Made by a program: the position numbers and the translations under genes. Positions 1-64,000 of a DNA stretch of 64,000 bases are shown here, piece after piece (positions within the stretch are counted from its first letter, which is position 1; each line of letters begins with the position of its first letter). A model generated the notes under the pieces. That model worked only from the letters and a program-made list of their open reading frames with translations. It was not told the DNA's origin and did no database searches. The stretch is from positions 74,748 to 138,747 of the forward strand of contig OZ242278.1 of NCBI GenBank assembly GCA_965207475.1, read 5' to 3'. Source of the DNA: Gammaproteobacteria bacterium (lineage in GTDB: Bacteria > Pseudomonadota > Gammaproteobacteria > UBA4575).

Positions 1-1
1 T

Positions 2-724
2 ACTGCAATGACGGCAGATGCTCCGCTTGCCTGGATGCTGCGCAATGTTAAGCTTGACAAGTGGGTAAATGCAGATACGGAATGTGAGAGTGGTTGTGGA
101 ATCCTTCCATTTTCTTACCAAGAGGCTATCTACACGCACACACTGCAGTGGGCAATGGGTTTGGAATTGTTTTTGATGTCTAAAGACCCATGGAGAGTAT
201 TGATGTCCACTGACCATCCTAATGGGGGTTCATTTATGAACTATCCAAAGTTAATCAAATTATTGATGGACAGTGCTTATCGAAGAGAGGCATTAAGCCA
301 CCTGAATCAAAAAGCCATAAATAAAACAGTATTGAAGGACTTAGACCGTGAGTACACCCTGAATGAGATTGCAATCATTACACGCGCGGGACCTGCAAGA
401 GCGTTGGGTTTGGCAAACAAGGGCCATCTAGGAGTGGGGGCAGATGCTGACATCACGATATACACAGAAGAAGAAGACAGGGAGCAGATGTTTAATGCGC
501 CCCGTTACGTGATTAAAGACGGTATAACTGTAATCAAGGATCATGAATTTGCGACTGATCACAGAGGTAAAATTCTGCATTCCAAACCAGGCTACAATGA
601 AGACATCGCAGGTGAAATAGAACCATTTTTTGAAGATTATTATTCAGTCAAGTTCAGCAACTATGCTGTCAGTGATGACTATCTGCATCTTCATGAGGAA
701 ATTCCTACGCATCCAAAATCATGA
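2..724 (+). CDS. fhcA: Formyltransferase/hydrolase complex subunit A (formylmethanofuran dehydrogenase subunit A homologue), C-terminal part; 5' end lies outside the window
   Basis: The reading frame runs in from the left edge. It has an amidohydrolase-type 'STDHPNGGSF' motif and sits directly upstream of fhcD/fhcC. Its stop overlaps the fhcD start (ATGA at 721-724). Confidence 0.85.
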   Translation, partial: TAMTADAPLAWMLRNVKLDKWVNADTECESGCGILPFSYQEAIYTHTLQWAMGLELFLMSKDPWRVLMSTDHPNGGSFMNYPKLIKLLMDSAYRREALSHLNQKAINKTVLKDLDREYTLNEIAIITRAGPARALGLANKGHLGVGADADITIYTEEEDREQMFNAPRYVIKDGITVIKDHEFATDHRGKILHSKPGYNEDIAGEIEPFFEDYYSVKFSNYAVSDDYLHLHEEIPTHPKS

Positions 725-1620
725 AGATTGGAAAAACAGAAATCGCTGATACATTTGCTGAAGCTTTTGAAATGTGGGGTGCTCGTATCATTATTACAGC
801 TGACAGCAAGCAGTGGGCGCGCGCCGCAGCCGCTTCGATGACAGGATTTGCAACTTCTGTCATTCGCTGCAAGCTCGAAGCTGCAGTTGAATGTGAAATT
901 CGCAAAGAAGATACACCTGACAACCGCCCAGGAGTCAGTGTGCTGCTGTTCACAATGAGTGGGAAAACAATTGCAGGTCAGTTAATTGACCGGATAGGAC
1001 AATGCGTGATGACATGTCCGACGACTGCGGCATATAACGGGATCGAGTCAGATAAAACAGTTTCAGTTGGTGGGAAATTACGTTTCTTTGGTGACGGGTA
1101 CCAGATCAGCAAGGTTTTATGCGGCCGAAGGATCTGGCGTATCCCCATTATGGAAGGTGAGTTCCTGATCGAGGATACATTTGGAATTCAGCCAGCTGTA
1201 GGTGGTGGAAATTTGATAATTCTTGGCACTAGCAAATACTCAGCATTACAAGCTGCAACTGCTGCAAGCAGTGCCATGCGGGAGGTTGCTGGTGTATTCC
1301 TGCCATTTCCTCAAGGAGTAGTGGGTTCAGGGAGTAAGATAGGTTCACGATACAAGGCCATGATAGCTTCAACGAATGATCTGTATTGTCCAACCCTGCG
1401 TTCGATTGCCAATAATGGCGTTCTGCCTGACAATGTGGAGGCCGTTTATGAGATTGTTGTGGACGGACTGAATGAAGAAGCTGTGAAAGAGGCCATGCGT
1501 CGAGGCATGCACGCTGCTGCAAGAAAAGGAATTATAATGATCACTGCTGGAAATTACGGTGGAAAATTAGGGAAATATAAATTCAGCTTGCATGAAATTC
1601 TAAATGGAACAGTTAGTTAA
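721..1620 (+). CDS. fhcD: Formylmethanofuran:tetrahydromethanopterin N-formyltransferase
   Basis: 299 aa. The N-terminus MKIGKTEIADTFAEAFEMWGARIIITA is typical of Ftr/FhcD. ATGA start/stop coupling with fhcA. Confidence 0.9.
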   Translation: MKIGKTEIADTFAEAFEMWGARIIITADSKQWARAAAASMTGFATSVIRCKLEAAVECEIRKEDTPDNRPGVSVLLFTMSGKTIAGQLIDRIGQCVMTCPTTAAYNGIESDKTVSVGGKLRFFGDGYQISKVLCGRRIWRIPIMEGEFLIEDTFGIQPAVGGGNLIILGTSKYSALQAATAASSAMREVAGVFLPFPQGVVGSGSKIGSRYKAMIASTNDLYCPTLRSIANNGVLPDNVEAVYEIVVDGLNEEAVKEAMRRGMHAAARKGIIMITAGNYGGKLGKYKFSLHEILNGTVS

Positions 1621-1641
1621 AACAATTTTTTCAATTGATTT

Positions 1642-2457
1642 ATGACAACACTTCTGAGTTTGCATTCCCAGCCGGATGTTCCATTAGAGGCTGACACAAT
1701 CAGTCCTGACGCAATTACAGGATTGTCTGAGTTAGGCATTGAACATTTGCAGGTTTTACATGGGAATATCAAGGCGAGGGTTGGCGACTTTTTTAAAGTG
1801 ACTGGGAAGGGTGTCTCCGACATCTGTTTAGAAGGCGATTTGAGCAAAGTAAAGATGATCGGAGCCAGCATGTCAGTCGGGAGTATTACGGTTGAAGGCA
1901 ATGTTGGCATGCATGTTGGCATAGGCATGTCAGGGGGCCAGATACTGGTCAAGGGCGACGCATCAGACTGGGTAGGTCCTGAGATGACGGGTGGACGCAT
2001 AATTGTCAAGGGAAATGCTGGGCACATGGTAGGCAGCGCATTCCGCGGACAGGCTGTTGGAATTACAGGTGGAGAAATCTTCATTCATGGTGATGCAAAG
2101 AATGAGATAGGCAATTCCATGCGACGCGGGCTGATTGTAATCGGTGGTGATGCGGGAGATTTTACAGGAGTAAACATGCGCGCAGGTACAATCATCGTTA
2201 TGGGCAAGATGGGTATTCGTACAGGCGCTGGAATGATACGCGGAACAGTCGCTTGTTTCGAGGATGCACCAATGTTGCCTAGTTTTGAATATTCGTGTAA
2301 ATATCAGCCTTTATTCTTGCGCCTTTACCTGATAAGGCTGCAGAAAAATGGGTTCGGAAACAAAATAGAGGACAGACACCTGAACGGCAAATACAGACGC
2401 TTCAGCGGAGACGGGATTGAACTTAATCGTGGTGAGATCTTGCTTTACTTGCGGTAA
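1642..2457 (+). CDS. fhcC: Formyltransferase/hydrolase complex subunit C (FwdC-like)
   Basis: 271 aa with repeated Gly-rich beta-helix motifs (GGRIIVKGNAGHMVG, GGEIFIHGDA, LIVIGGDAGD), as in FwdC/GltB C-terminal domains. Follows fhcD. Confidence 0.85.
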   Translation: MTTLLSLHSQPDVPLEADTISPDAITGLSELGIEHLQVLHGNIKARVGDFFKVTGKGVSDICLEGDLSKVKMIGASMSVGSITVEGNVGMHVGIGMSGGQILVKGDASDWVGPEMTGGRIIVKGNAGHMVGSAFRGQAVGITGGEIFIHGDAKNEIGNSMRRGLIVIGGDAGDFTGVNMRAGTIIVMGKMGIRTGAGMIRGTVACFEDAPMLPSFEYSCKYQPLFLRLYLIRLQKNGFGNKIEDRHLNGKYRRFSGDGIELNRGEILLYLR

Positions 2458-2531
2458 TCAAATACTCATTATGTAAGCTTTCGCCTTGGCAAGTCTGTTT
2501 TATCCCCGTTCATAGAATAGGAGACAGTTGC

Positions 2532-2837
2532 ATGACTACGGTTGTAACAGAAAATTGTAAAGGATGCAGATTCACAGACTGTGTAGCAGTGTGCCCTGTT
2601 GCATGCTTTCACTATGATGATGAAATGCTTTATATAGATCCGGATGTCTGTATTGATTGCAGTGCCTGTATTCCGGAGTGTCCAGTAGAGGCAATATTTG
2701 AGGAGGACGATTTGCCGGAAGGCCTCGAAAATTGGGTAGAAATCAATGCGGAAAAAGCTCCTGATCTGCCTTTGATTGAAGAACCTATGGAACCACTCCC
2801 TGAAGCGGAAGATCGAAAGGCTGATCTGGGCTTTTGA
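2532..2837 (+). CDS. fdxA: 7Fe-type (Azotobacter FdxA-like) ferredoxin
   Basis: 101 aa. Cys patterns CKGCRFTDCVAVCP and CIDCSACIPECP. AGGAG lies about 8 nt upstream of the ATG. Confidence 0.85.
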   Translation: MTTVVTENCKGCRFTDCVAVCPVACFHYDDEMLYIDPDVCIDCSACIPECPVEAIFEEDDLPEGLENWVEINAEKAPDLPLIEEPMEPLPEAEDRKADLGF

Positions 2838-2928
2838 GGTATTGGTCAATGTTTTGCAGTTTTGACAGGTACAGTTTCTTTGCCTTCAAGCTAATACATG
2901 CATTAGCTGAGTCGGTTTAGGATTTTTT

Positions 2929-4311
2929 ATGAGTAAGTCAGGGGGCAGTTCAGTACCGCTGAGTGTCGCAATTGTAGGTAGTGGCCCAAGCGGGTTTTAT
3001 TCTACGGAAGCGTTGATCAAGTCAGGTATCAATGTAGAGATAGATTTGATTGATCGTCTCCCCGCACCGTATGGTTTGGTACGAAGTGGAGTAGCACCTG
3101 ATCATCCAAAGCTCAAGCAGGCAATCGAGGTATATAAGAAAATTGCTCAAAGTAATGAGTTCAATTTTGTAGGGAATGTGACAGTTGGCCGAGATATCGA
3201 AGCAGAAGAACTGCAACGGACGCATCATGCGGTTATTTATACATGTGGCGCTGAAACTGACCGCAAGCTGGGTATACCGGGTGAGGAGTTAGCTGGCAGT
3301 CATACTGCCACCGAGTTTGTAGGCTGGTATAACGGTCATCCTGACTATCGGAACCTGAACTTTGACTTGTCTCATGAAACTGCAGTAGTTATCGGGCAGG
3401 GTAATGTAGCAGCAGATGTGGCCAGGATATTGGCAAAGTCTGTTGATGAACTGAAACATACTGATATTGCACAACACGCGCTTGACGCACTTGCCAGCAG
3501 CCAGGTGAGAAAGATCTATGTAGTGGGCCGACGAGGTCCGGCGCAGGCAAAGTTCACTTCTAAGGAACTTAAGGAATTTTTGGAAATTGAAAACTGCCGC
3601 CCTTATATTGATCCAGTTGAACTTGAGTTGAACTCGACAAGCTTGCAGGAGCTTGATGCAAAAGAAGGCAGAGGAAATAAAAGGAATATTGAAATATTTC
3701 GAAAGTTTGCAGAATCCGAGGATACGGGCAAGCAACGAACCTGTATTTCTACTTTCCTGAAAAGTCCGATTCGCTTGCAGGGTGTGGACCGGCTGCAAAA
3801 AGTTGTATTTGAGGAAAATGACCTGTCAGGTGAGCTCTTCAAGCAGTCTGCAAAGGGAACAGGTAGAACCATGGAATTAGAGTGTGGGCTTCTATTTCGC
3901 AGTATCGGCTACAATGGCGTCCCCGTTCCAGGCGTGCCATTTAACGATAGGTGGGGCACCATTCCAAACCGGGCAGGGAGAATTACTTCTGAGCAGGAGG
4001 GTGCTGTGTTACCCGGTTTGTATACTGCCGGCTGGATCAAGCGTGGCCCCTCTGGAATTATTGGCACCAATCGAGCTTGTGCGGTGGAGTCAGTGAATGC
4101 TTTGCTTGAAGATGTAGACCAGCTTGTTGCGGAAGACAAACCCGGCCGTAATGGCCTGTATGCCATACTCGAACGTAATGGCGTACAGCACATTAATTTT
4201 GCACAGTGGGAAAAAATCGATGCAGCAGAAATTGCTGCAGGAAGTCCAAAGGGCAAACCTCGCGAAAAATTTACCTATTATAATGAGATGCTAGCTGCTG
4301 CCAAAGGCTGA
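2929..4311 (+). CDS. Adrenodoxin-reductase/FprA-type NADPH:ferredoxin reductase
   Basis: 460 aa. N-terminal FAD fold VAIVGSGPSGFY and a second dinucleotide fold VVIGQGNVAADVAR. Overall length and layout match FprA-type reductases. Confidence 0.75.
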   Translation: MSKSGGSSVPLSVAIVGSGPSGFYSTEALIKSGINVEIDLIDRLPAPYGLVRSGVAPDHPKLKQAIEVYKKIAQSNEFNFVGNVTVGRDIEAEELQRTHHAVIYTCGAETDRKLGIPGEELAGSHTATEFVGWYNGHPDYRNLNFDLSHETAVVIGQGNVAADVARILAKSVDELKHTDIAQHALDALASSQVRKIYVVGRRGPAQAKFTSKELKEFLEIENCRPYIDPVELELNSTSLQELDAKEGRGNKRNIEIFRKFAESEDTGKQRTCISTFLKSPIRLQGVDRLQKVVFEENDLSGELFKQSAKGTGRTMELECGLLFRSIGYNGVPVPGVPFNDRWGTIPNRAGRITSEQEGAVLPGLYTAGWIKRGPSGIIGTNRACAVESVNALLEDVDQLVAEDKPGRNGLYAILERNGVQHINFAQWEKIDAAEIAAGSPKGKPREKFTYYNEMLAAAKG

Positions 4312-4509
4312 GGCTAGTCAAAGAATTCTCACTTTCCAGTCTGAAAAACTAACAGGCATGAGCCAGGTGCTTTAAGGATGCTTTGGCACCTGATAGTGCA
4401 ATCCATGCAATACCGGATCAAGCGGTAATTTATTTCCCTGAGTGATAAAAATGGAATAGAGTGTACTACTATGATTTTTAGCTAGGCTTGAATAGGTCAA
4501 GGAGTTGAA

Positions 4510-4896
4510 ATGTTTAATCCACTTACCGTCCCATTTGGTTGTGTGATGCTGTACAACGTTGTCAAGCTGAAAGACCATGTATCAGAGGAGGATATACAAC
4601 TGGCATTGGGCGAGATGTGCAATGTGGTCAAGAACACATATGGCGATGACAAGGGCGGGTTTATCGGTGGGCAGGTATATAAGTTTGCTGGGTTTGTTTC
4701 AGATGAAGGCTCATTTGCTTCAAAGAACCAGACCGAGGATCACGTTGCGATTGTGACCTATTGGCAGTCTTTTGATCAGCATGAGCAGTCTCATGCAGAT
4801 GAAGTGTTCAGGGAGAAGTTTGAAGCCTTAAGCCAGTATGCAATTGAAACCTATGAAATCGGGTACCAGATGCTTTGGCAGGGAGAGCCAGATTAG
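4510..4896 (+). CDS. Small hypothetical protein, possibly ABM/dimeric alpha-beta-barrel fold
   Basis: 128-aa ORF (alternative start ATG 4546, MLYNVVKLKD). The 'VTYWQSFDQHEQSH' stretch resembles ABM-domain proteins. No stronger signature was found. Confidence 0.45.
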   Translation: MFNPLTVPFGCVMLYNVVKLKDHVSEEDIQLALGEMCNVVKNTYGDDKGGFIGGQVYKFAGFVSDEGSFASKNQTEDHVAIVTYWQSFDQHEQSHADEVFREKFEALSQYAIETYEIGYQMLWQGEPD

Positions 4897-4947
4897 CCGA
4901 CCAATTTCGTCCTGGTTGGCTATGGAAGTATACAGCTTGTTCTAGCT

Positions 4948-6327
4948 ATGAACATTTACCTCTACAACACTGCCACACGAAGAAAAGAGGAGTTTGTTCC
5001 TGCAGACCCAACGCGGGTGACAATGTATGTTTGTGGCCCTACCGTATACAGCTTTCCTCATATAGGCAATGCACGTCCAGCTGTCGTGTTTGACGTGCTT
5101 TACCGTTTGCTGATGCATGAATTTGAAGAAGTAGTCTACGTTCGTAACATTACAGATGTTGATGACAAGATTAATGCAGCAGCACAAAATGAGGGGGTCC
5201 CGATTGATCAGATTAGTACCCGATACACTGAGGTGTATCACCAGAATATGGCAGATCTTGGGGTACTGCCACCTTCAGCAGAGCCAAAAGTGACAGAGCA
5301 CATGCCTCAGATTATCGAGATGATCGAGCGCCTAGTTGCTTCCGGAAATGCATACCAGGCTGAAGGACACGTGTTGTTCCATGTCCCATCGTATACCGAT
5401 TACGGAACCTTGTCAGGCCGCAATATTAAGGACTTGATAGCAGGTGCACGTGTAGATGTTGCTCCCTATAAGGCTGATGAAACGGACTTTGTTTTATGGA
5501 AACCCTCCATAGAGGGGCAGCCAGCATGGGACAGTCCGTGGGGAGCCGGCAGACCAGGCTGGCATATTGAATGCTCAGCAATGATTGAAAAACACCTTGG
5601 AGATACGATTGATATCCACGGAGGCGGACAGGACCTCATTTTCCCGCATCATGAGAATGAAAGAGCTCAAAGTACGTGTGCACACCATGGAAAACTGTTT
5701 AGCCGTTTCTGGTTACACAATGGATTTGTTAACGTTAATCATGAAAAAATGTCGAAATCCATCGGCAATATCTTGTTGGTTCAGGACCTGCTTGGACAAG
5801 CTTCAGGAGAAGCCATACGATTTACACTTCTGGGCACACACTATCGAAGTCCCTTGGACTGGACAGATCAAGCTCTTGACCAATATTCCAGGAGCTTGGA
5901 AAGGCTGTACGAAGTGCTTCGGAAACTGCAAGATCTCAAGGTAGACGAGCAGGATGCAGAGGTCCCTACAGAGTTCATGCATGCATTGAAAGATGATTTG
6001 AACATACCGGCAGCAATTGCTGAATTGCACAGCTTGGCAAAAAAACTGAATTCGGCGTTCGGGAAAAGCACCCGGCAAGCTCTTAAGAGTCAATTGCTGG
6101 CAGCAGGGAAAATGCTTGGTCTGCTTCAGCAAGATCCCGTAGCGTGGTTTCAAGGGGTTGGTGAAATAAACGAAGCAGAGATTCTCGAATTGGTTAAGCT
6201 GAGGACTACTGCTAAAAAAGATAGGAATTTTCAGCAGGCGGATGAAATCAGGGATCAACTGGCGGTAATGGGGATTCAGGTTCAGGATCTACCTGACGGG
6301 ACATCTAGTTGGAGAAAAATCAAATAG
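4948..6327 (+). CDS. cysS: Cysteine--tRNA ligase
   Basis: 459 aa. Class I signatures PHIGNARP (HIGH-type) and KMSKS. Confidence 0.95.
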   Translation: MNIYLYNTATRRKEEFVPADPTRVTMYVCGPTVYSFPHIGNARPAVVFDVLYRLLMHEFEEVVYVRNITDVDDKINAAAQNEGVPIDQISTRYTEVYHQNMADLGVLPPSAEPKVTEHMPQIIEMIERLVASGNAYQAEGHVLFHVPSYTDYGTLSGRNIKDLIAGARVDVAPYKADETDFVLWKPSIEGQPAWDSPWGAGRPGWHIECSAMIEKHLGDTIDIHGGGQDLIFPHHENERAQSTCAHHGKLFSRFWLHNGFVNVNHEKMSKSIGNILLVQDLLGQASGEAIRFTLLGTHYRSPLDWTDQALDQYSRSLERLYEVLRKLQDLKVDEQDAEVPTEFMHALKDDLNIPAAIAELHSLAKKLNSAFGKSTRQALKSQLLAAGKMLGLLQQDPVAWFQGVGEINEAEILELVKLRTTAKKDRNFQQADEIRDQLAVMGIQVQDLPDGTSSWRKIK

Positions 6328-6768
6328 TTATATGCTAAATGTACCAGCAATTGTCATGAAAAGTACCAGATATTTGGGTGAGTCAGCTTGAGGGGAATGG
6401 TACCACCTGATCCGGAAGGAGGCGTTTCCAAGACCCGATATGCTGTAGTCTACGTTCCCAGACGCAGTCGAAATCGGTTCGCAGCTACCTGTGTGGAACT
6501 GAAAGAAAATGCTGAACATGCACAAGCTGCATCAGACCCTGGCAGCAAAAGATTCGCAGCAAAGGTGCTAGGTCCATCCAAGTCATCTGAAGGGCAAGTA
6601 ATTTACTACCTGCTGAAATGGTTATGATATGAGCTGCTGCATGTCATATAACCGGCTCAGCAGTGTTGTCTTTACCTGAAGTTAAGCCATGACAGTATAT
6701 GCTTAAAAGTAACTTGTGTACTTTCTTTCCGGAATTTCTGGAGGGCCTACCACTTTACAAAATGTGTT

Positions 6769-7815
6769 ATGACGCCAAGAAAAATTTCCAGGGTCAGAAT
6801 CACTGAATCTAATAAAATTATGTACATGAACAGCCCGCAGGTATATATCAAGGCACCAGCTCGCCTGCATCTAGGATTTCTGGATCTTGAGGGTAGCTTG
6901 GGAAGACGGTTTGGTAGCCTTGGGCTCACACTTGATGGGATTGCTACACGCATTGTTGCAAGGCGTGATAGTCATTTCAATGTGCTTGGCAAGCCTGATG
7001 AACGGGTGGTGAAACTAGCAGAAAGATTTTTTGAGATCAAAGGATTGCCCGGTGGCTGTGAAATTGAAGTGTTGGAGCAGATACCCGCCCATTCGGGGCT
7101 AGGTTCTGGAACTCAGCTTGCGCTTGCAGTAGGAACTGCGATTTCCAAGCTCTATTCACTTGGATTTCCCTGTGAGGATATTGCTGTTACCTTAGATCGA
7201 GGCAAAAGATCTGGAGTTGGAATCGGTGCATTTCAACAGGGTGGATTTCTGCTGGATGCAGGGAAAAATCAGAGCAATTTTATTCCGCCCATTGTATCGA
7301 GGATAGCATTCCCATCTAAATGGCGTGTGGTTCTCATCATGGATTCGGCTTCGCACGGCTTGTATGGAGATGATGAAAGCACTTCATTTTCTAGCTTACC
7401 TCCAGTCTCTTCTGATATAGCATCATACCTGTGCAGGTTGACTTTGATGCAAATTATGCCAGCAGTGTCAGAGCAGGATTTGGGTACATTCAGCAAAGGA
7501 ATTCATGACCTGCAGCGATGTATGAGTGATTTTTTCGCATCACAGCAAGGTGGACGTTATACTAGTCATGTGGTCGGAGATGCGATTGGTTACATAGAGT
7601 CGCTGGGAATTAAGGGTGTAGGGCAAAGCTCTTGGGGACCAATAGGATTTGCCTTTGTAGGCAGTGAGGAGCAGGCACTTGTACTGTTACGTGCCTTGCA
7701 GGAAGAGTTCAGGAAAAAGAAAGAATTACAATTCAAGATAGTTTCAGGGCGAAACACAGGAGCTGTGGTTCAGCAGCAAGGCACGGTATCTTTGCCTGCA
7801 GCAGCAAAATTCTGA
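6769..7815 (+). CDS. mptG: Beta-ribofuranosylaminobenzene 5'-phosphate (beta-RFAP) synthase, GHMP-kinase fold
   Basis: Motifs 'APARLHLGFLDLEGSLGRRFGSLG' and 'IPAHSGLGSGTQLALAVG'. The true start may be ATG 6820 or 6826 (MNSPQVYIKAP...). Confidence 0.8.
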   Translation: MTPRKISRVRITESNKIMYMNSPQVYIKAPARLHLGFLDLEGSLGRRFGSLGLTLDGIATRIVARRDSHFNVLGKPDERVVKLAERFFEIKGLPGGCEIEVLEQIPAHSGLGSGTQLALAVGTAISKLYSLGFPCEDIAVTLDRGKRSGVGIGAFQQGGFLLDAGKNQSNFIPPIVSRIAFPSKWRVVLIMDSASHGLYGDDESTSFSSLPPVSSDIASYLCRLTLMQIMPAVSEQDLGTFSKGIHDLQRCMSDFFASQQGGRYTSHVVGDAIGYIESLGIKGVGQSSWGPIGFAFVGSEEQALVLLRALQEEFRKKKELQFKIVSGRNTGAVVQQQGTVSLPAAAKF

Positions 7816-7892
7816 AAATTCAATACATGCGGGAACACACAGCTAATCGTGCAGGGTGATTAATTAATACAGAATAATTGCGAGAGGGAATA

Positions 7893-8795
7893 ATGGAAAA
7901 GCCACAAATTTTGCACATGATTACCCCGGCTAAGAATCTAAGCCCATTTGATGTGAATATGGCTCTAGATGCAGGGTGGGGTCATGCAGTGGGCTACACT
8001 TATGTTGAAAAAGAGGAGGTGCAAGGTCTGATCCAGGATGCAATTTTTTCTCGAGGGCCCGCTGGCGCGAAGCGAACCGGAGTGTTTTTAGGCGGGCGGG
8101 ATATGCATGTCGCAATGGAAATGTTGCAGATTTGCAAGGAATCAATGGTGCCACCTTTTGAAGCCTCCTGTTTCGCTGATCCCAGCGGTGCATTCACAAC
8201 TGCTGCAGGAATGGTGGCTTGTGTCGAGCATGCCCTTGAAGAAAAATTCAGTACGAGCCTCCAAGGGAAACAGGTTGTGATAATGGGAGGTACAGGTCCA
8301 GTGGGTTCTACGGCTGCTGTTTTGGCAGCCAATGCCGGGGCAATTGTATACATTCTTGGTCGAAACAAAGAAAAGTCTGAGAAAGTTGCTGCTTTGTGTA
8401 ATCGGGAGTATGGCCAGGGAACCACAGAAATTCGCGGGGAAGCGAACGAAGTGATACATGAATTAATGCAAAATACAGACGTAGTACTTGCCGCAGGTGC
8501 TGCTGGGGTGCAGCTTGTTTCTGCAAAAAATATTGAAAGTTCAAGTGAGCTGAAGGTTGCTGCAGATGTTAATGCTGTACCACCTTCAGGTGTTGCAGGA
8601 CTTGACGTGATGGGAAACTGTAAACCTATAGAAGGTTCAGGCAGTGGTGCAGTCGGTATTGGTGCACTGGTTATTGGTAATGTGAAATACCAGACGCAGC
8701 ATAGGTTATTGCAAAAAATGTGTGGTGCAGAAAAGCCGACATATCTGCACTTTGAGCATGCCTTCGAAACAGCAAGGGAGATTGCCCGGGAGTAG
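7893..8795 (+). CDS. mtdB: NAD(P)-dependent methylene-tetrahydromethanopterin dehydrogenase
   Basis: N-terminus MEKPQILHMITPAKNLSPFDVNMALDAGW and dinucleotide fold VVIMGGTGPVGS. GAGGGA lies upstream of ATG 7893; the ORF track starts at TTG 7878. Confidence 0.85.
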   Translation: MEKPQILHMITPAKNLSPFDVNMALDAGWGHAVGYTYVEKEEVQGLIQDAIFSRGPAGAKRTGVFLGGRDMHVAMEMLQICKESMVPPFEASCFADPSGAFTTAAGMVACVEHALEEKFSTSLQGKQVVIMGGTGPVGSTAAVLAANAGAIVYILGRNKEKSEKVAALCNREYGQGTTEIRGEANEVIHELMQNTDVVLAAGAAGVQLVSAKNIESSSELKVAADVNAVPPSGVAGLDVMGNCKPIEGSGSGAVGIGALVIGNVKYQTQHRLLQKMCGAEKPTYLHFEHAFETAREIARE

Positions 8796-8843
8796 AAGAT
8801 TTTTCTGGTTGTAGCCATCTCTGGCCGCGCTATTGCTGAATCC

Positions 8844-9920
8844 TTGAAAGCCTGTGGCTATTCTGTGGCTGTTGTTGACGGGTTTTGCGACATGGATACA
8901 TGTTCAGTTGCTGATGCCAGTCTAAAAGTGTCACGAAAAACATCAGGCCTGGATAGTAGTGAAACTCTCGAGGCTGTGCAGAATTTGCGTGACACGTACC
9001 ACCTGAAAGGTTTGTTTTACGATGCTGCCTTGGAGTTTGATCCCGACATGCTGGATGCTGTCTCATTTGACAAGGTCATGGGTAATTCAAGTGCTACTCT
9101 GCGAATGTGCAAAGATCCAGAAGTATTTTTTTCGGTACTTGATGCAAACCAAATTCCGTATCCAGAGATCAGTTTCAAGCCTGTACAGGGTGACGAAGAG
9201 CAATGGTTGTGCAAAAGGTCAAGGAGTGCAGGTGGTACTGGTGTCACTACATTGACTGGCCCTCAGGTACAGGACCAAGGATCTTACTATCAGCGGAAAT
9301 TAGAGGGCGTGCCTTTTTCATTGACATTCTTGTCTAATGGTCAAAACCTGCATGCATTGGGATTCAATACCTTGTGGTGCAGGGATGCCGCGCCCGGTAT
9401 GCCTTTCCTATACGAAGGGGCAATCAATCACGTCAATCTTACAGATGAACAACGACTCGCCGCTTTGGGTTATGCAACCAGCTTGGTTCATGAGTTTGAG
9501 TTGGTCGGATTAAACAGTATCGATTTTATTCTTTCAAATGGACATGTTTTCGTGCTTGAAGTAAATCCACGTATTCCTGCGACCTTTGAATTATATGAGA
9601 CCAGACAGGGTAGCCTGATAAGAAATCACATAGATGCTTGTGTGCATGCTAGACTCAACCCGGCACCGGGAAGAACAAAGTTGCATGCACATATTATCGT
9701 TTATTCTCCAGCCACAATGTGTGTCCCGAGCAGCTTTAACTGGCCATTATGGACAGCGGATCGGCCTCATCCAGGGGAAGTCATCCGTAAAAATGAACCT
9801 CTATGCAGTGTATTTGCTGGAGGTAAAAATGTGTCTCAGGCATGTACTGCAGTGTGGTCGCGCAAGCAAGTCATTTTGGACATGCTCATGCAGGCAGGAT
9901 CGAAATCTTTTAAATCTTGA
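8844..9920 (+). CDS. ATP-grasp protein of the H4MPT/methanofuran island; the start is probably upstream at a non-canonical codon (see finding)
   Basis: ATP-grasp C-terminal pattern 'GLNSIDFILSNGHVFVLEVNPRIPATFELYE'. The first ATG/GTG/TTG is TTG 8844, but a conserved-looking N-terminus is encoded from 8799. Confidence 0.75.
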   Translation: MKACGYSVAVVDGFCDMDTCSVADASLKVSRKTSGLDSSETLEAVQNLRDTYHLKGLFYDAALEFDPDMLDAVSFDKVMGNSSATLRMCKDPEVFFSVLDANQIPYPEISFKPVQGDEEQWLCKRSRSAGGTGVTTLTGPQVQDQGSYYQRKLEGVPFSLTFLSNGQNLHALGFNTLWCRDAAPGMPFLYEGAINHVNLTDEQRLAALGYATSLVHEFELVGLNSIDFILSNGHVFVLEVNPRIPATFELYETRQGSLIRNHIDACVHARLNPAPGRTKLHAHIIVYSPATMCVPSSFNWPLWTADRPHPGEVIRKNEPLCSVFAGGKNVSQACTAVWSRKQVILDMLMQAGSKSFKS

Positions 9921-9931
9921 AAAGAGAACTG

Positions 9932-10885
9932 ATGATGCAAAATGTAAGTATAAATCGGTTAGTAAAGCCGTTAGTTCAGGAACTGATAGACAAGAACAGC
10001 GCTTTGAGAGTTGAGGTAGGTGAATTCAGTAATGGTGCAAAATTCATCGACGCAGGAATAGGCTGCATCGGTGGTCTTGAAGCTGGCCGGGTCATAGGAG
10101 AAATTTGTATGGGAGGACTGGGAACGATAACACTGTATCATGCGACAGCTGTGAGTGACTGGCCACTTTCCCTTCATGTTCATTCATCCAATCCTGTCCT
10201 AGCATGTTTGGCAAGCCAGTATGCTGGCTGGAGCTTATCGTATGAAGAATTTCATGCTCTGGGTTCTGGGCCGGGCCGGGCAATTGCGCGTAAAGAGTCC
10301 CTATTTGATGATTTAGGTTATGAAGATACTTGCGACAGTGCAACATTTGTGCTTGAAGTGGACCGGGCTCCTCCGGTGGCGCTCATTGACCGAATTGCCG
10401 AAACATGCAAGCTGGTGCCAGAAGCGTTGACATTTATTCTAACACCTACCAGGTCCATTGCAGGAACCGTGCAGATTGTTTCCAGAGTGCTGGAAGTTGC
10501 TATGCACAAGGTTCATGTGTTGGGGTTTCCTCTTGACGATATCATGGACGGCTCTGCAAGCGCACCACTATCTCCACCAGCACCTGATTTTGTAAAAGCT
10601 ATGGAACGTACCAATACGACTATTCTGTTTGCCGGTAGAGTGCATCTATTTGTTCGTGGAGATGATGCAAGTGCTGAAAAACTTGCCAAGGAGCTTCCAT
10701 CCAGCTCATCTGCTGATTACGGCAAGCCCTTTGCAGGTATACTTGAAGACTGTGGATATGACTTTTTCAAAATTGATCCAATGTTGTTCAGCCCTGCATG
10801 GGTGGCAGTTACATCAGTTGAAAGTGGTCGAACCTTCCAAGGTGGTCAACTGGCCCCAGACTTGCTAGCAGATTCGTTCTCCTGA
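9932..10885 (+). CDS. mch: Methenyl-tetrahydromethanopterin cyclohydrolase
   Basis: About 317 aa from ATG 9932 (MMQNVSINRLVKPLVQEL...). Length and position next to mtdB fit Mch. The ORF track begins at TTG 9917, overlapping the previous stop. Confidence 0.85.
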   Translation: MMQNVSINRLVKPLVQELIDKNSALRVEVGEFSNGAKFIDAGIGCIGGLEAGRVIGEICMGGLGTITLYHATAVSDWPLSLHVHSSNPVLACLASQYAGWSLSYEEFHALGSGPGRAIARKESLFDDLGYEDTCDSATFVLEVDRAPPVALIDRIAETCKLVPEALTFILTPTRSIAGTVQIVSRVLEVAMHKVHVLGFPLDDIMDGSASAPLSPPAPDFVKAMERTNTTILFAGRVHLFVRGDDASAEKLAKELPSSSSADYGKPFAGILEDCGYDFFKIDPMLFSPAWVAVTSVESGRTFQGGQLAPDLLADSFS

Positions 10886-10888
10886 ACC

Positions 10889-11815
10889 ATGTCGCGTCAT
10901 ATCGCCATCATCACCGATGATCCTGGTTGGCATGGGCAGCAGTTGCGAAAGGCTTTTAATGCCAAAGGCTATCGCTGTACCAATGTTTCATTGAAGAGTT
11001 GTCATTTAGACACAGCACTGAAACCTTACGGTTTGTGTATTCCTGGATTTGAAGGATCTTTACCTTCCGGCGTATTTGTCCGAGGTGTACCCGGCGGCAC
11101 CTTGGAAGAAGTTGTGTTTTATCTGGACATATTGCATGCAATGCGCGAACTCAATGTATTTGTATATAACGAAGTACGTGCAATAGAACGGAGCGTCGAT
11201 AAAGGAATGACGAGTTTTCTGCTTAGTCAAGCAGGAATTTCTACACCTCCTACATGGGTAGGCAACAACATTCATGATGCATATGCCTTTATTCGAAAAC
11301 AGTTAGGATCAGGGCATAAGGTAGTTTTGAAGCCTCTATTTGGTTCACAGGGTAAAAATTTGCAACTGATTACTGGGCATAGTGATTTTGCAGATTTTAC
11401 TCTTTACAACAACCTGTTTTATTTGCAGAGATATATAGAAACTGGTTCAGAAGGTGCTCATGATTGGAGGTTGCTCGTCATAGGGGAACGAGTAGTTGCA
11501 ATGATGAAAAGACAGGGAAGCGGCTGGATTTCCAATGTAGCAACAGGCGGAAAATGTATTCCTGCAGTCTTGGATGAGAAGTTTACAGGGCTGGCGAAGA
11601 GTGCTGTAAAGGCAGTCGATATGCATTATGGTGGTGTGGATGTTATGCGTGGTGACTGCGGAACTCTCTGGGTAACTGAAGTAAACAGCATTCCAGCATG
11701 GAAAGGTCTGCAAAGTGTGAGCCAGATAGATGTTTCGGAGATGCTGGTTGAGCATTTCCTGTGCAGTCTGCAGCAATATTCTGATTTCACGTGCTCAGAC
11801 AAGATTGGAGGTTGA
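10889..11815 (+). CDS. RimK-type ATP-grasp ligase (tetrahydromethanopterin:alpha-L-glutamate ligase-like)
   Basis: 308 aa. N-terminus MSRHIAIITDDPGWHG, plus 'VVLKPLFGSQGKNL' and 'GVDVM....LWVTEVNSIPAWKG', typical of the RimK family. Starts 3 nt after mch. Confidence 0.8.
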   Translation: MSRHIAIITDDPGWHGQQLRKAFNAKGYRCTNVSLKSCHLDTALKPYGLCIPGFEGSLPSGVFVRGVPGGTLEEVVFYLDILHAMRELNVFVYNEVRAIERSVDKGMTSFLLSQAGISTPPTWVGNNIHDAYAFIRKQLGSGHKVVLKPLFGSQGKNLQLITGHSDFADFTLYNNLFYLQRYIETGSEGAHDWRLLVIGERVVAMMKRQGSGWISNVATGGKCIPAVLDEKFTGLAKSAVKAVDMHYGGVDVMRGDCGTLWVTEVNSIPAWKGLQSVSQIDVSEMLVEHFLCSLQQYSDFTCSDKIGG

Positions 11816-11831
11816 GAAGGGATTGCACATA

Positions 11832-11839
11832 TAAAATAA
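11832..11839. repeat. Target-site duplication, left copy (TAAAATAA)
   Basis: Identical octamer lies immediately outside both IRs (second copy at 16141-16148). Confidence 0.85.
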
Positions 11840-11864
11840 GGGGCTTATATACAAAAGTTACCGG
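11840..11864. repeat. Terminal inverted repeat (transposase 3'-proximal end): GGGGCTTATATACAAAAGTTACCGG
   Basis: 24/25 match to the reverse complement of 16116-16140. The transposase stop codon abuts it. Confidence 0.9.
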
Positions 11865-12794
11865 CTACTTAGTTAAGTCCCTATACTTCAATCGCTTGCC
11901 TTCCATGCCCCTAACAACTCTAGCCATTTGGTCAGGAGTATCCAGTTCCCTGATGTTATAGCGACCAGCAAATTCCTGGACGTAACGGTTCAGGTGCTTT
12001 TCTGACACATGGTGATAAGTACCGTGGTAGCCTCTTTTAAATATTGCCCAGAAAGATTCAATTCCATTTGTGTGTGCCTGGTCTCTCACGTACTCAGAAA
12101 CAGAATGCTTGACGGCTGTGTGTCGGTACTTCTTCTTCAGTGTCCTGTAACCACGATGGTCGTCAGTATAGACAGTTGATTCTTCCTGTACTGACTTCTC
12201 CACAAACTCACCAAGTGTTTTGCTATTTACCTTGTTGATGGGTTGAGCCACGATCTTGCCATTACGCTGTTTGGCTCCAACAACCGGATGCTTGTCCACT
12301 GGCCCACGACCGATTTTCTTGCGCTTGCTGGCATGCTTGTTCTTATCCTTTCCACCGATGTAGGTTTCATCAATTTCAACAACACCTTGAAGTTTCAAAT
12401 TACCAATGTCGAAAGCCTCACGGATGCGCTGTAGCATGAACCAGGCAGATTTTTGTGTGATGCCAAGTTCCCTGTGCAGCTTCAAGCTGCTGACACCTTT
12501 CAATCCGGTTGTAGCCATGTAGATCGCGATGGCCCAGTGCTGTAGCTTAATCTTGCTGCCTTCCATGATTGAGTCTTTACGGACACTGAAGAACTGCCTG
12601 CAATCCTTACAACGATACTTCATTGTTTTGTGCGTGGTATGGGTGTGATTGGCAGAACCACAATCAGGACAGACTGGGCCATCCGGCCAGCGTTCCTGCT
12701 CAAGCCACCGTTCTGCTGCATTATCGTCAGGGAACCTTTCTAGTAACTCAAAGATTGTCAGACCCTTGCGATATGATTTACCCGGACCAGCCAT
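11865..12794 (-). CDS. IS1595-family transposase (zinc-ribbon + DDE)
   Basis: 309 aa. N-terminal zinc ribbon CPDCGS...CKDCRQFF, a helix-turn-helix region, and the motifs IDETYIGG, VYTDDHRGY and HTNGIESFWAIFKRG. Appears intact. Confidence 0.9.
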   Translation of the reverse strand: MAGPGKSYRKGLTIFELLERFPDDNAAERWLEQERWPDGPVCPDCGSANHTHTTHKTMKYRCKDCRQFFSVRKDSIMEGSKIKLQHWAIAIYMATTGLKGVSSLKLHRELGITQKSAWFMLQRIREAFDIGNLKLQGVVEIDETYIGGKDKNKHASKRKKIGRGPVDKHPVVGAKQRNGKIVAQPINKVNSKTLGEFVEKSVQEESTVYTDDHRGYRTLKKKYRHTAVKHSVSEYVRDQAHTNGIESFWAIFKRGYHGTYHHVSEKHLNRYVQEFAGRYNIRELDTPDQMARVVRGMEGKRLKYRDLTK

Positions 12795-12821
12795 TTTCTT
12801 TCCTCTGTTTGGTTATAGTAG

Positions 12822-12834
12822 GGTAACTATAGTA
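12822..12834. repeat. Internal IR-like half-site (GGTAACTATAGTA) upstream of the transposase start
   Basis: 12/13 match to the inner part of the right IR (16118-16130, GGTAACTATTGTA). The outer tip is not conserved. Confidence 0.4.
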
Positions 12835-13182
12835 CCTGAAATAAAACCAGAGGTAAACAAATTTTATTATAGTATCAGATTATTTTATGGAATAATTATC
12901 TCCTCACTCAAGTGAGGCACTTCCCACATTATTTTCCTGCGTTTAAGAAAGTACTTGTCATTGAATGACTAGCTGAATTACAATTCCGCTTGTCAACTCT
13001 ACTAAGACCCCGAAGCCGGGTTATCTGCCGAATGCAATACCATTCGAGCATGGTAAATAGGCTAAATTTTCTTTGTTCTGTGGAAACAGGCAGAGACTCC
13101 ACTTTCTTAGTAGACGTTGACAAATGGCCCGGCACCTATGGCGTGCCGGAAAGTTGATGTCTACTTGAAGAGGGAGTGTGAA

Positions 13183-15162
13183 ATGAAGCCTATTTCTATT
13201 CTTATAATCTTGCTGTTTGCCTTCACGTTGGCTGCGTGTGGAGGTGGGGGAAGCAGCGGTCCTGCACCGATGGCACCAGAAGAACCGATGGAGCCTATGG
13301 AGCCGGAACCTACCCCTGAAGAACAGGCTGCAGCAGACGCTGCGATGAAGGCTGCAAATGATGCGGCAACTACTGCAAATGCAGCAGCTATGGCAGCAAT
13401 GGATGCCGTAAATGCCGCTACTCTGGCAGACTCTATGGCAGCAAGTGATGCTGCAACCGCTGCAACAGCAGCCGCCCAAGCTGCAACAGCAGCCGCAACA
13501 GCGGTGATGGCTGGTGACATGGCAACAGTGGATGCCGCCAATGCCGCAGCAATGGCCGCTAATGATGCTGCAGATGCTGCAAACATGGCTGCGTCGGACC
13601 TGAACATGGCGGAAGCAGATGCTCAAGCAGAAGCGGAACGAATGGCCGCAGCCGAGCAAGCCCGTATCATGGGTCTGACTGCAGCAATTGCTGACCCGGA
13701 TGGTGACGGTATGGTTCCTGAATCAGGTGAATTACATCACAGGAATCGACCAAGTGCAGCAATCACATTCGATGATGACATGATTGTAGTGGGTGGCGAC
13801 ACGCTTCGGAAAAATGACACCAACATCAAAAATGACTACGAGTTTGGCAATACGCCTGCTGCTGCAGAGATCGAGTTGCCAGGCTTTGATGGAGCAGTCT
13901 ATCGGCGCACCACCGAAAAGGGTGCCATGGATACAGTGACAGTCTACACAGATGTTGAAGAAGCTGGTGATGTACTGTTCAACGATTTTTTCATCGCAAC
14001 AGGAGATGATGGGGCACAAACTGATGATGCCGATGGCTTCACAGTAACCGACGTTACCGATGCTCAACAAACTGCAGCGGGAGAGGATGGGGAAACCCAG
14101 TACGACATGATCACCTTTGCAGCCAATGTAAGTCCAGCTGCCAAACATATCATGAGTTCCAGAATTCCAACTACACCAGGAACAAATGTAATAGAGCCTA
14201 CGGTATCAAGAGGCACGGGTACAGGTGGTGCAGACGAACTCATTTATGTATTTACCGGGAGTTTTTACGGAGTATCTGGAACATTCAGATGTGCTAGTGC
14301 TTGCGTAATCACCTTGGGTAGTGGTGAAGATGACGTCTTTACAGTGGTTGATGGTGTCTCTGGCACTCCTGGCCCTGTTGTACTGACTTTCCGACCTGAA
14401 AACACAGTTAATGATACCGAGGATCAACTCGTAGTTGCTGGCGTCACTAAGGATGATGACTACATGGCATTCGGATACTGGATGCAGACCAGTGGAAGCG
14501 GTGACAATATGAAATATGGTGTAGGCGTTTTCGAAGATGGAGCCATGCCGTATGGCGGTGCTACTGCGAGCACGGAAATTCAACAACTGACTGGCAAGGC
14601 CACGTATGATGGCTCTGCCACTGGAATGTATGCCAGGAAAGAACTCACTGTACAGGATGGTAGAGCCGTAGTGGGGAATCCAGTGGATGCAGGTCAGTTT
14701 TCTGCGGATGTAAGCCTGACCGCTTATTTCAATAATGTGATAACAGTCGCTGACGCAACCGTCGCAAACATTGATTCCATTTCCAACGCCCAAAGGTTCT
14801 CCATCAGTGGCACAGTAGACAACTTCCAAGATGCCAGCGGGGATATGATTGATTCAGGCTGGTCGGTCAATCTCGGCAAGGCCAGCTTCGCTACATTTGC
14901 TAATGATGGAACTATTAGTGCCGCCACGAACAGTTTTTCTGGCAGTACCGGAAGTGGAAGCATGGTGGGTGAATGGGAAGGCACATTTTATGGCGATGCA
15001 GCAGACAAGGTCGCAGCTGACTTTACCGACATAACCGGGGGTCAGACTGCTGCACAACAAGCAGCAACTGCAAATGCCACCAACTACCCAACGAGTGTCG
15101 CTGGTGAATTCACCGGCCACTTTACAAACGGTCACGTAATCGGCGCGTTTGGCGCAAAGTGA
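13183..15162 (+). CDS. TbpB-like surface lipoprotein with an Ala/Met-rich low-complexity N-terminal region (IS passenger)
   Basis: GGGAG lies upstream of ATG 13183. Signal peptide with lipobox (MKPISILIILLFAFTLAAC) followed by GGGGSSG. C-terminal barrel-type motifs DYMAFGYW, GKATYDGSATGMYA, GEWEGTFYGDAA, VAGEFTGHF and VIGAFGAK. The ORF track starts at TTG 13117. Confidence 0.8.
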   Translation: MKPISILIILLFAFTLAACGGGGSSGPAPMAPEEPMEPMEPEPTPEEQAAADAAMKAANDAATTANAAAMAAMDAVNAATLADSMAASDAATAATAAAQAATAAATAVMAGDMATVDAANAAAMAANDAADAANMAASDLNMAEADAQAEAERMAAAEQARIMGLTAAIADPDGDGMVPESGELHHRNRPSAAITFDDDMIVVGGDTLRKNDTNIKNDYEFGNTPAAAEIELPGFDGAVYRRTTEKGAMDTVTVYTDVEEAGDVLFNDFFIATGDDGAQTDDADGFTVTDVTDAQQTAAGEDGETQYDMITFAANVSPAAKHIMSSRIPTTPGTNVIEPTVSRGTGTGGADELIYVFTGSFYGVSGTFRCASACVITLGSGEDDVFTVVDGVSGTPGPVVLTFRPENTVNDTEDQLVVAGVTKDDDYMAFGYWMQTSGSGDNMKYGVGVFEDGAMPYGGATASTEIQQLTGKATYDGSATGMYARKELTVQDGRAVVGNPVDAGQFSADVSLTAYFNNVITVADATVANIDSISNAQRFSISGTVDNFQDASGDMIDSGWSVNLGKASFATFANDGTISAATNSFSGSTGSGSMVGEWEGTFYGDAADKVAADFTDITGGQTAAQQAATANATNYPTSVAGEFTGHFTNGHVIGAFGAK

Positions 15163-15378
15163 CTAAATGAACACCAGCCCGGTTCGTATGATTTTCCGGG
15201 TTGCTGTGCTCTCAAGAGACTAGACATCGCTTGAGGCTCCAGTCGTACCAGCCAGAACTAACACTGACTGGTACGACATTTACATAGGAACAGGGGCATT
15301 TGTTGAATTTGCTAAATCCTGCCTTTGCCCCTTCATCGTGAGAAACAACCCCCACGAAAGTTGGTTCTCACACCACGG

Positions 15379-15404
15379 CCAAGCCCCTTCGGGGGCTTGG
15401 TTTT
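15379..15404 (+). terminator. Rho-independent terminator downstream of the lipoprotein gene
   Basis: CCAAGCCCC-TTCG-GGGGCTTGG (9-bp GC-rich stem) followed by TTTT. Confidence 0.7.
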
Positions 15405-15466
15405 CTTGCAGTTTACATGCTGTAACCAGAGAGCAATCCGTTTACTATTTTTATGGAGTATATTGA

Positions 15467-15766
15467 ATGGCCGTTTCCGATAGAAAGAAAGTCATTATCA
15501 GAACCAATATCTTAACCTTGATGTTGCTCGCTTATACTGCAGTACTGATAGTATTCTTGGTATTAGTTTGGTGTACCGAAATGTCAACAGGAGATGTGTG
15601 GAACTGTGTAGAAGCCCCGCTGATGGCCCTCATTGGAGGAACACTTGCAATCTCGAAAGATCTTGTTAGTCCTGATGAATCAGATCCCAACCAAGAGGGA
15701 AATAATGGAATAACTCCAAGCCCCCAACCCAACCAACAAGGGAGCACCAATAATCCCAATCCATAG
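15467..15766 (+). CDS. Small two-helix membrane protein with a Pro/Asn/Gln-rich tail (IS passenger), no recognisable family
   Basis: 99 aa. GGAG lies 8 nt upstream of the ATG. Hydrophobic stretches ILTLMLLAYTAVLIVFLVLVW and APLMALIGGTLAI. Tail PNQEGNNGITPSPQPNQQGSTNNPNP. Confidence 0.5.
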   Translation: MAVSDRKKVIIRTNILTLMLLAYTAVLIVFLVLVWCTEMSTGDVWNCVEAPLMALIGGTLAISKDLVSPDESDPNQEGNNGITPSPQPNQQGSTNNPNP

Positions 15767-15970
15767 GAGAATTAAATCTATATCTTCACTCATCTTCATT
15801 CACCTCGCCAATTCACATTCGATGTTTTATTGTCTATTGGTATATTATAGTTTACTAATATTCTGCTTGGCTACAGCTTCCAGTTGGTAGAATAATCTCC
15901 CAAATAATCTTGTTTAGATTTCTACATTAGGTAGGTAGTATAAGGAAAGTAGCCTGCATGGAATCTAGAC

Positions 15971-16099
15971 ATGAAGAAAGCTAAACGTGGCCGTCCTGAG
16001 ACCCGCAAGATAAAGATTGAAGCTAGTCCTGAATATGCTGTGAAGGCAATCTTCGCAGCAGGGAAACTACCTAAGAAAACGAAGCAGAAGAAGGACTAG
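15971..16099 (+). CDS. Candidate 42-aa basic small ORF next to the right IR
   Basis: ATG 15971 to TAG 16097-16099 translates to MKKAKRGRPETRKIKIEASPEYAVKAIFAAGKLPKKTKQKKD. It is below the ORF-track size cutoff and has a weak RBS. Confidence 0.25.
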   Translation: MKKAKRGRPETRKIKIEASPEYAVKAIFAAGKLPKKTKQKKD

Positions 16100-16115
16100 G
16101 TATGCCGGGTGCCGT

Positions 16116-16140
16116 CCGGTAACTATTGTATATAAGCCCC
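16116..16140. repeat. Terminal inverted repeat (distal end): CCGGTAACTATTGTATATAAGCCCC
   Basis: Its reverse complement matches 11840-11864 at 24/25 positions. Confidence 0.9.
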
Positions 16141-16148
16141 TAAAATAA
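16141..16148. repeat. Target-site duplication, right copy (TAAAATAA)
   Basis: Identical to 11832-11839. Confidence 0.85.
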
Positions 16149-16345
16149 GTCTTTGTCGGGATAGTGCTCCAAGCATTGATACTGCTAAATCTTCATCTAC
16201 AGGTAAGGGGAGTTCAAGGCTTATCACCAGAGGTTCGCAAGTTGCATCCTGTGATCTTGTTTCGAGGAATCCCACAAATCTGTTTCCCCCTGCTTTGCCA
16301 GCAAATACTTGAATTCTTGTCGCAATTTCAACATTACTTCTCACG

Positions 16346-17200
16346 ATGGATGACCTGACTTCCCGCTGTGCAGCCTTAGCAAAACTGTATCGGCATGCAT
16401 GCTGGGTCGATATACATGCACTGAAACCGGGCAATACAGGAATCCACTCCATGAACCCATCCCCTAGTGTTCAGGAATTCTTGTGCAGTGCCGAAGTTAG
16501 CGCCCCACCTCTGACAGCGCCTGGCTTGACGTTGGGAGCACGGATATTGCAGGCGGTACAAGCCACACAGACGATGGTTGGCACGAATACGAATCTAGGA
16601 ATCATACTGCTCATAGCACCTATGGTTCAGGCTTCTCTGAGCAAGGAAACAGTGTCTGGTTATGCTGATTTGTTGGCAGAAGTTCTGCTGCGGTCAACAG
16701 TAGAGGATGCAAGAAATGTGTATGAGGCAATCAGAACAGCAAAGCCAGGAGGGCTTGGACATAAAAAAACCCAGGATATACTTGAAGAACCTACTGTAAC
16801 TCTTTTAGATACAATGAAAATTTCTTCTTCATGGGACAGTGTTGCCAGGCAGTATTCAAGTAATTTCCAAGATATACTTGATTTTGGTGTACCACGGTTT
16901 AAGGATTTGATGGAGCGGTGGAACGATGAATGCTGGGCTGCAACGGGGCTGTATATCGGTTTCCTGGCAAGATTCCACGATAGTCTGATTGAACGGAAAT
17001 ACGGCATATTAAAAGCTCGTGCAATTAGTGATATGATCTCCCCGCTTGAAAAGGAATTCTATAGTTCGGATTCGCCAGTCAGGTATAAGGCTCAATTGCT
17101 GGAAATTGATGATCTGCTGAGGCGTGATCATATTAATCCGGGAACTACAGCGGACCTGACTGTGGCTAGTATCTTTGCAACTGGGCTAGGTATGTTGTAA
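16346..17200 (+). CDS. Triphosphoribosyl-dephospho-CoA synthase (CitG/MdcB)-family protein of the H4MPT island
   Basis: 284 aa. 'DIHALKPGNTG', 'GTNTNLGIILL' and 'INPGTTADLTVASIF' resemble CitG/MdcB-family motifs. Its position between the RimK-like ligase gene and fae matches known methylotroph islands. Confidence 0.7.
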   Translation: MDDLTSRCAALAKLYRHACWVDIHALKPGNTGIHSMNPSPSVQEFLCSAEVSAPPLTAPGLTLGARILQAVQATQTMVGTNTNLGIILLIAPMVQASLSKETVSGYADLLAEVLLRSTVEDARNVYEAIRTAKPGGLGHKKTQDILEEPTVTLLDTMKISSSWDSVARQYSSNFQDILDFGVPRFKDLMERWNDECWAATGLYIGFLARFHDSLIERKYGILKARAISDMISPLEKEFYSSDSPVRYKAQLLEIDDLLRRDHINPGTTADLTVASIFATGLGML

Positions 17201-17203
17201 GTA

Positions 17204-17212
17204 TGGTATAAT
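17204..17212 (+). promoter_or_regulatory. Putative extended -10 promoter (TGGTATAAT) for fae
   Basis: Perfect TATAAT preceded by TGn, located 86 nt upstream of the fae ATG and just after the preceding stop codon. Confidence 0.4.
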
Positions 17213-17297
17213 TCGGCGCTGCTAGCGTGATCCAACAGGGTACAAGCGGACCTGTGGTCTGCAGTTATCGACAATAAAATGAAACAGGAGAACTATA

Positions 17298-17825
17298 ATG
17301 GCATTGATTAACAAAGTAATGGTCGGGGAGTCGCTCGTTAACGATAACGATCCTTCCGGCACAATGGCAGAAATCGCACATATTGACTTATTGATTGGTC
17401 CGCGTGGCTCTGCTGTTGAGACTGCTTTTTGTAATGGCTTGGTTAATAATAAGGACGGCTTTTCCACTTTGCTGGCTGTAATTGCCCCTAATTTACCTTG
17501 TAAGCCAAACACTATGATGTTCAACAAGGTTACAATCAAAGGTGCAAATCAAGCAGTACAGATGTTTGGTCCTGCACAGATGGCAGTAGCAAAGGCTGTA
17601 GCGGACAGTGTTGAAGATGGGACTATCCCTGCGGATGAAGCAGATGATGTGTTCGTATGTGTAGGAGTTTTCATTCATTGGGAGGCCAAGGACAATGCGG
17701 CGATCTATGAAAACAACTACAAGGCAGTGAAGGAATCACTGGCACGTGCGATAAAAGATGAGCCTAAGGCTTCTGCAGTTGTTGCCCAGAAGGACAGCGC
17801 GGAGCATCCATTCAAAGGCTTCTGA
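17298..17825 (+). CDS. fae: Formaldehyde-activating enzyme (5,6,7,8-tetrahydromethanopterin hydro-lyase)
   Basis: 175 aa. Contains [14 protein letters not shown]...[12 protein letters not shown]...[18 protein letters not shown]. Strong RBS (AGGAGA) upstream and a strong terminator downstream. Confidence 0.92.
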
Positions 17826-17850
17826 TCTCAATTTTGAGAAAGGCTATGAA

Positions 17851-17882
17851 AATGCCCCGCAATTGCGGGGCATTTTTTTTGG
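17851..17882 (+). terminator. Rho-independent terminator of fae
   Basis: AATGCCCCGC-AATT-GCGGGGCATT followed by a T-run of at least 8. Confidence 0.85.
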
Positions 17883-17895
17883 TGGACGTGTTTGT

Positions 17896-17904
17896 TGATA
17901 TAAT
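17896..17904 (+). promoter_or_regulatory. Putative extended -10 promoter (TGATATAAT) for the PTPS-fusion gene
   Basis: TGnTATAAT lies between the fae terminator and ATG 17952. It overlaps the TTG used by the ORF track, which argues for the later ATG start. Confidence 0.35.
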
Positions 17905-17951
17905 TGGATAAACGATGTGCAGATGGACCAAATCAACAGCTGGGGTTATAC

Positions 17952-19172
17952 ATGCAGTGCCTTGATTGTCGAAAAGATGTAGGCAGTCGATTGACAAATG
18001 AGCATCTCCTAGCATGCAGCGGATTGACGCTGCAAGAGTACGCATTACGCCATCATCTGCCTTTGGACATGATTCTTAGCACGGATCAGATAAATCAGGC
18101 AGATGACATTTCTTTGTACCGCAAACCGGGAAGAAGTGTGAACAAGCTGGCGCTGGATGTTCTTGCAGGTTTGGAGATGGCACGGGCACTCAAGCAGCAT
18201 GGTGAGTTTACAATCGTATCATTGGGCATACGCAGGCTAGAGCAATTGCTATGGTATCTGGAATCGTTGTGCTCTTTGGGGTTTCAGTTCAGACAGGAAT
18301 ATGCATATGAAGATTCCACACACCGTGTCATCGCCAAGAACAGCTTGAAAATTCCAAGTGCATGGTTGGCTTCACAAATTGAGCAGTCTTCTACAGGGTC
18401 ATTTCTGCAGCGCCTGTCCATACTAGTTGCTCATATCGGCGAAATACATGCAGGGTATCTATTTATAGACTTTCCAGAGAGCAAGGATGCGATCAGGATA
18501 AGTGATCATTTGGAAAGAAATTTTCATATCCATTTGAAGCATTTGGATGCTTCGAAACATGAAAACGGCATACTGGCAAGGTGCAAGACTCGAACAGACT
18601 CGTCTTGTTTACTGAGTCTAGTCAAAGAGTATCTGGAAAACATACCGGTTGCAAAAGACAGGTTTTTTGAAAAATACGATCAGGCTACAGTGGTCAAGGA
18701 ACTGGTGTTTGATTCGGCCCATTTTATTACTGACCATCCTGGTAAATGTGCGAATTTGCACGGCGGTCGCTATGCCATGAGGGTCAAAGTCAGGGATCAA
18801 ATTGATCCACTTACGGGTTTTGTCGTGGATTATGGACACTTGAAACAAACAGTCAGCCGGAAAGTGATAGCAAAACTTGATCACCAAACACTGAATTATG
18901 TTACTGCTGGCTTGAGTTGGCGTTCCAGCACTGAGTTACTTACCGTTTACATATGGGAAAATCTGATTGAATACCTGCCAGGCCTGACTGAATTGCAAAT
19001 ATTTGAAACAGACAGGTCGTACTGCAGTTACACCGGCCCCAAACTACATGAACTGCAAAAACGTGGACAAAATGTCTTGCTGGATTATTTCTCGTCAGAC
19101 AACTTGGGCAAGTCGGGCTTGAGGTGGCTGTTACATCAGGACATGCGGGAAAGACTGAAAGTTATCGGTTGA
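17952..19172 (+). CDS. Two-domain protein: uncharacterised ~240-aa N-terminal domain fused to a 6-pyruvoyl-tetrahydropterin synthase (PTPS/QueD)-fold domain
   Basis: C-terminal 'VFDSAHFITDHPGKCANLHGGRY...GFVVDYGHLK...LDHQTLNYV...FETDRSYCSY' matches the PTPS/QueD pattern. The N-terminal part (MQCLDCRKDVGSRLTNEHLLAC...) is not recognisable. Confidence 0.7.
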   Translation: MQCLDCRKDVGSRLTNEHLLACSGLTLQEYALRHHLPLDMILSTDQINQADDISLYRKPGRSVNKLALDVLAGLEMARALKQHGEFTIVSLGIRRLEQLLWYLESLCSLGFQFRQEYAYEDSTHRVIAKNSLKIPSAWLASQIEQSSTGSFLQRLSILVAHIGEIHAGYLFIDFPESKDAIRISDHLERNFHIHLKHLDASKHENGILARCKTRTDSSCLLSLVKEYLENIPVAKDRFFEKYDQATVVKELVFDSAHFITDHPGKCANLHGGRYAMRVKVRDQIDPLTGFVVDYGHLKQTVSRKVIAKLDHQTLNYVTAGLSWRSSTELLTVYIWENLIEYLPGLTELQIFETDRSYCSYTGPKLHELQKRGQNVLLDYFSSDNLGKSGLRWLLHQDMRERLKVIG

Positions 19173-19869
19173 ATTCCTGCAGCTCATTCCTGGTGATTGA
19201 TTTTTTGTGCAGTGCAGTGGAAAGTAATGCGCCTGCAGCACCTATTTTTTCCAACTGCAGCAAATCAGCATAATTTCTGATACCGCCACCGTAAAATATA
19301 TTGTGTTTTTCAAATAAATCATGCTGGTTGGGGATCGTTGGAAAGTCGACGCCCATGCAAGTACCTACATTGTCAAGATTAAGCACTACAACATCAGGAG
19401 GCCATGACCCCTTGTCCTGTATGATTTCCTGTGAGCCAATCAAGGTATTAGTTCTGAAGTCTACAGAAAGCAAGAACTGGTGATTCCGATAATTCGTTCT
19501 AAGCATGCTGAAAGTTGAAGCAGAGAGCATCGATTCAGTTGAAAGGATTATCCTCAGCAAGCGACAGTTCAGCCTATCTAGGTAGAGGCTGATTAAAGAA
19601 AGTCCAGTATCCAGCCATATTTCAAGTTCTGGAAATTCGGAAATTATTTTCTGAATGACCCGAGAGTTATCCCCCTGATTTTCAATGGCATCAAGGTCTG
19701 CTATATAAAGTTTTTGAAAGCAGTGAAGCTCTAAATAGCTGTGAACTATTTCTACTGGATTTGCTGATGGGCATAAGGAAGACTGTATTGGCCTATAATG
19801 ATTCCGGTTGCCGTTCTTTGCATGCACTACCAAACCTTTGGAGAGGTCTAGTACCGGAATAATTTGCAC
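19162..19869 (-). CDS. HisA/HisF-family (beta/alpha)8-barrel protein of the H4MPT island
   Basis: 235 aa. 'MQIIPVLDLSKGLVVHAKNG', 'LYIADLDAI' and 'IFYGGGIRNYADL' are typical of HisA/HisF-like barrels. Confidence 0.75.
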   Translation of the reverse strand: MQIIPVLDLSKGLVVHAKNGNRNHYRPIQSSLCPSANPVEIVHSYLELHCFQKLYIADLDAIENQGDNSRVIQKIISEFPELEIWLDTGLSLISLYLDRLNCRLLRIILSTESMLSASTFSMLRTNYRNHQFLLSVDFRTNTLIGSQEIIQDKGSWPPDVVVLNLDNVGTCMGVDFPTIPNQHDLFEKHNIFYGGGIRNYADLLQLEKIGAAGALLSTALHKKSITRNELQEFNR

Positions 19870-19880
19870 TGTGGGTTAAG

Positions 19881-20876
19881 GTGAATATTCTAGTTTTTGA
19901 GTATACCACTGGTGGAGGTATGCAGGGCCATCCCCTGCCATATTCATTGGCCAGGGAAGGTGAAATGATGCTCCAGGCTGTAGTCAGAGATTTTCTTCAG
20001 CTGCCTGGCTTAAGGATTTCAACTCTTAGGGACAGGAGAATAGGTAACAGTGTGCCAGGTACCAATACGGTATTCGTAGAACATACAGAGCACTACATGC
20101 AGAGACTCGAAGAGCTCGCACAGGATATGGATGCGTTGCTGGTTATTGCACCTGAAAATGATGGCATCTTGTTATCGATCTGTGAAAGATTTTCAAGTCA
20201 TTGTCCAGTTCTGTTCAACTGCGAGGCAGAAACAATAAAACTGACCAGCAACAAATATTCGACTTATCAGTACCTGCAAACCCAGGGTGTTCCACTGATA
20301 CCGACATGCCTTGCAGAAGATTCTCGGTATCTGGAAGGTGAACAATTTGTGATGAAACCTGTTGATGGTGTTGGGTGTGACAGAATATCTCTATTCAGGA
20401 ACAAGTCTGAGCTACAGGTGGCCTCAGTACGTGCTGACCGGAGTCACTTTATTGTCCAGCCCTATGTTAAGGGTATTCACGCAAGTTTGAGTCTGCTGTG
20501 TTTGCACGGAGAATGTTTGATAATGAGCTGCAATCAACAGCACGTTTCTGAAACAAATGGTCGGTTACAATGGCTTAAATGCAATGTAAATGCCTTTGAG
20601 AGAGACAGATTTATACCATTTGCTACCAAGCTAGCTAGGGTATTGCCTGGACTGCAGGGTTATGTGGGTGTCGATATTGTAATTTCTAACGAAAAAATTC
20701 TGTTGGTTGAAATCAACCCCAGGTTGACAACATCGTATGTGGGCCTTAGTGCGGCTTTGCATGTAAACCCTGCAGAGTTGATCTTGAAATGTTTTCGAGA
20801 AGAGATATTGCCGGATACGATCCCTGTTAGCGCTACTGCAGTTATGGTTGATTTGGAGGTATACGCTGTTGTATGA
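19881..20876 (+). CDS. ATP-grasp ligase, MfnD-like (tyramine--L-glutamate ligase-like)
   Basis: GTG start. N-terminus VNILVFEYTTGGGM and C-terminal 'GYVGVDIVISNEKILLVEINPRLTTSY'. Confidence 0.7.
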   Translation: MNILVFEYTTGGGMQGHPLPYSLAREGEMMLQAVVRDFLQLPGLRISTLRDRRIGNSVPGTNTVFVEHTEHYMQRLEELAQDMDALLVIAPENDGILLSICERFSSHCPVLFNCEAETIKLTSNKYSTYQYLQTQGVPLIPTCLAEDSRYLEGEQFVMKPVDGVGCDRISLFRNKSELQVASVRADRSHFIVQPYVKGIHASLSLLCLHGECLIMSCNQQHVSETNGRLQWLKCNVNAFERDRFIPFATKLARVLPGLQGYVGVDIVISNEKILLVEINPRLTTSYVGLSAALHVNPAELILKCFREEILPDTIPVSATAVMVDLEVYAVV

Positions 20877-21918
20877 AAGTGTACTAGGCTGGGATATTGG
20901 TGGGGCACATCTAAAGGTAGCCGAGGCTGTTGGTACTACGCAAATTTCCAGGGTGTATCAGGTACCTTGTGAGTTATGGCGTGGCTTGGACCAAATGAAT
21001 TTTTCAATTGATTTTCTCAAGCATCGATTTGATGTATCAAAAGCCTTGATAGCAATCACTATGACAGGTGAAATGGTGGATGGTTTCACCAGCCGCAAGG
21101 AAGGTGTACGAAGAATTATTGGTGAAGTTGAGAAAATCTTCAGCAATATGAAAGTTTCCTATTTTGCTGGAGAAAGCGGGTTCTTGGGCGCCGGATCGGC
21201 GAAAAGCAGTTACTTGCAAGTTGCTTCGGCAAATTGGCTGGGAAGTGCAGCTTTTGTTGCATCCCAGGTAGAGGATGCGCTTTTTTTGGATATAGGGAGT
21301 ACGACCACAGATATTGTAGCCGTTAAAAATAATCGGGTTATGAACGAAGGACGCACAGATTCTGAGAGATTGTACACACAGGAGATGGTTTATTGCGGTG
21401 TAGTACGAACACCAGTTTTCGCGCTGTGCAGAGCCGCACCTGTTGGAAACCGGCTCATCCCAGTTATAAATGAATATTTTTCTAATGCTGCTGACCTGTA
21501 TAACTTAACGGGAGAGTTGCCGAGCTGGGCAGATATGTGCAGAACTCCAGACAATCGAGGAGCTGATGACGGATCCTGTGCAGCTCGTTTGGCAAGAACA
21601 TTTGGATACGATTCAGTGCCGGAAGACTTGACCATGTGGCGAGAAGTTGCAGAGTACATACGTGGGCAACAGATCCAGACAATAATTAACGCATGTCGGA
21701 AACGCTTGTCTAGGCTGGGACCGTCTCTTGAGATTCCGATAATTGGTGGGGGTGCAGGACGGTTTCTTGTGAAAGAAATTGCACAACGTCTGAACCGGCA
21801 GTACGTGGATGCTGCTAGCTTGTTTGAATTTGAAAGCAAGAAAAAGGGTTTTGATCCAGGAGCTTGTGCACCTGCCGCATCCATTGCCTGCTTAGGTTTT
21901 CAGAGATTCTGCAGATGA
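20848..21918 (+). CDS. Hydantoinase/oxoprolinase-like H4MPT-linked C1-transfer pathway protein (MfnF-like)
   Basis: 356 aa. 'LGWDIGGAHLKVAEA' and 'FLDIGSTTTDIV' are ASKHA-fold phosphate motifs. Alternative start TTG 20869. Confidence 0.7.
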   Translation: MIWRYTLLYESVLGWDIGGAHLKVAEAVGTTQISRVYQVPCELWRGLDQMNFSIDFLKHRFDVSKALIAITMTGEMVDGFTSRKEGVRRIIGEVEKIFSNMKVSYFAGESGFLGAGSAKSSYLQVASANWLGSAAFVASQVEDALFLDIGSTTTDIVAVKNNRVMNEGRTDSERLYTQEMVYCGVVRTPVFALCRAAPVGNRLIPVINEYFSNAADLYNLTGELPSWADMCRTPDNRGADDGSCAARLARTFGYDSVPEDLTMWREVAEYIRGQQIQTIINACRKRLSRLGPSLEIPIIGGGAGRFLVKEIAQRLNRQYVDAASLFEFESKKKGFDPGACAPAASIACLGFQRFCR

Positions 21919-23306
21919 CAGCACTTACGTACGTTGATCTTCCATACAAGGAAGACAGCACGTTGCTCTTCGACAGAATTGCTGCAGAACCATGGTCAGT
22001 GTTTATCGACAGCAACCATCCCGGCAGCACACTTGGCCGTTACGACATCATGGTAGCAAGACCTGACGTGCGTGTAATTACGCAAAACTTTGACACGAAG
22101 ATACACACCTGCTCGCAATCTTATTCTGTATTGGATGGACCTTTTACGATTCTGAAAGAACTGCTCTCGGAAGACAGGCAATTCGCATGCGATCTTCCAT
22201 TTGTGGGTGGCGCACTTGGCTTCTTGAGTTATGACCTGTGTCGTTATATGGAGAGTATACCTTCCATAGCTGAGAGTGAAGGGGCTATACCTGACATGGC
22301 TATGGGCATCTACTCTTGGGCTATAGTTGTTGACCATAAGAAAAAGAAATCAGTTTTGGTAGGGGACCTGTCCAGTTTAAGGACCAGAAGAAATTGGAAT
22401 GAATTAATCAGGTTGTTTAAATGTCCTGTCGACCACAAGAACTCTCAAGAATTCAGGGTTGTAACCCCTACTCGTTCCAATATGACTCATGACTACTATT
22501 CTCATGCGTTCAGAAAAATAAAAAAATATATTATTGAAGGCGATTGTTACCAAGTAAATCTTGCCCAGCGATTTACTACTGAGGTCGAGGGGGATCCTTG
22601 GTCGGCTTACCGGATTTTGAGAAGAATTAACCCGTCACCATTCAGTGCCTACATGAGCTATCCCGACTTCAAGATTTTGAGTAATTCACCTGAGCAATTT
22701 TTGTCAGTCAAAGGCGGCATTGTGCAGACAAAGCCGATAAAGGGAACTCGCCCACGTTCTTCAGATCAAGATAGGGATCGGAATTTAGTTCAGGAGTTAG
22801 TAGACAGCATAAAGGATCAAGCAGAAAACCTTATGATCGTAGATCTGTTGCGCAACGATATCAGCAAGAATTGCGCGCTGGGATCCGTGCAAGTGAAGAA
22901 GCTTTTCGACATAGAAACTTTTCCAAATGTTCACCACATGGTGAGTACCATTACAGGCAAACTGAAAGCTCAACGCTCAGCAGTGGATTTGCTACGTGGC
23001 TGTTTCCCTGGCGGTTCAATAACTGGTGCCCCAAAAGTTCGTTCAATGCAGATCATCGAAGAACTTGAGCCACACCGGCGTGGAATCTATTGTGGATCGA
23101 TCGGGTACATCGGATTTGATGGAAACATGGATATTAATATTGCAATCCGTACGATCTTACATCGAAACAATCAAATGTATTTTTATACCGGTGGAGGAAT
23201 CGTGTCTGATTCTAATGTAGATGCAGAGTATCGGGAGACATTTGACAAAGCGAAAGCCATGATGAGTCTGCTCAGTAAAGATAATGTCTATGCCTTGGGT
23301 AGTTAA
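21915..23306 (+). CDS. pabB: Aminodeoxychorismate synthase component I
   Basis: Contains 'TKPIKGTRPRS', 'ENLMIVDLLRND' and 'GSITGAPKVRSMQIIEELE...RGIYCGSIGY'. ATG 21915 overlaps the upstream stop (ATGA). The ORF track begins at 21864. Confidence 0.85.
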   Translation: MTALTYVDLPYKEDSTLLFDRIAAEPWSVFIDSNHPGSTLGRYDIMVARPDVRVITQNFDTKIHTCSQSYSVLDGPFTILKELLSEDRQFACDLPFVGGALGFLSYDLCRYMESIPSIAESEGAIPDMAMGIYSWAIVVDHKKKKSVLVGDLSSLRTRRNWNELIRLFKCPVDHKNSQEFRVVTPTRSNMTHDYYSHAFRKIKKYIIEGDCYQVNLAQRFTTEVEGDPWSAYRILRRINPSPFSAYMSYPDFKILSNSPEQFLSVKGGIVQTKPIKGTRPRSSDQDRDRNLVQELVDSIKDQAENLMIVDLLRNDISKNCALGSVQVKKLFDIETFPNVHHMVSTITGKLKAQRSAVDLLRGCFPGGSITGAPKVRSMQIIEELEPHRRGIYCGSIGYIGFDGNMDINIAIRTILHRNNQMYFYTGGGIVSDSNVDAEYRETFDKAKAMMSLLSKDNVYALGS

Positions 23307-23904
23307 AATTGGTGGCAGCTTGTATGAAAGCAGGTACCTCAAGGAGTGGCTGGAAATTCTCGATGTTTGCCATGCACACCAACTTGTGATTGTTCCGGGA
23401 GGAGGTCCGTTCGCTGAAATGGTGCGTACTGCCGATAGACAATTCAATCTGGACGCTACACATGCACATAATATGGCGGTTCTGGGCATGCAGCAATTTG
23501 CATACATGATGGCATCACTGTCTCCTAGCATGTGTTTGGCTAACTGCATGGAACAGATCAGGTGTTGCTGGAACGATAAGAGGGTAGTTATTTGGGAGCC
23601 TTATAACATGGTAAGCCAACATTGCAGGTTCGAGAGAACGTGGGACGTGACATCAGACAGTCTTGCTGTTTGGCTGGCAGAGTATTTGTCGATCAAACAG
23701 GTCTTGTTTGTCAAATCTGCACCGATAACACTCTCACAAACGACAATTCCTGAGCTACAAGTGCATAATTGCATAGACCCTGTGTTACCAGGTCTGTTAG
23801 CTGATTTGGATATCAGGGCGCACTTCATGCACAAGTCAAAGGCAAAAAAATTCAGGACGTTGATTCAGAAAAATTCTGAAAACTTGACCGATACTCAGTT
23901 TTGA
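23284..23904 (+). CDS. Amino-acid-kinase-fold protein of the methanofuran/H4MPT island (MfnE-like)
   Basis: 206 aa. N-terminal 'VVKIGGSLYES' and 'VIVPGGGPFA' are typical of the aspartate/glutamate/uridylate kinase fold. Overlaps the end of pabB. Confidence 0.6.
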   Translation: MSMPWVVKIGGSLYESRYLKEWLEILDVCHAHQLVIVPGGGPFAEMVRTADRQFNLDATHAHNMAVLGMQQFAYMMASLSPSMCLANCMEQIRCCWNDKRVVIWEPYNMVSQHCRFERTWDVTSDSLAVWLAEYLSIKQVLFVKSAPITLSQTTIPELQVHNCIDPVLPGLLADLDIRAHFMHKSKAKKFRTLIQKNSENLTDTQF

Positions 23905-23946
23905 GTTTTGTGTTAGTCTAGAAATCGTGCGAATTTAGTCAGCCTT

Positions 23947-26475
23947 ATGATGCTTCACAAACTTGTGAGAACCCCACTGTATGCTGTTATACAGCATCCA
24001 TATCTCATCATTCTGAGTATTCTGGTCTTTGTAATCGCTGTAACACCGCATATCAGAAATCTCTACATTGACGCTTCAGCTGATTCGCTGATGCTGGAAA
24101 ATGATCCTGATCTTGAGTATTACCGGGAAGTGCATCGTCACTTTGGGTTGGATGATTTTATTGTTGTCGGGTTTAAGCCTCATACTGGCATTCTGGACGA
24201 GAGCACAATCAGTTTGGTTGACAGCCTTTCAAGGCAGTTTGAGCAAATCGAGGGCATTGCCGATGTAATTTCTATTGTCAGTGTTCCATTGCTCACACAA
24301 CCTCAAGAGGACGAGGACACGGGTGAAATTACTTATCCGACCTTACTGTCTCCACAAGTGGATGTGAACAAGGCGTTTCAGGAATTTACTACCAGCCCGC
24401 TGTATGTCGAAAATCTCGTAAGTAAAGATCTCAGTCTGACTGCCCTGCAGGTAGCCGTTGAGAAGAACGAGAAACTTGCAAGTTTACTGGAACGGAAATT
24501 TACCCTGATAGAAAAGAGCAATAGCGGGTTTCTGAATGAGGAGGAACAGTCCGAGCTAGAGTCAATCAGGCAGGAGGTCAGCACTCAGAAAAAGCTTAAC
24601 AGTGAGAGATTTGAACAGATTCTTACCTCAGTACGGACTGTACTTTCCAGTATCGAAAAAGAGGGCAAGTATTTTCTGGCAGGTACACCTTTGATTATCA
24701 ATGATGTGAAAGTATTTGCCATGAATGATCTGGAAACATTCGGTATTGCTATTGCAGCAATCATGGTAATTGTGTTGTTTGTATTTTTCAGGAATCCGGC
24801 CTGGATTTTCCTTGCATTGACATGTGCCGTATTAAATGTGTTGATTGTTTCCGGGATAGTCGGTCTGCTCGGGTATCAGCTAACAGTAATTTCATCAAAC
24901 TTTATTGCATTACTTATTATATTTTCTATCGCTTTGTCTATACATGTCATTATCCGTTATCAGGAGGTCCAGTCACTTAATCCGGACGAGAGTGTAGAGG
25001 AAAATACGAAATCAGCAGTTTTGCAGATTGTTACTCCATGCTTTTACATGGTGTTGACTTCAGCCGTGGCATTTTTTTCATTGACACTGAGTGACATCAG
25101 GCCTGTTATTACATTTGGCTATATGATGGTATTTGGCCTTGTTAGTGCATTTGTTCTTACATTCACTGTGTTACCTGCACTTATCAGAATGATCTCACCT
25201 AAACCCAGAAAATTTCGCAAGGATACTTCGTCAGCATTTCTAGACAGAGTGCTTCACCTGGTCATGGGACACAAAAAATCAGCAGTAGCCGTATTGATAG
25301 TGATGTTCCTGGTAAGCATGGCAGGAATCAGTCAGCTTACAGTAGAAAACAGGTTTATAGACTACTTCAAGAAGTCCACAGATATCTATCAGGGGCTTGA
25401 AATTATAGATTTAGAACTGGGTGGCACCGTGCCGCTGGAGGTTATGCTTGAGTTTACTCCAGGTCCTGAAGAAAAATTAACTGAGGATGATGAGGTTGAT
25501 GAGTTTGATGACTATTTGGCAGAACTTGAGGATACTCAAGATGACTTTACGGCTAAGAGCTACTGGTACAATCGCAGCGGCATAAAACAAATAGAAAAGG
25601 TACATGATTACCTGGAAAGTCTACCCCAGGTTGGGAAAGTCCTGTCGCTTTCTAGTATAGAGGAAGTGTTCCGTACCGTGAACGATGGCGAGTCTTTGGA
25701 AGACTTTCATCTTTCACTGATTTTTTCAAAAATACCAGAGGATATGAAACAGTCCATAATCTTCCCTTACGTCTCGGTCGAGGGAAATCAAGCAAGAATA
25801 CTAGCGCGCATCAAAGATTCAGACCCCTCGCTAGTAAGAAACGATTTGTTGAATAAAATTCGCGCAGACATCCATGGCAGTTTCATCAGAGATAATGAGG
25901 AGGTAAAGCTAACCGGGGTCAGTGTGCTTTACAACAATCTCCTGCAAAGCCTGTTCCGTTCCCAGATTCTGACGCTAGGCACAGTGTTTGCCTGCATTTT
26001 CATTGTGTTGGCCGTGTTATTTCGTAGTCTGAAACTGGCACTGGTAGGTGCCTTGCCTAATGCATTTACTGTTCTGTTCATACTGGGTCTTATAGGTCTT
26101 GTAGGGATTCCGCTTGATATCATGACAATCACAACTGCAGCAATAACTGTTGGGGTAGGTGTAGACTACGCAATTCACTATATTCATAGGTACAAAAGAG
26201 AATATGCGCAGGTGGGTGACCACTATAAAGCCTTGCGTACAGCGCAAACAACAGTAGGCAAGGCGCTTTATTTTACTTCCATTACGATAGCGTTAGGCTT
26301 TCTTATCCTAGTCCTGTCCAATTTCATACCTTCTATCTATTTTGGACTTCTTACAAGCCTTGCCATGCTGATTGCCCTTTTTGCAACTTTCAGTGTAATT
26401 CCTTTATTACTAGCGGCAACGCCCACACAGCCTTTCAAAAATTTCCTGAAGCCTGATTTTGCCCAGCAAGGATAG
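23947..26475 (+). CDS. RND-superfamily exporter (MMPL/COG1033-type, 12-TM with two large loops)
   Basis: 842 aa. Two blocks of about six hydrophobic helices, each preceded by a large soluble loop. N-terminus typical of 'predicted RND exporters'. Acidic insert EEKLTEDDEVDEFDDYLAELEDTQDD. Confidence 0.75.
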   Translation: MMLHKLVRTPLYAVIQHPYLIILSILVFVIAVTPHIRNLYIDASADSLMLENDPDLEYYREVHRHFGLDDFIVVGFKPHTGILDESTISLVDSLSRQFEQIEGIADVISIVSVPLLTQPQEDEDTGEITYPTLLSPQVDVNKAFQEFTTSPLYVENLVSKDLSLTALQVAVEKNEKLASLLERKFTLIEKSNSGFLNEEEQSELESIRQEVSTQKKLNSERFEQILTSVRTVLSSIEKEGKYFLAGTPLIINDVKVFAMNDLETFGIAIAAIMVIVLFVFFRNPAWIFLALTCAVLNVLIVSGIVGLLGYQLTVISSNFIALLIIFSIALSIHVIIRYQEVQSLNPDESVEENTKSAVLQIVTPCFYMVLTSAVAFFSLTLSDIRPVITFGYMMVFGLVSAFVLTFTVLPALIRMISPKPRKFRKDTSSAFLDRVLHLVMGHKKSAVAVLIVMFLVSMAGISQLTVENRFIDYFKKSTDIYQGLEIIDLELGGTVPLEVMLEFTPGPEEKLTEDDEVDEFDDYLAELEDTQDDFTAKSYWYNRSGIKQIEKVHDYLESLPQVGKVLSLSSIEEVFRTVNDGESLEDFHLSLIFSKIPEDMKQSIIFPYVSVEGNQARILARIKDSDPSLVRNDLLNKIRADIHGSFIRDNEEVKLTGVSVLYNNLLQSLFRSQILTLGTVFACIFIVLAVLFRSLKLALVGALPNAFTVLFILGLIGLVGIPLDIMTITTAAITVGVGVDYAIHYIHRYKREYAQVGDHYKALRTAQTTVGKALYFTSITIALGFLILVLSNFIPSIYFGLLTSLAMLIALFATFSVIPLLLAATPTQPFKNFLKPDFAQQG

Positions 26476-27148
26476 GGATACTCCTTCGAACCTTCATGAA
26501 AGTGTTTCTGTCAATATAACCAGTCCTTTCTTTTCTTGAACAAAGTGCAGTACGAAACCCTATGTAATGTGGGTCAGCCTTAATGAGTTCGGGTATATCT
26601 TCTATTGTCAGTGAGCCTGCAAGTCCTGTAAGAAGGCCTTTTTGCCTGGAGTGATTCACAAACTGCTTAAGATGCTGAAGATTTACATGCTTTAACAGGC
26701 TGCCCGATCCCTTACGTGCAGTATCCAGCATAACTCCTTTCAAGCCGGCATGCTTTACGTCATCAATAGTGCTGCCTAAGTCAGAATTCAAGTCAGCGAA
26801 CATTACAGCAATGATGGAGATCCCTCTGCTAGCACAAGAGGCGAGGCGAGGAAGGCAGCTTTCTAAATGGTGTTTGCTGAACATGCCGACCTTCACATAG
26901 TCGACACCAGTTTCAGCAGTTTTCAAAATCTGCTCTTCAATGGTAGCAGCGTCAGCAGGCAAGTCACCAGTTGTTGCGCTGATCAGGCATTTTTCCCACA
27001 GGGTATCGACAATGCAGTGCATCATATCAAGTGGAATAGCACCTAGCGCCCCATGCTTTGGCTCCTTAAGGTCTATAATATCTGCTCCACATTCATAAAC
27101 CACTTTTGCTTCTTCCAGATTACGAACACTTGCGAGCATACCTGTCAT
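26435..27148 (-). CDS. mfnB: (5-formylfuran-3-yl)methyl phosphate synthase (methanofuran biosynthesis)
   Basis: 237 aa. 'MLASVRNLEEAKVVYECGADIIDLKEPKHGALGA' is typical of MfnB/DUF556. Its 3' end overlaps the convergent exporter gene by 41 nt. Confidence 0.8.
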   Translation of the reverse strand: MTGMLASVRNLEEAKVVYECGADIIDLKEPKHGALGAIPLDMMHCIVDTLWEKCLISATTGDLPADAATIEEQILKTAETGVDYVKVGMFSKHHLESCLPRLASCASRGISIIAVMFADLNSDLGSTIDDVKHAGLKGVMLDTARKGSGSLLKHVNLQHLKQFVNHSRQKGLLTGLAGSLTIEDIPELIKADPHYIGFRTALCSRKERTGYIDRNTFMKVRRSIPILAGQNQASGNF

Positions 27149-27723
27149 TAGGACTCTCCTTCTTGTGACTTATGGAAACCGGAGACTTTCAGCATCAACC
27201 AGTTCCATGCTTCCCGCTCCCGCGGTCCAGCGGTTTTCTCAATTTTGGGTTTAAGATAGTCTATTTCATGATTGATTTTTTCAATGTCCAGCATATGTAA
27301 TCGACTGACCAGAATTGCAAGCTCGATTACTGCAAACTGCGCGCGGTTGTAACCATGAAAAGGAGCATGAATAGCTTCGTGAACAACTTTGCAGAAATAT
27401 TTAGGTCGGACCTGGTCATCAGTTTTTTGAATTACCTCTACTTCCGTATGTGAGATGCAGTTTGCTAGACGTTCCCCTTGAATAATTTTAGTAGTACGGG
27501 TTGGCCAGTCGTTGTGACCCGTTAAACAACCGGCATAAACGCGCACATCATCAGTGTAGTTGAGAGTCGCTGTTCCTTGGCTTTCCAGGTTATCCAGAGT
27601 TATAGACGGCTTGAATGGCAGTATGACAAGATGCGCTTCGTATTCATGTATTCCCATAGGAGCGGCATGGACATTCCCACCTGTGTCTAACGTAGTAAGA
27701 ATGCACTCCCTTACAAATGGCAT
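27148..27723 (-). CDS. DUF447-family protein of the H4MPT island
   Basis: 191 aa. N-terminus MPFVRECILTTLDTGGNVHAAPMGI. Tightly coupled to the flanking genes, with a 1-nt overlap with mfnB. Confidence 0.6.
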   Translation of the reverse strand: MPFVRECILTTLDTGGNVHAAPMGIHEYEAHLVILPFKPSITLDNLESQGTATLNYTDDVRVYAGCLTGHNDWPTRTTKIIQGERLANCISHTEVEVIQKTDDQVRPKYFCKVVHEAIHAPFHGYNRAQFAVIELAILVSRLHMLDIEKINHEIDYLKPKIEKTAGPREREAWNWLMLKVSGFHKSQEGES

Positions 27724-27725
27724 AC

Positions 27726-29150
27726 CTAGTTTCTGTTCCTGTTCTTGAGTTTGGCTTTTCGAGCTTTACGAGTGTGCATGGTTGGGCCTGAAGGTTTTAA
27801 CTGAGTCAAGTCTTGCTTTTCCTTCCGTATTGCTACGCCCCATTCCAGTTCTTCATCCTGCTCATACCTCTTTCCTAGTTGCCAGGCTACATGCGCACGG
27901 GCATGTTCAACACCAAGATAAAATGCATGGCCGGTATCGTTTTCTATATTCAGGTGAGGATAAATCTCGTAAGGGTCAGTTGTGGTATTCATGCCATCCC
28001 TGTTATATGTGTGGATGCCTTCCTTGCTGACTTGTATTCGGTAATTTGGGTCTTTGACTCCAGCAGCAAATTCCTTGATTTCCTCCATGCTGTATGGGAA
28101 AGGGTCACATTCATGCAGTCCCATGAGCCCATGATTGTAGCCTTTCGGCGGGACATTATCGATTTTTGAAGCATGCATTATACGTCTAGCCAAATCTGCT
28201 TCACGCACGGCACATCGGCAATGCCCGCTGACTTCCGTGGTTAGCAAGTGCTGAATTGCCAACTCTGAAATCAGTCCTGCTAGCATGGCATTGGTGCCTG
28301 CAGAATCAGCGTGGGTAAGCTCAGTGAGATTTCCAATTCCCATTATTATTTCGATTTCAGGGTAACGTTTGCGTAGGTTTCGGTACCGGACGATGGATTC
28401 CGTGAATCCGAAATGTATCGGGTCAAGGATAGCGTCTGCAATGAACCTCCGGTTCATCCCGAAGAGCTTTTCGATTGCCCTGTACAAGGACCTGGTGTTA
28501 CCGGGAGGACTGCCTATGACAATGGGTACAGAATCTACTTTATCCATAATCCATAGGCTTTCTTCACTCAGGCTTAGGAGGTAATCCGCACCGGCAGTTC
28601 CGCCCATGACTAGGTCTTCCGGTGCCAGTGAGTCCACACTGACCATGAAGTTTTCTGATTTTAATGCTTGAACAGCCTCTCTTAGGTGAGGGAATTTGGT
28701 TCCTGGCAGGCAGCCAACGTCAATGACATCCGCACCGTCCTGCCTATAGATATTTGCACGCTGTATGATTTCATCTACGGACATGCTGGGGGCGTCAACA
28801 ATTTCCGCAAAAATCTGTACGTCATGTATATTCAAATCAGCTTTTTTCTCCACTTGGCCGAGATAGGCAGGTAAATCTTTAAGTTCATTCGGCCCTCGCT
28901 CGACTGGGACCCCTAAAACCTTTGAGAGGCTCTCAATATCACCTCTGCAGCGTCCGGGAATTACGATTCGGCTGGTATTTCCGATATTCATCAAGCGATT
29001 TTCAATAATGTGTGTTGTCATCAATGCTGCCACGCTGACTCCCATCTGGCGCACATCGTAAGTAAAATTCGCTGGCTGGATGGATTGTAAAACGCGACAC
29101 AGGCTCTTTTCTGCAAGCTTTCCCGTCAGAAATAAAATATGTTCGCTCAT
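27726..29150 (-). CDS. Dihydropteroate-synthase-like pterin-binding protein (H4MPT biosynthesis)
   Basis: 474 aa. The central region 'GADVIDVGCLPG' and 'SVDSLAPEDL' resembles a DHPS pterin-binding barrel. Sits first in the operon with DUF447 and mfnB. Confidence 0.7.
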   Translation of the reverse strand: MSEHILFLTGKLAEKSLCRVLQSIQPANFTYDVRQMGVSVAALMTTHIIENRLMNIGNTSRIVIPGRCRGDIESLSKVLGVPVERGPNELKDLPAYLGQVEKKADLNIHDVQIFAEIVDAPSMSVDEIIQRANIYRQDGADVIDVGCLPGTKFPHLREAVQALKSENFMVSVDSLAPEDLVMGGTAGADYLLSLSEESLWIMDKVDSVPIVIGSPPGNTRSLYRAIEKLFGMNRRFIADAILDPIHFGFTESIVRYRNLRKRYPEIEIIMGIGNLTELTHADSAGTNAMLAGLISELAIQHLLTTEVSGHCRCAVREADLARRIMHASKIDNVPPKGYNHGLMGLHECDPFPYSMEEIKEFAAGVKDPNYRIQVSKEGIHTYNRDGMNTTTDPYEIYPHLNIENDTGHAFYLGVEHARAHVAWQLGKRYEQDEELEWGVAIRKEKQDLTQLKPSGPTMHTRKARKAKLKNRNRN

Positions 29151-29333
29151 GCCTTTAAATTTGAATTTCGACCATGCTGATTGTCAATATCGAGTATATA
29201 TTACATTCAGGCGCATCCTACGATTTGGAGTGGTTTTGCTATAGTGCCGTTCTCATATCCAAAATCGCTGGTATCTACTGCTGGTAATACTTATGCGGTA
29301 TCATACGCGCCTTAATTTATCCTGGATATCAAT

Positions 29334-30429
29334 ATGGAAGTCAGTTCATTACACAGCATAATCGAAGACTTAAGGGTGCGTGTTACCAATTTAAGGGGGT
29401 ACCTTTGACTATGATGACAAGCAAGCGCGTCTGCAAGAAGTCTGTCTGGAATTGGAAAGCCCTGAAATTTGGAATCAGCCGGAGACAGTACAGAAGCTAA
29501 GCAAGCAGCGTGCAGAACTTGAGAGAGTCGTAGAAGCAATCAAGGGAGCTGTGGCAGGAATAAGTGATGCTGAAACCCTGCTCGCACTGGCAGCAGATGA
29601 AAATGACCAAGAGACGGTACAGTCTATTACAGATGACCTCTCAAACTTGGAGTCAAAGGTTTCTGAGCTTGAATTCCACCGGATGTTTTCCGGCGAAATG
29701 GATCAAGGTAATGCCTTTCTCGATATTCAATCCGGGTCAGGTGGCACAGAAGCGCAAGACTGGGCCGAGATGTTATTGCGCATGTACCTGCGCTGGGGGG
29801 AACGCAAGAATTTCAAAAGCGAGTTGATTGAGGTATCTCCGGGTGAGGTGGCAGGAATCAAAAGCGCAACAATCAGGTTTGAAGGGGACTACGCATTTGG
29901 TTGGCTGCGAACTGAAACAGGTGTGCATCGTTTAGTACGCAAATCACCATTTGATTCAGGGAACCGCAGGCACACCTCTTTTGCAGCTGTCTTTGTATCA
30001 CCTGAAGTCGATGATGATATCGAAATCGATATTAATCCTGCAGATTTGAGAATTGATGTTTATCGTGCTAGTGGAGCAGGTGGTCAACATGTGAACAAAA
30101 CCGAGTCTGCAGTGCGAATTACCCATTTGCCTACAGGGGTTGTCACGCAATGTCAGAATGACCGTTCAAAGCACAGGAACATGGATACTGCAATGAAACA
30201 GCTCAAAGCCAAATTATATGAGATGGAGTATAAAAAGCGTGAAGGGGAAAGGAAGGCTGTAGAGGATAGCAAGTCAGACATAGGGTGGGGCAGCCAGATT
30301 CGATCCTATGTTTTGGATCAATCCCGCATCAAGGATTTGCGCACTGCTGTGGAGACAGGTAACACGCAGTCTGTTCTAGACGGCAATCTAGACAGTTTTA
30401 TTGAAGCAAGCCTGAAAAGTGGGTTGTAA
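29334..30429 (+). CDS. prfB: Peptide chain release factor 2, expressed through a programmed +1 frameshift (29334..29405 joined to 29407..30429)
   Basis: Frame 0 reads ATG 29334 ... AGG GGG TAC CTT TGA C. The +1 frame continues [12 protein letters not shown].... SPF and GGQ motifs are present ([17 protein letters not shown]). Confidence 0.95.
29394..29409 (+). other. RF2 autoregulatory +1 frameshift site (AGGGGG TAC CTT TGA C)
   Basis: An internal SD-like AGGGGG lies 3 nt before the slippery CTT and the in-frame TGA followed by C. Confidence 0.9.
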
Positions 30430-30434
30430 AAATC

Positions 30435-31937
30435 ATGTCAGATAAAAAAAGTTTTCATGATGAGAGCAGGCTAATAGCACAAAGGCGTGCAAAACTTGAA
30501 TCACTTAGGCTAAAAGGTGTTGCCTTTCCAAACCGCTTTCGCCGGGACAGCTATGCCCAAGACCTTCAGGAAAACTTTCATGGCAGGTCCAGAGACGAGC
30601 TGACGGAATCGAATCATTGTGTAGCAGTAGGTGGTCGAATCATGGCGATACGAAGCTCATTCCTGGTGCTGCAAGACATGACAGGGCGTATACAGGCTTA
30701 CATTGATCGTAAAAATTCCGAGGAATCTCTAGTTAATGATACGGACACTTGGGATGTTGGCGATATCGTAGGTATCACTGGGCCTGTACAAAAGTCCAAA
30801 AAAGGTGATTTATACGTGAGGGTTCAGTCTGCTGTACTTCTCACAAAATCACTGCGGCCTTTACCCGAAAAATTTCATGGTCTTGTCAATCAGGAACAAA
30901 GGTATCGGCAACGATATGTTGATTTGATGATGAATGCTGATACGCGAAGTGTATTCAGAAGACGAACTGAGATACTTCAGTGTTTGAGGAGGTTCCTGGT
31001 TGATCGCAGGTTTGTTGAAGTAGAGACGCCGATGATGCAATCCATTGCCGGTGGTGCGACTGCCAGACCTTTCAAGACATATCATAATGCCTTGGGCAGA
31101 ACGCTCTATATGCGAGTGGCACCTGAATTATATTTAAAGCGTTTGGTAGTAGGGGGTATGGAACGGGTTTTTGAAATCAATCGAAATTTCCGCAACGAAG
31201 GATTATCTCCGCAGCATAATCCAGAGTTCACAATGCTTGAGTTCTATCAAGCATACTCAGATTTTCATGATCTAATGGGTCTTACTGAAGAGATGATTCG
31301 TTGGGTTTGTAATGAAGTCTTGGGTACCACATCAGTTCAGTATGGTGATGAATCTTATGACTTGGCGGATCCTTTTCCTCGCATGACAATGAAGGAATCA
31401 ATTCTGCATTTCAACACTGGTATTGTTGAGGAAGACTTGGATACTCTCAAAGGCGCAAGGTCTTTGGCCGAAGAGCTCTGTATACCTATTGAATCAAGCT
31501 ATAGGCTTGGGAAAGTGCAAGCAGAAATATTTGAGAAAACCGTTGAAGGCAAACTCAGGAACCCTACCTTCATTACAGCATTTCCTTGTGATGTTTCCCC
31601 ACTAGCACGAAGGAATGATCATGATCCATTTGTCACAGACCGCTTTGAACTCTTTGTGGGCGGTAGAGAAATTGCAAACGGATTTTCTGAACTGAATGAT
31701 CCTGAGGATCAAGCAGAACGGTTCAGGTTGCAGGCTGCAGAGAAGCAAACGGGCGATAATGAAGCCATGAGCTATGATGCAGATTATATTCGTGCACTGG
31801 AGTATGGGCTTCCTCCGGCCGCAGGTGAGGGCATAGGGGTTGATCGTTTAGTAATGTTACTGACTGGCTCCAACAATATTCGCGATGTAATCCTGTTTCC
31901 GCAAATGCGCCCGGAGTCTGGTGATCATGAAAGATAA
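30435..31937 (+). CDS. lysS: Lysine--tRNA ligase (class II)
   Basis: 500 aa. Class II motifs 'FRNEGLSPQHNPEFTMLEFYQAY' and 'GEGIGVDRLVMLL'. Classic prfB-lysS arrangement. Confidence 0.95.
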   Translation: MSDKKSFHDESRLIAQRRAKLESLRLKGVAFPNRFRRDSYAQDLQENFHGRSRDELTESNHCVAVGGRIMAIRSSFLVLQDMTGRIQAYIDRKNSEESLVNDTDTWDVGDIVGITGPVQKSKKGDLYVRVQSAVLLTKSLRPLPEKFHGLVNQEQRYRQRYVDLMMNADTRSVFRRRTEILQCLRRFLVDRRFVEVETPMMQSIAGGATARPFKTYHNALGRTLYMRVAPELYLKRLVVGGMERVFEINRNFRNEGLSPQHNPEFTMLEFYQAYSDFHDLMGLTEEMIRWVCNEVLGTTSVQYGDESYDLADPFPRMTMKESILHFNTGIVEEDLDTLKGARSLAEELCIPIESSYRLGKVQAEIFEKTVEGKLRNPTFITAFPCDVSPLARRNDHDPFVTDRFELFVGGREIANGFSELNDPEDQAERFRLQAAEKQTGDNEAMSYDADYIRALEYGLPPAAGEGIGVDRLVMLLTGSNNIRDVILFPQMRPESGDHER

Positions 31938-31995
31938 TCTTCAGCATCCGGTAGGGCAGCTTGCTGTGTAAATGTATAAGAATTACAAGCTGGAT

Positions 31996-33102
31996 TTAAA
32001 CTGATTGAACTAGAAGCGAGTAGGGCAGCTTTTGAATAGAAACGTCTGGACCTGTTGTCGATTGAATATGTAAATCCGGACTTTGGTGCATTTCTGATCG
32101 CAGCACGACCAATGCGATGGCACTGCCTTTAGATACCATCTGTGATGCTACAACTTTTCCTATGGCCTGATTTCCCGTAGTAAGGGAAAAAATGTTGGTG
32201 CCAGGCTCAGGGGCTTGGTCTGCTGTTATGGCTGCTCGGTACATACGGCGATTGGGTTTTCCTAAATAATGAGTTCGTGCAACCACTTCCTGCCCTGGAT
32301 AACAGCCTTTTGTGAAGCTTACTCCATTGACAAGTTCTAGGTTAGTCATTTGCGGAGTGAAAGTTTCCATGGTGTTTGCAGTGACCTGTGGAATGCCACT
32401 GAGAATGTCATGTTGGTCCCATACGCGATATGTCATGCATGGCAGTACATCTGAAAAACTTTTCCAGAGAGAGATAGCTCGTTCTGGAGTACAAACGAAC
32501 AATGCTCTCGTAGATACACCTGGTACACGAATTACGGTTACCCCATCATCCGTGAGGCACTCATCATCGTTTTCTGGAAAATCTATTCCCATGTGATTAA
32601 GGGCAGATTCGGTTTCTGGTCCGGCAATTCCGAACAGAACCAATTGATCTGATTTGTCAAATAATTCAACCCTGGATCTGAGTTTGTACAGAGTCAGTTT
32701 TTGCAATGCCAGTTGCAGCACGTCTTTCGGTAAAATCAGGTAATAATCCTCATCTCGTTTTAAGATCCGGAAAATGCATAATATCCTGCCCTTTGGATTG
32801 CAATAGCTGCTGAGTTGACTGAGGTGTGTAGTAACCTGATGCAGGTCATTTGTGAATTGGCTATGCAGAAAACTTTCTGTGTCGTCACCTGACGCATGAA
32901 TCAAGCCTAGATTCGTGAGTTCGCACAGGCAGGTTCGCCCCGTTTCATCACCAGGGTTTGGAAATGAAGTGAAGGAAATCACCCTGTCGTGTTCAACAAC
33001 GGCACCAGAATTTTTTAGGAGTTCAAGCCATGAGACAGTCATTGTAGTCGTCTCGGAATTTGAAAAATCATTTGCACTTAGGCTGGGTTTTGTTTTGGTC
33101 AC
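31996..33102 (-). CDS. ygfZ: Folate-binding tRNA-modification/Fe-S repair protein YgfZ
   Basis: 'FTKGCYPGQEVVARTHYLGKPNRRMY' is the signature motif. The start may be the downstream ATG at 33042. Confidence 0.8.
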   Translation of the reverse strand: MTKTKPSLSANDFSNSETTTMTVSWLELLKNSGAVVEHDRVISFTSFPNPGDETGRTCLCELTNLGLIHASGDDTESFLHSQFTNDLHQVTTHLSQLSSYCNPKGRILCIFRILKRDEDYYLILPKDVLQLALQKLTLYKLRSRVELFDKSDQLVLFGIAGPETESALNHMGIDFPENDDECLTDDGVTVIRVPGVSTRALFVCTPERAISLWKSFSDVLPCMTYRVWDQHDILSGIPQVTANTMETFTPQMTNLELVNGVSFTKGCYPGQEVVARTHYLGKPNRRMYRAAITADQAPEPGTNIFSLTTGNQAIGKVVASQMVSKGSAIALVVLRSEMHQSPDLHIQSTTGPDVSIQKLPYSLLVQSV

Positions 33103-33297
33103 GCCTCATATTGCTGAAGCAATTTGACTCCGGTCTGCACTAACTGTTTGTTATAACAAGTAATTTTCAGTGAATATGTTAAATGTACAGCTAATCAGGT
33201 AGTATTTGATGATTAGCATAAAACATTTGGATGACCTGTGTACACATGTCGCAAGCCGCTTTTTGTGTGTATTTTCCTAGGCAGAGTGCGGGAGTAA

Positions 33298-33684
33298 ATG
33301 GTGGATCAAAATAGGCCTCTCTCTCCACATTTGCAAATTTATCGATGGCCTCTCTCAATGGTCATTTCGATACTGCATCGGGTTACTGGAGTCGTTTTGG
33401 CCTTAGGAGCGGTGATGCTGGTTGTCGTACTGGTTTCAGTTGCAACCGGTCCTGAAGCCTTCGAGACGGTTAGGAATGTTGCATCGGGTACCTTGGGTCA
33501 GCTATTTCTGGTGATGTGGACTGCGGCCCTGTTTCTGCACTCGTTCAACGGACTGCGTCATCTCGTTTTCGATGCAGGCTACGGATTTGGTCTGGAAGCT
33601 AACAGGTATTCCGGGATTATAGTTTTGCTTGCAACACTGTTTTTCACAGTTGCAGTCTGGATAGTTGCCTGGTTCATCAGTTAA
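33298..33684 (+). CDS. sdhC: Succinate dehydrogenase cytochrome b556 subunit
   Basis: 128 aa. 'RPLSPHLQIYRWPLSMVISILHRVTGV'. First gene of the sdhCDAB order. Confidence 0.9.
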   Translation: MVDQNRPLSPHLQIYRWPLSMVISILHRVTGVVLALGAVMLVVVLVSVATGPEAFETVRNVASGTLGQLFLVMWTAALFLHSFNGLRHLVFDAGYGFGLEANRYSGIIVLLATLFFTVAVWIVAWFIS

Positions 33685-33687
33685 TGC

Positions 33688-34065
33688 ATGAATGTGAATA
33701 TGTTACGGCGAAATCAATTTTCCGGGATTATTCCTCTTGGCAAGGGGGCTGTTGTACATTGGTGGATGCAGCGACTTACTGCTGCAGTGTTGTTGCCGAT
33801 AGCAATTTGGTTTGCATTTGCTGTGGCCATGCTGGCAGGTGCTAGCTATGAGACTGTGGTTTCCTGGTTACAGTCACCAATTGTTACAATACTTCTGTTC
33901 CTTTTCGTAGTAGCCACTTTTTATCATATCAAGCTTGGTATGCAGGTAATAATAGAAGATTATGTAAGGGGATGGCTGAAATCAGCTTCACTGCTTATAT
34001 CAAACTTAGCCTGTATTCTGCTAACAGTTGTAGGGATTGTCGCACTCCTTAGAGTCGTGCTTTAG
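33688..34065 (+). CDS. sdhD: Succinate dehydrogenase hydrophobic membrane anchor subunit
   Basis: 125 aa with three hydrophobic helices, 'HWWMQRLTA'. Lies between sdhC and sdhA. Confidence 0.85.
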
Positions 34066-34073
34066 AAGCTGCA

Positions 34074-35864
34074 ATGGGCAAAGCATATAAGTTGGTTGAG
34101 CATACTTTCGATGTTGTAGTGGTAGGTGCTGGCGGAGCTGGGTTGAGAGCTACGCTAGGCATGACAGCCAGTGGTCTTTCTACTGCATGCATCACAAAAG
34201 TGTTTCCGACAAGGAGCCATACTGTGGCTGCACAGGGCGGGATGAGTGCTGCTCTTGCAAACATGGGTGAAGATGATTGGCGCTGGCACATGTATGACAC
34301 GGTCAAAGGCTCAGACTGGCTGGGTGACCAAGATGCGATCGAATACATGTGTCGTGAGGCTATTCCCGCTGTCGTAGAGCTAGAGCATTTTGGTGTTCCA
34401 TTCTCACGTACCGAAGACGGGCGCATTTATCAGCGGCCTTTTGGAGGAATGACCACACACTATGGTGAGGGGATTGCACAAAGGACCTGCGCTGCAGCTG
34501 ACCGAACTGGCCATGCGATCTTGCATACCCTTTATCAGCAGTCCCTAAAACACAATGCAGAATTCTTTATTGAGTATTTTGCGATTGACTTGCTTATGGA
34601 TAATGATGGTACTTGCAAGGGTGTACTAGCTTGGGATCTTGCTTCTGGTGAACTGCATGTCTTTCGTTCCCATATTGTCTTGCTTGCCACAGGTGGCTAT
34701 GGGCGTGCCTACTTTTCTTGCACATCTGCACATACCTGTACCGGGGATGGCAACGCGATGGTGCTTCGCGCAGGATTGTCCCTGCAGGATATGGAGTTTG
34801 TCCAGTTTCACCCTACAGGAATCTATGGATCAGGCTGCTTGATTACGGAGGGAGTTCGGGGCGAAGGAGGATTTTTGACAAATTCTGATGGTGAGCGTTT
34901 CATGGAGCGGTATGCACCTAACGCTAAAGACCTTGCATCACGTGACGTGGTAAGCCGTTCCATGACCATTGAAATTAACGAAGGTCGGGGGGTTGGAGAT
35001 GAAAAGGATCATATACATCTACATTTGGAGCACCTAGGAGCAGACTTGATTCATGCAAAGCTCCCGGGCATTGCAGAGTCTGCAAGGATATTCGCAGGAG
35101 TTGATGTAACCCGGGAGCCGATACCTGTGATACCGACTGTCCATTACAACATGGGTGGAATACCCACAAATTATCAAGGTGAAGTGGTGACCCTGAAAGG
35201 TGATAATCCGGACCATGTGATTCCTGGGCTAATGGCGATTGGTGAGGCAGCCTGTGTTTCTGTTCATGGTGCAAACCGGTTGGGCTCGAATTCCTTGCTG
35301 GACTTGATTGTATTTGGCAGGGCAGCTGCTATGCGTGCAGTGGAACTGGTTCGGCCGGGGCAAGGACATGGTGTTCTCAGGTGTGATTCAGTTGACAAAG
35401 CGTTGGACCGGTTTGACAGATTGCGCAATTCGGATGGTGATACTCCTACCGCCAAGCTGCGTGTCGAGATGCAAAGAACCATGCAAAACCATGCTGCAGT
35501 ATTCAGAACAGGAGAGTTAATAGGAAAAGGACTGATAAAGCTCAGAGAATTGTTTTCTTGCTTGAGCAACATAAAAGTTACAGACCGCTCGATGATTTGG
35601 AATACGGACTTGATAGAAGCCATAGAGCTGACTAATTTAATGCCACAGGCTATCGTTACAGCCCAATCAGCATTGAACCGGACTGAAAGTCGTGGTGCAC
35701 AGGCACGTGACGATTTTCCAAAGCGTGATGACAAAAACTGGCTAAAACACTCTTTGGCATCTATAGATGAAAGTGGGAATGCATCTATTCTGTATCGGCC
35801 AGTTCATATGTACACGCAAACCGATGCTGTAGAAGTTATTCCGCCCAAAGCCAGAGTTTATTAA
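34074..35864 (+). CDS. sdhA: Succinate dehydrogenase flavoprotein subunit
   Basis: 596 aa. '[14 protein letters not shown]', 'SHTVAAQGG' and '[11 protein letters not shown]'. Confidence 0.95.
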
Positions 35865-35874
35865 GGAGGTACAT

Positions 35875-36663
35875 GTGGCGCAATTCAACCTTCCTGCAAA
35901 CTCCGTCGTCAGGTCAGGTAAAAAGTACCTGGCGCCAACCCCTGTCCCCGGTCACAGCGTAAAAAGAATAGTTGTTTATCGCTATGATCCAGATCAAGAT
36001 GAGAATCCGCGCATTGATACCTACGAACTGGACCTAGATACGTGTGGTCCAATGGTCCTGGATGCGTTGATCAAGATAAAAGATGAAATAGATTCGACTC
36101 TTGCGTTCCGTCGCTCATGCCGTGAAGGGATATGCGGCTCCTGTTCAATGAATATTAATGGCGCAAATACTCTGGCATGTATTAAAGCGATCAAAGATAT
36201 CAAGGGTGACCTGAAGATTTATCCGTTACCCCATATGCCCGTAGTCAAGGATTTGGTAGTGGATTTGAGCCAGTTCTACAAGCAGTACTCATCCATCCAG
36301 CCTTGGATGAAAACCAGGACGGAGCCATCTTCAGGTCGGGAACGCTTGCAATCTGAGGAAGATCGAAAAAAACTTGATGGACTCGAAGAATGCATTTTGT
36401 GTGCGTGTTGCTCTACGAGTTGTCCAAGCTATTGGTGGAACAGTGATCGCTATCTGGGTCCTGCAGTATTACTTCAGGCCTATCGTTGGATTGCTGATAG
36501 CAGAGATGAGGCCACTGATGAACGCCTGCAAGAGTTAAAGGATTCATTCAAACTCTACCGTTGTCACACAATTATGAACTGCACGAATACTTGCCCAAAA
36601 GGGTTAAACCCTGCAAAAGCGATTGCAGAAATCAAGAAGCTAGTTGCAACGAGAGGCAGTTAA
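35875..36663 (+). CDS. sdhB: Succinate dehydrogenase iron-sulfur subunit
   Basis: Cys clusters [31 protein letters not shown] and [20 protein letters not shown] start. Confidence 0.95.
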
Positions 36664-36671
36664 AGGAATTT

Positions 36672-36902
36672 ATGGAAAATCCAAACAAGCTGCTATGGCG
36701 ATGCCGCAGAGGTACTAAGGAACTGGACATGCTGACACGGAAGTTTCTTGATACTCACTATCTCAACGTCGATCCTGAATTGAAACGTGCATTTGAATCC
36801 ATGCTGGATATGCAAGACACGGAATTGTATGCCTTGTTGATAGGAAATCAGACGTCCCATGACCACAACATAAATAAGGTAATCCAAATCATTCAAGACT
36901 GA
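36672..36902 (+). CDS. sdhE: FAD assembly factor SdhE
   Basis: 76 aa from ATG 36672. Contains MENPNKLLWRCRRGTKELD with the RGxxE motif. The ORF track's 36561 start overlaps sdhB. Confidence 0.85.
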   Translation: MENPNKLLWRCRRGTKELDMLTRKFLDTHYLNVDPELKRAFESMLDMQDTELYALLIGNQTSHDHNINKVIQIIQD

Positions 36903-36991
36903 CCCTATATATTGATCATTACGTGTATGCTAGCCGTTGAAGTCGTTTCAGTTTATATGTCAATATTAGTCAGGCTTGGACTGCAAACCCA

Positions 36992-37537
36992 GTGAAAGAC
37001 ACATTCAGAAATATAAGAATTCCGGCTCCTCCTCGACCTAACTCTTTTGCCGGCCTGATGGATTTGTACGAGGCGAACTACATTCGTCTTCGGAAACTAT
37101 GTGGCCAAAAGGGATCAATGCCACCTGTAGCAGTATCACGCATTACCCAAGGGATGGATCTCTATCTGCAGGTTTTGGAACAGACCCGCTATACTTCAAC
37201 CATTGCATTGACACATTATTTTGTTGATGCACAACAGGGCCTATTGGCTTATCCTGATCTCAGGCTGAGAATCTATTACGATGCATTGCAGGCTGAGGTG
37301 ATTGGCCAATCATTCAGGTTTGAGAATTCAGGTTTACCTACGTGTAGTAACCCGGCACACTCATCTTTACAATTCAGATGGAGGGTTAACCGGTTTTTAT
37401 TTAAATGGCTGTCATTTTGTGTTCAGCAAGGGCATTCTTTTGTAGTTGATCGCGAGTTCCAGCAAAACTGCCTGCTTACTGAAGATATCAAGATGCCATT
37501 AAAGGATCACGCTCTCCCCATCAATCTTTTTCAGTGA
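36992..37537 (+). CDS. DUF1249 (YqiB-like) family protein
   Basis: 181 aa, GTG start. 'FAGLMDLYEANYIRLRKL' resembles the DUF1249 N-terminal motif. Confidence 0.55.
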   Translation: MKDTFRNIRIPAPPRPNSFAGLMDLYEANYIRLRKLCGQKGSMPPVAVSRITQGMDLYLQVLEQTRYTSTIALTHYFVDAQQGLLAYPDLRLRIYYDALQAEVIGQSFRFENSGLPTCSNPAHSSLQFRWRVNRFLFKWLSFCVQQGHSFVVDREFQQNCLLTEDIKMPLKDHALPINLFQ

Positions 37538-37828
37538 ATGGCTAGCGCATAACCAGAGATTCGGATAGTTGTCTCCGTCCTGGTTCCAAACAGTCTAAAT
37601 TGCATGAAGTCAGATATGTAGATGGATTGCAGTCAGCCTGTTTTGATTGTAACCCCATTCTGACATGACCGTTTGCAGCACAAAATGGCAGTCGTGTACT
37701 GGTGTTGCATGGTGCCCACTATACTGTTAGCTTGAAATATAGCCGTAAATTTTTTCTGCTATTTTATTTCAGGCAAATACGTGATCCTGTACTATCATAA
37801 CTTGCGTTTTTAAGTTGAGGAGTGACAT

Positions 37829-38692
37829 ATGAAGCAACAAGTTACAGTTGATGGAGTCAAGTTGGACATCAACATTGAACAAAAAGGCAGCTCAGGTCAG
37901 GAAATTTTAATGGTTCATGGGATCCCAACCAACGCGCGTTTGTGGCGGCACGTCCAAGGCTACTTGGAAGACCGCTATCAAACCTATGCCATGGATATGA
38001 TTGGCTATGGTCAATCCGATATGCCGTTGGATGATGTTAAACACACCTTGACCAATCAGGCAGAGGCCATTAAAGGGGTAATTGAAGGACTTGGTTTAAA
38101 AGGTAAGGCTGTTCTTGTGGGGCATGATCATGGTGGGGGTGCCTGCCAGATTTTTGCTTCAAAGTACTGTGACCACATTAGCCGTTTAGTATTGATCAAT
38201 CCGGTGGCATTTGATTATTGGCCAGTTCTGGAAGTAGAAGCTTTCAATGCCTTGGTAGGTGCACCTGACGAAGTGTTGCAGGTGGCAATGGGACAGGCAG
38301 CTGCTGCATTTCCTGCACTGTTAAGAACAGGGAGCTACGATAAGATTGCGTTTACGGATCAAAATGTTAAGCAGAACTATCTGTCACACTGGGCGCGCGG
38401 CCCAGGTTTGCATGGATTTAAGTCTCTGGTGAAAGTCTGTAGTGACCCTTCAAATTCGGAGACTCTAGGCGTTGATCATAGCCAGATTACGTGTCCGACC
38501 ATGGTGTGCTGGGCGCTCCATGATGCCTGGATGCCAGTAGAGTCAGGTCGAAGACTGAAGGCAGCTATTAAAGGTCCAACCCGCTTTCATGTTATTGAAC
38601 GTGCAGGCCACTATGTCCCGGAAGACAGGCCTGATGTGGTAGCCGACTACATAGATGACTTTATCACTGAGTGGGAGGGAGTAAGCGTCTAG
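37829..38692 (+). CDS. Alpha/beta-fold hydrolase (haloalkane-dehalogenase/epoxide-hydrolase-like, Asp nucleophile)
   Basis: 287 aa. '[15 protein letters not shown]', '[10 protein letters not shown]' and a C-terminal '[10 protein letters not shown]'. Confidence 0.75.
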
Positions 38693-39666
38693 AGCAAGGC
38701 CTTTACAGCATCCCGCTCCTCTAACAGTTCTTTTTCTGTTATCTTGGTCTTCTCCGTACTGAAGTCGTCCATGTGTAAATCATGGACGACTTCATAGCTG
38801 CCATTTTTGCAGCGTACAGGGAAGGAATACATCAACCCTTCCGTAATGCCATAATCGCCAGCAGACGGAATCCCCATGCTAGTCCAGTCATCTTCTGGTG
38901 TGCCAAATATCCAATTTCGCATGTGATCAATTGCAGCAGAGGCGGCAGAGGCGGCAGAAGATGCTCCTCTAGCGCTGATGATTTCTGCTCCTCGATTTTG
39001 TACGTTAGGTATGAATGTCTCTTTGTACCAGGAAATATCTACAACTGAGGTGGCATTTTGGCCGTCAATTCTGCAGTGGCAAATATCTGGATACTGAGTT
39101 AGAGAATGATTTCCCCATACTGTAAGACGTGTAATGTCTGCAATTTTAGAGCCGGTCTTCAACGAGAGCTGGTTCAGGGCACGGTTGTGATCAAGCCTCA
39201 TCATGGAAGAGAATTGTGCAGGTGACAAGTCAGGGGCATTGTTCATGGCTATCAGAGCATTGGTATTGGCTGGATTCCCTATTACTAGGACCTTGACATT
39301 GCGTGAGGCGTGATTATTGATAGCACGCCCCTGTGGCCCAAATATTTTCCCGTTATCTCCCAGCAAGTCACTTCGCTCCATGCCTTTAGTGCGTGGTTTA
39401 GAACCAACTAACAATGCGTAATCGGTATCCTTGAAACCAGTTTCGATGTCTGATGTGGTAATGACGTTTTCTAGCAATGGAAAAGCACAGTCAAGCAATT
39501 CCATTTCTACACCTTTCAATGCTTGCAATGCGGGCTCGATTTCGACTAACTGCAGGATAATCGGTTGGTCAGTCCCGAGCATCCCTCCTGCAGAGATACG
39601 GAACGCTGCTGCATATCCAATATTCCCCGCGGCGCCTGTTATGGCAATTCTTACGGCTGGTTTCAT
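38689..39666 (-). CDS. mdh: Malate dehydrogenase (NAD-dependent, LDH-unlike type)
   Basis: 325 aa. '[14 protein letters not shown]', '[11 protein letters not shown]' and 'RLDHNRA'. Confidence 0.92.
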
Positions 39667-39687
39667 GTGTCCTTCCTTGTCAAAAAA

Positions 39688-40785
39688 TTAATTTGGGTTG
39701 TGTTGCTTTTCCAGATACTCAAGCGATTGCATTTCAGTAAGCCTGCTTGTGGTACGCATGAACTCATCGCTGAGTCGTGAGCCTCGATACAATGAATCCG
39801 GGCTGGCTTCAGCAGACAGAATTAACTTTACATTACGATTGTAAAACTCGTCCACAAGATTTATGAATCTTCTAGCCTGATCATCCTTGTTTTCAAGAAC
39901 CGGTACATGCGAAATTAATATAGTATTGAATCGCTTCGCAAGTTCAGCATAGTCGGATGTGCTGCGTGGGCCCGCACAAAGTTCATTGAAATCAAACCAG
40001 GCAATTTTTGCTGAGTGGCGGATGGTCTGTAGGGTTCTGCTGCCGATCTGGATTGTACCCCATGATCCATCATTTTTTTCAGAACTGAGACTTAAATAAT
40101 GATGTTCCAGCCAGCCCAAAGATTCTTCATCAACAGGCGTGTTGTACACACCTTCAATCTGCATGGATTCAAACCTGTAGTCAGTCTCACCACCCAGTTG
40201 AATTATATCGGTATGCGTTTGAAGTAAATCAATTGCAGGTAAAAAACTTTCACGTTGCAATCCATTTTTGTATAACTGGCGCGGTTTAATATTGGAGGTA
40301 GTGACTAGGACAGTCTTATTTTTGAAGAGTCCATGTAAGAGTCCTGAAATAATCATTGCATCACCAATGTCATTGACGAAAAATTCATCAATACACAGCA
40401 CCGTAGCCTTTTCAGAAAATTCCTGGGCAACCCACTTGAGAGGGTTTCTCTTGTTGCTGTGTATTTTCATCAGCTCGTGGGATTCGTTCATGAATTGATG
40501 GAAGTGAAGGCGTAATTTTTTCTTGACGTGAAGACTAGAGAAGAATAAGTCCATCAGAAATGTTTTCCCACGTCCAACTCTGCCCCAGATGTATAAACCC
40601 TTTAAGTTTTCTGTGTCAGATTTTCTAGACAGGATTGTAGTGATACGGCTGAAAATAGATTCATTTGGGTGATATTGTTCAAGCTTGTGTCGCAATTCCT
40701 GCAATGCCTTCAACGTTTCCTTTTGATAAGGGTCCAGCACGATCTGTCCACCATCAAGGAGTTTAAGGTTATTTGGCTCAATCAT
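39688..40785 (-). CDS. zapE: Cell division protein ZapE (AFG1-like ATPase)
   Basis: 365 aa. Walker A 'WGRVGRGKTFLMD' and Walker B 'VLCIDEFFV'. Confidence 0.85.
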   Translation of the reverse strand: MIEPNNLKLLDGGQIVLDPYQKETLKALQELRHKLEQYHPNESIFSRITTILSRKSDTENLKGLYIWGRVGRGKTFLMDLFFSSLHVKKKLRLHFHQFMNESHELMKIHSNKRNPLKWVAQEFSEKATVLCIDEFFVNDIGDAMIISGLLHGLFKNKTVLVTTSNIKPRQLYKNGLQRESFLPAIDLLQTHTDIIQLGGETDYRFESMQIEGVYNTPVDEESLGWLEHHYLSLSSEKNDGSWGTIQIGSRTLQTIRHSAKIAWFDFNELCAGPRSTSDYAELAKRFNTILISHVPVLENKDDQARRFINLVDEFYNRNVKLILSAEASPDSLYRGSRLSDEFMRTTSRLTEMQSLEYLEKQHNPN

Positions 40786-41054
40786 TGCTGTAATTTGATG
40801 AAAGCTACGAATTCTGCCCTACCCAAGTTTTGTATTTATTAACCATGCTGACGATACTATATACTGTGATGAGTTTGTGTAGCTTCATTGATCTTCACAC
40901 AAGTAAATTGCGAGATGATATAGAGCTGAATACATGTGGAACTGACGTGGGGAATATTTAAGCTCTTTATTTAGGCGATTAGTGTATAGGTTTCGTTTCT
41001 TGAATAGAATTTCATCGGCTTAAAGAAGTTGATTTAATTGACGTATAGGCAGGC

Positions 41055-42104
41055 ATGTCACTTGGTCCGCTCATGGTAGATCTCGCTGCTGACTCACTGT
41101 CGGTACAAGAGCGTGACCTTTTGAACTCACCAAGGGTTGGAGGTGTGATCCTCTTTAGCCGTAATTTTACTTCAATTTCTGGTCTGGCTGAGTTGATTGG
41201 TGAAATTCATGCTTTGAAGCACCCGAGGTTGCTGGTGGCTACAGATCAGGAGGGAGGTCGTGTTCAGCGTTTTCGGGAGGGGTTTACACGACTTCCAGCA
41301 ATCGAAGAGCTTGGAAAAGTCTATGACATGGACCCGGTAAGAGCTTGTAGGCTGTCAGAGGCTACTGGCTGGCTGATGGCGGCTGAGCTTAGATCAATTG
41401 GAGTGGATTTCAGTTTTGCTCCAGTATTAGATTTAAATAGCAAAATGAGCAGAGTTATAGGCGAGCGTGCATTTCACAAAAATCCAGAAATCGTCGCGGA
41501 GTTGGCTTTACATTATATTCGTGGCATGCGCAGAGCCGGGATGCAGGCAGTAGCCAAGCATTTCCCTGGGCATGGCAGTGTGGCTGCAGATTCGCACACT
41601 GACTTACCAGTTGATTCGCGTCGCTACCAAGATATATTAATGCGGGACATGGAGCCGTTTCGCAGCGTGATTGATAAGGGTATAGCAGGAATAATGGTTG
41701 CCCATGTTGTCTATGAGAGAATAGACAAGAGTATTGCCACCTATTCAAGCAAGTGGTTAGGGGCGGTGTTGCGTGAGCATCTTGATTTCAGAGGGGTCAT
41801 ATTCAGTGATGACCTTAGTATGAAGGCTGCTGCAATTGATGACGAGTATGTAGTGCGGACACAACTGGCATTGCGTGCAGGGTGTGACATGGTTTTGATT
41901 TGTAATGCTGGTGAACAGGCTGCCCTGGTAGCTGAAAGGCTCGAGAACGGTAGCAGTCCAACATCCCAGATACGCCTGACGCGCATGCATGGGGGCAGGG
42001 GTCCAATACCCTATACAGAACTCCGCAACAGTGATGTGTGGCAATCTGCAGTATTGCAAGTAGAATCATACCGAAATCTTCCTTATGAAGATTTGCTGGT
42101 CTAG
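41055..42104 (+). CDS. nagZ: Beta-N-acetylhexosaminidase (peptidoglycan recycling)
   Basis: 349 aa. 'ATDQEGGRVQRF', 'KHFPGHG' and 'VIFSDDLSM'. Confidence 0.9.
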   Translation: MSLGPLMVDLAADSLSVQERDLLNSPRVGGVILFSRNFTSISGLAELIGEIHALKHPRLLVATDQEGGRVQRFREGFTRLPAIEELGKVYDMDPVRACRLSEATGWLMAAELRSIGVDFSFAPVLDLNSKMSRVIGERAFHKNPEIVAELALHYIRGMRRAGMQAVAKHFPGHGSVAADSHTDLPVDSRRYQDILMRDMEPFRSVIDKGIAGIMVAHVVYERIDKSIATYSSKWLGAVLREHLDFRGVIFSDDLSMKAAAIDDEYVVRTQLALRAGCDMVLICNAGEQAALVAERLENGSSPTSQIRLTRMHGGRGPIPYTELRNSDVWQSAVLQVESYRNLPYEDLLV

Positions 42105-42141
42105 AGATGTGTTGAGATAACGGGCAAGAAGTATAGAGAGC

Positions 42142-43248
42142 ATGAAAATTTCTGAGCTCCTTGGATATCAAGGTTCACATGATTTTGCGGGCACTTGGGT
42201 AATACAAGTGTTTGCTGTAGTGTTTACAGCCCTGCTGTTTAATTTTCTTGTCAGCCTGCTTATGCGCAGACTAGCCAAGAGGGCTCAGCAATCCATGAAC
42301 CCTTGGGATGATGCGTTTGTTCATGCTGTGCAAAAACCTCTTCAGGTATTGATATGGGTTATCGGAATTTTGTTTGCTGCTGAAATTGTAGCGGCACGTA
42401 CTGAAGCAGAAATATTCAAGGCCATCGATCCTGTTCGAAACGTTTCGATAATCGTAGTACTTACTTGGTTTTTGATCCGTTTTGTCAAAGGATTTGAAAA
42501 AGCCTTGATCAGGACTCATTCGGAGAAGGGCAGCAGTATTGATGTAACTACTGCAAATGCCCTGGTCAAACTGGTCAACGCATCTATTTTCATTACTGCT
42601 GCATTGGTTATGCTGCAGACACTAGGATTCAGTATTTCAGGGATTTTGGCATTCGGGGGAATCGGAGGAATTGCTGTAGGATTTGCTGCTAAAGATCTGT
42701 TATCGAATTTCTTTGGCGGACTTATGATCTATTTGGATCGGCCCTTCAAAGTTGGTGACTGGATATGTTCGCCTGACATGGATATCGAGGGAACAGTCGA
42801 GGAAATAGGTTGGCGTCAGACAAGAATTCGTACGTTCAGCAAACGACCTCTTTATGTTCCCAATTCAGTCTTTGCAAATATCGTTGTCGAAAATCCATCT
42901 CGTATGTCACACAGAAGAATCTATGAAACGATTGGCATACGGTACGATGATATCCATGTAATGAAAGATATCGTGAAGGAAGTCAAGGAGATGCTGATAA
43001 GCCATGATGAAATAGACAAGTCCCAGACCATGATTGTTAATTTCAATCAGTTCAGCGAATCTTCAGTCGATTTTTTTGTGTATACATTTACAAAGACGAC
43101 GAATTGGATAAGGTTTCATGAAGTCAAGCAGGATGTCTTGCTAAAGATATCCGACATTATTGAGAATAATCATGCAAGCATTGCATATCCAACTCATGTC
43201 CTACAGCTTGACAATGCAGACGATACGGTATCTTTTGGCGGGCAATGA
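42142..43248 (+). CDS. MscS-family mechanosensitive ion channel
   Basis: 368 aa. N-terminal TM helices followed by 'GGIAVGFAAKDLLSNFFGGLMIYLDRPFKVGDWI', the pore-lining TM3/beta-domain pattern. Confidence 0.85.
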   Translation: MKISELLGYQGSHDFAGTWVIQVFAVVFTALLFNFLVSLLMRRLAKRAQQSMNPWDDAFVHAVQKPLQVLIWVIGILFAAEIVAARTEAEIFKAIDPVRNVSIIVVLTWFLIRFVKGFEKALIRTHSEKGSSIDVTTANALVKLVNASIFITAALVMLQTLGFSISGILAFGGIGGIAVGFAAKDLLSNFFGGLMIYLDRPFKVGDWICSPDMDIEGTVEEIGWRQTRIRTFSKRPLYVPNSVFANIVVENPSRMSHRRIYETIGIRYDDIHVMKDIVKEVKEMLISHDEIDKSQTMIVNFNQFSESSVDFFVYTFTKTTNWIRFHEVKQDVLLKISDIIENNHASIAYPTHVLQLDNADDTVSFGGQ

Positions 43249-43435
43249 AACTTACAAACAGTAATCTGCCATCGACATACAGTCAATGAACGCCTGATTG
43301 ATCACAATTTCTAATTCAGGGGAAATACATGCTTTTGACATCCTGAGTCTGTGATCATTTATGATTCATGCAGGCTGGTTCTGTAATTTAACAATAAAAA
43401 AACCAGAGTTACCTTTTACATAAAATAATTTCGTA

Positions 43436-44182
43436 ATGACAACAAAACGCCTTGCAATAATTGGCGGATCAACTGCGATAGGCGAACTTGAAGTAATTAA
43501 CAAACTTGAAGTCGATACTCCATTTGGCTCATGCAGCAGCGCATTGTCCACAGTTAAGCTGGACGGTAAAGAAGCTATATATATGTACAGGCATGGTGAT
43601 GGTCATACCATCCCCCCACATAAGATTAATTATTGTGCCAATATTTGGGCTCTGCACAGTGTCGGAGTCACTCATGTTATTGGTTTGGCAGCCGTAGGAG
43701 GTATTGCAAGTGCCAGCCAGCCAGGAAAGATCATCATTCCCGATCAAATAATTGACTATACCTACGGTCGCAAGCACACGTTTTTTGAGTCAGCCCTGAA
43801 TCCGGTGACCCATATTGATTTTGTTGAACCATATTGCGCTGAGCTTCGGAAAGCTTTGATTAAGGCGGCGGCCAACATTGATCTTATGGTTTTAGATAGT
43901 GGTACATATGGGGTCACGCAAGGCCCACGGCTGGAAACTGCAGCGGAAGTGATACGTCTAAAAAATGATGGATGTGACTTGGTAGGGATGACGGCTATGC
44001 CTGAGGCGGCGTTGGCAAGGGAGCTAGGCCTTTGTTATGCAACATGTGCGCATTGTGTAAATTGGGCAGCAGGCTTGGAAACCAGCAAGCATCAAATTGA
44101 TCTGTCAGAGATGCATGAAAACATTGTCCAGGGAAAGCATTCAGTCAGACGGTTAATTATAGCTATGGTCAGGTGCTTGTGA
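43436..44182 (+). CDS. S-methyl-5'-thioadenosine/thioinosine phosphorylase (PNP family 2)
   Basis: 248 aa. 'LAIIGGS', 'YRHGDGHTIPPHKINYCANIWAL' and 'DLVGMTAMPEAALAREL'. Confidence 0.8.
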   Translation: MTTKRLAIIGGSTAIGELEVINKLEVDTPFGSCSSALSTVKLDGKEAIYMYRHGDGHTIPPHKINYCANIWALHSVGVTHVIGLAAVGGIASASQPGKIIIPDQIIDYTYGRKHTFFESALNPVTHIDFVEPYCAELRKALIKAAANIDLMVLDSGTYGVTQGPRLETAAEVIRLKNDGCDLVGMTAMPEAALARELGLCYATCAHCVNWAAGLETSKHQIDLSEMHENIVQGKHSVRRLIIAMVRCL

Positions 44183-44203
44183 AGTCCAAAGTCTGAGACA
44201 GCA

Positions 44204-44902
44204 TTAATCCTCGTTTTCAGCAGACCGGATCTCTACCAGAATTCCGAACAATGGATGATCAATATAATGCAATTCCTCACTTCGCATTTTCCTGTGCGCT
44301 TTGAGTGCATGTTCCGTTAAATGCAAGTCTCGTCCTGACGAATCGAATTCTGTACTGGGCAGCACCTTGCTACCGCCAGGTCTCCTGTAGATCAAATCTG
44401 TGAATATATGAAGATAACGAGCTAAAAATACTTTGACTGTGCCATCCAATTCACGGACCGAAATCTTACCCAGCTCTGGGGCATTGCTTGAGTCGACTTG
44501 AATTGGTTTTAGTTCTTTGAATGTGTCATTAAAGTCTTTGCCTGCCTGAATGCGTACAGGGATTGCAGCTTCTTTTGCAAGGCCGGGTTGTAGCCAGGCA
44601 ACATGCTGCATGACCCTGTATTTACCTGACGTTGTTAACAGATTGGCAAGATCATGCAGCCGAAACTCATTTTCTGATAAAGGTAAAAAATCATAGAAGA
44701 CTGCACTGTCATTCAACGGGATAGCGCTTTGAATATCAGGCTGGTGGGGAGATTGTTTCTGGGCATGAACGGATGGTTCCCAGTTATTCCCTTCATGTGC
44801 AAAAAAGATCATTTCCACTATGTAATCGTCTGCTAATGCAAGTGGGCAGGCCCAGAGCGCAGACAGGAATACTATACGTCGGAAAATGTTGAGATAATGC
44901 AT
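44204..44902 (-). CDS. CsiV-like periplasmic protein (peptidoglycan-binding family commonly next to mfd)
   Basis: 232 aa. A signal peptide followed by 'DDYIVEMIFFAHEG'. Sits immediately downstream of mfd, as in many gammaproteobacteria. Confidence 0.5.
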   Translation of the reverse strand: MHYLNIFRRIVFLSALWACPLALADDYIVEMIFFAHEGNNWEPSVHAQKQSPHQPDIQSAIPLNDSAVFYDFLPLSENEFRLHDLANLLTTSGKYRVMQHVAWLQPGLAKEAAIPVRIQAGKDFNDTFKELKPIQVDSSNAPELGKISVRELDGTVKVFLARYLHIFTDLIYRRPGGSKVLPSTEFDSSGRDLHLTEHALKAHRKMRSEELHYIDHPLFGILVEIRSAENED

Positions 44903-44919
44903 GTACGGAAGGTAATAAT

Positions 44920-47900
44920 TCAGGCTGCTACTTTCTGTTGCAAGTTGCTGAGCAATCCTGCAATCGTTTCCAATCGTTTTTCGGCGCTGTCCATTTCAGA
45001 ATATACAGTAAGTTTTTCAGTGCTTCCCAGTTTATAGCTCGTTGGTTCATTCTGTATAAGTGCCAGCAATTTGCTCATGTCGATATTAGGCGATTTTGAA
45101 AAGAACAGGTGTGCATATTTGTTTCCTGCCTGAATCCGGGTAACATCGTACTGCTTGGCCGTCAGTTTCAATTGAGTAGCCCAAAAAAGATTTTTGGTGA
45201 ATTCTGGCAACAGTCCAAATCGATCTATCAGTTCCACTTCAATATCATCTAGGTCATCCATATTTTTGGCATTTGCTATACGCTTGTACAGCACAAGCCT
45301 CGTATGCACATCAGGCACATAATCTTCCGGCAGTAAGGCAGGCACTCCAAGATCCACTTCAGTACCGTGCTCAGGTGACAGGTCGGTGGATGGAATTTTT
45401 CCCGCCCTGAGGGCAGCAACAGTTCGTGCTAACAGTTGATTGTACAGGCTAAAGCCAATTTCATGGATTTGTCCGCTTTGTTCAGCACCAAGTAGTTCGC
45501 CGGCCCCCCTGATTTCCAAGTCATGGGTTGCCACGGTAAACCCTATACCTAGATCTTCCAGTGCTTCGATTGCTTCCAGACGCTTCAGGGCATCTTCGGT
45601 AATCAATGATTTAGGAGGTGTAATCAGATAGGCATAGGCCCGGTGATGTGATCTGCCAACCCTTCCACGGATTTGATGGAGTTGTGAAAGCCCGAGCTTG
45701 TCAGCACGGTTGATGATAATCGTGTTAGCGGACGGGATATCAATCCCATTCTCTATGATTGTTGTACACACGAGAAGACTGAATCGCTGGTGATAAAAAT
45801 CAAGCATGACTTGTTCAAGATTCCTTTCAGGCATCTGTCCATGCGCAATACCAATTTTGATGTCGGGCAGAAGCCGTTGTATGTCTTTGGCAGTTTTATC
45901 GATACTTCTTACTTCGTTGTGCAGAAAAAAGATTTGCCCGCCCCGCCTCAGTTCACGTATACAAGCCTCCTGTATCAGGTTTGGATTCCATGTGTTTATG
46001 AAGGTTTTTATGGAATGGCGGTGGTTGGGAGGGGTAGAAATGATGGATAAGTCCCGCAACCCGCTTAACGACATATTCAGAGTTCTTGGAATAGGAGTTG
46101 CAGTTAAAGTCAGCACATCCACACTGGAGCGCATTTTTTTCAGTGTTTCTTTCTGGCGAACTCCAAAACGCTGTTCCTCATCAACAATTATCAAACCCAA
46201 GTCCGAGAATTTCATATCTGAATTGAGCAACCTGTGTGTTCCGATGATAATATCGACACTCCCGCCCTTTAGGCCATGTTTGATTGCATCTTGACGCTTG
46301 GATGGAACAAATCGTGAAATCTGTTCAATTTGAATTGGCCAGTCGGCAAACCTTTCACTGAAGCTTTGATAGTGTTGGAGTGCAAGCAATGTAGTAGGTA
46401 CAAGCACTGCGACTTGTTTCCCTGCTGATGTCGCCACAAAGGCAGCCCGCATAGCGACTTCTGTCTTGCCAAATCCAACGTCTCCACATACCACACGGTC
46501 CATTGGTTTATTTGATGCCATATCAGCAATGACATCCTCTATGGCTGTTTGCTGATCGGGTGTTTCTTCATACGTGAAAGTTGATCCAAACAGGTTTAGT
46601 TCCTGGTGGTCAATGTTGTACTGATAGCCTTTTATGGCTTCACGTCTGGAATAGATGTCAAGAAGTTCAGCAGCAACATCATGCGTACATGAAACGGCAC
46701 GGCGTTTAATGTTTTTCCAGACTGCACCACCAAGGCGATGTAAAGGTGCGTTTTCTTGCGTAGCACCAGTGTAACGACTTACCAGATGCAGAGAAGATAC
46801 AGGAACGTACAATATGTCACTGTTAGCGTATTCGAGAACCAGAAATTCTGTTTCAGTGCCGCTAAGATTCAATGTCTTCAAACCACGGTATCGGCCGACA
46901 CCATGGTCTTCGTGTACGACAGGCGACCCTTCGTTGAGTTCTGCCAGATTTCGGATCAAGGCTTCCGCATCTCTGATCTGTCTTCTACGCCAGCGTTTTT
47001 GTTTGATTCGTGTCCCGAACAGATCGCTTTCAGTGATAATTGCAGTCCTGCAATCTGAAAGCACCAGGCCAAGATCAAGCGGACCTACTGAAATTGCCAG
47101 AGTTGAGTTTAGTTCTCTGAACTCCTGCCAATTGGCTATATCTGATGGGTGCAAATCAAAGCCTTTCAGCACGTCAAGCAGGTATTCTTTTCTGCCATGA
47201 GATTCGGCAAGAAAAAGAATTTTGCATTCACTATTCTCAATGAATTGCCTGAGTTCTGCTGCCGGGTCGGTTACACGTGAATTAATGAAGAGGGCGGGCA
47301 GAGGACTCGCGCCAAGGTTAAACTGGTTACGGCTGGGACGTTCCAGTTCATATAGCTGTAACCGTATTGTGCTGAGACTACTCAGACTTTCCTCAAGCTC
47401 TCTGACAGAGACCCACAACAGTTCCGGGCGCAGGGGCGGCCGCATGTGATCATTTTTTCGTTGCGTGTACCTTGAAAACGCTTCATTTTCAAAGTTTCTG
47501 GCTATTTGAAAAATGTCTTCAATCAAAACCAGCTGGAACTTGTTTGGGAGGAAGTCAAGCAAAGTGCTGGTTTTTTTGCAAAACAGCGGCATGTAATTTT
47601 CAATTCCACGGGGCAGGCTGCAATTGCTGACATCCCGATAAATGCAGCTATTGTTCGGGTCACCTTCAAACTCAATCCTGTAATTTTGTCGGAACATCTT
47701 TATCGCGCATTCATCGGTTGGAAATTCTTTTGCAGGTAAGACTCGAATTTCTCGAGTCGTGCTGCTGGAAATCTGGTTTTCAGGGTTAAAGGTACGAATC
47801 GAGTCAATTTCGTTATGGAATAAATCAATTCTATATGGATGGCTGCAGCCCATAGGGTACAAGTCAACTATTGAACCACGTACAGCAAATTGACCATGCA

Positions 47901-48375
47901 ATGTGACTTGCGAGACGTATTGATAGCCCGAGCTCACAAGAGTTTCCTTGAACCAGCTCAAGTCGAGTTGACTGCCTGTCGACAGGTCCAGGGTTTGATT
48001 GGCGATAAAAGATTTCGACGCAAGCCGTGTCATGAAAGTGGTTACCGGGACGATTAATACAAAACAGTTGGTATCCAGCAGTGACCTCAAGGCGTGTAGT
48101 CGGTCAGAGATGATATCTTCATGGGGTGAAAATTCATCGTACGGGAGTGTTTCGTAATCCGGAAACAAAAGGATTTTTTTGGACGGCTTGCAAAAGAATT
48201 TCAGCTCGTTTTCCAGTTGTTGTGCAACCTGAATACCTGGAGTGATAATCAGGGTTGGACCAGAAAATTTTTCCACTGCACTAGCCAGGAAAAGACTTTT
48301 GCTGCAACCATAGGCTTGCCCCCAGGTGACTTGGGGATTGCTCTCGCTGGGAAGATTGGGCTGAAAAAATTTCAT
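44920..48375 (-). CDS. mfd: Transcription-repair coupling factor
   Basis: 1151 aa. SF2 helicase motifs 'CGDVGFGKTEVAMRAAF', 'IIVDEEQRFG' and 'LHQIRGRVGRS'. Confidence 0.95.
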   Translation of the reverse strand: MKFFQPNLPSESNPQVTWGQAYGCSKSLFLASAVEKFSGPTLIITPGIQVAQQLENELKFFCKPSKKILLFPDYETLPYDEFSPHEDIISDRLHALRSLLDTNCFVLIVPVTTFMTRLASKSFIANQTLDLSTGSQLDLSWFKETLVSSGYQYVSQVTLHGQFAVRGSIVDLYPMGCSHPYRIDLFHNEIDSIRTFNPENQISSSTTREIRVLPAKEFPTDECAIKMFRQNYRIEFEGDPNNSCIYRDVSNCSLPRGIENYMPLFCKKTSTLLDFLPNKFQLVLIEDIFQIARNFENEAFSRYTQRKNDHMRPPLRPELLWVSVRELEESLSSLSTIRLQLYELERPSRNQFNLGASPLPALFINSRVTDPAAELRQFIENSECKILFLAESHGRKEYLLDVLKGFDLHPSDIANWQEFRELNSTLAISVGPLDLGLVLSDCRTAIITESDLFGTRIKQKRWRRRQIRDAEALIRNLAELNEGSPVVHEDHGVGRYRGLKTLNLSGTETEFLVLEYANSDILYVPVSSLHLVSRYTGATQENAPLHRLGGAVWKNIKRRAVSCTHDVAAELLDIYSRREAIKGYQYNIDHQELNLFGSTFTYEETPDQQTAIEDVIADMASNKPMDRVVCGDVGFGKTEVAMRAAFVATSAGKQVAVLVPTTLLALQHYQSFSERFADWPIQIEQISRFVPSKRQDAIKHGLKGGSVDIIIGTHRLLNSDMKFSDLGLIIVDEEQRFGVRQKETLKKMRSSVDVLTLTATPIPRTLNMSLSGLRDLSIISTPPNHRHSIKTFINTWNPNLIQEACIRELRRGGQIFFLHNEVRSIDKTAKDIQRLLPDIKIGIAHGQMPERNLEQVMLDFYHQRFSLLVCTTIIENGIDIPSANTIIINRADKLGLSQLHQIRGRVGRSHHRAYAYLITPPKSLITEDALKRLEAIEALEDLGIGFTVATHDLEIRGAGELLGAEQSGQIHEIGFSLYNQLLARTVAALRAGKIPSTDLSPEHGTEVDLGVPALLPEDYVPDVHTRLVLYKRIANAKNMDDLDDIEVELIDRFGLLPEFTKNLFWATQLKLTAKQYDVTRIQAGNKYAHLFFSKSPNIDMSKLLALIQNEPTSYKLGSTEKLTVYSEMDSAEKRLETIAGLLSNLQQKVAA

Positions 48376-48637
48376 AAACGACAGCTGCTATGAATGGATT
48401 TCAAGAAGTCTTGGCCTGCATCATGAGTTGCTAGAGACTATCATATAGCAGATACCGCGATTTACCATGTAGTTACCTTTTCCGAAATCAGGATACGCCG
48501 AGGCAGAGTGAACGTATTGTCTGAAGAATTTCGTTCGTTGTATTTGGAATGCTGCATGTTAAGATTTCATTTCAATAAATGAATTACTCTCCTGAGCCTT
48601 ATTTTACCTAATCGAACCCAAAGAGAAGCGCACTCAG

Positions 48638-49258
48638 GTGACAAGCATGCTTAAAGCACATAGCTTGAAATGTGTCAGAGGTGACACGGAACTCTTTTCC
48701 AACTTAGAGTTCTCAGTCAAATCGGGAGAAGCTTTGGTAGTTAAAGGCGACAATGGGAGCGGCAAGACAAGTCTATTAAGGATATTGTGCGGATTCAGTC
48801 ATCCGGTTGAGGGTGATGTTACCTGGTGTGATGAATCCATATTTCGGCACGATAGTTTCAGGCAGCAGATCTCGTATGTCGGGCACCAGTCAGGTGTAAA
48901 AATGGACCTTACTGTACTTGAGAATCTATCGTTTATGCAGCGTCTGGCAGGTGAGGGTGGTGATGCGTCAAAGCTGAAAGAGCTTGCACGATATGTGGGC
49001 CTGTTCAAGCAGAGAAATGTTCTGACCAGAAAGCTTTCTGCTGGACAGGTTCGCCGTGTGGCCCTGGCAAAACTGTTGCTGGAACAAAGATCAATCTGGG
49101 TTTTAGATGAACCTCTTACTGCATTGGACAAGGAATTTATTCTCAAGTTTGAACTGGATTTGAAAAATCATTTGGATAAACTGGGATTGCTCGTTGTTAC
49201 TACACATCGAGAGTTAAAGCTTCCGGAATTCCGAGTCAAGCAGATTACCCTCTCATAA
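48638..49258 (+). CDS. ccmA: Cytochrome c biogenesis heme exporter ATP-binding protein CcmA
   Basis: Walker A 'GDNGSGKTSLLR', signature 'LSAGQVRRVALA', Walker B 'WVLDEP'. The start may be ATG 48647. Confidence 0.9.
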   Translation: MTSMLKAHSLKCVRGDTELFSNLEFSVKSGEALVVKGDNGSGKTSLLRILCGFSHPVEGDVTWCDESIFRHDSFRQQISYVGHQSGVKMDLTVLENLSFMQRLAGEGGDASKLKELARYVGLFKQRNVLTRKLSAGQVRRVALAKLLLEQRSIWVLDEPLTALDKEFILKFELDLKNHLDKLGLLVVTTHRELKLPEFRVKQITLS

Positions 49259-49261
49259 ATT

Positions 49262-49930
49262 GTGCTTAATGTACTCCTGACTGTCATACATCGCGACTTG
49301 CTGGTGGCATTTCGGCGTCGTGCTGAATTGATGAACCCGGTGCTGTTCTATGCAATTGTGGTAACTCTTTTCCCACTCGGTGTAAGTCCGGATGTTAGTT
49401 TTCTAAGCAAGTTGGCACCTGGTGTGGTATGGGTTACAGCTTTACTTGCTGCCCTGATTTCCGTAGAAAGAATCTTCAAGCAAGATTTTGAAGATGGCAG
49501 TATTGAGCAGCTGTTTTTAAGCCCATACCCAGTCTCGCTGCTAATCTTCGGTAAAGTGGTTGCACACTGGATAATAACGGGTGTGCCTATGCTGGGAATT
49601 GTACCTATTATGGCCATGTTCCTGCATATACCTGGACAGGTTCTTCCTGTATTGTGGATTTCGGTTCTGATTGGCACCCCTATACTGAGCCTGGTTGGCG
49701 CTATTGGTGCAGCGCTCACGGTAGGTTTGGGAGGTGGTGGCATGTTAATTGGCCTGCTTGTATTGCCACTTTATATTCCAGTGTTGATATTCGCATCGTC
49801 CGCAGTGAGTGCTGCAATGGATGGGCAAGCGGTTTCAGGCCAGCTAGCTATGCTGGGTGCAGGTTTGATTCTAGCCCTAATTTTGGCTCCTTTGGCAATC
49901 AGTGCCTCACTGAAGGTGAGTATGGATTGA
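49262..49930 (+). CDS. ccmB: Heme exporter protein CcmB
   Basis: 222-aa polytopic membrane protein following ccmA. 'FKQDFEDGSIEQL' is typical of CcmB. GTG start. Confidence 0.9.
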   Translation: MLNVLLTVIHRDLLVAFRRRAELMNPVLFYAIVVTLFPLGVSPDVSFLSKLAPGVVWVTALLAALISVERIFKQDFEDGSIEQLFLSPYPVSLLIFGKVVAHWIITGVPMLGIVPIMAMFLHIPGQVLPVLWISVLIGTPILSLVGAIGAALTVGLGGGGMLIGLLVLPLYIPVLIFASSAVSAAMDGQAVSGQLAMLGAGLILALILAPLAISASLKVSMD

Positions 49931-50674
49931 ATGATGTGGAAATTCCTGCATAGATTATCTTCATTAAAATATTTTTACGAGTGGTCCGGAAAATGGATTC
50001 CTTGGCTTACAGGTTTGACCATCGTGCTGATGGTTGCAGGACTCTACTGGGGATTATTCATTGCACCTGCAGATTATCAGCAAGGCGAGACCTACAGGAT
50101 AATATTTGTTCACGTGCCTGCGGCTTGGATGTCGATGTTTGTGTACGTCATTATGGCAATAGCCGGATTTACAGCATTGATCTGGCGGACCAAGGTTTCT
50201 GAAATTGTAGTGTCTGAATGCGCAGTCATCGGTGCAATGTTTACAGCACTTGCACTGATTACGGGTATGCTGTGGGGAAAGCCGACCTGGGGCACTTACT
50301 GGCAGTGGGATGCGAGGCTTACTTCCGAACTGATATTGCTGTTTTTATACTTAGGGGTTGTTGCCATTCACTCGGCAATTGAAGATTCCCGAACCGCGTC
50401 TAGACTATCAGGTATCTTGGCTGTCATAGGCGTGATTAATATACCTATCATTCACTTTTCAGTAACGTGGTGGAATTCTCTGCACCAACCGAATATGCAG
50501 CTTGTTTCAGCATCTCCATCGGTTCATCCAAGTATGCTGTATCCTCTGTTGGTTATGGCTGCAGCATTTCAGGCCTATTTTATAGTACTGTTGATCATTC
50601 GCATGCGAAATCAAATTTTGTACCGTGAGAGAAGGACGAACTGGGTGAAACAGCTATTAGTGGAAGTAAACTAG
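49931..50674 (+). CDS. ccmC: Heme exporter protein CcmC
   Basis: 247 aa with the Trp-rich motif 'WGKPTWGTYWQWDARLTS'. Confidence 0.92.
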   Translation: MMWKFLHRLSSLKYFYEWSGKWIPWLTGLTIVLMVAGLYWGLFIAPADYQQGETYRIIFVHVPAAWMSMFVYVIMAIAGFTALIWRTKVSEIVVSECAVIGAMFTALALITGMLWGKPTWGTYWQWDARLTSELILLFLYLGVVAIHSAIEDSRTASRLSGILAVIGVINIPIIHFSVTWWNSLHQPNMQLVSASPSVHPSMLYPLLVMAAAFQAYFIVLLIIRMRNQILYRERRTNWVKQLLVEVN

Positions 50675-50823
50675 TGCAGGAAATAACTTACCTGGAGGGA
50701 AGGGCTTTGTTTGTATGGGGTGCATACGGTATTACTGTAGTTGTTCTCGTGTTGAGCATAGTCTTTACCAGCCTGCGCAAAAATAAAATCCTCAAGGAAA
50801 TAAAACAAGCTCTTGAACAGTAG
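50674..50823 (+). CDS. ccmD: Heme exporter protein CcmD (small single-TM protein)
   Basis: Not in the ORF track because it is under 60 aa. GTG 50674 overlaps the ccmC stop by 1 nt. Translates to VQEITYLEGRALFVWGAYGITVVVLVLSIVFTSLRKNKILKEIKQALEQ. Sits between ccmC and ccmE. Confidence 0.75.
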   Translation: MQEITYLEGRALFVWGAYGITVVVLVLSIVFTSLRKNKILKEIKQALEQ

Positions 50824-50829
50824 TATTCA

Positions 50830-51282
50830 ATGCGTGCCAAAAGAAAACAACGTCTAATTTTCGTGATCGTACTACTTGTAGGGTTCAGTGTCGCTGTGGC
50901 ACTGTCTTTGTATGCCATGCGTCAAAATATCATGTTATTCCATACGCCTTCTCAGGTAATTTCGGGCGAGGTGCCGGAAAACAGGCTATTCAGGGTTGGT
51001 GGCATCGTTGTTTCGGGTAGTGTGATAAAGGCTGAGGATGGGCTGACAACAGAATTTGGTCTAACTGATCTGAATCATTCCATTACAGTGCGTCATACGG
51101 GGTTGCTGCCTGACCTGTTCAGGGAAGGTCAGGGTATTGTTGCGCAAGGATCATTGAATGAAGGAGGTATTTTTGTTGCTCAGGAGGTCTTGGCGAAGCA
51201 CGATGAAAACTATATGCCCCCAGAAGTCGCAGCCAGCCTGAATAAGCAGGGTACTTTTCGTCCAAATCAACCTCAAGGATGA
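50830..51282 (+). CDS. ccmE: Cytochrome c-type biogenesis heme chaperone CcmE
   Basis: 150 aa. An N-terminal TM anchor and 'VLAKHDENYMPPEV' containing the heme-binding His. Confidence 0.92.
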   Translation: MRAKRKQRLIFVIVLLVGFSVAVALSLYAMRQNIMLFHTPSQVISGEVPENRLFRVGGIVVSGSVIKAEDGLTTEFGLTDLNHSITVRHTGLLPDLFREGQGIVAQGSLNEGGIFVAQEVLAKHDENYMPPEVAASLNKQGTFRPNQPQG

Positions 51283-53297
51283 TGAAAATTGCGATGATCC
51301 CAGAAGTTGGAAACTTTGCGCTGATAATTGCGCTTTGCCTGGCACTTGTACAGGGCATCGTTCCGATACTGGGTGCACAAACCCGCACTTTCCAATGGAT
51401 AGCCATTGCAAAACCTGCAGCACGCGCACAGCTTCTTTTTATCCTAATTTCCTATATCTGTTTGACATACAGCTTTATCACTAATGATTTTTCCGTGTTG
51501 TATGTCGCAAACAACTCCAATTCTGCCTTGCCAATCTATTACAAGTTTTCAGCAGTTTGGGGGGCACACGAAGGGTCGTTGCTGCTTTGGGTGCTCATGC
51601 TAGGCATCTGGACATTTGCAGTAACAATTTTTTGTCGCAGCCTGCCGAATGATATGGTTGCTCGTGTTTTGGGGGTTATGGGTTTGGTAAGTTCTGGTTT
51701 CCTCCTTTTCATGCTTCTCACTTCAAATCCGTTCGAGCGAATTTTTCCATCTCCCATGGAAGGTCAGGACTTGAACCCATTGCTGCAAGACCCAGGCCTC
51801 GTGATTCACCCGCCGATGCTATACATGGGATATGTTGGATTTTCGGTTGCTTTTTCATTTGCTATTGCAGCTTTGTTGGGGGGTAAGCTGGATTCTATTT
51901 GGGCAAGATGGTCAAGGCCTTGGGCAATCTTTGCATGGGTGTTTCTCACCATAGGCATAACACTTGGAAGTTGGTGGGCCTATCACGAACTTGGCTGGGG
52001 AGGCTGGTGGTTCTGGGACCCTGTTGAAAATGCATCATTCATGCCTTGGCTGGTAGGTACAGCACTTGTTCATTCATTAGCCGTCACTGACAAAAGGTCG
52101 AGCTTTAAAAGCTGGACCGTATTGCTGTCAATACTTACATTTTCACTATGTCTACTGGGTGCCTTCTTGGTGCGTTCAGGTGTCCTGGTGTCTGTTCACG
52201 CGTTTGCCAATGATCCAGCCCGTGGTCTGTATATTCTTGTATTTCTGGCAGTAGTCATTGGTGGGTCATTGCTGCTTTATGCGATTCGCACACCACACAT
52301 AAAGTCTTCGGGGCAATTTGATATCTTTTCTCGTGAGACCGCCTTGCTGGTTAACAATGTCTTACTACTGGTTGCTATGTTGACAATTCTTGTTGGAACC
52401 CTTTATCCATTGTTTGTCAGCGCCTTTGACTTGCCATCATTATCCGTTGGAAAGCCATATTTTGATTTTGTATTTTCTGTGTTGACTTTGCCGCTTGTAC
52501 TGGTCGTTGGCATAGGACCATTCATGCGTTGGAAGAGGGCGGTGATGAGCAAGGTATTAATCAGGTTGATCAAAGTGGCAGTTGCCGGGATAGTCATTGG
52601 TATCGCTTTACCTTTTATTGTTGCTGGCAAAACCTCGATTCTGGTATCACTAGGCGTGGCACTGGGTGGATGGTCTATTTCATCTGCAGTGTATTACCTG
52701 TTTAAAAATGCAATCAGCTCCGGATTTGGCATACGTGGATTTCGCCGAATCGTGAAAATTCCTCAAGCAACGTGGGGAATGTCGATTGCACATTGCGGTA
52801 TAGGTATTTTTGTTCTTGGCGTGACGTTTGTGAGTGCATTCGAGCAAGTGAGGGAATTACCAATGCAAGTTGGCCAGAAAACTGAAATGGCAGGATACGA
52901 ATTTCAATTTGAAGGAATCGAGAATGTTAGGGGTCCAAACTACGCTTCAAAACAAGCCTCTGTGCGTGTATCTAGGGAGGGTAGATTGGTAGCTACACTT
53001 TTCCCTGAAAAGCGCACATATCTTGTCCAGCAAAACCCGATGACAGAGGCAGGAATTGATTCTGGATTTTTACGTGATGTATATGTCGCGTTGGGTGAGC
53101 AGGTTGATGAAAAAACATGGGGAATGCGGCTGTACTACAAACCCTTTGTACAATGGATATGGCTTGGTGCCATGCTTATGGCTACCGGTGGAATTTTGGC
53201 TGCACTGGATCGTCGTTACCGAATCCGGTTCAAACGTGGAGGAGGGCAGCATGTAAAGGAGAAAATGTACGGCAAGCGCTTTGCGATTCCTTCATGA
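51279..53297 (+). CDS. ccmF: Cytochrome c-type biogenesis heme lyase subunit CcmF
   Basis: 672 aa. 'GWGGWWFWDPVENASFMPWL' is the WWD motif. Start overlaps the ccmE stop. Confidence 0.95.
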   Translation: MMKIAMIPEVGNFALIIALCLALVQGIVPILGAQTRTFQWIAIAKPAARAQLLFILISYICLTYSFITNDFSVLYVANNSNSALPIYYKFSAVWGAHEGSLLLWVLMLGIWTFAVTIFCRSLPNDMVARVLGVMGLVSSGFLLFMLLTSNPFERIFPSPMEGQDLNPLLQDPGLVIHPPMLYMGYVGFSVAFSFAIAALLGGKLDSIWARWSRPWAIFAWVFLTIGITLGSWWAYHELGWGGWWFWDPVENASFMPWLVGTALVHSLAVTDKRSSFKSWTVLLSILTFSLCLLGAFLVRSGVLVSVHAFANDPARGLYILVFLAVVIGGSLLLYAIRTPHIKSSGQFDIFSRETALLVNNVLLLVAMLTILVGTLYPLFVSAFDLPSLSVGKPYFDFVFSVLTLPLVLVVGIGPFMRWKRAVMSKVLIRLIKVAVAGIVIGIALPFIVAGKTSILVSLGVALGGWSISSAVYYLFKNAISSGFGIRGFRRIVKIPQATWGMSIAHCGIGIFVLGVTFVSAFEQVRELPMQVGQKTEMAGYEFQFEGIENVRGPNYASKQASVRVSREGRLVATLFPEKRTYLVQQNPMTEAGIDSGFLRDVYVALGEQVDEKTWGMRLYYKPFVQWIWLGAMLMATGGILAALDRRYRIRFKRGGGQHVKEKMYGKRFAIPS

Positions 53298-53303
53298 TTT
53301 CCC

Positions 53304-53837
53304 ATGTTCAAGTACTTCATTCCAGTTATTGTTTTTTTCGTTTTAGCCGGATTTTTGGTGACCGGATTATTTAAAGATCCTACTGCAGTTTCGTCTCCCC
53401 TGATTGGGAAACCAGTGCCTCAATTTACTTTGCCAAAACTCTGGGATAATGAAATCGAATTTTCGGAATCGGAGTTTGCAGGAAAGGTATCCTTATTCAA
53501 TGTTTGGGCGACATGGTGTCTGGCTTGTCGCCAAGAGCATCCTCTGCTCGTTAAACTGTCTGATTCAAAGGTGGTGACAGTGTACGGTTTGAATTACAAG
53601 GATGAAATCTCTGAAGCAAGGCGTTATTTGGTAGAACATGGTGATCCCTTTGAAGCTAGTGCTGTGGACGCAACTGGCCGGGTAGGTATTGACTGGGGTG
53701 TATATGGTGTACCCGAGACATTCATCATAGATAAGCAGGGAGTGATTCGTCATAAGCATATCGGGGTTATCACCCAAGATGATGTACAACTGACTTTGCT
53801 GCCCTTGATTCGGCAATTGCATAACGAGAGCATGTGA
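53304..53837 (+). CDS. ccmG: Thiol:disulfide oxidoreductase CcmG/DsbE
   Basis: 177 aa. Thioredoxin motif 'WATWCLACRQEHP' and 'GVYGVPETFIID'. Confidence 0.92.
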   Translation: MFKYFIPVIVFFVLAGFLVTGLFKDPTAVSSPLIGKPVPQFTLPKLWDNEIEFSESEFAGKVSLFNVWATWCLACRQEHPLLVKLSDSKVVTVYGLNYKDEISEARRYLVEHGDPFEASAVDATGRVGIDWGVYGVPETFIIDKQGVIRHKHIGVITQDDVQLTLLPLIRQLHNESM

Positions 53838-53838
53838 G

Positions 53839-54294
53839 ATGAATCGAGCCTGTATCATTGTTCTCGGATTCGGATTATTGATTTGTATAACCGTTTCAGC
53901 AAAGCCATTGACTGCTGTATCAGACTTTGAAGACCGTTATCACTCTATTCTGAACGAGTTGCGCTGCCTGGTTTGTCAAAACCAGACGATTGCAGAATCC
54001 AACGCAGATTTGGCTAAGGACCTGCGGGCTGAAGTCAAGAAAATGCTACTTGAAGGTGCTACAGATTCCGAGATTATTGATTTCATGGCAAGCAGATATG
54101 GCGATTTTGTGTTGTATAGACCTCCTTTAAAACCCAGAACTCTACTGCTCTGGTTTGGCCCATTTGTCTTTCTGGGCATTGCGCTTCTGGTTTTGGCGCT
54201 AGTCTTGAGAAGCCAGCGAAGCGTGGGCAGCATGCCTCTTACAGAAGAAGAGAAGATGCAAGTCAATGCTATCCTCGACAAGTCTGAAGATTAA
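53839..54294 (+). CDS. ccmH: Cytochrome c-type biogenesis protein CcmH
   Basis: 151 aa. 'LRCLVCQNQTIAESNADLA' contains the LRCxxC motif. Confidence 0.9.
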   Translation: MNRACIIVLGFGLLICITVSAKPLTAVSDFEDRYHSILNELRCLVCQNQTIAESNADLAKDLRAEVKKMLLEGATDSEIIDFMASRYGDFVLYRPPLKPRTLLLWFGPFVFLGIALLVLALVLRSQRSVGSMPLTEEEKMQVNAILDKSED

Positions 54295-54300
54295 ATTCTC

Positions 54301-55548
54301 ATGCTGGTTTTCTGGTTGATTTGTTCGCTGTTGCTTGCAGCTGCCCTGTTACTTATTTTACCACCGCTGTTGGGGAAAAGTTCTAAACGGGAAATCAGTC
54401 ATCAGTCTGTGAACAAGGCAGTTTTTGAAAGGAAGCTTGTAGAACTGGAGGAAGATTTCGAACGTGGACTCATTGATGCCGAGCAGCTAGAAGCTGCTCG
54501 TACAGACTTGCAGCGTGCGCTGATTGATGATCTTGAATACTCCAACGAGCCTCTAGAGAAAGGCAGCGGCAGATTGTTGCCTGTGCTGATCCTGATTGCT
54601 GTCCCAGCATTGTCTGTATTTTTATACCTTAAGATCAGCAATGGCTTGGTTTTGCTGTCAGATGATTCGCGGTCGATGCCCGTTCAACAAGGGGACATGT
54701 CATCCACACAGCAGGCGATTATGAATCTAGAACGAAAGCTGCAAGCTGATCCTGCGAATCTTGAGGGCTGGCTCATGTTGGGTAGGTCCTTCATGGCATT
54801 GGGGAGGTCAGGTCAAGCCGTATCAGCATTTGAGCGGGCATACGAATTGTCAAACGGTACCGATCCAGATGTAATGGTTGCTTATGCCGAGGCGCAAGTA
54901 TTTGCTTCAGGACACCAATTCAGCAGAGAAGTTATGACTCTGTTCACCCAGGCTTTAAAAGTTGATCCTGGACATGAACGTGCTTTGTGGTTTGCAGGAT
55001 ATGCTGCATATCAGCTTCATGACTATGAAAGTGCTTTGACGCACTGGGATAAACTGCTGCAACAAATACCGAGTGGCCAAGAAGAGGCACGTGCCGCTTT
55101 GCTTGTGTATCTAAATGATGCAAAACAAAAAGCCATGACACAAATTAGCGCTGCACAGGGTGTTGAGCAGGAGTTGTATCCGAATAAGGAAGCAAGAGGA
55201 AATGCTTCCATAGTCATACAAGTATCGATCAATGAATCTTTACAGGAATATGTGCAAAAATCCGATACGCTTTTCGTTTATGCCCGGGCAGTAAATGGGC
55301 CCCAAATGCCATTAGCGTTAGTCAAGATGACTGCTGCAAGTTTGCCTGCAACCGTTACTCTGGATGATTCCATGGCAATGATACCAGGCATGACTTTGTC
55401 TGGTGTCGAGCAGGTGGAGGTAATAGCTAGAATCTCGAAGTCCGGGAAAGCAATTATGCAGACTGGTGACCTGTATGGTAGTGCAGGGGCGGTTAATACC
55501 CAAAGTACAACACCCGTGACCGTATTGATCAGTACGATTGCACCTTGA
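54301..55548 (+). CDS. ccmI: Cytochrome c-type biogenesis protein CcmI (TPR-containing)
   Basis: 415 aa. Two N-terminal TM helices followed by TPR-like repeats ('GWLMLGRSFMALGRSGQAVSAFERA'). Last gene of the ccm operon. Confidence 0.8.
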   Translation: MLVFWLICSLLLAAALLLILPPLLGKSSKREISHQSVNKAVFERKLVELEEDFERGLIDAEQLEAARTDLQRALIDDLEYSNEPLEKGSGRLLPVLILIAVPALSVFLYLKISNGLVLLSDDSRSMPVQQGDMSSTQQAIMNLERKLQADPANLEGWLMLGRSFMALGRSGQAVSAFERAYELSNGTDPDVMVAYAEAQVFASGHQFSREVMTLFTQALKVDPGHERALWFAGYAAYQLHDYESALTHWDKLLQQIPSGQEEARAALLVYLNDAKQKAMTQISAAQGVEQELYPNKEARGNASIVIQVSINESLQEYVQKSDTLFVYARAVNGPQMPLALVKMTAASLPATVTLDDSMAMIPGMTLSGVEQVEVIARISKSGKAIMQTGDLYGSAGAVNTQSTTPVTVLISTIAP

Positions 55549-55666
55549 ATTTCTTGCATCAGAGTAGCCGCATGTAGTTTGGCACTATCAAACAAAGCAA
55601 TTGTGGAACACGTTATTCAAATTAACAGTCAGATCATGCAATTTGTAACGGACAGGCGGTCCTGCC

Positions 55667-55909
55667 ATGGACTTTGACCATGTGCGTCATGTACTGGGCT
55701 GGTGTGCGTTGACCAATTTTGGCGTGCTGGCAGTCTGGTTCTTGGTATTCATAACTGCGCATGACTGGATTTACAGTTTTCATGCCAAGTGGTTTCAAAT
55801 GCCCGTGGAAGATTTTGACAGGGTGTGCTACTTGTTGATGGGGATATACAAGCTAGCCACAGTGCTGTTATATCTTGTCCCTTATCTTGTCATGCTAGGT
55901 ATGAGTTAG
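55667..55909 (+). CDS. Hypothetical small membrane protein
   Basis: 80 aa with two clear hydrophobic helices. No recognisable family. Confidence 0.45.
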   Translation: MDFDHVRHVLGWCALTNFGVLAVWFLVFITAHDWIYSFHAKWFQMPVEDFDRVCYLLMGIYKLATVLLYLVPYLVMLGMS

Positions 55910-55914
55910 TCCAG

Positions 55915-56142
55915 ATGCTATTCAAGGGAGTCATACATATACTTGTCTGTGCGTTGTTCGTTTCACGTTTGGTACCAAAATATTTCCACTATCGTGAAAC
56001 TGATCAAGTCGACTTATTCGGGCATGCTCTGAAAGGAAGTTCAGGACTGCTTGTACTGATTGTCATTGCACTTGTCACACTAGGATTACTCGTTTTGAGT
56101 GTAAGTAATTTCAAGGCGTGGATTACTTCACGTAGGGATTAA
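55915..56142 (+). CDS. Hypothetical small membrane protein
   Basis: 75 aa from ATG 55915 (MLFKGVIHILVCALFVSRL...LLVLIVIALVTLGLLVL). The ORF track's upstream extension (55825) overlaps the previous ORF. Confidence 0.35.
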   Translation: MLFKGVIHILVCALFVSRLVPKYFHYRETDQVDLFGHALKGSSGLLVLIVIALVTLGLLVLSVSNFKAWITSRRD

Positions 56143-56152
56143 GGGTATGGGA

Positions 56153-57040
56153 TCACTCGTCAATTAGCCTCTTTTCGAGGCCCTGGTAAGCGTCAATTCG
56201 CCTGTCCCGCAAATAAGGCCAAGTCTGTCTGAGGTATTCGCTATGTGCCAAGTCCACTCTGGCGTACTGTGTTTCAGCACAATTTCCAGAACACTGGACG
56301 ATAATATTTCCTGCCGAGTCAGTGCCAAATGACTGTCCCCAGAAGTTGATTCCCTTGGTTTGTCCTGATGGGTCAGGTTCATATCCAACGCGGTTTACGC
56401 AAAGAACCGGTACATTATTCGCGATTGCATGGCTTTGTTGGATAATCCTCCAGGAGTCAGACTGGCGGTATTTATCATCTTCCGGATCCTCGTAGCCCCA
56501 GCCAATGGCAGACGGGTAAATCAGCATTTCTGCTCCTGCCAGGGTCATCAGACGTGCTGCTTCAGGAAACCACTGGTCCCAGCAGACCATAACACCCAGC
56601 TTTCCTATTGAAGTCTGTATTGGCTTGAATCCTGAGTCTCCAAAAGTAAAATAGTATTTCTCATGGTAACTTGGGCCATCTGGTATATGCATTTTCCTGT
56701 AAGTCCCCGCCAGACTTCCGTCCTGGTCTAGAACGACGGCAGTATTGTGATATAGACCCCTGGTTCGCTTTTCAAACACGGAACCCACTACAACTATACT
56801 GTTTTGCTTTGCTGCAGAAGCAAGCTGGTCTGTAAGCGGTCCAGGTATTGTTTGAGCAAGCCTGAAATGCTCAGCTGATTCTTCCTGGCAAAAATACAGG
56901 CTTGTATGCAATTCGCACAGCACAACCAGTTTGGCACCCATATTTGCAGCCGCCTGTATTTCCTTCAGGCTTGTTTCAAGATTGTGCTGGTAATCAGCAT
57001 TCATGCACTGTTGTACCAAAGCGGCATGAATGAAGTTCAT
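56153..57040 (-). CDS. aguB: N-carbamoylputrescine amidase (nitrilase superfamily)
   Basis: 295 aa. 'VLCELHTSLYFC' and the catalytic-Cys motif 'VMVCWDQWFPEAAR'. Start/stop overlap with aguA. Confidence 0.88.
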   Translation of the reverse strand: MNFIHAALVQQCMNADYQHNLETSLKEIQAAANMGAKLVVLCELHTSLYFCQEESAEHFRLAQTIPGPLTDQLASAAKQNSIVVVGSVFEKRTRGLYHNTAVVLDQDGSLAGTYRKMHIPDGPSYHEKYYFTFGDSGFKPIQTSIGKLGVMVCWDQWFPEAARLMTLAGAEMLIYPSAIGWGYEDPEDDKYRQSDSWRIIQQSHAIANNVPVLCVNRVGYEPDPSGQTKGINFWGQSFGTDSAGNIIVQCSGNCAETQYARVDLAHSEYLRQTWPYLRDRRIDAYQGLEKRLIDE

Positions 57041-58074
57041 GTCATGAACCCTTCAGGTATTTGCATGGTGGCACAGTGTAACCCGCCGTATTGTCGAATC
57101 AAAGTACAGCATTCAATATCAAATATGTCTCTGTCAGGAAACAGTTCGTCAAAGAGCTTGAGAATTTGACAATCTTGCTTGTCATTAAACACAGGAACCA
57201 GTACAGAACCATTTGTAATAAGAAAATTTGTATACGTTGCAGGCAGTTGTTGGCCTGAAAAATACAGTGGCTCAGGCAGTGGCAGAGGGATGAGTTCAAA
57301 TCGGTTATGACTTTGTCGCTTTATTGCCTGCAGTTGCGCTACCAGTTGGTTTGTCGCATCCCGGTTAGGGTCATCGCAATTGCTAGAAATGGCGTGTACG
57401 ATGATGTCGTCAGAGCAAAATCTGGCAAGCGTGTCCACATGCCCAAAAGTATCGTCACCGGCAAGCCGAACATTTTCTAGCCAGTAAATTTTGCCGCATC
57501 CTAACCAGTACTCGAGTTGTTCTTCGAGCCTGTGAATCTCTGTTCTGGGTATGTAGCTGTTTTGTATGAAACAGTTTTTTGAACACAGCAGTTCACCATG
57601 ACTGTTTATTTCAATGTTACCGGCCTCAAGGATTTGACTGACCGGTGTGTATGCAGCCTTGAAATTCAGATGTTTGATTAACTGGGCATTGAATGAATTA
57701 TCAAGTGAGTAGTTGAACTGCCTATGTCCCCAGCCATTGAATTCAAAATCCAGTAAGCACTGCCTGTTTCCATCACTGATGCAGAAAGGTCCATAATCGC
57801 GCACCCAGGTGTCATTAGTGGGAATTGCTACAAATGTAATGTTATCGGCACAAGCTGAAACATAACTTAACCTTTTTTCTATATGAGATCTGTGTGCATC
57901 ATCATAAGCAACGATTACGACAAGCTGTCGTTTGCAGATGTATTTGCACAGGTCCAGATAGGTTGCTTCTATCTTATTGATGATGCTTGCCCAGTCAGAA
58001 TGCAGGTGGGGCCAGACGATAATTATGGCGTCTTGTCGTTCCCACTCGGGGATCAACTTGTTAGGGTGCACCAC
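57037..58074 (-). CDS. aguA: Agmatine deiminase
   Basis: 345 aa. 'WVRDYGPF', 'GHVDTLARF' and a C-terminal 'GGLHCATMQIP' with the catalytic Cys. Confidence 0.88.
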   Translation of the reverse strand: MVHPNKLIPEWERQDAIIIVWPHLHSDWASIINKIEATYLDLCKYICKRQLVVIVAYDDAHRSHIEKRLSYVSACADNITFVAIPTNDTWVRDYGPFCISDGNRQCLLDFEFNGWGHRQFNYSLDNSFNAQLIKHLNFKAAYTPVSQILEAGNIEINSHGELLCSKNCFIQNSYIPRTEIHRLEEQLEYWLGCGKIYWLENVRLAGDDTFGHVDTLARFCSDDIIVHAISSNCDDPNRDATNQLVAQLQAIKRQSHNRFELIPLPLPEPLYFSGQQLPATYTNFLITNGSVLVPVFNDKQDCQILKLFDELFPDRDIFDIECCTLIRQYGGLHCATMQIPEGFMT

Positions 58075-58129
58075 TTGTAATTCAGGAGGCCTGGATGTTG
58101 AAAAAAATTTTCAAGGATGCAGTCTGTTG

Positions 58130-58648
58130 TTACAGTCTAGGCATCAATTCGACCAGATTGCATGGGCGGGTTCGGTAGTCTAGCTGCTGGGCAAGAAGCT
58201 TGTCCCACGCATCGGCACACGCACCTGCAGAACCAGGCAGACAGAATATGTATGTTCGGTTTGCAACTCCAGCCACGGCACGTGACTGCAAGGTAGAGGT
58301 TTTTATTGCTTCAAATGACAATACTCGGAACATTTCGCCAAACCCGGAAATTTCCTTGTCCAGAAGGGGCCTGATTGCTTCAGGGGTTCCATCTCGACCG
58401 GTAACTCCGGTACCCCCAGTAGTTATGATGACATCAGGCTTGGGTTCGGCAATCCAAGGCGATACAATAGCCCTGATTTTGTACATGTCATCGGGGACAA
58501 TCATCTTTTCAAAGACCTTGTGACGGCCGCGTTGTAGTTTTTCACACAGGATTTTCCCTGACTGGTCATTGTCTTCTGTACGTGTGTCAGAAATTGTCAG
58601 GACAGCAATTTCCAAAGGAATAAATTCACGTTTTTCCTCCTTCTCCAT
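58130..58648 (-). CDS. moaB: Molybdenum cofactor biosynthesis protein B
   Basis: 172 aa. 'IAVLTISDTR' and 'VIITTGGTGVTGRD' are typical of the MoaB/MogA fold. Confidence 0.85.
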   Translation of the reverse strand: MEKEEKREFIPLEIAVLTISDTRTEDNDQSGKILCEKLQRGRHKVFEKMIVPDDMYKIRAIVSPWIAEPKPDVIITTGGTGVTGRDGTPEAIRPLLDKEISGFGEMFRVLSFEAIKTSTLQSRAVAGVANRTYIFCLPGSAGACADAWDKLLAQQLDYRTRPCNLVELMPRL

Positions 58649-58739
58649 TCTTGCTTCTCCATGGATGATTATGATTCATAATGTACAGTATTATGTATAC
58701 GTTATATAGGGAACTGTTTTTGGGGTGATGCGCTAGATC

Positions 58740-59186
58740 ATGAAAGTAGAGATACGGGATGCCAAATTTGATCCTTGGCAGGAAGTCAAGAGCTATCAGG
58801 ACCTGCAACTGAATAAACCTGGGAAGTTTGGGGCTACTGCAGTATTTATCGGTACTATGAGAGATTTCAATAAAGGTAATGAAATATTTTCAATGTACTT
58901 GGAGCATTATCCTGAAATGACCCAAAACCACTTGCTCCAGATTGCACAGGAGGCTGCTGACAGGTGGGAAATCCTGGATGTCTTGTTGCTGCACCGCACT
59001 GGCCGTGTATTTCCCGGTGAACCCATTGTATGTATTGCAGTATGGTCGGCGCATCGGGCAGCCGCGTATGAGGCCAATCGTTTTATCATGGAGGATTTAA
59101 AGTCCAAGGCACCGATATGGAAGAAGGAAAACTTGAAGACACAGGAACGCTGGGTACCTGGAAAACAAGGCAAGCCAATCCTATAA
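58740..59186 (+). CDS. moaE: Molybdopterin synthase catalytic subunit
   Basis: 148 aa. 'GATAVFIGTMRD', 'LLLHRTGRVFPGEPIVCIAVWSAHR' and 'KSKAPIWKKE'. Confidence 0.88.
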   Translation: MKVEIRDAKFDPWQEVKSYQDLQLNKPGKFGATAVFIGTMRDFNKGNEIFSMYLEHYPEMTQNHLLQIAQEAADRWEILDVLLLHRTGRVFPGEPIVCIAVWSAHRAAAYEANRFIMEDLKSKAPIWKKENLKTQERWVPGKQGKPIL

Positions 59187-59273
59187 GGTCCGAGAATATC
59201 CTGTGTTTCTCTTACAGGTGCATGGGGTTCTAGGAGTTCACTTGGTCTAGTTCAGAAATATTTCGGGGCTGGC

Positions 59274-60560
59274 TTAGACTACTGCCTCGAATGGCAGCAC
59301 TTGGACTGTATCACCCGCATCAATACCGGAAGAATCAACAGGCAGTATGATGAAACAGTTTGCTTCTGTCATGGAACGCAAGACACCCGAGCCCTGCGGC
59401 CCCGTTTTAGATACAGTGTACTCTGATTCATCTGCCGAGGTACTGTCTGATCGTGTCAAGATACCTCTTTGGTATTCAACGCGCCCAGGCCTCTTCCTTA
59501 ATCTGGAAGAGCAAGTTGCAGTGATTGTGAACGGTTCATTGTAGATGCCGCCCATGATTTTTTTTAACGCTGGTTTCACGAATAGATAAAATGTGACCAT
59601 GACAGAAACTGGATTGCCTGGAAGCCCAAAAAACCAAGCGTTGCTGATACTTCCAAATGCTAGTGGTCTACCGGGTTTCATGGCGACTTTCCAGAAATTC
59701 ACTGTACCAATTTTCTGCACGGTTTCTTTTACAAAGTCCGCTTCACCAACAGATACACCGCCTGAGGTAATGATGACATCAGCCTGATTCGCTGCATCAG
59801 AAAAAGCCTTTTCTATCGCGTTTCTTTCATCCTTAACTACGCCCATGTCGTGAATTTCGACCCCTAAACGAGACAACATCCCGTAGAGGGTATAGCGGTT
59901 GCTGTCATATATCTGGCCCTTACTCAGCTTTTCTCCCACCTGGCGAAGTTCGTTACCAGTCGAAAAGAAAGCAACCTTCAATTTTCTGAAAACAACCACT
60001 TCATTGACACCGATGGAAGCCAGCAACCCTAGCTCTGCTGGACCAATGTGCTTTCCCTGGCTTAGCACTGTATCACCAGCCTTGATATCTTCACCCGCAA
60101 GCCGTACGTTCTGACCAGGCGAATTGTTGGAGTCAATATAGATCCTGTTTTCTTGTATTCTGACGCGCTCCTGTATCACTACGGTATCTGATGAATCAGG
60201 CAGAGCAGCGCCCGTCATGATTCGAACACATTCGCCACTCTCGATAGGTCCTTGGTAAGGCTGGCCTGCCCACGAGGTACCGATGACTGTCAAGGCATGT
60301 TGATTTTGGGCAGGAATATCTGTTCCCCGGATTGCGTAGCCATCCATAGCTGAATTTGTATGGCCAGGCACATTGATTCTTGAGTGAATAGCGCCCGCGG
60401 CCAAACATCCCAATGCTTTTCGAATTGGTACAGTTTCAGTTTGCTGAATGACTTGTACTGTATTCAATATTTGCGACAGGGCTTGTTCGGCATCCAGTGA
60501 TGCTGGATCAAAGTCATCCACGCAGCTGGAACCGTGGTTTGGGTCTGTTATTACCATCAA
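59274..60560 (-). CDS. moeA: Molybdopterin molybdotransferase
   Basis: 428 aa. 'SAMDGYA', 'VIITSGGVSVGEADF' and 'VAMKPGRPLAFG...FGLPGNPVS'. Confidence 0.9.
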   Translation of the reverse strand: MMVITDPNHGSSCVDDFDPASLDAEQALSQILNTVQVIQQTETVPIRKALGCLAAGAIHSRINVPGHTNSAMDGYAIRGTDIPAQNQHALTVIGTSWAGQPYQGPIESGECVRIMTGAALPDSSDTVVIQERVRIQENRIYIDSNNSPGQNVRLAGEDIKAGDTVLSQGKHIGPAELGLLASIGVNEVVVFRKLKVAFFSTGNELRQVGEKLSKGQIYDSNRYTLYGMLSRLGVEIHDMGVVKDERNAIEKAFSDAANQADVIITSGGVSVGEADFVKETVQKIGTVNFWKVAMKPGRPLAFGSISNAWFFGLPGNPVSVMVTFYLFVKPALKKIMGGIYNEPFTITATCSSRLRKRPGRVEYQRGILTRSDSTSADESEYTVSKTGPQGSGVLRSMTEANCFIILPVDSSGIDAGDTVQVLPFEAVV

Positions 60561-60829
60561 ATATTCCTCGGCTATTCTTCTGCCTATTATAATTACGAGC
60601 TGCTGGGTACGAAATCTCTTTTCAGTGGATGCCCGTTCAATGCCCCATTATAGGGCGTCCAAGTTAATCGGTAGTGGTTGTCTGCCTTTTGCAAAGCCTT
60701 GCTGTATTGATGTTGGATGGTTCTCAACGGGTGACGGTTCGACTAGGCAGGAGAACTGTCGCGGCCAATTGCATTACAATATTGTCAATTCATGTGAGCT
60801 AAGTTAGGACACGGTTCAAGGAGTTACTG

Positions 60830-63253
60830 ATGACCCTTATAATTTGGGTGTTAGCCATAGGCAGCTTGATCTTCGGACTTGCTAAGGCCGGGTGGTCATA
60901 TCTCATATGGACTTTGGTCGTAGGCAGCGGCCTATTGGTTCTAACACTGACAGGCTGTTTATCAGTAATTTTCGGGATTTTTATTTGGGCTTTGTATGTT
61001 CTTCTCGCATTGCTCAATGCACACGAGCTGCGCGTCAGAATTTTGAGTAAGCCAATGCTTGCTTATATCCGAAGGGTATTACCACCGATGTCAGATACCG
61101 AGCGCGAGGCAGTCGAGGCGGGTACTACTTGGTGGGAAGCAGAGTTATTTCGGGGAAACCCGGACTGGCACAAGCTTCTTGCTCATAAGACATCTGAGCT
61201 TTCCCCAGAAGAACAGGCATTTTTGGACGGACCAGTCGAAGAGTTTTGCCAGATGATTGATGACTGGGAGATTACTAACGATCTCAATGACTTGTCAGAT
61301 AAATCTTGGGAGTATCTCAAGAAGAACAAGTTTTTCGGGATGATCATTCCGAAAAAATACGGTGGCTTGGAGTTTTCCGCAGTCGCTCATTCGTCAGTAG
61401 TGATGAAAATTTCCTCCCGTAGCAGCAGTGCAGCCGTTACAGTAATGGTACCGAACTCGTTGGGACCTGCAGAGCTCCTGTTGCATTATGGAACAGATGA
61501 GCAAAAAGATTATTACCTGCCTCGTCTCGCCGTAGGAGATGAAATTCCCTGTTTTGCCTTAACCAGCCCTCAAGCTGGTTCGGACGCAAGCGCCATATCC
61601 GATACAGGCGTGGTCTGCAAAGGACAGCATGAAGGGGAAGAGGTTTTGGGTTTACGTCTGAACTGGGCAAAACGCTATATAACTTTGGGACCAGTTGCGA
61701 CCGTACTCGGCTTAGCATTCAAAGTTTATGATCCTGAACACTTGCTAGGTGACCATGAAGACCTTGGCATTACCTGTGCACTGATACCTACGAACCTTTC
61801 GGGAATCAGCATCGGCACTCGGCACAACCCTCTCAATTCATCCATTCAGAATGGACCAAACTGGGGTGAGGATGTGTTTATTCCGCTTGACTGGGTCATA
61901 GGTGGGCAAAAGCAAATCGGTAAGGGTTGGCGCATGCTTGTGGAATGCCTTTCTGTGGGGCGTGGAATCTCATTGCCTGCATTGGGCGCAGGTGCGGGAA
62001 AGTTTTCCAGCTACATGACCGGTGCGTATGCCAGGATTCGCAACCAGTTCGGAATTCCCATTGGAAAATTTGAAGGAGTTGAAGAGGCCTTATGCAGGAT
62101 TGGGGGTTTGACTTACATGATGGAAGCTGGGCGCAGGTTCACTGCTTCAGCAATTGACCATGGTGAAAGGCCCTCTGTGGCTACGGCTATACTCAAGTAT
62201 CACAATACGGAAGGAATGCGCCAGGTGGTCAATGATGCAATGGATGTGCATGGAGGGCGTGGAATCTGCCTGGGACCAAGCAACTATCTTGGCCGCATGT
62301 ACCAGTCCATGCCAATCAGCATCACTGTTGAAGGTGCCAACATACTGGTCCGTAGCCTGATTATTTTTGGTCAAGGTGCGATGCGTTGCCATCCGTATTT
62401 GGTTGCTGAAATGAATGCAGCATCCAATTCCGACCGGGAGGCAGGGTTGAAAGAGTTTGATCAGGCTTTGTTCAAGCATCTTGGATACACGGTTCGAAAC
62501 GGGGCAAGATCATTCCTGTATGGGTTAACTCGAAGCTGGCTGGCACCGAGTCCTGAGCGAGGGCCTGCAAGCAGATATTTCAGGTGTTTGGCCAGAATGA
62601 GTGCAAGCTATGCATTTGCATCTGATTTAGCCATGTTGTTCCTGGGAGGAAAGCTCAAGCGAAAAGAGAAGCTGTCAGGCCGTTTCGCAGATGCCCTCGG
62701 CCATATGTATCTTTGTTCTGCAGTGCTGAAGTATTATCAGGATACAGGCCGACCTGCAGCGGATTATCCACTTTTGGAGTGGAGTGCCAGATATTGCCTT
62801 TACAGGGTGCAGGATGCGCTAGATCAAATTTTGCGCAATTTTCCCTCACCTTTCATGGGCCAGTTACTTCGGGTTATCGTTTTCCCAACAGGCAAAAGCT
62901 TGCGTTACCCGGATGACTCGATTGGTCATCTCGTAGCAAAAATTCTTATCGAACCTTCAACTGTTCGGGACAGGCTCACAGACGGTATATTTAAATGCAC
63001 GGACCCACGAGATGCTATAGGGCGGGTGCAGCATGCGTTTGATGCAGTAGTCGCTGCAAAGGGTGTAGAACGTAAACTGAAAAAAGCTCGAATTATTCCA
63101 CCTAAGCTGGGTATAGCTCAAAGTTGGTTAGAGGGAGCAGTTGCCCAAGGCGTGATTTCAGAGGAGGAAGCAGATTTGATGGAGAAGGCGCACATTGCTA
63201 CTCAATCTGCAATTATGGTTGATGATTTTTCGTATGAAACAAAAATAAGCTGA
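60830..63253 (+). CDS. fadE: Acyl-CoA dehydrogenase, FadE type
   Basis: 807 aa. N-terminal hydrophobic helices followed by an acyl-CoA dehydrogenase core ('CFALTSPQAGSDA', 'ITVEGANIL'). Length matches E. coli-type FadE. Confidence 0.88.
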   Translation: MTLIIWVLAIGSLIFGLAKAGWSYLIWTLVVGSGLLVLTLTGCLSVIFGIFIWALYVLLALLNAHELRVRILSKPMLAYIRRVLPPMSDTEREAVEAGTTWWEAELFRGNPDWHKLLAHKTSELSPEEQAFLDGPVEEFCQMIDDWEITNDLNDLSDKSWEYLKKNKFFGMIIPKKYGGLEFSAVAHSSVVMKISSRSSSAAVTVMVPNSLGPAELLLHYGTDEQKDYYLPRLAVGDEIPCFALTSPQAGSDASAISDTGVVCKGQHEGEEVLGLRLNWAKRYITLGPVATVLGLAFKVYDPEHLLGDHEDLGITCALIPTNLSGISIGTRHNPLNSSIQNGPNWGEDVFIPLDWVIGGQKQIGKGWRMLVECLSVGRGISLPALGAGAGKFSSYMTGAYARIRNQFGIPIGKFEGVEEALCRIGGLTYMMEAGRRFTASAIDHGERPSVATAILKYHNTEGMRQVVNDAMDVHGGRGICLGPSNYLGRMYQSMPISITVEGANILVRSLIIFGQGAMRCHPYLVAEMNAASNSDREAGLKEFDQALFKHLGYTVRNGARSFLYGLTRSWLAPSPERGPASRYFRCLARMSASYAFASDLAMLFLGGKLKRKEKLSGRFADALGHMYLCSAVLKYYQDTGRPAADYPLLEWSARYCLYRVQDALDQILRNFPSPFMGQLLRVIVFPTGKSLRYPDDSIGHLVAKILIEPSTVRDRLTDGIFKCTDPRDAIGRVQHAFDAVVAAKGVERKLKKARIIPPKLGIAQSWLEGAVAQGVISEEEADLMEKAHIATQSAIMVDDFSYETKIS

Positions 63254-63465
63254 AGTGACAAAATCAGTCATGTAATCTACTGTGGAGCCGTTGAGCAGGC
63301 AAGTGTAGAAAATTTAGCTGTCTGCCTCACATTTGATTAGACGTCTTGCTTGCGAGAGGCTATCCTATTAAAGCTTCTCACACAGTATCCTGATGAGAGG
63401 ATAGGTGTGCCATAATCTGTGTATTAGAGTTCAATTTTTGGTAGGTTTGATTCAACATAAACGAG

Positions 63466-63963
63466 ATGAAAGATCTTGACTGGAATACGATTGATTTTTT
63501 TGAGATTGCAACTGTGGCAGGCGTGACGTCTAGGCTCAATTCGGGGGCTGATGTCAATGCGCAGGATCAATGCGGCTACACTCCGCTGCATTTTGCAGCT
63601 GCATTCAACAGTGACCCAGCTGTTGTTAAGACTTTGCTGAATGCAGGAGCAAATTTGCAGGCAGCAGACCATGAATGGGGGGCAACCCCCTTGCACTGGG
63701 GAGCTTGGTCCAGTAAAAATCCTTCTGTCATCACAGCGTTGCTGGACAATGGTGCTGACCCAAATGCTCAGGATAAAGGTGGCGGTACACCGCTTCACGC
63801 TGCTGCATTTAACAACTCTAATCCAGCAATTGTTAACGTATTGCTGGATGCTGGTGCTAAAACAGATATACGAGACAAAGAATCAGACAAAACTCCTTTA
63901 GACTATGTAGAAGATAACGCTGCACTGAAGGGAACAAATGCGTACAGGCGACTGATGAAGTAA
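63466..63963 (+). CDS. Ankyrin-repeat protein (about 4 repeats)
   Basis: 165 aa. Repeated 'G.TPLH.AA......(V)..LL..GA(D/N).NA.D' units: GYTPLHFAA, GATPLHWGA, GGTPLHAAA, KTPLDYV. Confidence 0.8.
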   Translation: MKDLDWNTIDFFEIATVAGVTSRLNSGADVNAQDQCGYTPLHFAAAFNSDPAVVKTLLNAGANLQAADHEWGATPLHWGAWSSKNPSVITALLDNGADPNAQDKGGGTPLHAAAFNNSNPAIVNVLLDAGAKTDIRDKESDKTPLDYVEDNAALKGTNAYRRLMK

Positions 63964-64000
63964 TAAGGTATAGCTGTCCTGATACTGATTTGCCGCAAGT

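Follow-up and report, generated by a model that had tools for sequence, protein, structure and literature searches.

The window, a 64-kb stretch of gammaproteobacterial DNA, contains an H4MPT/C1 gene cluster in which Pfam identified a RimK-like gene (10889–11815), CitG (16346–17200) and Fae (17298–17825). Between the RimK-like gene and CitG lies a single IS1595-family element of 4301 bp (11840–16140), the parts of which are listed in Table 1. The insertion went into an AT-rich octamer lying downstream of the RimK-like gene at a distance of 16 bp, and no coding sequence is broken. In base composition the element is indistinguishable from its flanks. Scanning the window for Rfam families and tRNAs gave no matches, so a tRNA- or integrase-type island signature is absent from it.

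Table 1. Features of the element and of the duplicated target, in window coordinates.
Feature	Position	Strand	Details
Target-site duplication, left copy (8 bp)	11832–11839	.	TAAAATAA; sequence read directly
Terminal inverted repeat	11840–11864	+	GGGGCTTATATACAAAAGTTACCGG; adjoins transposase stop codon
IS1595-family DDE transposase (309 aa)	11865–12794	-	Apparently intact; matches PF12762, PF12760 and NF033547
Internal copy of inner inverted-repeat motif, putative transposase operator	12820–12834	+	GGTAACTATAGTA; 25 nt upstream of transposase ATG
Cargo gene, 659-aa lipoprotein	13183–15162	+	Lipobox LAAC/G; HpuA/TbpB-like
Second hairpin	15242–15277	+	-21 kcal/mol, z -3.75
Intrinsic terminator after lipoprotein gene	15377–15408	+	GGCCAAGCCCC-UUCG-GGGGCUUGGUU then UUUCUU
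99-aa ORF	15467–15766	+	Hydrophobic stretches; no Pfam family
42-aa basic ORF	15971–16099	+	Reads outward toward inverted repeat; core RGRPETR..KI.A.PEY..K.IFAAGK
Distal terminal inverted repeat	16116–16140	-	GGGGCTTATATACAATAGTTACCGG on - strand
Target-site duplication, right copy (8 bp)	16141–16148	.	TAAAATAA; sequence read directly

The two 25-bp repeats, read directly as the left end against the reverse complement of the right, are identical at 24 of 25 positions. Because a scan with the repeat pattern returned two sites only in the 64-kb window and no match in 100 shuffles, this agreement is not due to chance. The repeats have the tips GGGGCTTAT / GGGAATTAT, and the left tip GGGGCTTATATAC is similar to the GGGAATTATATAC tips of relatives in the same clade. 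A second copy of the element was not found within the window, and searching JGI metagenome contigs twice with the inverted-repeat patterns gave no matches.

The transposase covers the whole PF12762 profile (1–153 of 153; 9.2e-44), carries the N-terminal zinc ribbon PF12760 (1.6e-12; motif CPDCG...CKDC) and scores 195.5 bits against NCBIfam NF033547, for which the cut-off is 75 (1e-57). It contains the motifs IDETYIGG, VYTDDHRGY and HTNGIESFW. Across 34 homologues, residues D142, D211, E246, K253 (E+7), E274 and R278 are invariant, and the stop codon (11865–11867) directly abuts the inverted repeat. An earlier note, made from this DNA without database searches, had placed the element between the RimK-like and CitG/fae genes, assigned its transposase to IS1595 with a stop codon abutting the left repeat, and described near-identical terminal repeats inside a perfect octamer duplication; all of this is borne out by the Pfam and NCBIfam matches, the direct reading and the pattern scan. 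Exact look-ups found neither the transposase nor the lipoprotein on record as called genes. Relatives in the plasmid collection are distant (at most 47% identical) and bear the generic label ‘IS1595 family transposase’, with no named IS assignable.

Upstream of the transposase, the internal copy of the inner-repeat motif overlaps a candidate -10 box, TACTAT (12829–12834, - strand), with a candidate -35 box, TTTACC, at 12852–12857. It occupies an equivalent position in elements of three other assemblies (L083, L085 and the canonical relative L091), and in 7 of 39 relatives the inner motif recurs as a perfect 9-mer repeat; the 15-mer match itself is weak, with 3 mismatches and two equally good chance matches elsewhere in the window. 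We regard the motif as a putative promoter or operator part for the transposase. We rejected the idea that an ancestral 1-kb IS once ended here and that the motif is its eroded inner end, since in L091 the motif is equally far from the ATG and stands beside an intact upstream repeat, and since the 15-mer match is statistically weak.

The largest gene in the element encodes a lipoprotein whose lipobox stands in the context MKPISILIILLFAFTLAAC-GGGG, with C19 nearly invariant across 44 family members. In an AlphaFold2 model (pLDDT 79) the N-terminal region is helical and rich in Ala; the model also shows a beta handle and, at the C terminus, an eight-stranded barrel with its strands within residues 472–658, mostly at pLDDT >85. 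The best Foldseek match was Neisseria meningitidis HpuA (9mr0; E 1.7e-5, probability 1.0), with a TM-score that is low for a multidomain query. The Pfam HpuA match was weak (6e-6, under the curated cut-off), and a PDB sequence-profile search with the lipoprotein family returned nothing significant, so that the link to HpuA is one of fold comparison only. Slam-dependent surface lipoproteins are built from a C-terminal eight-stranded beta-barrel and a handle domain (PMC5449769). The cargo protein shares such a barrel, a lipobox and a variable handle with TbpB, LbpB, HpuA and fHbp. It differs from them in a sequence similarity under Pfam thresholds, in its long N-terminal region, helical and rich in Ala, and in being encoded on an IS, with no Slam gene beside it or elsewhere in the window. 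Because the paralogues P0248 and P0252 adjoin SlipAM and TPR_Slam genes in two other assemblies (L087 and L088), the cargo lipoprotein is probably Slam-dependent and displayed at the cell surface via Slam. In a further assembly, L090, a lipoprotein paralogue lies beside a distant IS1595 transposase (41%); the clade's repeat tips are absent there, and we did not count it as an instance of this IS-lipoprotein association.

The earlier note had counted at least two passenger ORFs. Extra ORFs are indeed present, and the count is now three (659, 99 and 42 aa), the smallest of which is probably part of the IS and not a passenger. The 99-aa product is probably a membrane protein; it is 100% identical in amino-acid sequence to its counterpart in the L083 copy of the element described below, with one synonymous difference. 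The 42-aa ORF is likewise 100% identical to that of L083, with 4 synonymous differences, and its homologues adjoin an inverted repeat in L085, L091 and L001; it is probably an IS-associated accessory gene, not cargo. The hairpins and terminator that had been claimed for the island's coding strand do lie on the + strand, one of them being a canonical intrinsic terminator (fold energy -23.4 kcal/mol, z -3.4). CitG retains about 200 bp of its native upstream sequence. Given this terminator, polarity on CitG/fae is plausible: transcription arriving from the RimK-like gene would meet it, and any co-transcription of CitG/fae would probably be interrupted.

We reconstructed the empty site in silico by taking out the element together with one duplication copy, giving GGATTGCACATATAAAATAAGTCTTTGTCGGG. 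This exact sequence is present in L081, a relative with 98.6% identity across about 20 kb of flanking DNA. By blastn, positions 1–9804 of L081 align to 2037–11840 of the window and 9796–20855 to 16141–27201; the two alignments share 9 nt of L081 (9796–9804), which has a single TAAAATAA. A second relative, L082 (about 85% identical), keeps the gene order and also lacks the element. The gap from the RimK-like gene to CitG is 221 bp in L081 and about 215–221 bp across L081 and L082.

The full unit was found elsewhere in a metagenome genome, L083. There, on a 394-kb scaffold, a 4208-bp copy occupies an unrelated locus; its genes are in the same order, its inverted repeats lie at 6748–6772 and 10931–10955, and it has its own perfect 8-bp duplication, TTTGCAAT. 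It splits a HAD-hydrolase gene, and its removal in silico restores a 251-aa HAD-hydrolase ORF. The backbones of this and the window copy are 96–100% identical, the transposase being 96% identical to that of L083 (P0241); the lipoprotein body is 31% identical between two copies with backbones this similar. Because the full unit sits at a second locus with a different duplication, it moves as one piece. The earlier note's reconstructed empty site and its proposal of transposition as a single unit were matched in these genomes, and its claim of a recent insertion is supported. More broadly, perfect 8-bp duplications flank a 4389-bp element in L086 (CAATTTAC), a 3173-bp element in L091 (TTAGTATA) and about 17 further relatives. 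Sizes in the clade run from 1.1 to 6.5 kb, one of the minimal relatives (L039) having 1119 bp, and this range indicates that carrying cargo is normal in the clade.

Comparing an occupied with an empty site gives no direction of change by itself, and the element could be ancestral here, with precise excision in L081 and L082. We consider this very improbable. The two relatives, at differing distances from the window, both lack the element and have a similar gene gap, and neither the repeats nor the duplication shows wear. For DDE elements, precise excision that leaves exactly one duplication copy is rare, which also counts against an ancestral site. Judging by a 98.6%-identical relative that retains the empty site, the element is a recent insertion.

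That the mobile IS comprises a core of about 1 kb (11840 to about 12845), the lipoprotein and small ORFs being native to the chromosome and bordered by a solo repeat only by coincidence, could be argued from the repeat-like motif 25–50 bp upstream of the transposase ATG and from minimal relatives of about 1.1 kb such as L039. Yet the empty sites of L081 and L082 lack the whole 4301 bp and not merely 1 kb, and the L083 copy has transferred in full with its own duplication. The internal motif has no repeat tip and also occurs inside L091 beside an intact upstream repeat, which marks it as part of the interior and not the remnant of an end. With the empty site, the L083 copy and L091 all opposed to it, we treat the 1-kb reading as refuted and give it next to no credence. 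Still less credible, at the very bottom of the scale, is a chimera in which the assembler misjoined repeats and cargo. IS elements often break or misjoin metagenome assemblies, and one contig (L084) does stop inside this element; however, the same gene order with 96–100% backbone identity was assembled independently in L083, and both window junctions agree base for base with the empty site around a clean 8-bp duplication.

We therefore read 11840–16140, with high confidence, as one autonomous IS1595-family transposable unit with passenger genes. Elements of this family that carry such genes have been called ‘transporter IS’ (Siguier, Gagnevin & Chandler 2009, cited in PMC3129680). The window unit has the catalytic domain, zinc ribbon, 8-bp duplication and short terminal inverted repeats of IS1595; its passenger genes, unrelated to transposition, lie inside the repeats, and the whole unit occurs at different sites with their own duplications. 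Passenger-bearing IS1595 elements are thus a category already described, of which this is an ordinary though well documented member. From its family, the transposase (zinc ribbon plus DDE(K) core) would be expected to recognise both 25-bp repeats and to have moved the entire 4301 bp into the octamer, generating the duplication; insertion as a single unit is seen in the comparisons, and the biochemistry is that presumed for the family. The lipoprotein gene that the unit carries, hypervariable and HpuA/TbpB-like, has a promoter region and a terminator of its own.

Within the family, the element may belong to the ISNwi1 or ISNwi1+ subgroup. ISNwi1 elements have DDEK residues together with an E-x3-R (‘ER4’) motif, and their ends follow the pattern ggnnatTAT; those of ISNwi1+ span about 1.75–4.75 kb. 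The window transposase (DDEK, E274/R278), the repeats starting GGnn.tTAT and the 4.3-kb length are compatible with these features. Unlike the canonical relatives L091, L085 and L001, the element has its promoter-transposase module inverted relative to the end formed by cargo, 42-aa ORF and repeat, and its stop codon abuts the repeat. Composite transposons such as Tn10 and Tn5 similarly hold passenger genes between terminal inverted sequences moved by an IS-encoded transposase; they are flanked by a complete IS copy on either side, whereas the window unit is bounded by two simple 25-bp repeats and has a single transposase gene. The transposase reaches no more than 61% identity to those of the species-representative genome set and no more than 47% to plasmid ones, and the element would need a new IS name.

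Taken together, the occupied site, its exact empty counterpart and the second copy show an IS1595-family element moving 3.3 kb of extra DNA as a unit. For genome annotation, three ORFs inside an H4MPT/C1 cluster are foreign DNA, and the cluster may have been transcriptionally split. In these uncultured and mostly marine lineages, IS1595 elements with cargo seem to be common; at least one lineage spreads a surface lipoprotein that diverges quickly, with a possible effect on host interaction. More speculatively, and on balance doubtfully, ISNwi1-like transporter IS may be vehicles for hypervariable Slam-type lipoproteins in small-genome, apparently sponge-associated Gammaproteobacteria, with the RGRPETR ORF as an undescribed IS accessory protein. 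The lipoprotein bodies would be swapped through recombination handles, namely a conserved block of about 300 nt (5′UTR plus signal peptide) and a conserved 3′ end, and would exchange among IS-borne copies, different IS backbones and a chromosomal Slam locus. If true, this would constitute a mobile surface-variation system.

An earlier note on this DNA had described a cargo-carrying IS1595-family element bounded by inverted repeats and a flanking octamer, and both the ends and the family assignment were borne out. The two terminal repeats of this 4301-bp element are identical at 24/25 positions, with TAAAATAA on both sides, and a degenerate search of the 64-kb window (≤3 mismatches) found the repeat pattern at only 2 sites, and at 0 in 100 shuffles. 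The transposase matched Pfam DDE_Tnp_IS1595 over its full length (9.2e-44), Pfam Zn_ribbon_IS1595 (1.6e-12) and the NCBIfam model 'IS1595 family transposase' (1e-57). When we aligned it with 33 homologues, D142 (IDETY), D211 (YTDD), E246 (NGIESFW), K253, seven residues past E246, and E274/R278 were invariant. In the ISfinder family table, DDEK, 'ER4' and ends that follow ggnnatTAT define the ISNwi1 subgroup, with ISNwi1+ as the label for members that carry passengers. Passenger genes in IS1595-family elements have been described before under the name 'transporter IS', as PMC3129680, citing Siguier et al. 2009, supports.

Features of the element, its copy in L083 and its relatives (window coordinates unless a locus is named)
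Feature	Position	Strand	Remarks
Target duplication (8 bp)	11832-11839 and 16141-16148		TAAAATAA; outside both ends
Left terminal inverted repeat	11840-11864		reads GGGGCTTATATACAAAAGTTACCGG
Transposase ORF (309 aa)	11865-12794	minus	sole transposase ORF of the element; stop codon touches left repeat
Internal motif	12820-12834		GGTAACTATAGTA; copies inner half of repeat; overlaps candidate -10 box, 25 nt upstream of transposase ATG
Cargo lipoprotein gene	13183-15162		lipobox present
Hairpin	15242-15277	coding strand of cluster	
Strong terminator	15377-15408	coding strand of cluster	-23.4 kcal/mol, z -3.4
orf42 (basic, 42-45 aa)	15971-16099; L083 6788-6916; L085 10256-10387; L091 3025-3159; L001 8250-8435		
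Right terminal inverted repeat	16116-16140		reverse complement reads GGGGCTTATATACAATAGTTACCGG
L083 copy (4208 bp)	repeats at L083 6748-6772 (GGGGCTTATATACAATAGTTACCGG) and 10931-10955 (partner)		perfect duplication TTTGCAAT

Homologues of the downstream CitG-like protein lie on a 2.0-Mb ENA contig (L081, 98%) and a 1.87-Mb contig (L082, 82%), which share the gene order Mpt_N, ATP-grasp, MCH, RimK-like, CitG, Fae, PTPS. The element is absent from both, and the gap between the RimK-like and CitG genes there is ~215–221 bp. By blastn, two stretches of L081 align to the window with 98.6% identity: 1-9804 corresponds to 2037-11840 of the window, and 9796-20855 to 16141-27201. The L081 sequence at the empty site is GGATTGCACATATAAAATAAGTCTTTGTCGGG, with a single TAAAATAA. 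Judged by this alignment, the insertion in the window is real and recent.

A further copy lies in another genome. The transposase P0241 (MDE0412093.1, from a Gammaproteobacteria metagenome genome), which shares 96% identity with that of the window, is encoded on a 394-kb scaffold (L083) among sarcosine-oxidase and glycine-cleavage genes, a neighbourhood unrelated to that of the window. This copy holds the 42-aa ORF, 99-aa ORF, lipoprotein and transposase in the same order as the window element, and removing it in silico together with one duplication copy restored an intact 251-aa HAD-family hydrolase ORF. The separate location, the TTTGCAAT duplication and the restored ORF show that these are two independent insertions of one and the same unit, each with its own duplication. 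Three expectations of the earlier note thus held: the predicted empty site exists as an exact sequence in L081, the insertion is recent enough for a 98.6% identical relative to have that empty site, and the whole unit transposes as one piece, as the L083 copy attests. Between the two transposase genes, ~29/45 nucleotide differences fall within two 100-bp patches (window 12086-12185 and 12686-12785), a clustering that suggests mosaic recombination among IS variants.

Transposase identity was ≤61% among 80 loci from species-representative genomes, many of them from uncultured marine lineages and some with sponge-symbiont names. Where the tips are of the GGGAATTATATAC type and the 8-bp duplications are perfect, element length ranged from 1119 bp (L039) up to 6518 bp (L027 and L028). 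Two closer relatives carry methyltransferase cargo, an N6/N4 methyltransferase-HNH gene in L085 (transposase 81%) and a Dam-like methyltransferase in L091 (77% nucleotide identity; duplication TTAGTATA). Cargo carriage is, as these loci read, normal in this IS clade. The 21 perfect 8-bp duplications that we gathered average ~17% G+C, suggesting a preference for AT-rich targets.

In L091, L085 and a third related element, L001, the modules follow a canonical order of repeat, promoter, transposase, cargo, orf42 and repeat. In contrast, the promoter–transposase module of the window and L083 elements is inverted relative to cargo–orf42–repeat, and the transposase stop codon lies against a repeat. 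The motif inside the window element might be read as a decayed IS end, and its match is statistically weak by itself. However, L091 has the motif at the equivalent place with an intact repeat just upstream, and we rejected a decayed end partly on this basis. The inner repeat motif also recurs in the equivalent region of several other relatives, each with its own version. Together with the L091 arrangement, this leads us to prefer a putative operator-like site.

The window and L083 copies of the two small ORFs encode identical proteins; the 99-aa ORFs differ by one synonymous change and the 42-aa ORFs by four. In all five elements orf42 lies just inside one terminal repeat, reading outward, and it persists with an invariant core (RGRPETR..KI.A.PEY..K.IFAAGK) across elements whose transposases are merely 61–81% identical. 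It has no Pfam family, and probably represents an accessory gene of the IS subclade that is so far undescribed. Degenerate orf42-like sequence with a repeat tip also occurs in L087 (~4300-4520), L088 (4223-4445) and L089 (436-466, on the same contig as L082, the ~85% relative), as short IS-end derivatives. Those in L087 and L088 lie between a Slam gene and a lipoprotein gene and have a second repeat-like end ~220 bp off, resembling MITEs.

The AlphaFold2 model of the cargo lipoprotein (pLDDT 79) combines long Ala-rich helices with a beta handle and, at the C-terminus, eight strands. Its best PDB structural match was N. meningitidis HpuA (E 1.7e-5; next match E 0.18), and it matched Pfam HpuA at 6e-6, under the curated threshold. 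The family is small: of the candidates scored from a database of 5.8 billion sequences, 45 proteins had E ≤1e-5. On the L087 and L088 contigs (~2.0–2.15 Mb), the paralogues that we examined adjoin a SlipAM/TPR_Slam gene and TbpB_B_D-like lipoproteins. Slam-dependent surface lipoproteins are recognized by a lipobox, a handle with an eight-stranded barrel and linkage to Slam (PMC5449769). By these criteria, the lipobox, the predicted handle and barrel and the paralogues' Slam linkage make the cargo most likely a putative Slam-dependent surface lipoprotein.

Outside the lipoprotein gene, most of the backbone is 96–100% identical between the window and L083 elements, whereas identity drops to 31% in the lipoprotein body (window 13232-15250 vs L083 7683-9461). 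The boundaries are sharp, just past the signal peptide (~13232-13311) and at the gene's 3' end (~15152-15250). Cassette replacement or very strong diversifying selection fits this pattern better than uniform divergence does. A further element, in L086 (4924-9312), has a lipoprotein cassette 89% nucleotide-identical to window 12853-15404 within a different IS1595 backbone, in which the repeats differ, the transposase is frameshifted and the duplication is CAATTTAC; on this comparison, the cargo module has moved between IS backbones. Paralogues in L087, L088 and L089 have in common a 5'UTR and signal-peptide block, at 78–87% nucleotide identity, followed by divergent bodies. L089 has three clustered paralogues (7810-9357, 10001-11578 and 14948-16483) beside HipA/HTH toxin-antitoxin-like genes, all with this block (84–87% nucleotide identity to window 12961-13280) and divergent bodies.

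The insertion point is 16 bp past the RimK-like stop codon, with no gene broken and ~200 bp of native DNA left upstream of CitG. With a terminator and a hairpin on the cluster's coding strand, predicted polarity on the genes downstream is possible; folding of the hairpin after orf42 was not significant (z 0.04). The surrounding region (window 2037-27201, L081 1-20855) looks like a complete C1 cluster of the H4MPT/methanofuran type (Mpt_N, MCH, Fae, PTPS, ATP-grasp ligases, 4HFCP synthase, DUF447) in a lineage of Gammaproteobacteria with ~2 Mb chromosomes, its gene order conserved in two relatives. Window 27000-64000 holds housekeeping genes, such as those for a class II tRNA synthetase, SdhA, Mfd, CcmF/CcmH, MoeA and acyl-CoA dehydrogenase; scans gave no tRNA or Rfam match there, and no further IS or repeat tip.

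The observation and its interpretation as a transposed, cargo-carrying IS1595 element are supported. The element type itself is already known; the main value of this element lies in the complete evidence and in its unusual, fast-diverging cargo.

Follow-up and report, generated by a model that had tools for sequence, protein, structure and literature searches.

Work on the cargo of Slam translocators, or type XI systems, has dealt nearly exclusively with proteins that serve animal pathogens in iron piracy and immune evasion. In its described layout, a handle domain is followed by a C-terminal eight-stranded β-barrel, and a TonB-dependent receptor is reported in 120 of 185 Slam clusters (Hooda et al. 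2017, PMC5449769). In Xenorhabdus nematophila, the pair NilB/NilC, a DUF560 translocator and a lipoprotein, is needed for colonisation of the nematode host (bioRxiv 10.1101/2020.01.20.912956). Regarding mobile elements, the 'transporter IS' of the IS1595 family carry passenger genes, according to Siguier, Gagnevin and Chandler (2009) as cited in PMC3129680. The gene reported here lies at positions 13183-15162 (+) of a 64-kb window, the whole stretch of DNA analysed. Its product is probably a surface lipoprotein that belongs structurally with TbpB and HpuA and depends on Slam (type XI) export. It would rely on a Slam supplied in trans and play a role in host interaction.

The ORF extends from ATG 13183 to a stop codon ending at 15162 and encodes 659 residues, with the Shine-Dalgarno sequence GAGGGAG located upstream at 13170-13176. 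The product starts with MKPISILIILLFAFTLAAC-GGGGSSG, which comprises a lipoprotein signal peptide (13183-13239, +) with the lipobox L-A-A-C (Cys19, Gly at position +2), assigned from the sequence and the family alignment, and a linker. Judged by eye, L-[AY]-[AG]-C followed by GGGG is retained in 43 of 45 aligned family members. The C-terminal motifs are DYMAFGYW, GKATYDGSATGMYA, FSADVSLTAYF, ISGTVDNF, GEWEGTFYGDAA, VAGEFTGHF, and a terminal VIGAFGAK. The ORF, ribosome site, lipobox, linker, and C-terminal motifs are thus all present where an earlier note on this DNA had placed them. A competing database gene call starts at ATG 13138 and yields 674 residues. ATG 13183 is the better start, since the homologues begin with MKP or MKL and an extension to 13138 would overlap a conserved leader hairpin. 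Because homologues exist, the lipobox and GGGG are kept, and dN/dS is 0.23 against the 89%-identical gene of a sister genome, this is not a chance ORF. The same dN/dS value indicates that the gene is functional, and the barrel part taken separately is under purifying selection (dN/dS 0.30).

Upstream of the gene, a sigma-70-like sequence (12955-12984, +; TTGTCA, 18 nt, TACAAT) matches the consensus at 10 of 12 positions and, as a consensus match, may function as the promoter; when six loci are aligned, all of them show a TAnnnT hexamer at this place. It is followed by a conserved structured 5' leader of about 200 nt (12984-13182, +), delineated by identity, folding energy, and covariation. A closing stem of ~21 bp surrounds a multi-branch core and precedes a hairpin, CCGGCAC...GTGCCGG, and then the Shine-Dalgarno sequence. 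The leader is 78-87% identical at the nucleotide level to that of loci whose proteins share merely 40-52% identity, and its minimum free energy is -73 kcal/mol (z=-5.0). Over 15 sequences, 89% of the cells pair as compared with 34-48% in slid controls, and compensatory changes occur at 32 of 44 pairs, both values being obtained from an alignment fitted to the structure model, which favours the structure. Rfam reports no family at the gathering score in the window, and for 11700-16400 a search at E<=1 yielded no credible match. The leader forms a long inverted repeat, for which a MITE or an integron attC-like DNA site was rejected as the main reading, rather than formally excluded, on account of its fixed distance to the start codon, the -10-like hexamer directly upstream, and the many G-U pairs that fall on the + (sense) strand. 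The leader may be a means of regulating the lipoprotein gene, and its conserved structure offers a testable regulatory handle.

The gene is the cargo of an insertion sequence, as the earlier note had proposed. An IS1595-family element of 4301 bp (11840-16140) is bounded by 25-nt terminal inverted repeats, the left one (11840-11864, +; GGGGCTTATATACAAAAGTTACCGG) identified by a repeat search and the right one (16116-16140, -) differing from it by one mismatch. It is flanked by an 8-bp target-site duplication, TAAAATAA, whose left copy (11832-11839) is identical to the right copy (16141-16148). The inverted-repeat search returned 26-nt arms with 96% complementarity (2 matches, as compared with 0 expected from shuffled sequence); at its outer tip, each arm includes one base of the duplication. 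The transposase (11865-12794, -; 309 residues) contains an N-terminal zinc ribbon and a DDE domain (PF12762, E=9e-44; PF12760, E=2e-12; NF033547, E=1e-57). Downstream of the lipoprotein gene, an intrinsic terminator (15379-15409, +; CCAAGCCCC-TTCG-GGGGCTTGG followed by TTTTCTT) folds with -21.1 kcal/mol (z=-3.8) and forms the 3' end of a cassette (12853-15404) common to the sister genome. There, the same cassette resides in a different IS1595 element at a different locus (L001, 7924-12312), with perfect 24-nt repeats and its own duplication, CAATTTAC. The cassette is 89% identical at the nucleotide level between the two elements, and their transposases share 56% identity over the alignable N-terminal 159 residues. 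An exact search for the inverted repeat of the window found one copy in the window and no further copy in the fetched loci, and no empty insertion site was found. The element may still be mobile today. The zinc-ribbon IS1595 transposase, the terminal inverted repeats, the 8-bp duplication, and the presence of genes unrelated to transposition are all features of transporter IS. In contrast to those elements, this one carries a whole expression unit whose product is a surface lipoprotein, and IS1595 transporter elements provide a concrete vehicle for its spread.

The AlphaFold model suggests that the protein comprises three regions. The Ala-rich region (residues 45-170; 13315-13692, +) is predicted to form a stalk of three long helices (residues 45-79, 84-107, and 113-170; pLDDT about 80-93), a position at which longer relatives return weak, sub-threshold matches to coiled-coil families. 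The ensuing β-rich 'handle' region (residues ~190-420; 13750-14442, +), delimited by the model and the family alignment, has an N-terminal part that is the most variable of the family, with a mean identity of 25% as compared with 44% for the barrel. It ends in a conserved hairpin in which Cys370 is invariant and Cys374 at least 90% conserved. The C-terminal β-barrel domain (residues ~421-659; 14443-15162, +), assigned from the model and fold matches, carries the family motifs up to the terminal GAFGAK. Most invariant columns belong to the barrel and the remainder to the handle hairpin (residues 359-370). Modelled without the stalk (residues 185-659), the protein reaches a pLDDT of 83.9, mostly 85-98 in the barrel, and a pTM of 0.80.

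Foldseek comparison of residues 185-659 with the PDB reports ten top hits that are all Slam-dependent lipoproteins, and HpuA, TbpB, and HphA are the only significant fold matches. The HpuA structures 9mr0, 5ee4, and 5ec6 were returned with E=1e-5 to 8e-5 and a probability of 1.00, along with TbpB (4qq1, 4o3w, and 3pqs) and HphA (6om5). The model is β-rich and then barrel-like, and TM-scores to these matches are low (0.2-0.35) despite the significant E-values, so the global superposition is poor. HpuA is also the first hit of the full-length model, with a poor TM-score owing to the stalk, which is why residues 185-659 were searched separately. The Pfam HpuA family (PF16960) shows a weak similarity (E=6e-6) with a score of 26.2 bits, below the gathering cut-off of 29.7, and PF01298 (TbpB_B_D) does not match the protein, its best E-value being 0.0095, in 2 of 45 family members. 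Ten further family representatives match neither PF16960 nor PF01298, and an NCBIfam scan of the protein returned noise and nothing relevant. Single-sequence and profile searches of PDB sequences gave no significant hit, only low-complexity matches to the Ala-rich region and HpuA 5ee2 at E=0.12. The Slam clusters of the family also encode small lipoproteins resembling TbpB_B_D; with hhalign, the family profile aligned with these only over the signal peptide and linker. By fold class, the predicted structure is that of a TbpB/HpuA-like surface lipoprotein, in line with the TbpB-like lipoprotein proposed in the earlier note.

HpuA of Neisseria and Kingella (9mr0, 5ee4, and 5ec6) is thus the best fold match and the only Pfam family touched. 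Both proteins possess a lipobox and a flexible linker, and the window protein is predicted to resemble HpuA in having a single handle-plus-barrel lobe that ends in a Gly/Phe-rich C-terminal strand. However, their identity is 14-18%, with the Pfam score below threshold and a TM-score of ~0.3, and the window protein has double the length of HpuA, with a helical stalk of ~125 residues absent from the latter. Neither an HpuB-type receptor nor a haemoglobin context surrounds the gene. The bilobed transferrin and lactoferrin receptors TbpB and LbpB (PF01298) resemble it in the logic of anchoring and Slam-dependent export and in the fold matches 4qq1, 4o3w, and 3pqs, and we take its C-terminal motifs to resemble theirs (GxFYG...AGxF...GAFGAK). 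In contrast to TbpB/LbpB, the window protein has one predicted lobe instead of two and is not matched by PF01298, and no TbpA-like partner was found in the window or among the sampled large neighbours of homologues.

A word-indexed search returned 49 homologues of the lipoprotein, and the family comprises 5,623 representatives of 50%-identity clusters at E<=1e-3, of which 1,934 at E<=1e-30. It is covered by no Pfam or NCBIfam model and would thereby add to the Slam cargo class a branch of very large size, with a helical stalk and no receptor partner. In a neighbour-joining tree, members from Gamma- and Alphaproteobacteria, Nitrospirales, Thermodesulfobacteriota, and cyanobacterial MAGs are intermingled, a topology indicating that the family spreads horizontally across phyla. 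The names of the carrier MAGs, which are the sole basis for a sponge origin, point mostly to sponge symbionts. This would make it a Slam-cargo family across several phyla, in apparent sponge-symbiont genomes. A literature search returned no report linking Slam or DUF560 to sponges, nor any linking sponge symbionts to IS elements and lipoproteins.

Of 56 distinct GTDB loci of the family, 25 have a Slam (DUF560) gene no more than 10 kb away. It mostly follows the family gene immediately downstream, usually starting 0-300 nt after the stop codon of the latter. The cluster around the homologue P0004, for instance, contains SlipAM/TPR_Slam and three more lipoproteins, and no Slam was seen on the cyanobacterial MAG contigs with family members, which are short. 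This linkage, together with the retained lipobox and the fold matches to Slam cargo, agrees with the TbpB-type surface lipoprotein that the earlier note had recognised. The 64-kb window itself contains no Slam at E<=1e-5. Two chromosomes (OZ244849.1 and OZ243969.1) likewise carry the family gene without a Slam within 10 kb, yet have one elsewhere. As for the genome analysed here, the Slam protein P0187 is encoded on a contig of 2,140,536 bp, and the contig of the window protein (P0001) is also 2,140,536 bp long. P0187 was not among the best 120 hits of the Slam search and was found as a member of a 90%-identity cluster. It is 97% identical to the Slam of the sister genome, on whose contig the Slam is ~19 kb from the 89% homologue of the lipoprotein. 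Placed by equal contig size and not by DNA, a Slam is therefore very probably encoded on the same chromosome as the lipoprotein gene, outside the window, and the earlier claim that a translocator partner is lacking is not supported. In the sister genome, the family gene beside the Slam is degraded and the IS-borne copy is intact, suggesting that the latter is working cargo.

The absence of a receptor partner, also put forward in the earlier note, is supported within the range covered. No TonB-dependent receptor was found among the window ORFs of at least 596 residues, among the genes tabulated for three loci with homologues, or among 20 large ORFs sampled beside family genes or Slam pairs. NilB/NilC shares with this system a Slam-type pair, an invertebrate symbiont, horizontal acquisition, and the lack of a receptor partner. 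Although this likeness is one of context only, NilB/NilC is the functional model that we favour by analogy. The precursor would be exported by the Sec system and lipidated at Cys19, with Gly at +2 directing it to the outer membrane, and the Slam encoded in trans on the same chromosome would thread it to the cell surface. It would be displayed there with its Ala-rich helical stalk, its hypervariable β 'handle', and its conserved C-terminal barrel. The exposed lobe would bind an external, probably host-derived ligand for adhesion, recognition, or evasion, after the fashion of NilC, fHbp, and PmSLP. The proposal of an external ligand stems from the fact that no family member examined is tied to a TonB-dependent receptor, and from the spread across phyla in apparent sponge-symbiont genomes; this context points to a host-interaction role and not to half of a nutrient receptor. 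The promoter-like site, structured 5' leader, coding sequence, and terminator would travel as one mobile unit, the passenger cassette of a 4.3-kb IS1595-family transporter IS. Should its ligand prove to be a host molecule, the protein would provide a tractable molecular entry to symbiont recognition in an early-branching animal.

Other functions can be envisioned for a protein of this class. It might be a nutrient-capture co-receptor that binds a metal, haem, or cofactor at the surface and hands it over to a TonB-dependent receptor whose gene lies elsewhere, in the way that TbpB serves TbpA and HpuA serves HpuB. All the significant fold matches (HpuA, TbpB, and HphA) are indeed iron or haem acquisition proteins, TonB-dependent receptors are found in most Slam clusters (PMC5449769), and the structured leader could in principle be a metabolite-sensing riboswitch. 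We nonetheless hold this to be unlikely: none of the three receptor surveys described above returned a candidate, the solved structures are biased towards the iron systems of pathogens, so a fold match says little about the ligand, and the putative ligand-binding handle is the most variable part of the protein, a degree of variation not usually seen where the ligand is a fixed small molecule. The missing receptors thus weaken the idea of metal or cofactor capture raised in the earlier note. A periplasm-facing location is conceivable as well, the protein being sorted by the Lol system to the inner leaflet of the outer membrane after the IS-borne copy lost its link to the matching Slam. Slams differ in cargo specificity, as exemplified by Slam1 and Slam2 of Neisseria, and the window is devoid of any Slam. 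This location has, however, a rather small probability given the Slam very probably present on the same chromosome, the intact IS-borne copy facing a degraded Slam-adjacent gene in the sister genome, and the purifying selection on the barrel.

The lipobox cysteine in 43/45 members and the long stalk that follows point to an anchored protein. They leave scarcely any room for an unanchored haemophore-like protein, secreted by a Slam into the medium like HphA or hemophilin, even though HphA (6om5) is among the fold matches and the substrates of type XI systems include soluble, secreted TbpB_B_D proteins (bioRxiv 10.1101/2020.01.20.912956). That the gene is an inert passenger, hitch-hiker DNA decaying on the IS, is highly improbable. 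Many family loci are degraded, with fragments beside a Slam (L059), a split gene (L014), an IS-disrupted gene (L049), or leaders without a gene behind them (L061 and L107), but the 659 codons are intact here, their dN/dS against the sister copy is 0.23, and none of the expression signals (promoter-like site, leader, Shine-Dalgarno site, and terminator) has been lost. Returning to the Slam-dependent surface lipoprotein with a host-interaction role, a bolder version, which we consider doubtful, is that the cassette is a mobile symbiosis factor shuttled by IS1595 among unrelated bacteria of one sponge, with the hypervariable handle serving in recognition by, or evasion of, the host and the leader as a new sensor that turns on the gene in the host setting. 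If true, Slam secretion would serve host interaction in general and extend past the Proteobacteria to Nitrospirales and Thermodesulfobacteriota.

The element is inserted at an intergenic site of an H4MPT C1 gene cluster with mch and fae. This cluster is consistent with the methylotroph mentioned in the earlier note, but genes for the oxidation of methanol or methane were not seen, and the organism is an uncultured gammaproteobacterium. Between the terminator and the right end of the element, the ORF list includes a putative coding passenger ORF of 99 residues (15467-15766, +) with a hydrophobic N-terminal part and a Pro/Asn/Gln-rich tail, which returned no Pfam match and one weak, sub-threshold NCBIfam match. 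Neither this ORF nor a small basic ORF of the element has a family match or a counterpart in any fetched locus. Lastly, a metagenome scan with a 20-nt leader pattern identified a real leader in 4 of 55 stretches, in five copies (L061, L100, L107, and L111), the remaining stretches being chance matches.

The lipoprotein gene is a real feature. It represents a branch of Slam cargo that is stalked, receptor-less and mobilised by an IS, and that has a leader RNA of its own. The ORF runs on the + strand from ATG 13183, with GAGGGAG seven bases 5' of it, to a stop ending at 15162, and encodes 659 residues; this start, the lipobox and all the C-terminal motifs quoted in the earlier note were found again. 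The N-terminus, MKPISILIILLFAFTLAAC, is followed by GGGGSSG, and the lipobox L-[AY]-[AG]-C together with the GGGG stretch is conserved in 43 of 45 aligned homologues. The residue after the lipobox cysteine decides inner-membrane retention (the +2 rule), and the glycine found at this position in the window lipoprotein thus indicates that no retention signal is present. The database model of the same gene, P0001, comprises 674 residues and starts 15 codons further upstream (13138-13182). Since the homologues start at MKP or MKL and the additional codons of P0001 fall within a conserved leader hairpin, ATG 13183 is the better start, and the too-early one would mask the signal peptide from predictors. 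The dN/dS of 0.23 against the 89%-identical gene of the sister genome argues for purifying selection.

The earlier note had likened the protein to TbpB. In the profile HMM search, no curated model passed: the Pfam scan matched HpuA alone, at 26.2 bits for a cut-off of 29.7, the NCBIfam scan returned no relevant match, and PDB sequence searches returned low-complexity noise only. The full-length AlphaFold2 model (pLDDT 79.8) comprises a disordered tether (residues 20-44), three long Ala-rich helices (residues 45-170), a beta-rich region (residues ~190-420), and a C-terminal barrel-like domain (residues ~421-659). With a second model covering residues 185-659 (pLDDT 83.9, pTM 0.80), the ten best Foldseek matches in the PDB are all known Slam cargo, with no other significant match: HpuA of both Neisseria and Kingella (E=1e-5 to 8e-5, probability 1.00), TbpB of three species, and the haemophore HphA. 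The TM-scores are low (0.2-0.35) and hence identify a fold class, not a close superposition. At the level of the predicted structure, this fold class is shown to be that of Slam-cargo surface lipoproteins, and the likeness to TbpB stands in that sense.

Two 26-nt arms (11839-11864, 16116-16141) show 96% complementarity (chance expectation, 0 matches), and a direct repeat of 8 bp, TAAAATAA (11832-11839, 16141-16148), includes the outermost base of each arm, so that the element covers 11840-16140 (4301 bp). It contains an IS1595-family transposase, the lipoprotein unit, and a 99-aa ORF of uncertain status. The gene is proven to be IS cargo, as had been noticed from the sequence, the arms and the duplication enclosing both the transposase and the lipoprotein gene. 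IS1595 relatives with passenger genes are a described kind, called 'transporter IS' where PMC3129680 cites Siguier et al. 2009. The insertion site is intergenic, within an H4MPT C1 cluster comprising mch (9917-10885), a RimK/MptN-like ligase (10889-11815), and fae (17298-17825). The element interrupts a co-directional row, mch, ligase, IS, orf, fae (flanks 11816-11839 and 16141-16345), and the genes 3' of it now depend on read-out from the element or on their own promoter. These H4MPT genes make the earlier designation of the organism as a methylotroph plausible, but do not by themselves show methylotrophy. The window LysRS shares 95% identity with its counterpart in the Gammaproteobacteria MAG OZ244849.1 and 65% with that of Microbulbifer, the nearest named cultured organism among the matches listed, which places the window in an uncultured lineage whose chromosomes are ~2 Mb long.

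Within the element, the cassette forms a full expression unit. Its sigma-70-like site (TTGTCA, 18 nt, TACAAT; 12955-12984) ends at the onset of conservation, its TAnnnT hexamer occupying the same columns in 6 of 6 aligned loci, and a canonical terminator (15379-15409) forms the 3' end. The ~200-nt leader (12984-13182) shares 78-87% identity with loci at which protein identity is just 40-52%. Its predicted fold (-73 kcal/mol, z=-5.0) exhibits a 21-bp closing stem enclosing a multi-branch core. A covariance model search gave 15 leader copies in total, in which 89% of the predicted-pair cells pair, against 34-48% in slid controls, and 32 of 44 pairs exhibit compensatory changes, the alignment being fitted to the covariance model and the pairing figures thereby biased toward structure. 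G-U pairs are frequent on the + strand, which favours an RNA of the sense strand. Between the window and sister genes, synonymous divergence is 0.03 over the first 44 codons vs 0.27 overall. The leader, for which Rfam returned no match, is a candidate new cis-regulatory RNA. Further copies precede family genes at L001 9802-10003, L003 9804-10003, L005 9802-10003, L004 9803-10003, L029 8216-8413, and L100 176-375(-) and 6865-7065(-), the leader-bearing family loci belonging to Gammaproteobacteria and Thiotrichales. Of note, 'orphan' leaders with no family gene behind them occur at L061 793-995, L107 1028-1227, and L111 1623-1814. That of L107 lies directly 5' of TehB-TrkH genes, a slot filled in OY759361.1 by P0004, a 52% homologue of the window protein. 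Such leaders suggest that the coding part was deleted or exchanged while the leader was retained.

The scan of GTDB species genomes yielded 56 distinct loci, which were then searched with custom HMMs for Slam, the family, and the transposase. In 25 of these loci, a Slam gene is present within 10 kb, typically starting 0-300 nt past the stop of the family gene. The P0004 locus is a model case of such a cluster: P0004 itself is accompanied by another family member, by a Slam that matches PF04575 and TPR_Slam, and by two lipoproteins of 281 aa that match TbpB_B_D faintly. The features met in the family loci are those that define Slam-dependent surface lipoproteins (Hooda et al. 2017, PMC5449769), and this genomic context settles the class of the family. 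Pairs of a family gene and a Slam are also present outside Proteobacteria, in chromosome-level MAGs of Nitrospirales (L013, L031) and Thermodesulfobacteriota (L022), and in the unclassified 'bacterium' chromosome-level MAGs of L038, L039, and L046; the 2017 survey described Slam within Proteobacteria only (PMC5449769).

The gene had been reported to lack both a receptor and a translocator. Regarding the receptor, this holds: no TonB-dependent receptor was found among the large ORFs of the window, nor at the homologous loci or neighbours looked at. Regarding the translocator, it is only locally true. The HMM search returned no Slam in the 64-kb window, but listing the members of the Slam clusters identified P0187 (449 aa), located on a 2,140,536-bp contig, and the contig of the window protein is recorded with exactly this length. 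P0187 shares 97% identity with the sister-genome Slam, P0189; in that genome, the 89% homologue P0002 lies on the P0189 contig, ~19 kb from the Slam. OZ244849.1 and OZ243969.1 carry a family gene without any Slam within 10 kb, yet each of these chromosomes encodes a Slam at another location, which indicates that service in trans is common in the family. We infer that the window lipoprotein is likewise served in trans, and the 'orphan' puzzle dissolves. In the sister genome, a family gene directly 5' of the Slam is reduced to fragments (L059 6983-8814 and 9806-11260) and preceded by a weak leader copy, while the IS-borne copy ~19 kb off is intact and may have taken the place of the resident gene.

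At E<=1e-3, an exhaustive profile search returns 5,623 family representatives, one per 50%-identity cluster; 1,934 of these remain at E<=1e-30. Pfam returned no significant match for ten sampled representatives, a longer one exhibiting weak sub-threshold coiled-coil matches ahead of the handle. The GTDB loci belong to Gammaproteobacteria, Thiotrichales, Alphaproteobacteria, Nitrospirales, and Thermodesulfobacteriota, as well as 'Candidatus Synechococcus spongiarum' and one Caldilineaceae MAG. Apart from the SB06xx bins, many bin names are presumably those of sponge-microbiome series. The SB06xx series itself is listed with sponge Entoporibacteria (PMC7883664). Phyla are intermixed in a rough neighbour-joining tree of the family, indicating horizontal transfer; some cross-phylum cases could be binning errors, their contigs being short; others stand on chromosome-level assemblies. 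Members in Ca. Synechococcus spongiarum-type MAGs (L032, L042, L047) and in the Caldilineaceae MAG (L034) lie on contigs of 2.8-13 kb, and no Slam was found on these cyanobacterial- or Chloroflexota-binned contigs, which reflect either transfer into lineages without a known Slam pathway or binning error.

The lipoprotein would be exported, lipidated, and sorted to the outer membrane, where the trans-encoded Slam, an outer-membrane translocon assisted by Skp (PMC9090332), would move it onto the surface, displaying the stalk, the variable handle, and the barrel. Within the family, variability peaks in the N-terminal part of the handle (25% mean identity vs 44% for the barrel). Because the protein has no receptor partner, its handle is hypervariable, and the family is spread among co-resident symbionts, we favour a host or environmental macromolecule as the ligand; for the same reasons, nutrient capture is less favoured. 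NilB/NilC would be the closest analogy for such a macromolecule-binding role. Three features deserve follow-up: the mobile cassette, the spread across phyla, and the new structured RNA.

A different IS1595 element harbours the same cassette in the sister genome, the shared part corresponding to window positions 12853-15404 (89% nt identity). This 4389-bp element (L001 7924-12312, ERZ24894577 ctg522139l) exhibits perfect 24-nt inverted repeats, GGGGATTATATACCTTACTAACCG, and an 8-bp duplication, CAATTTAC. The transposase of this element is frameshifted and, over the alignable N-terminal 159 residues, only 56% identical to that of the window, and the additional ORFs of the two elements differ. 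In L049, a 2981-bp IS1595-family element (54-3034) with 25-nt inverted repeats, ATGGGAATTATATACCAAAGTAACA, interrupts a family gene, of which the C-terminal part alone remains, past the right repeat. Solo IS1595-type terminal repeats (GGGG-N-TTATATAC...) adjoin family genes at L001 6739-6760 and at L002 5840-5864 (OY759361.1), the latter ~60 nt before the Slam start codon, and look like scars of past IS-mediated delivery. Lastly, cargo-bearing IS1595 elements seem common in the lineage of the window; its closest GTDB relative (LysRS 95%) harbours a 2.6-kb IS1595-type element (L008 16166-18758), of which ~1.6 kb lies outside the transposase and whose 22-nt inverted repeats are perfect.
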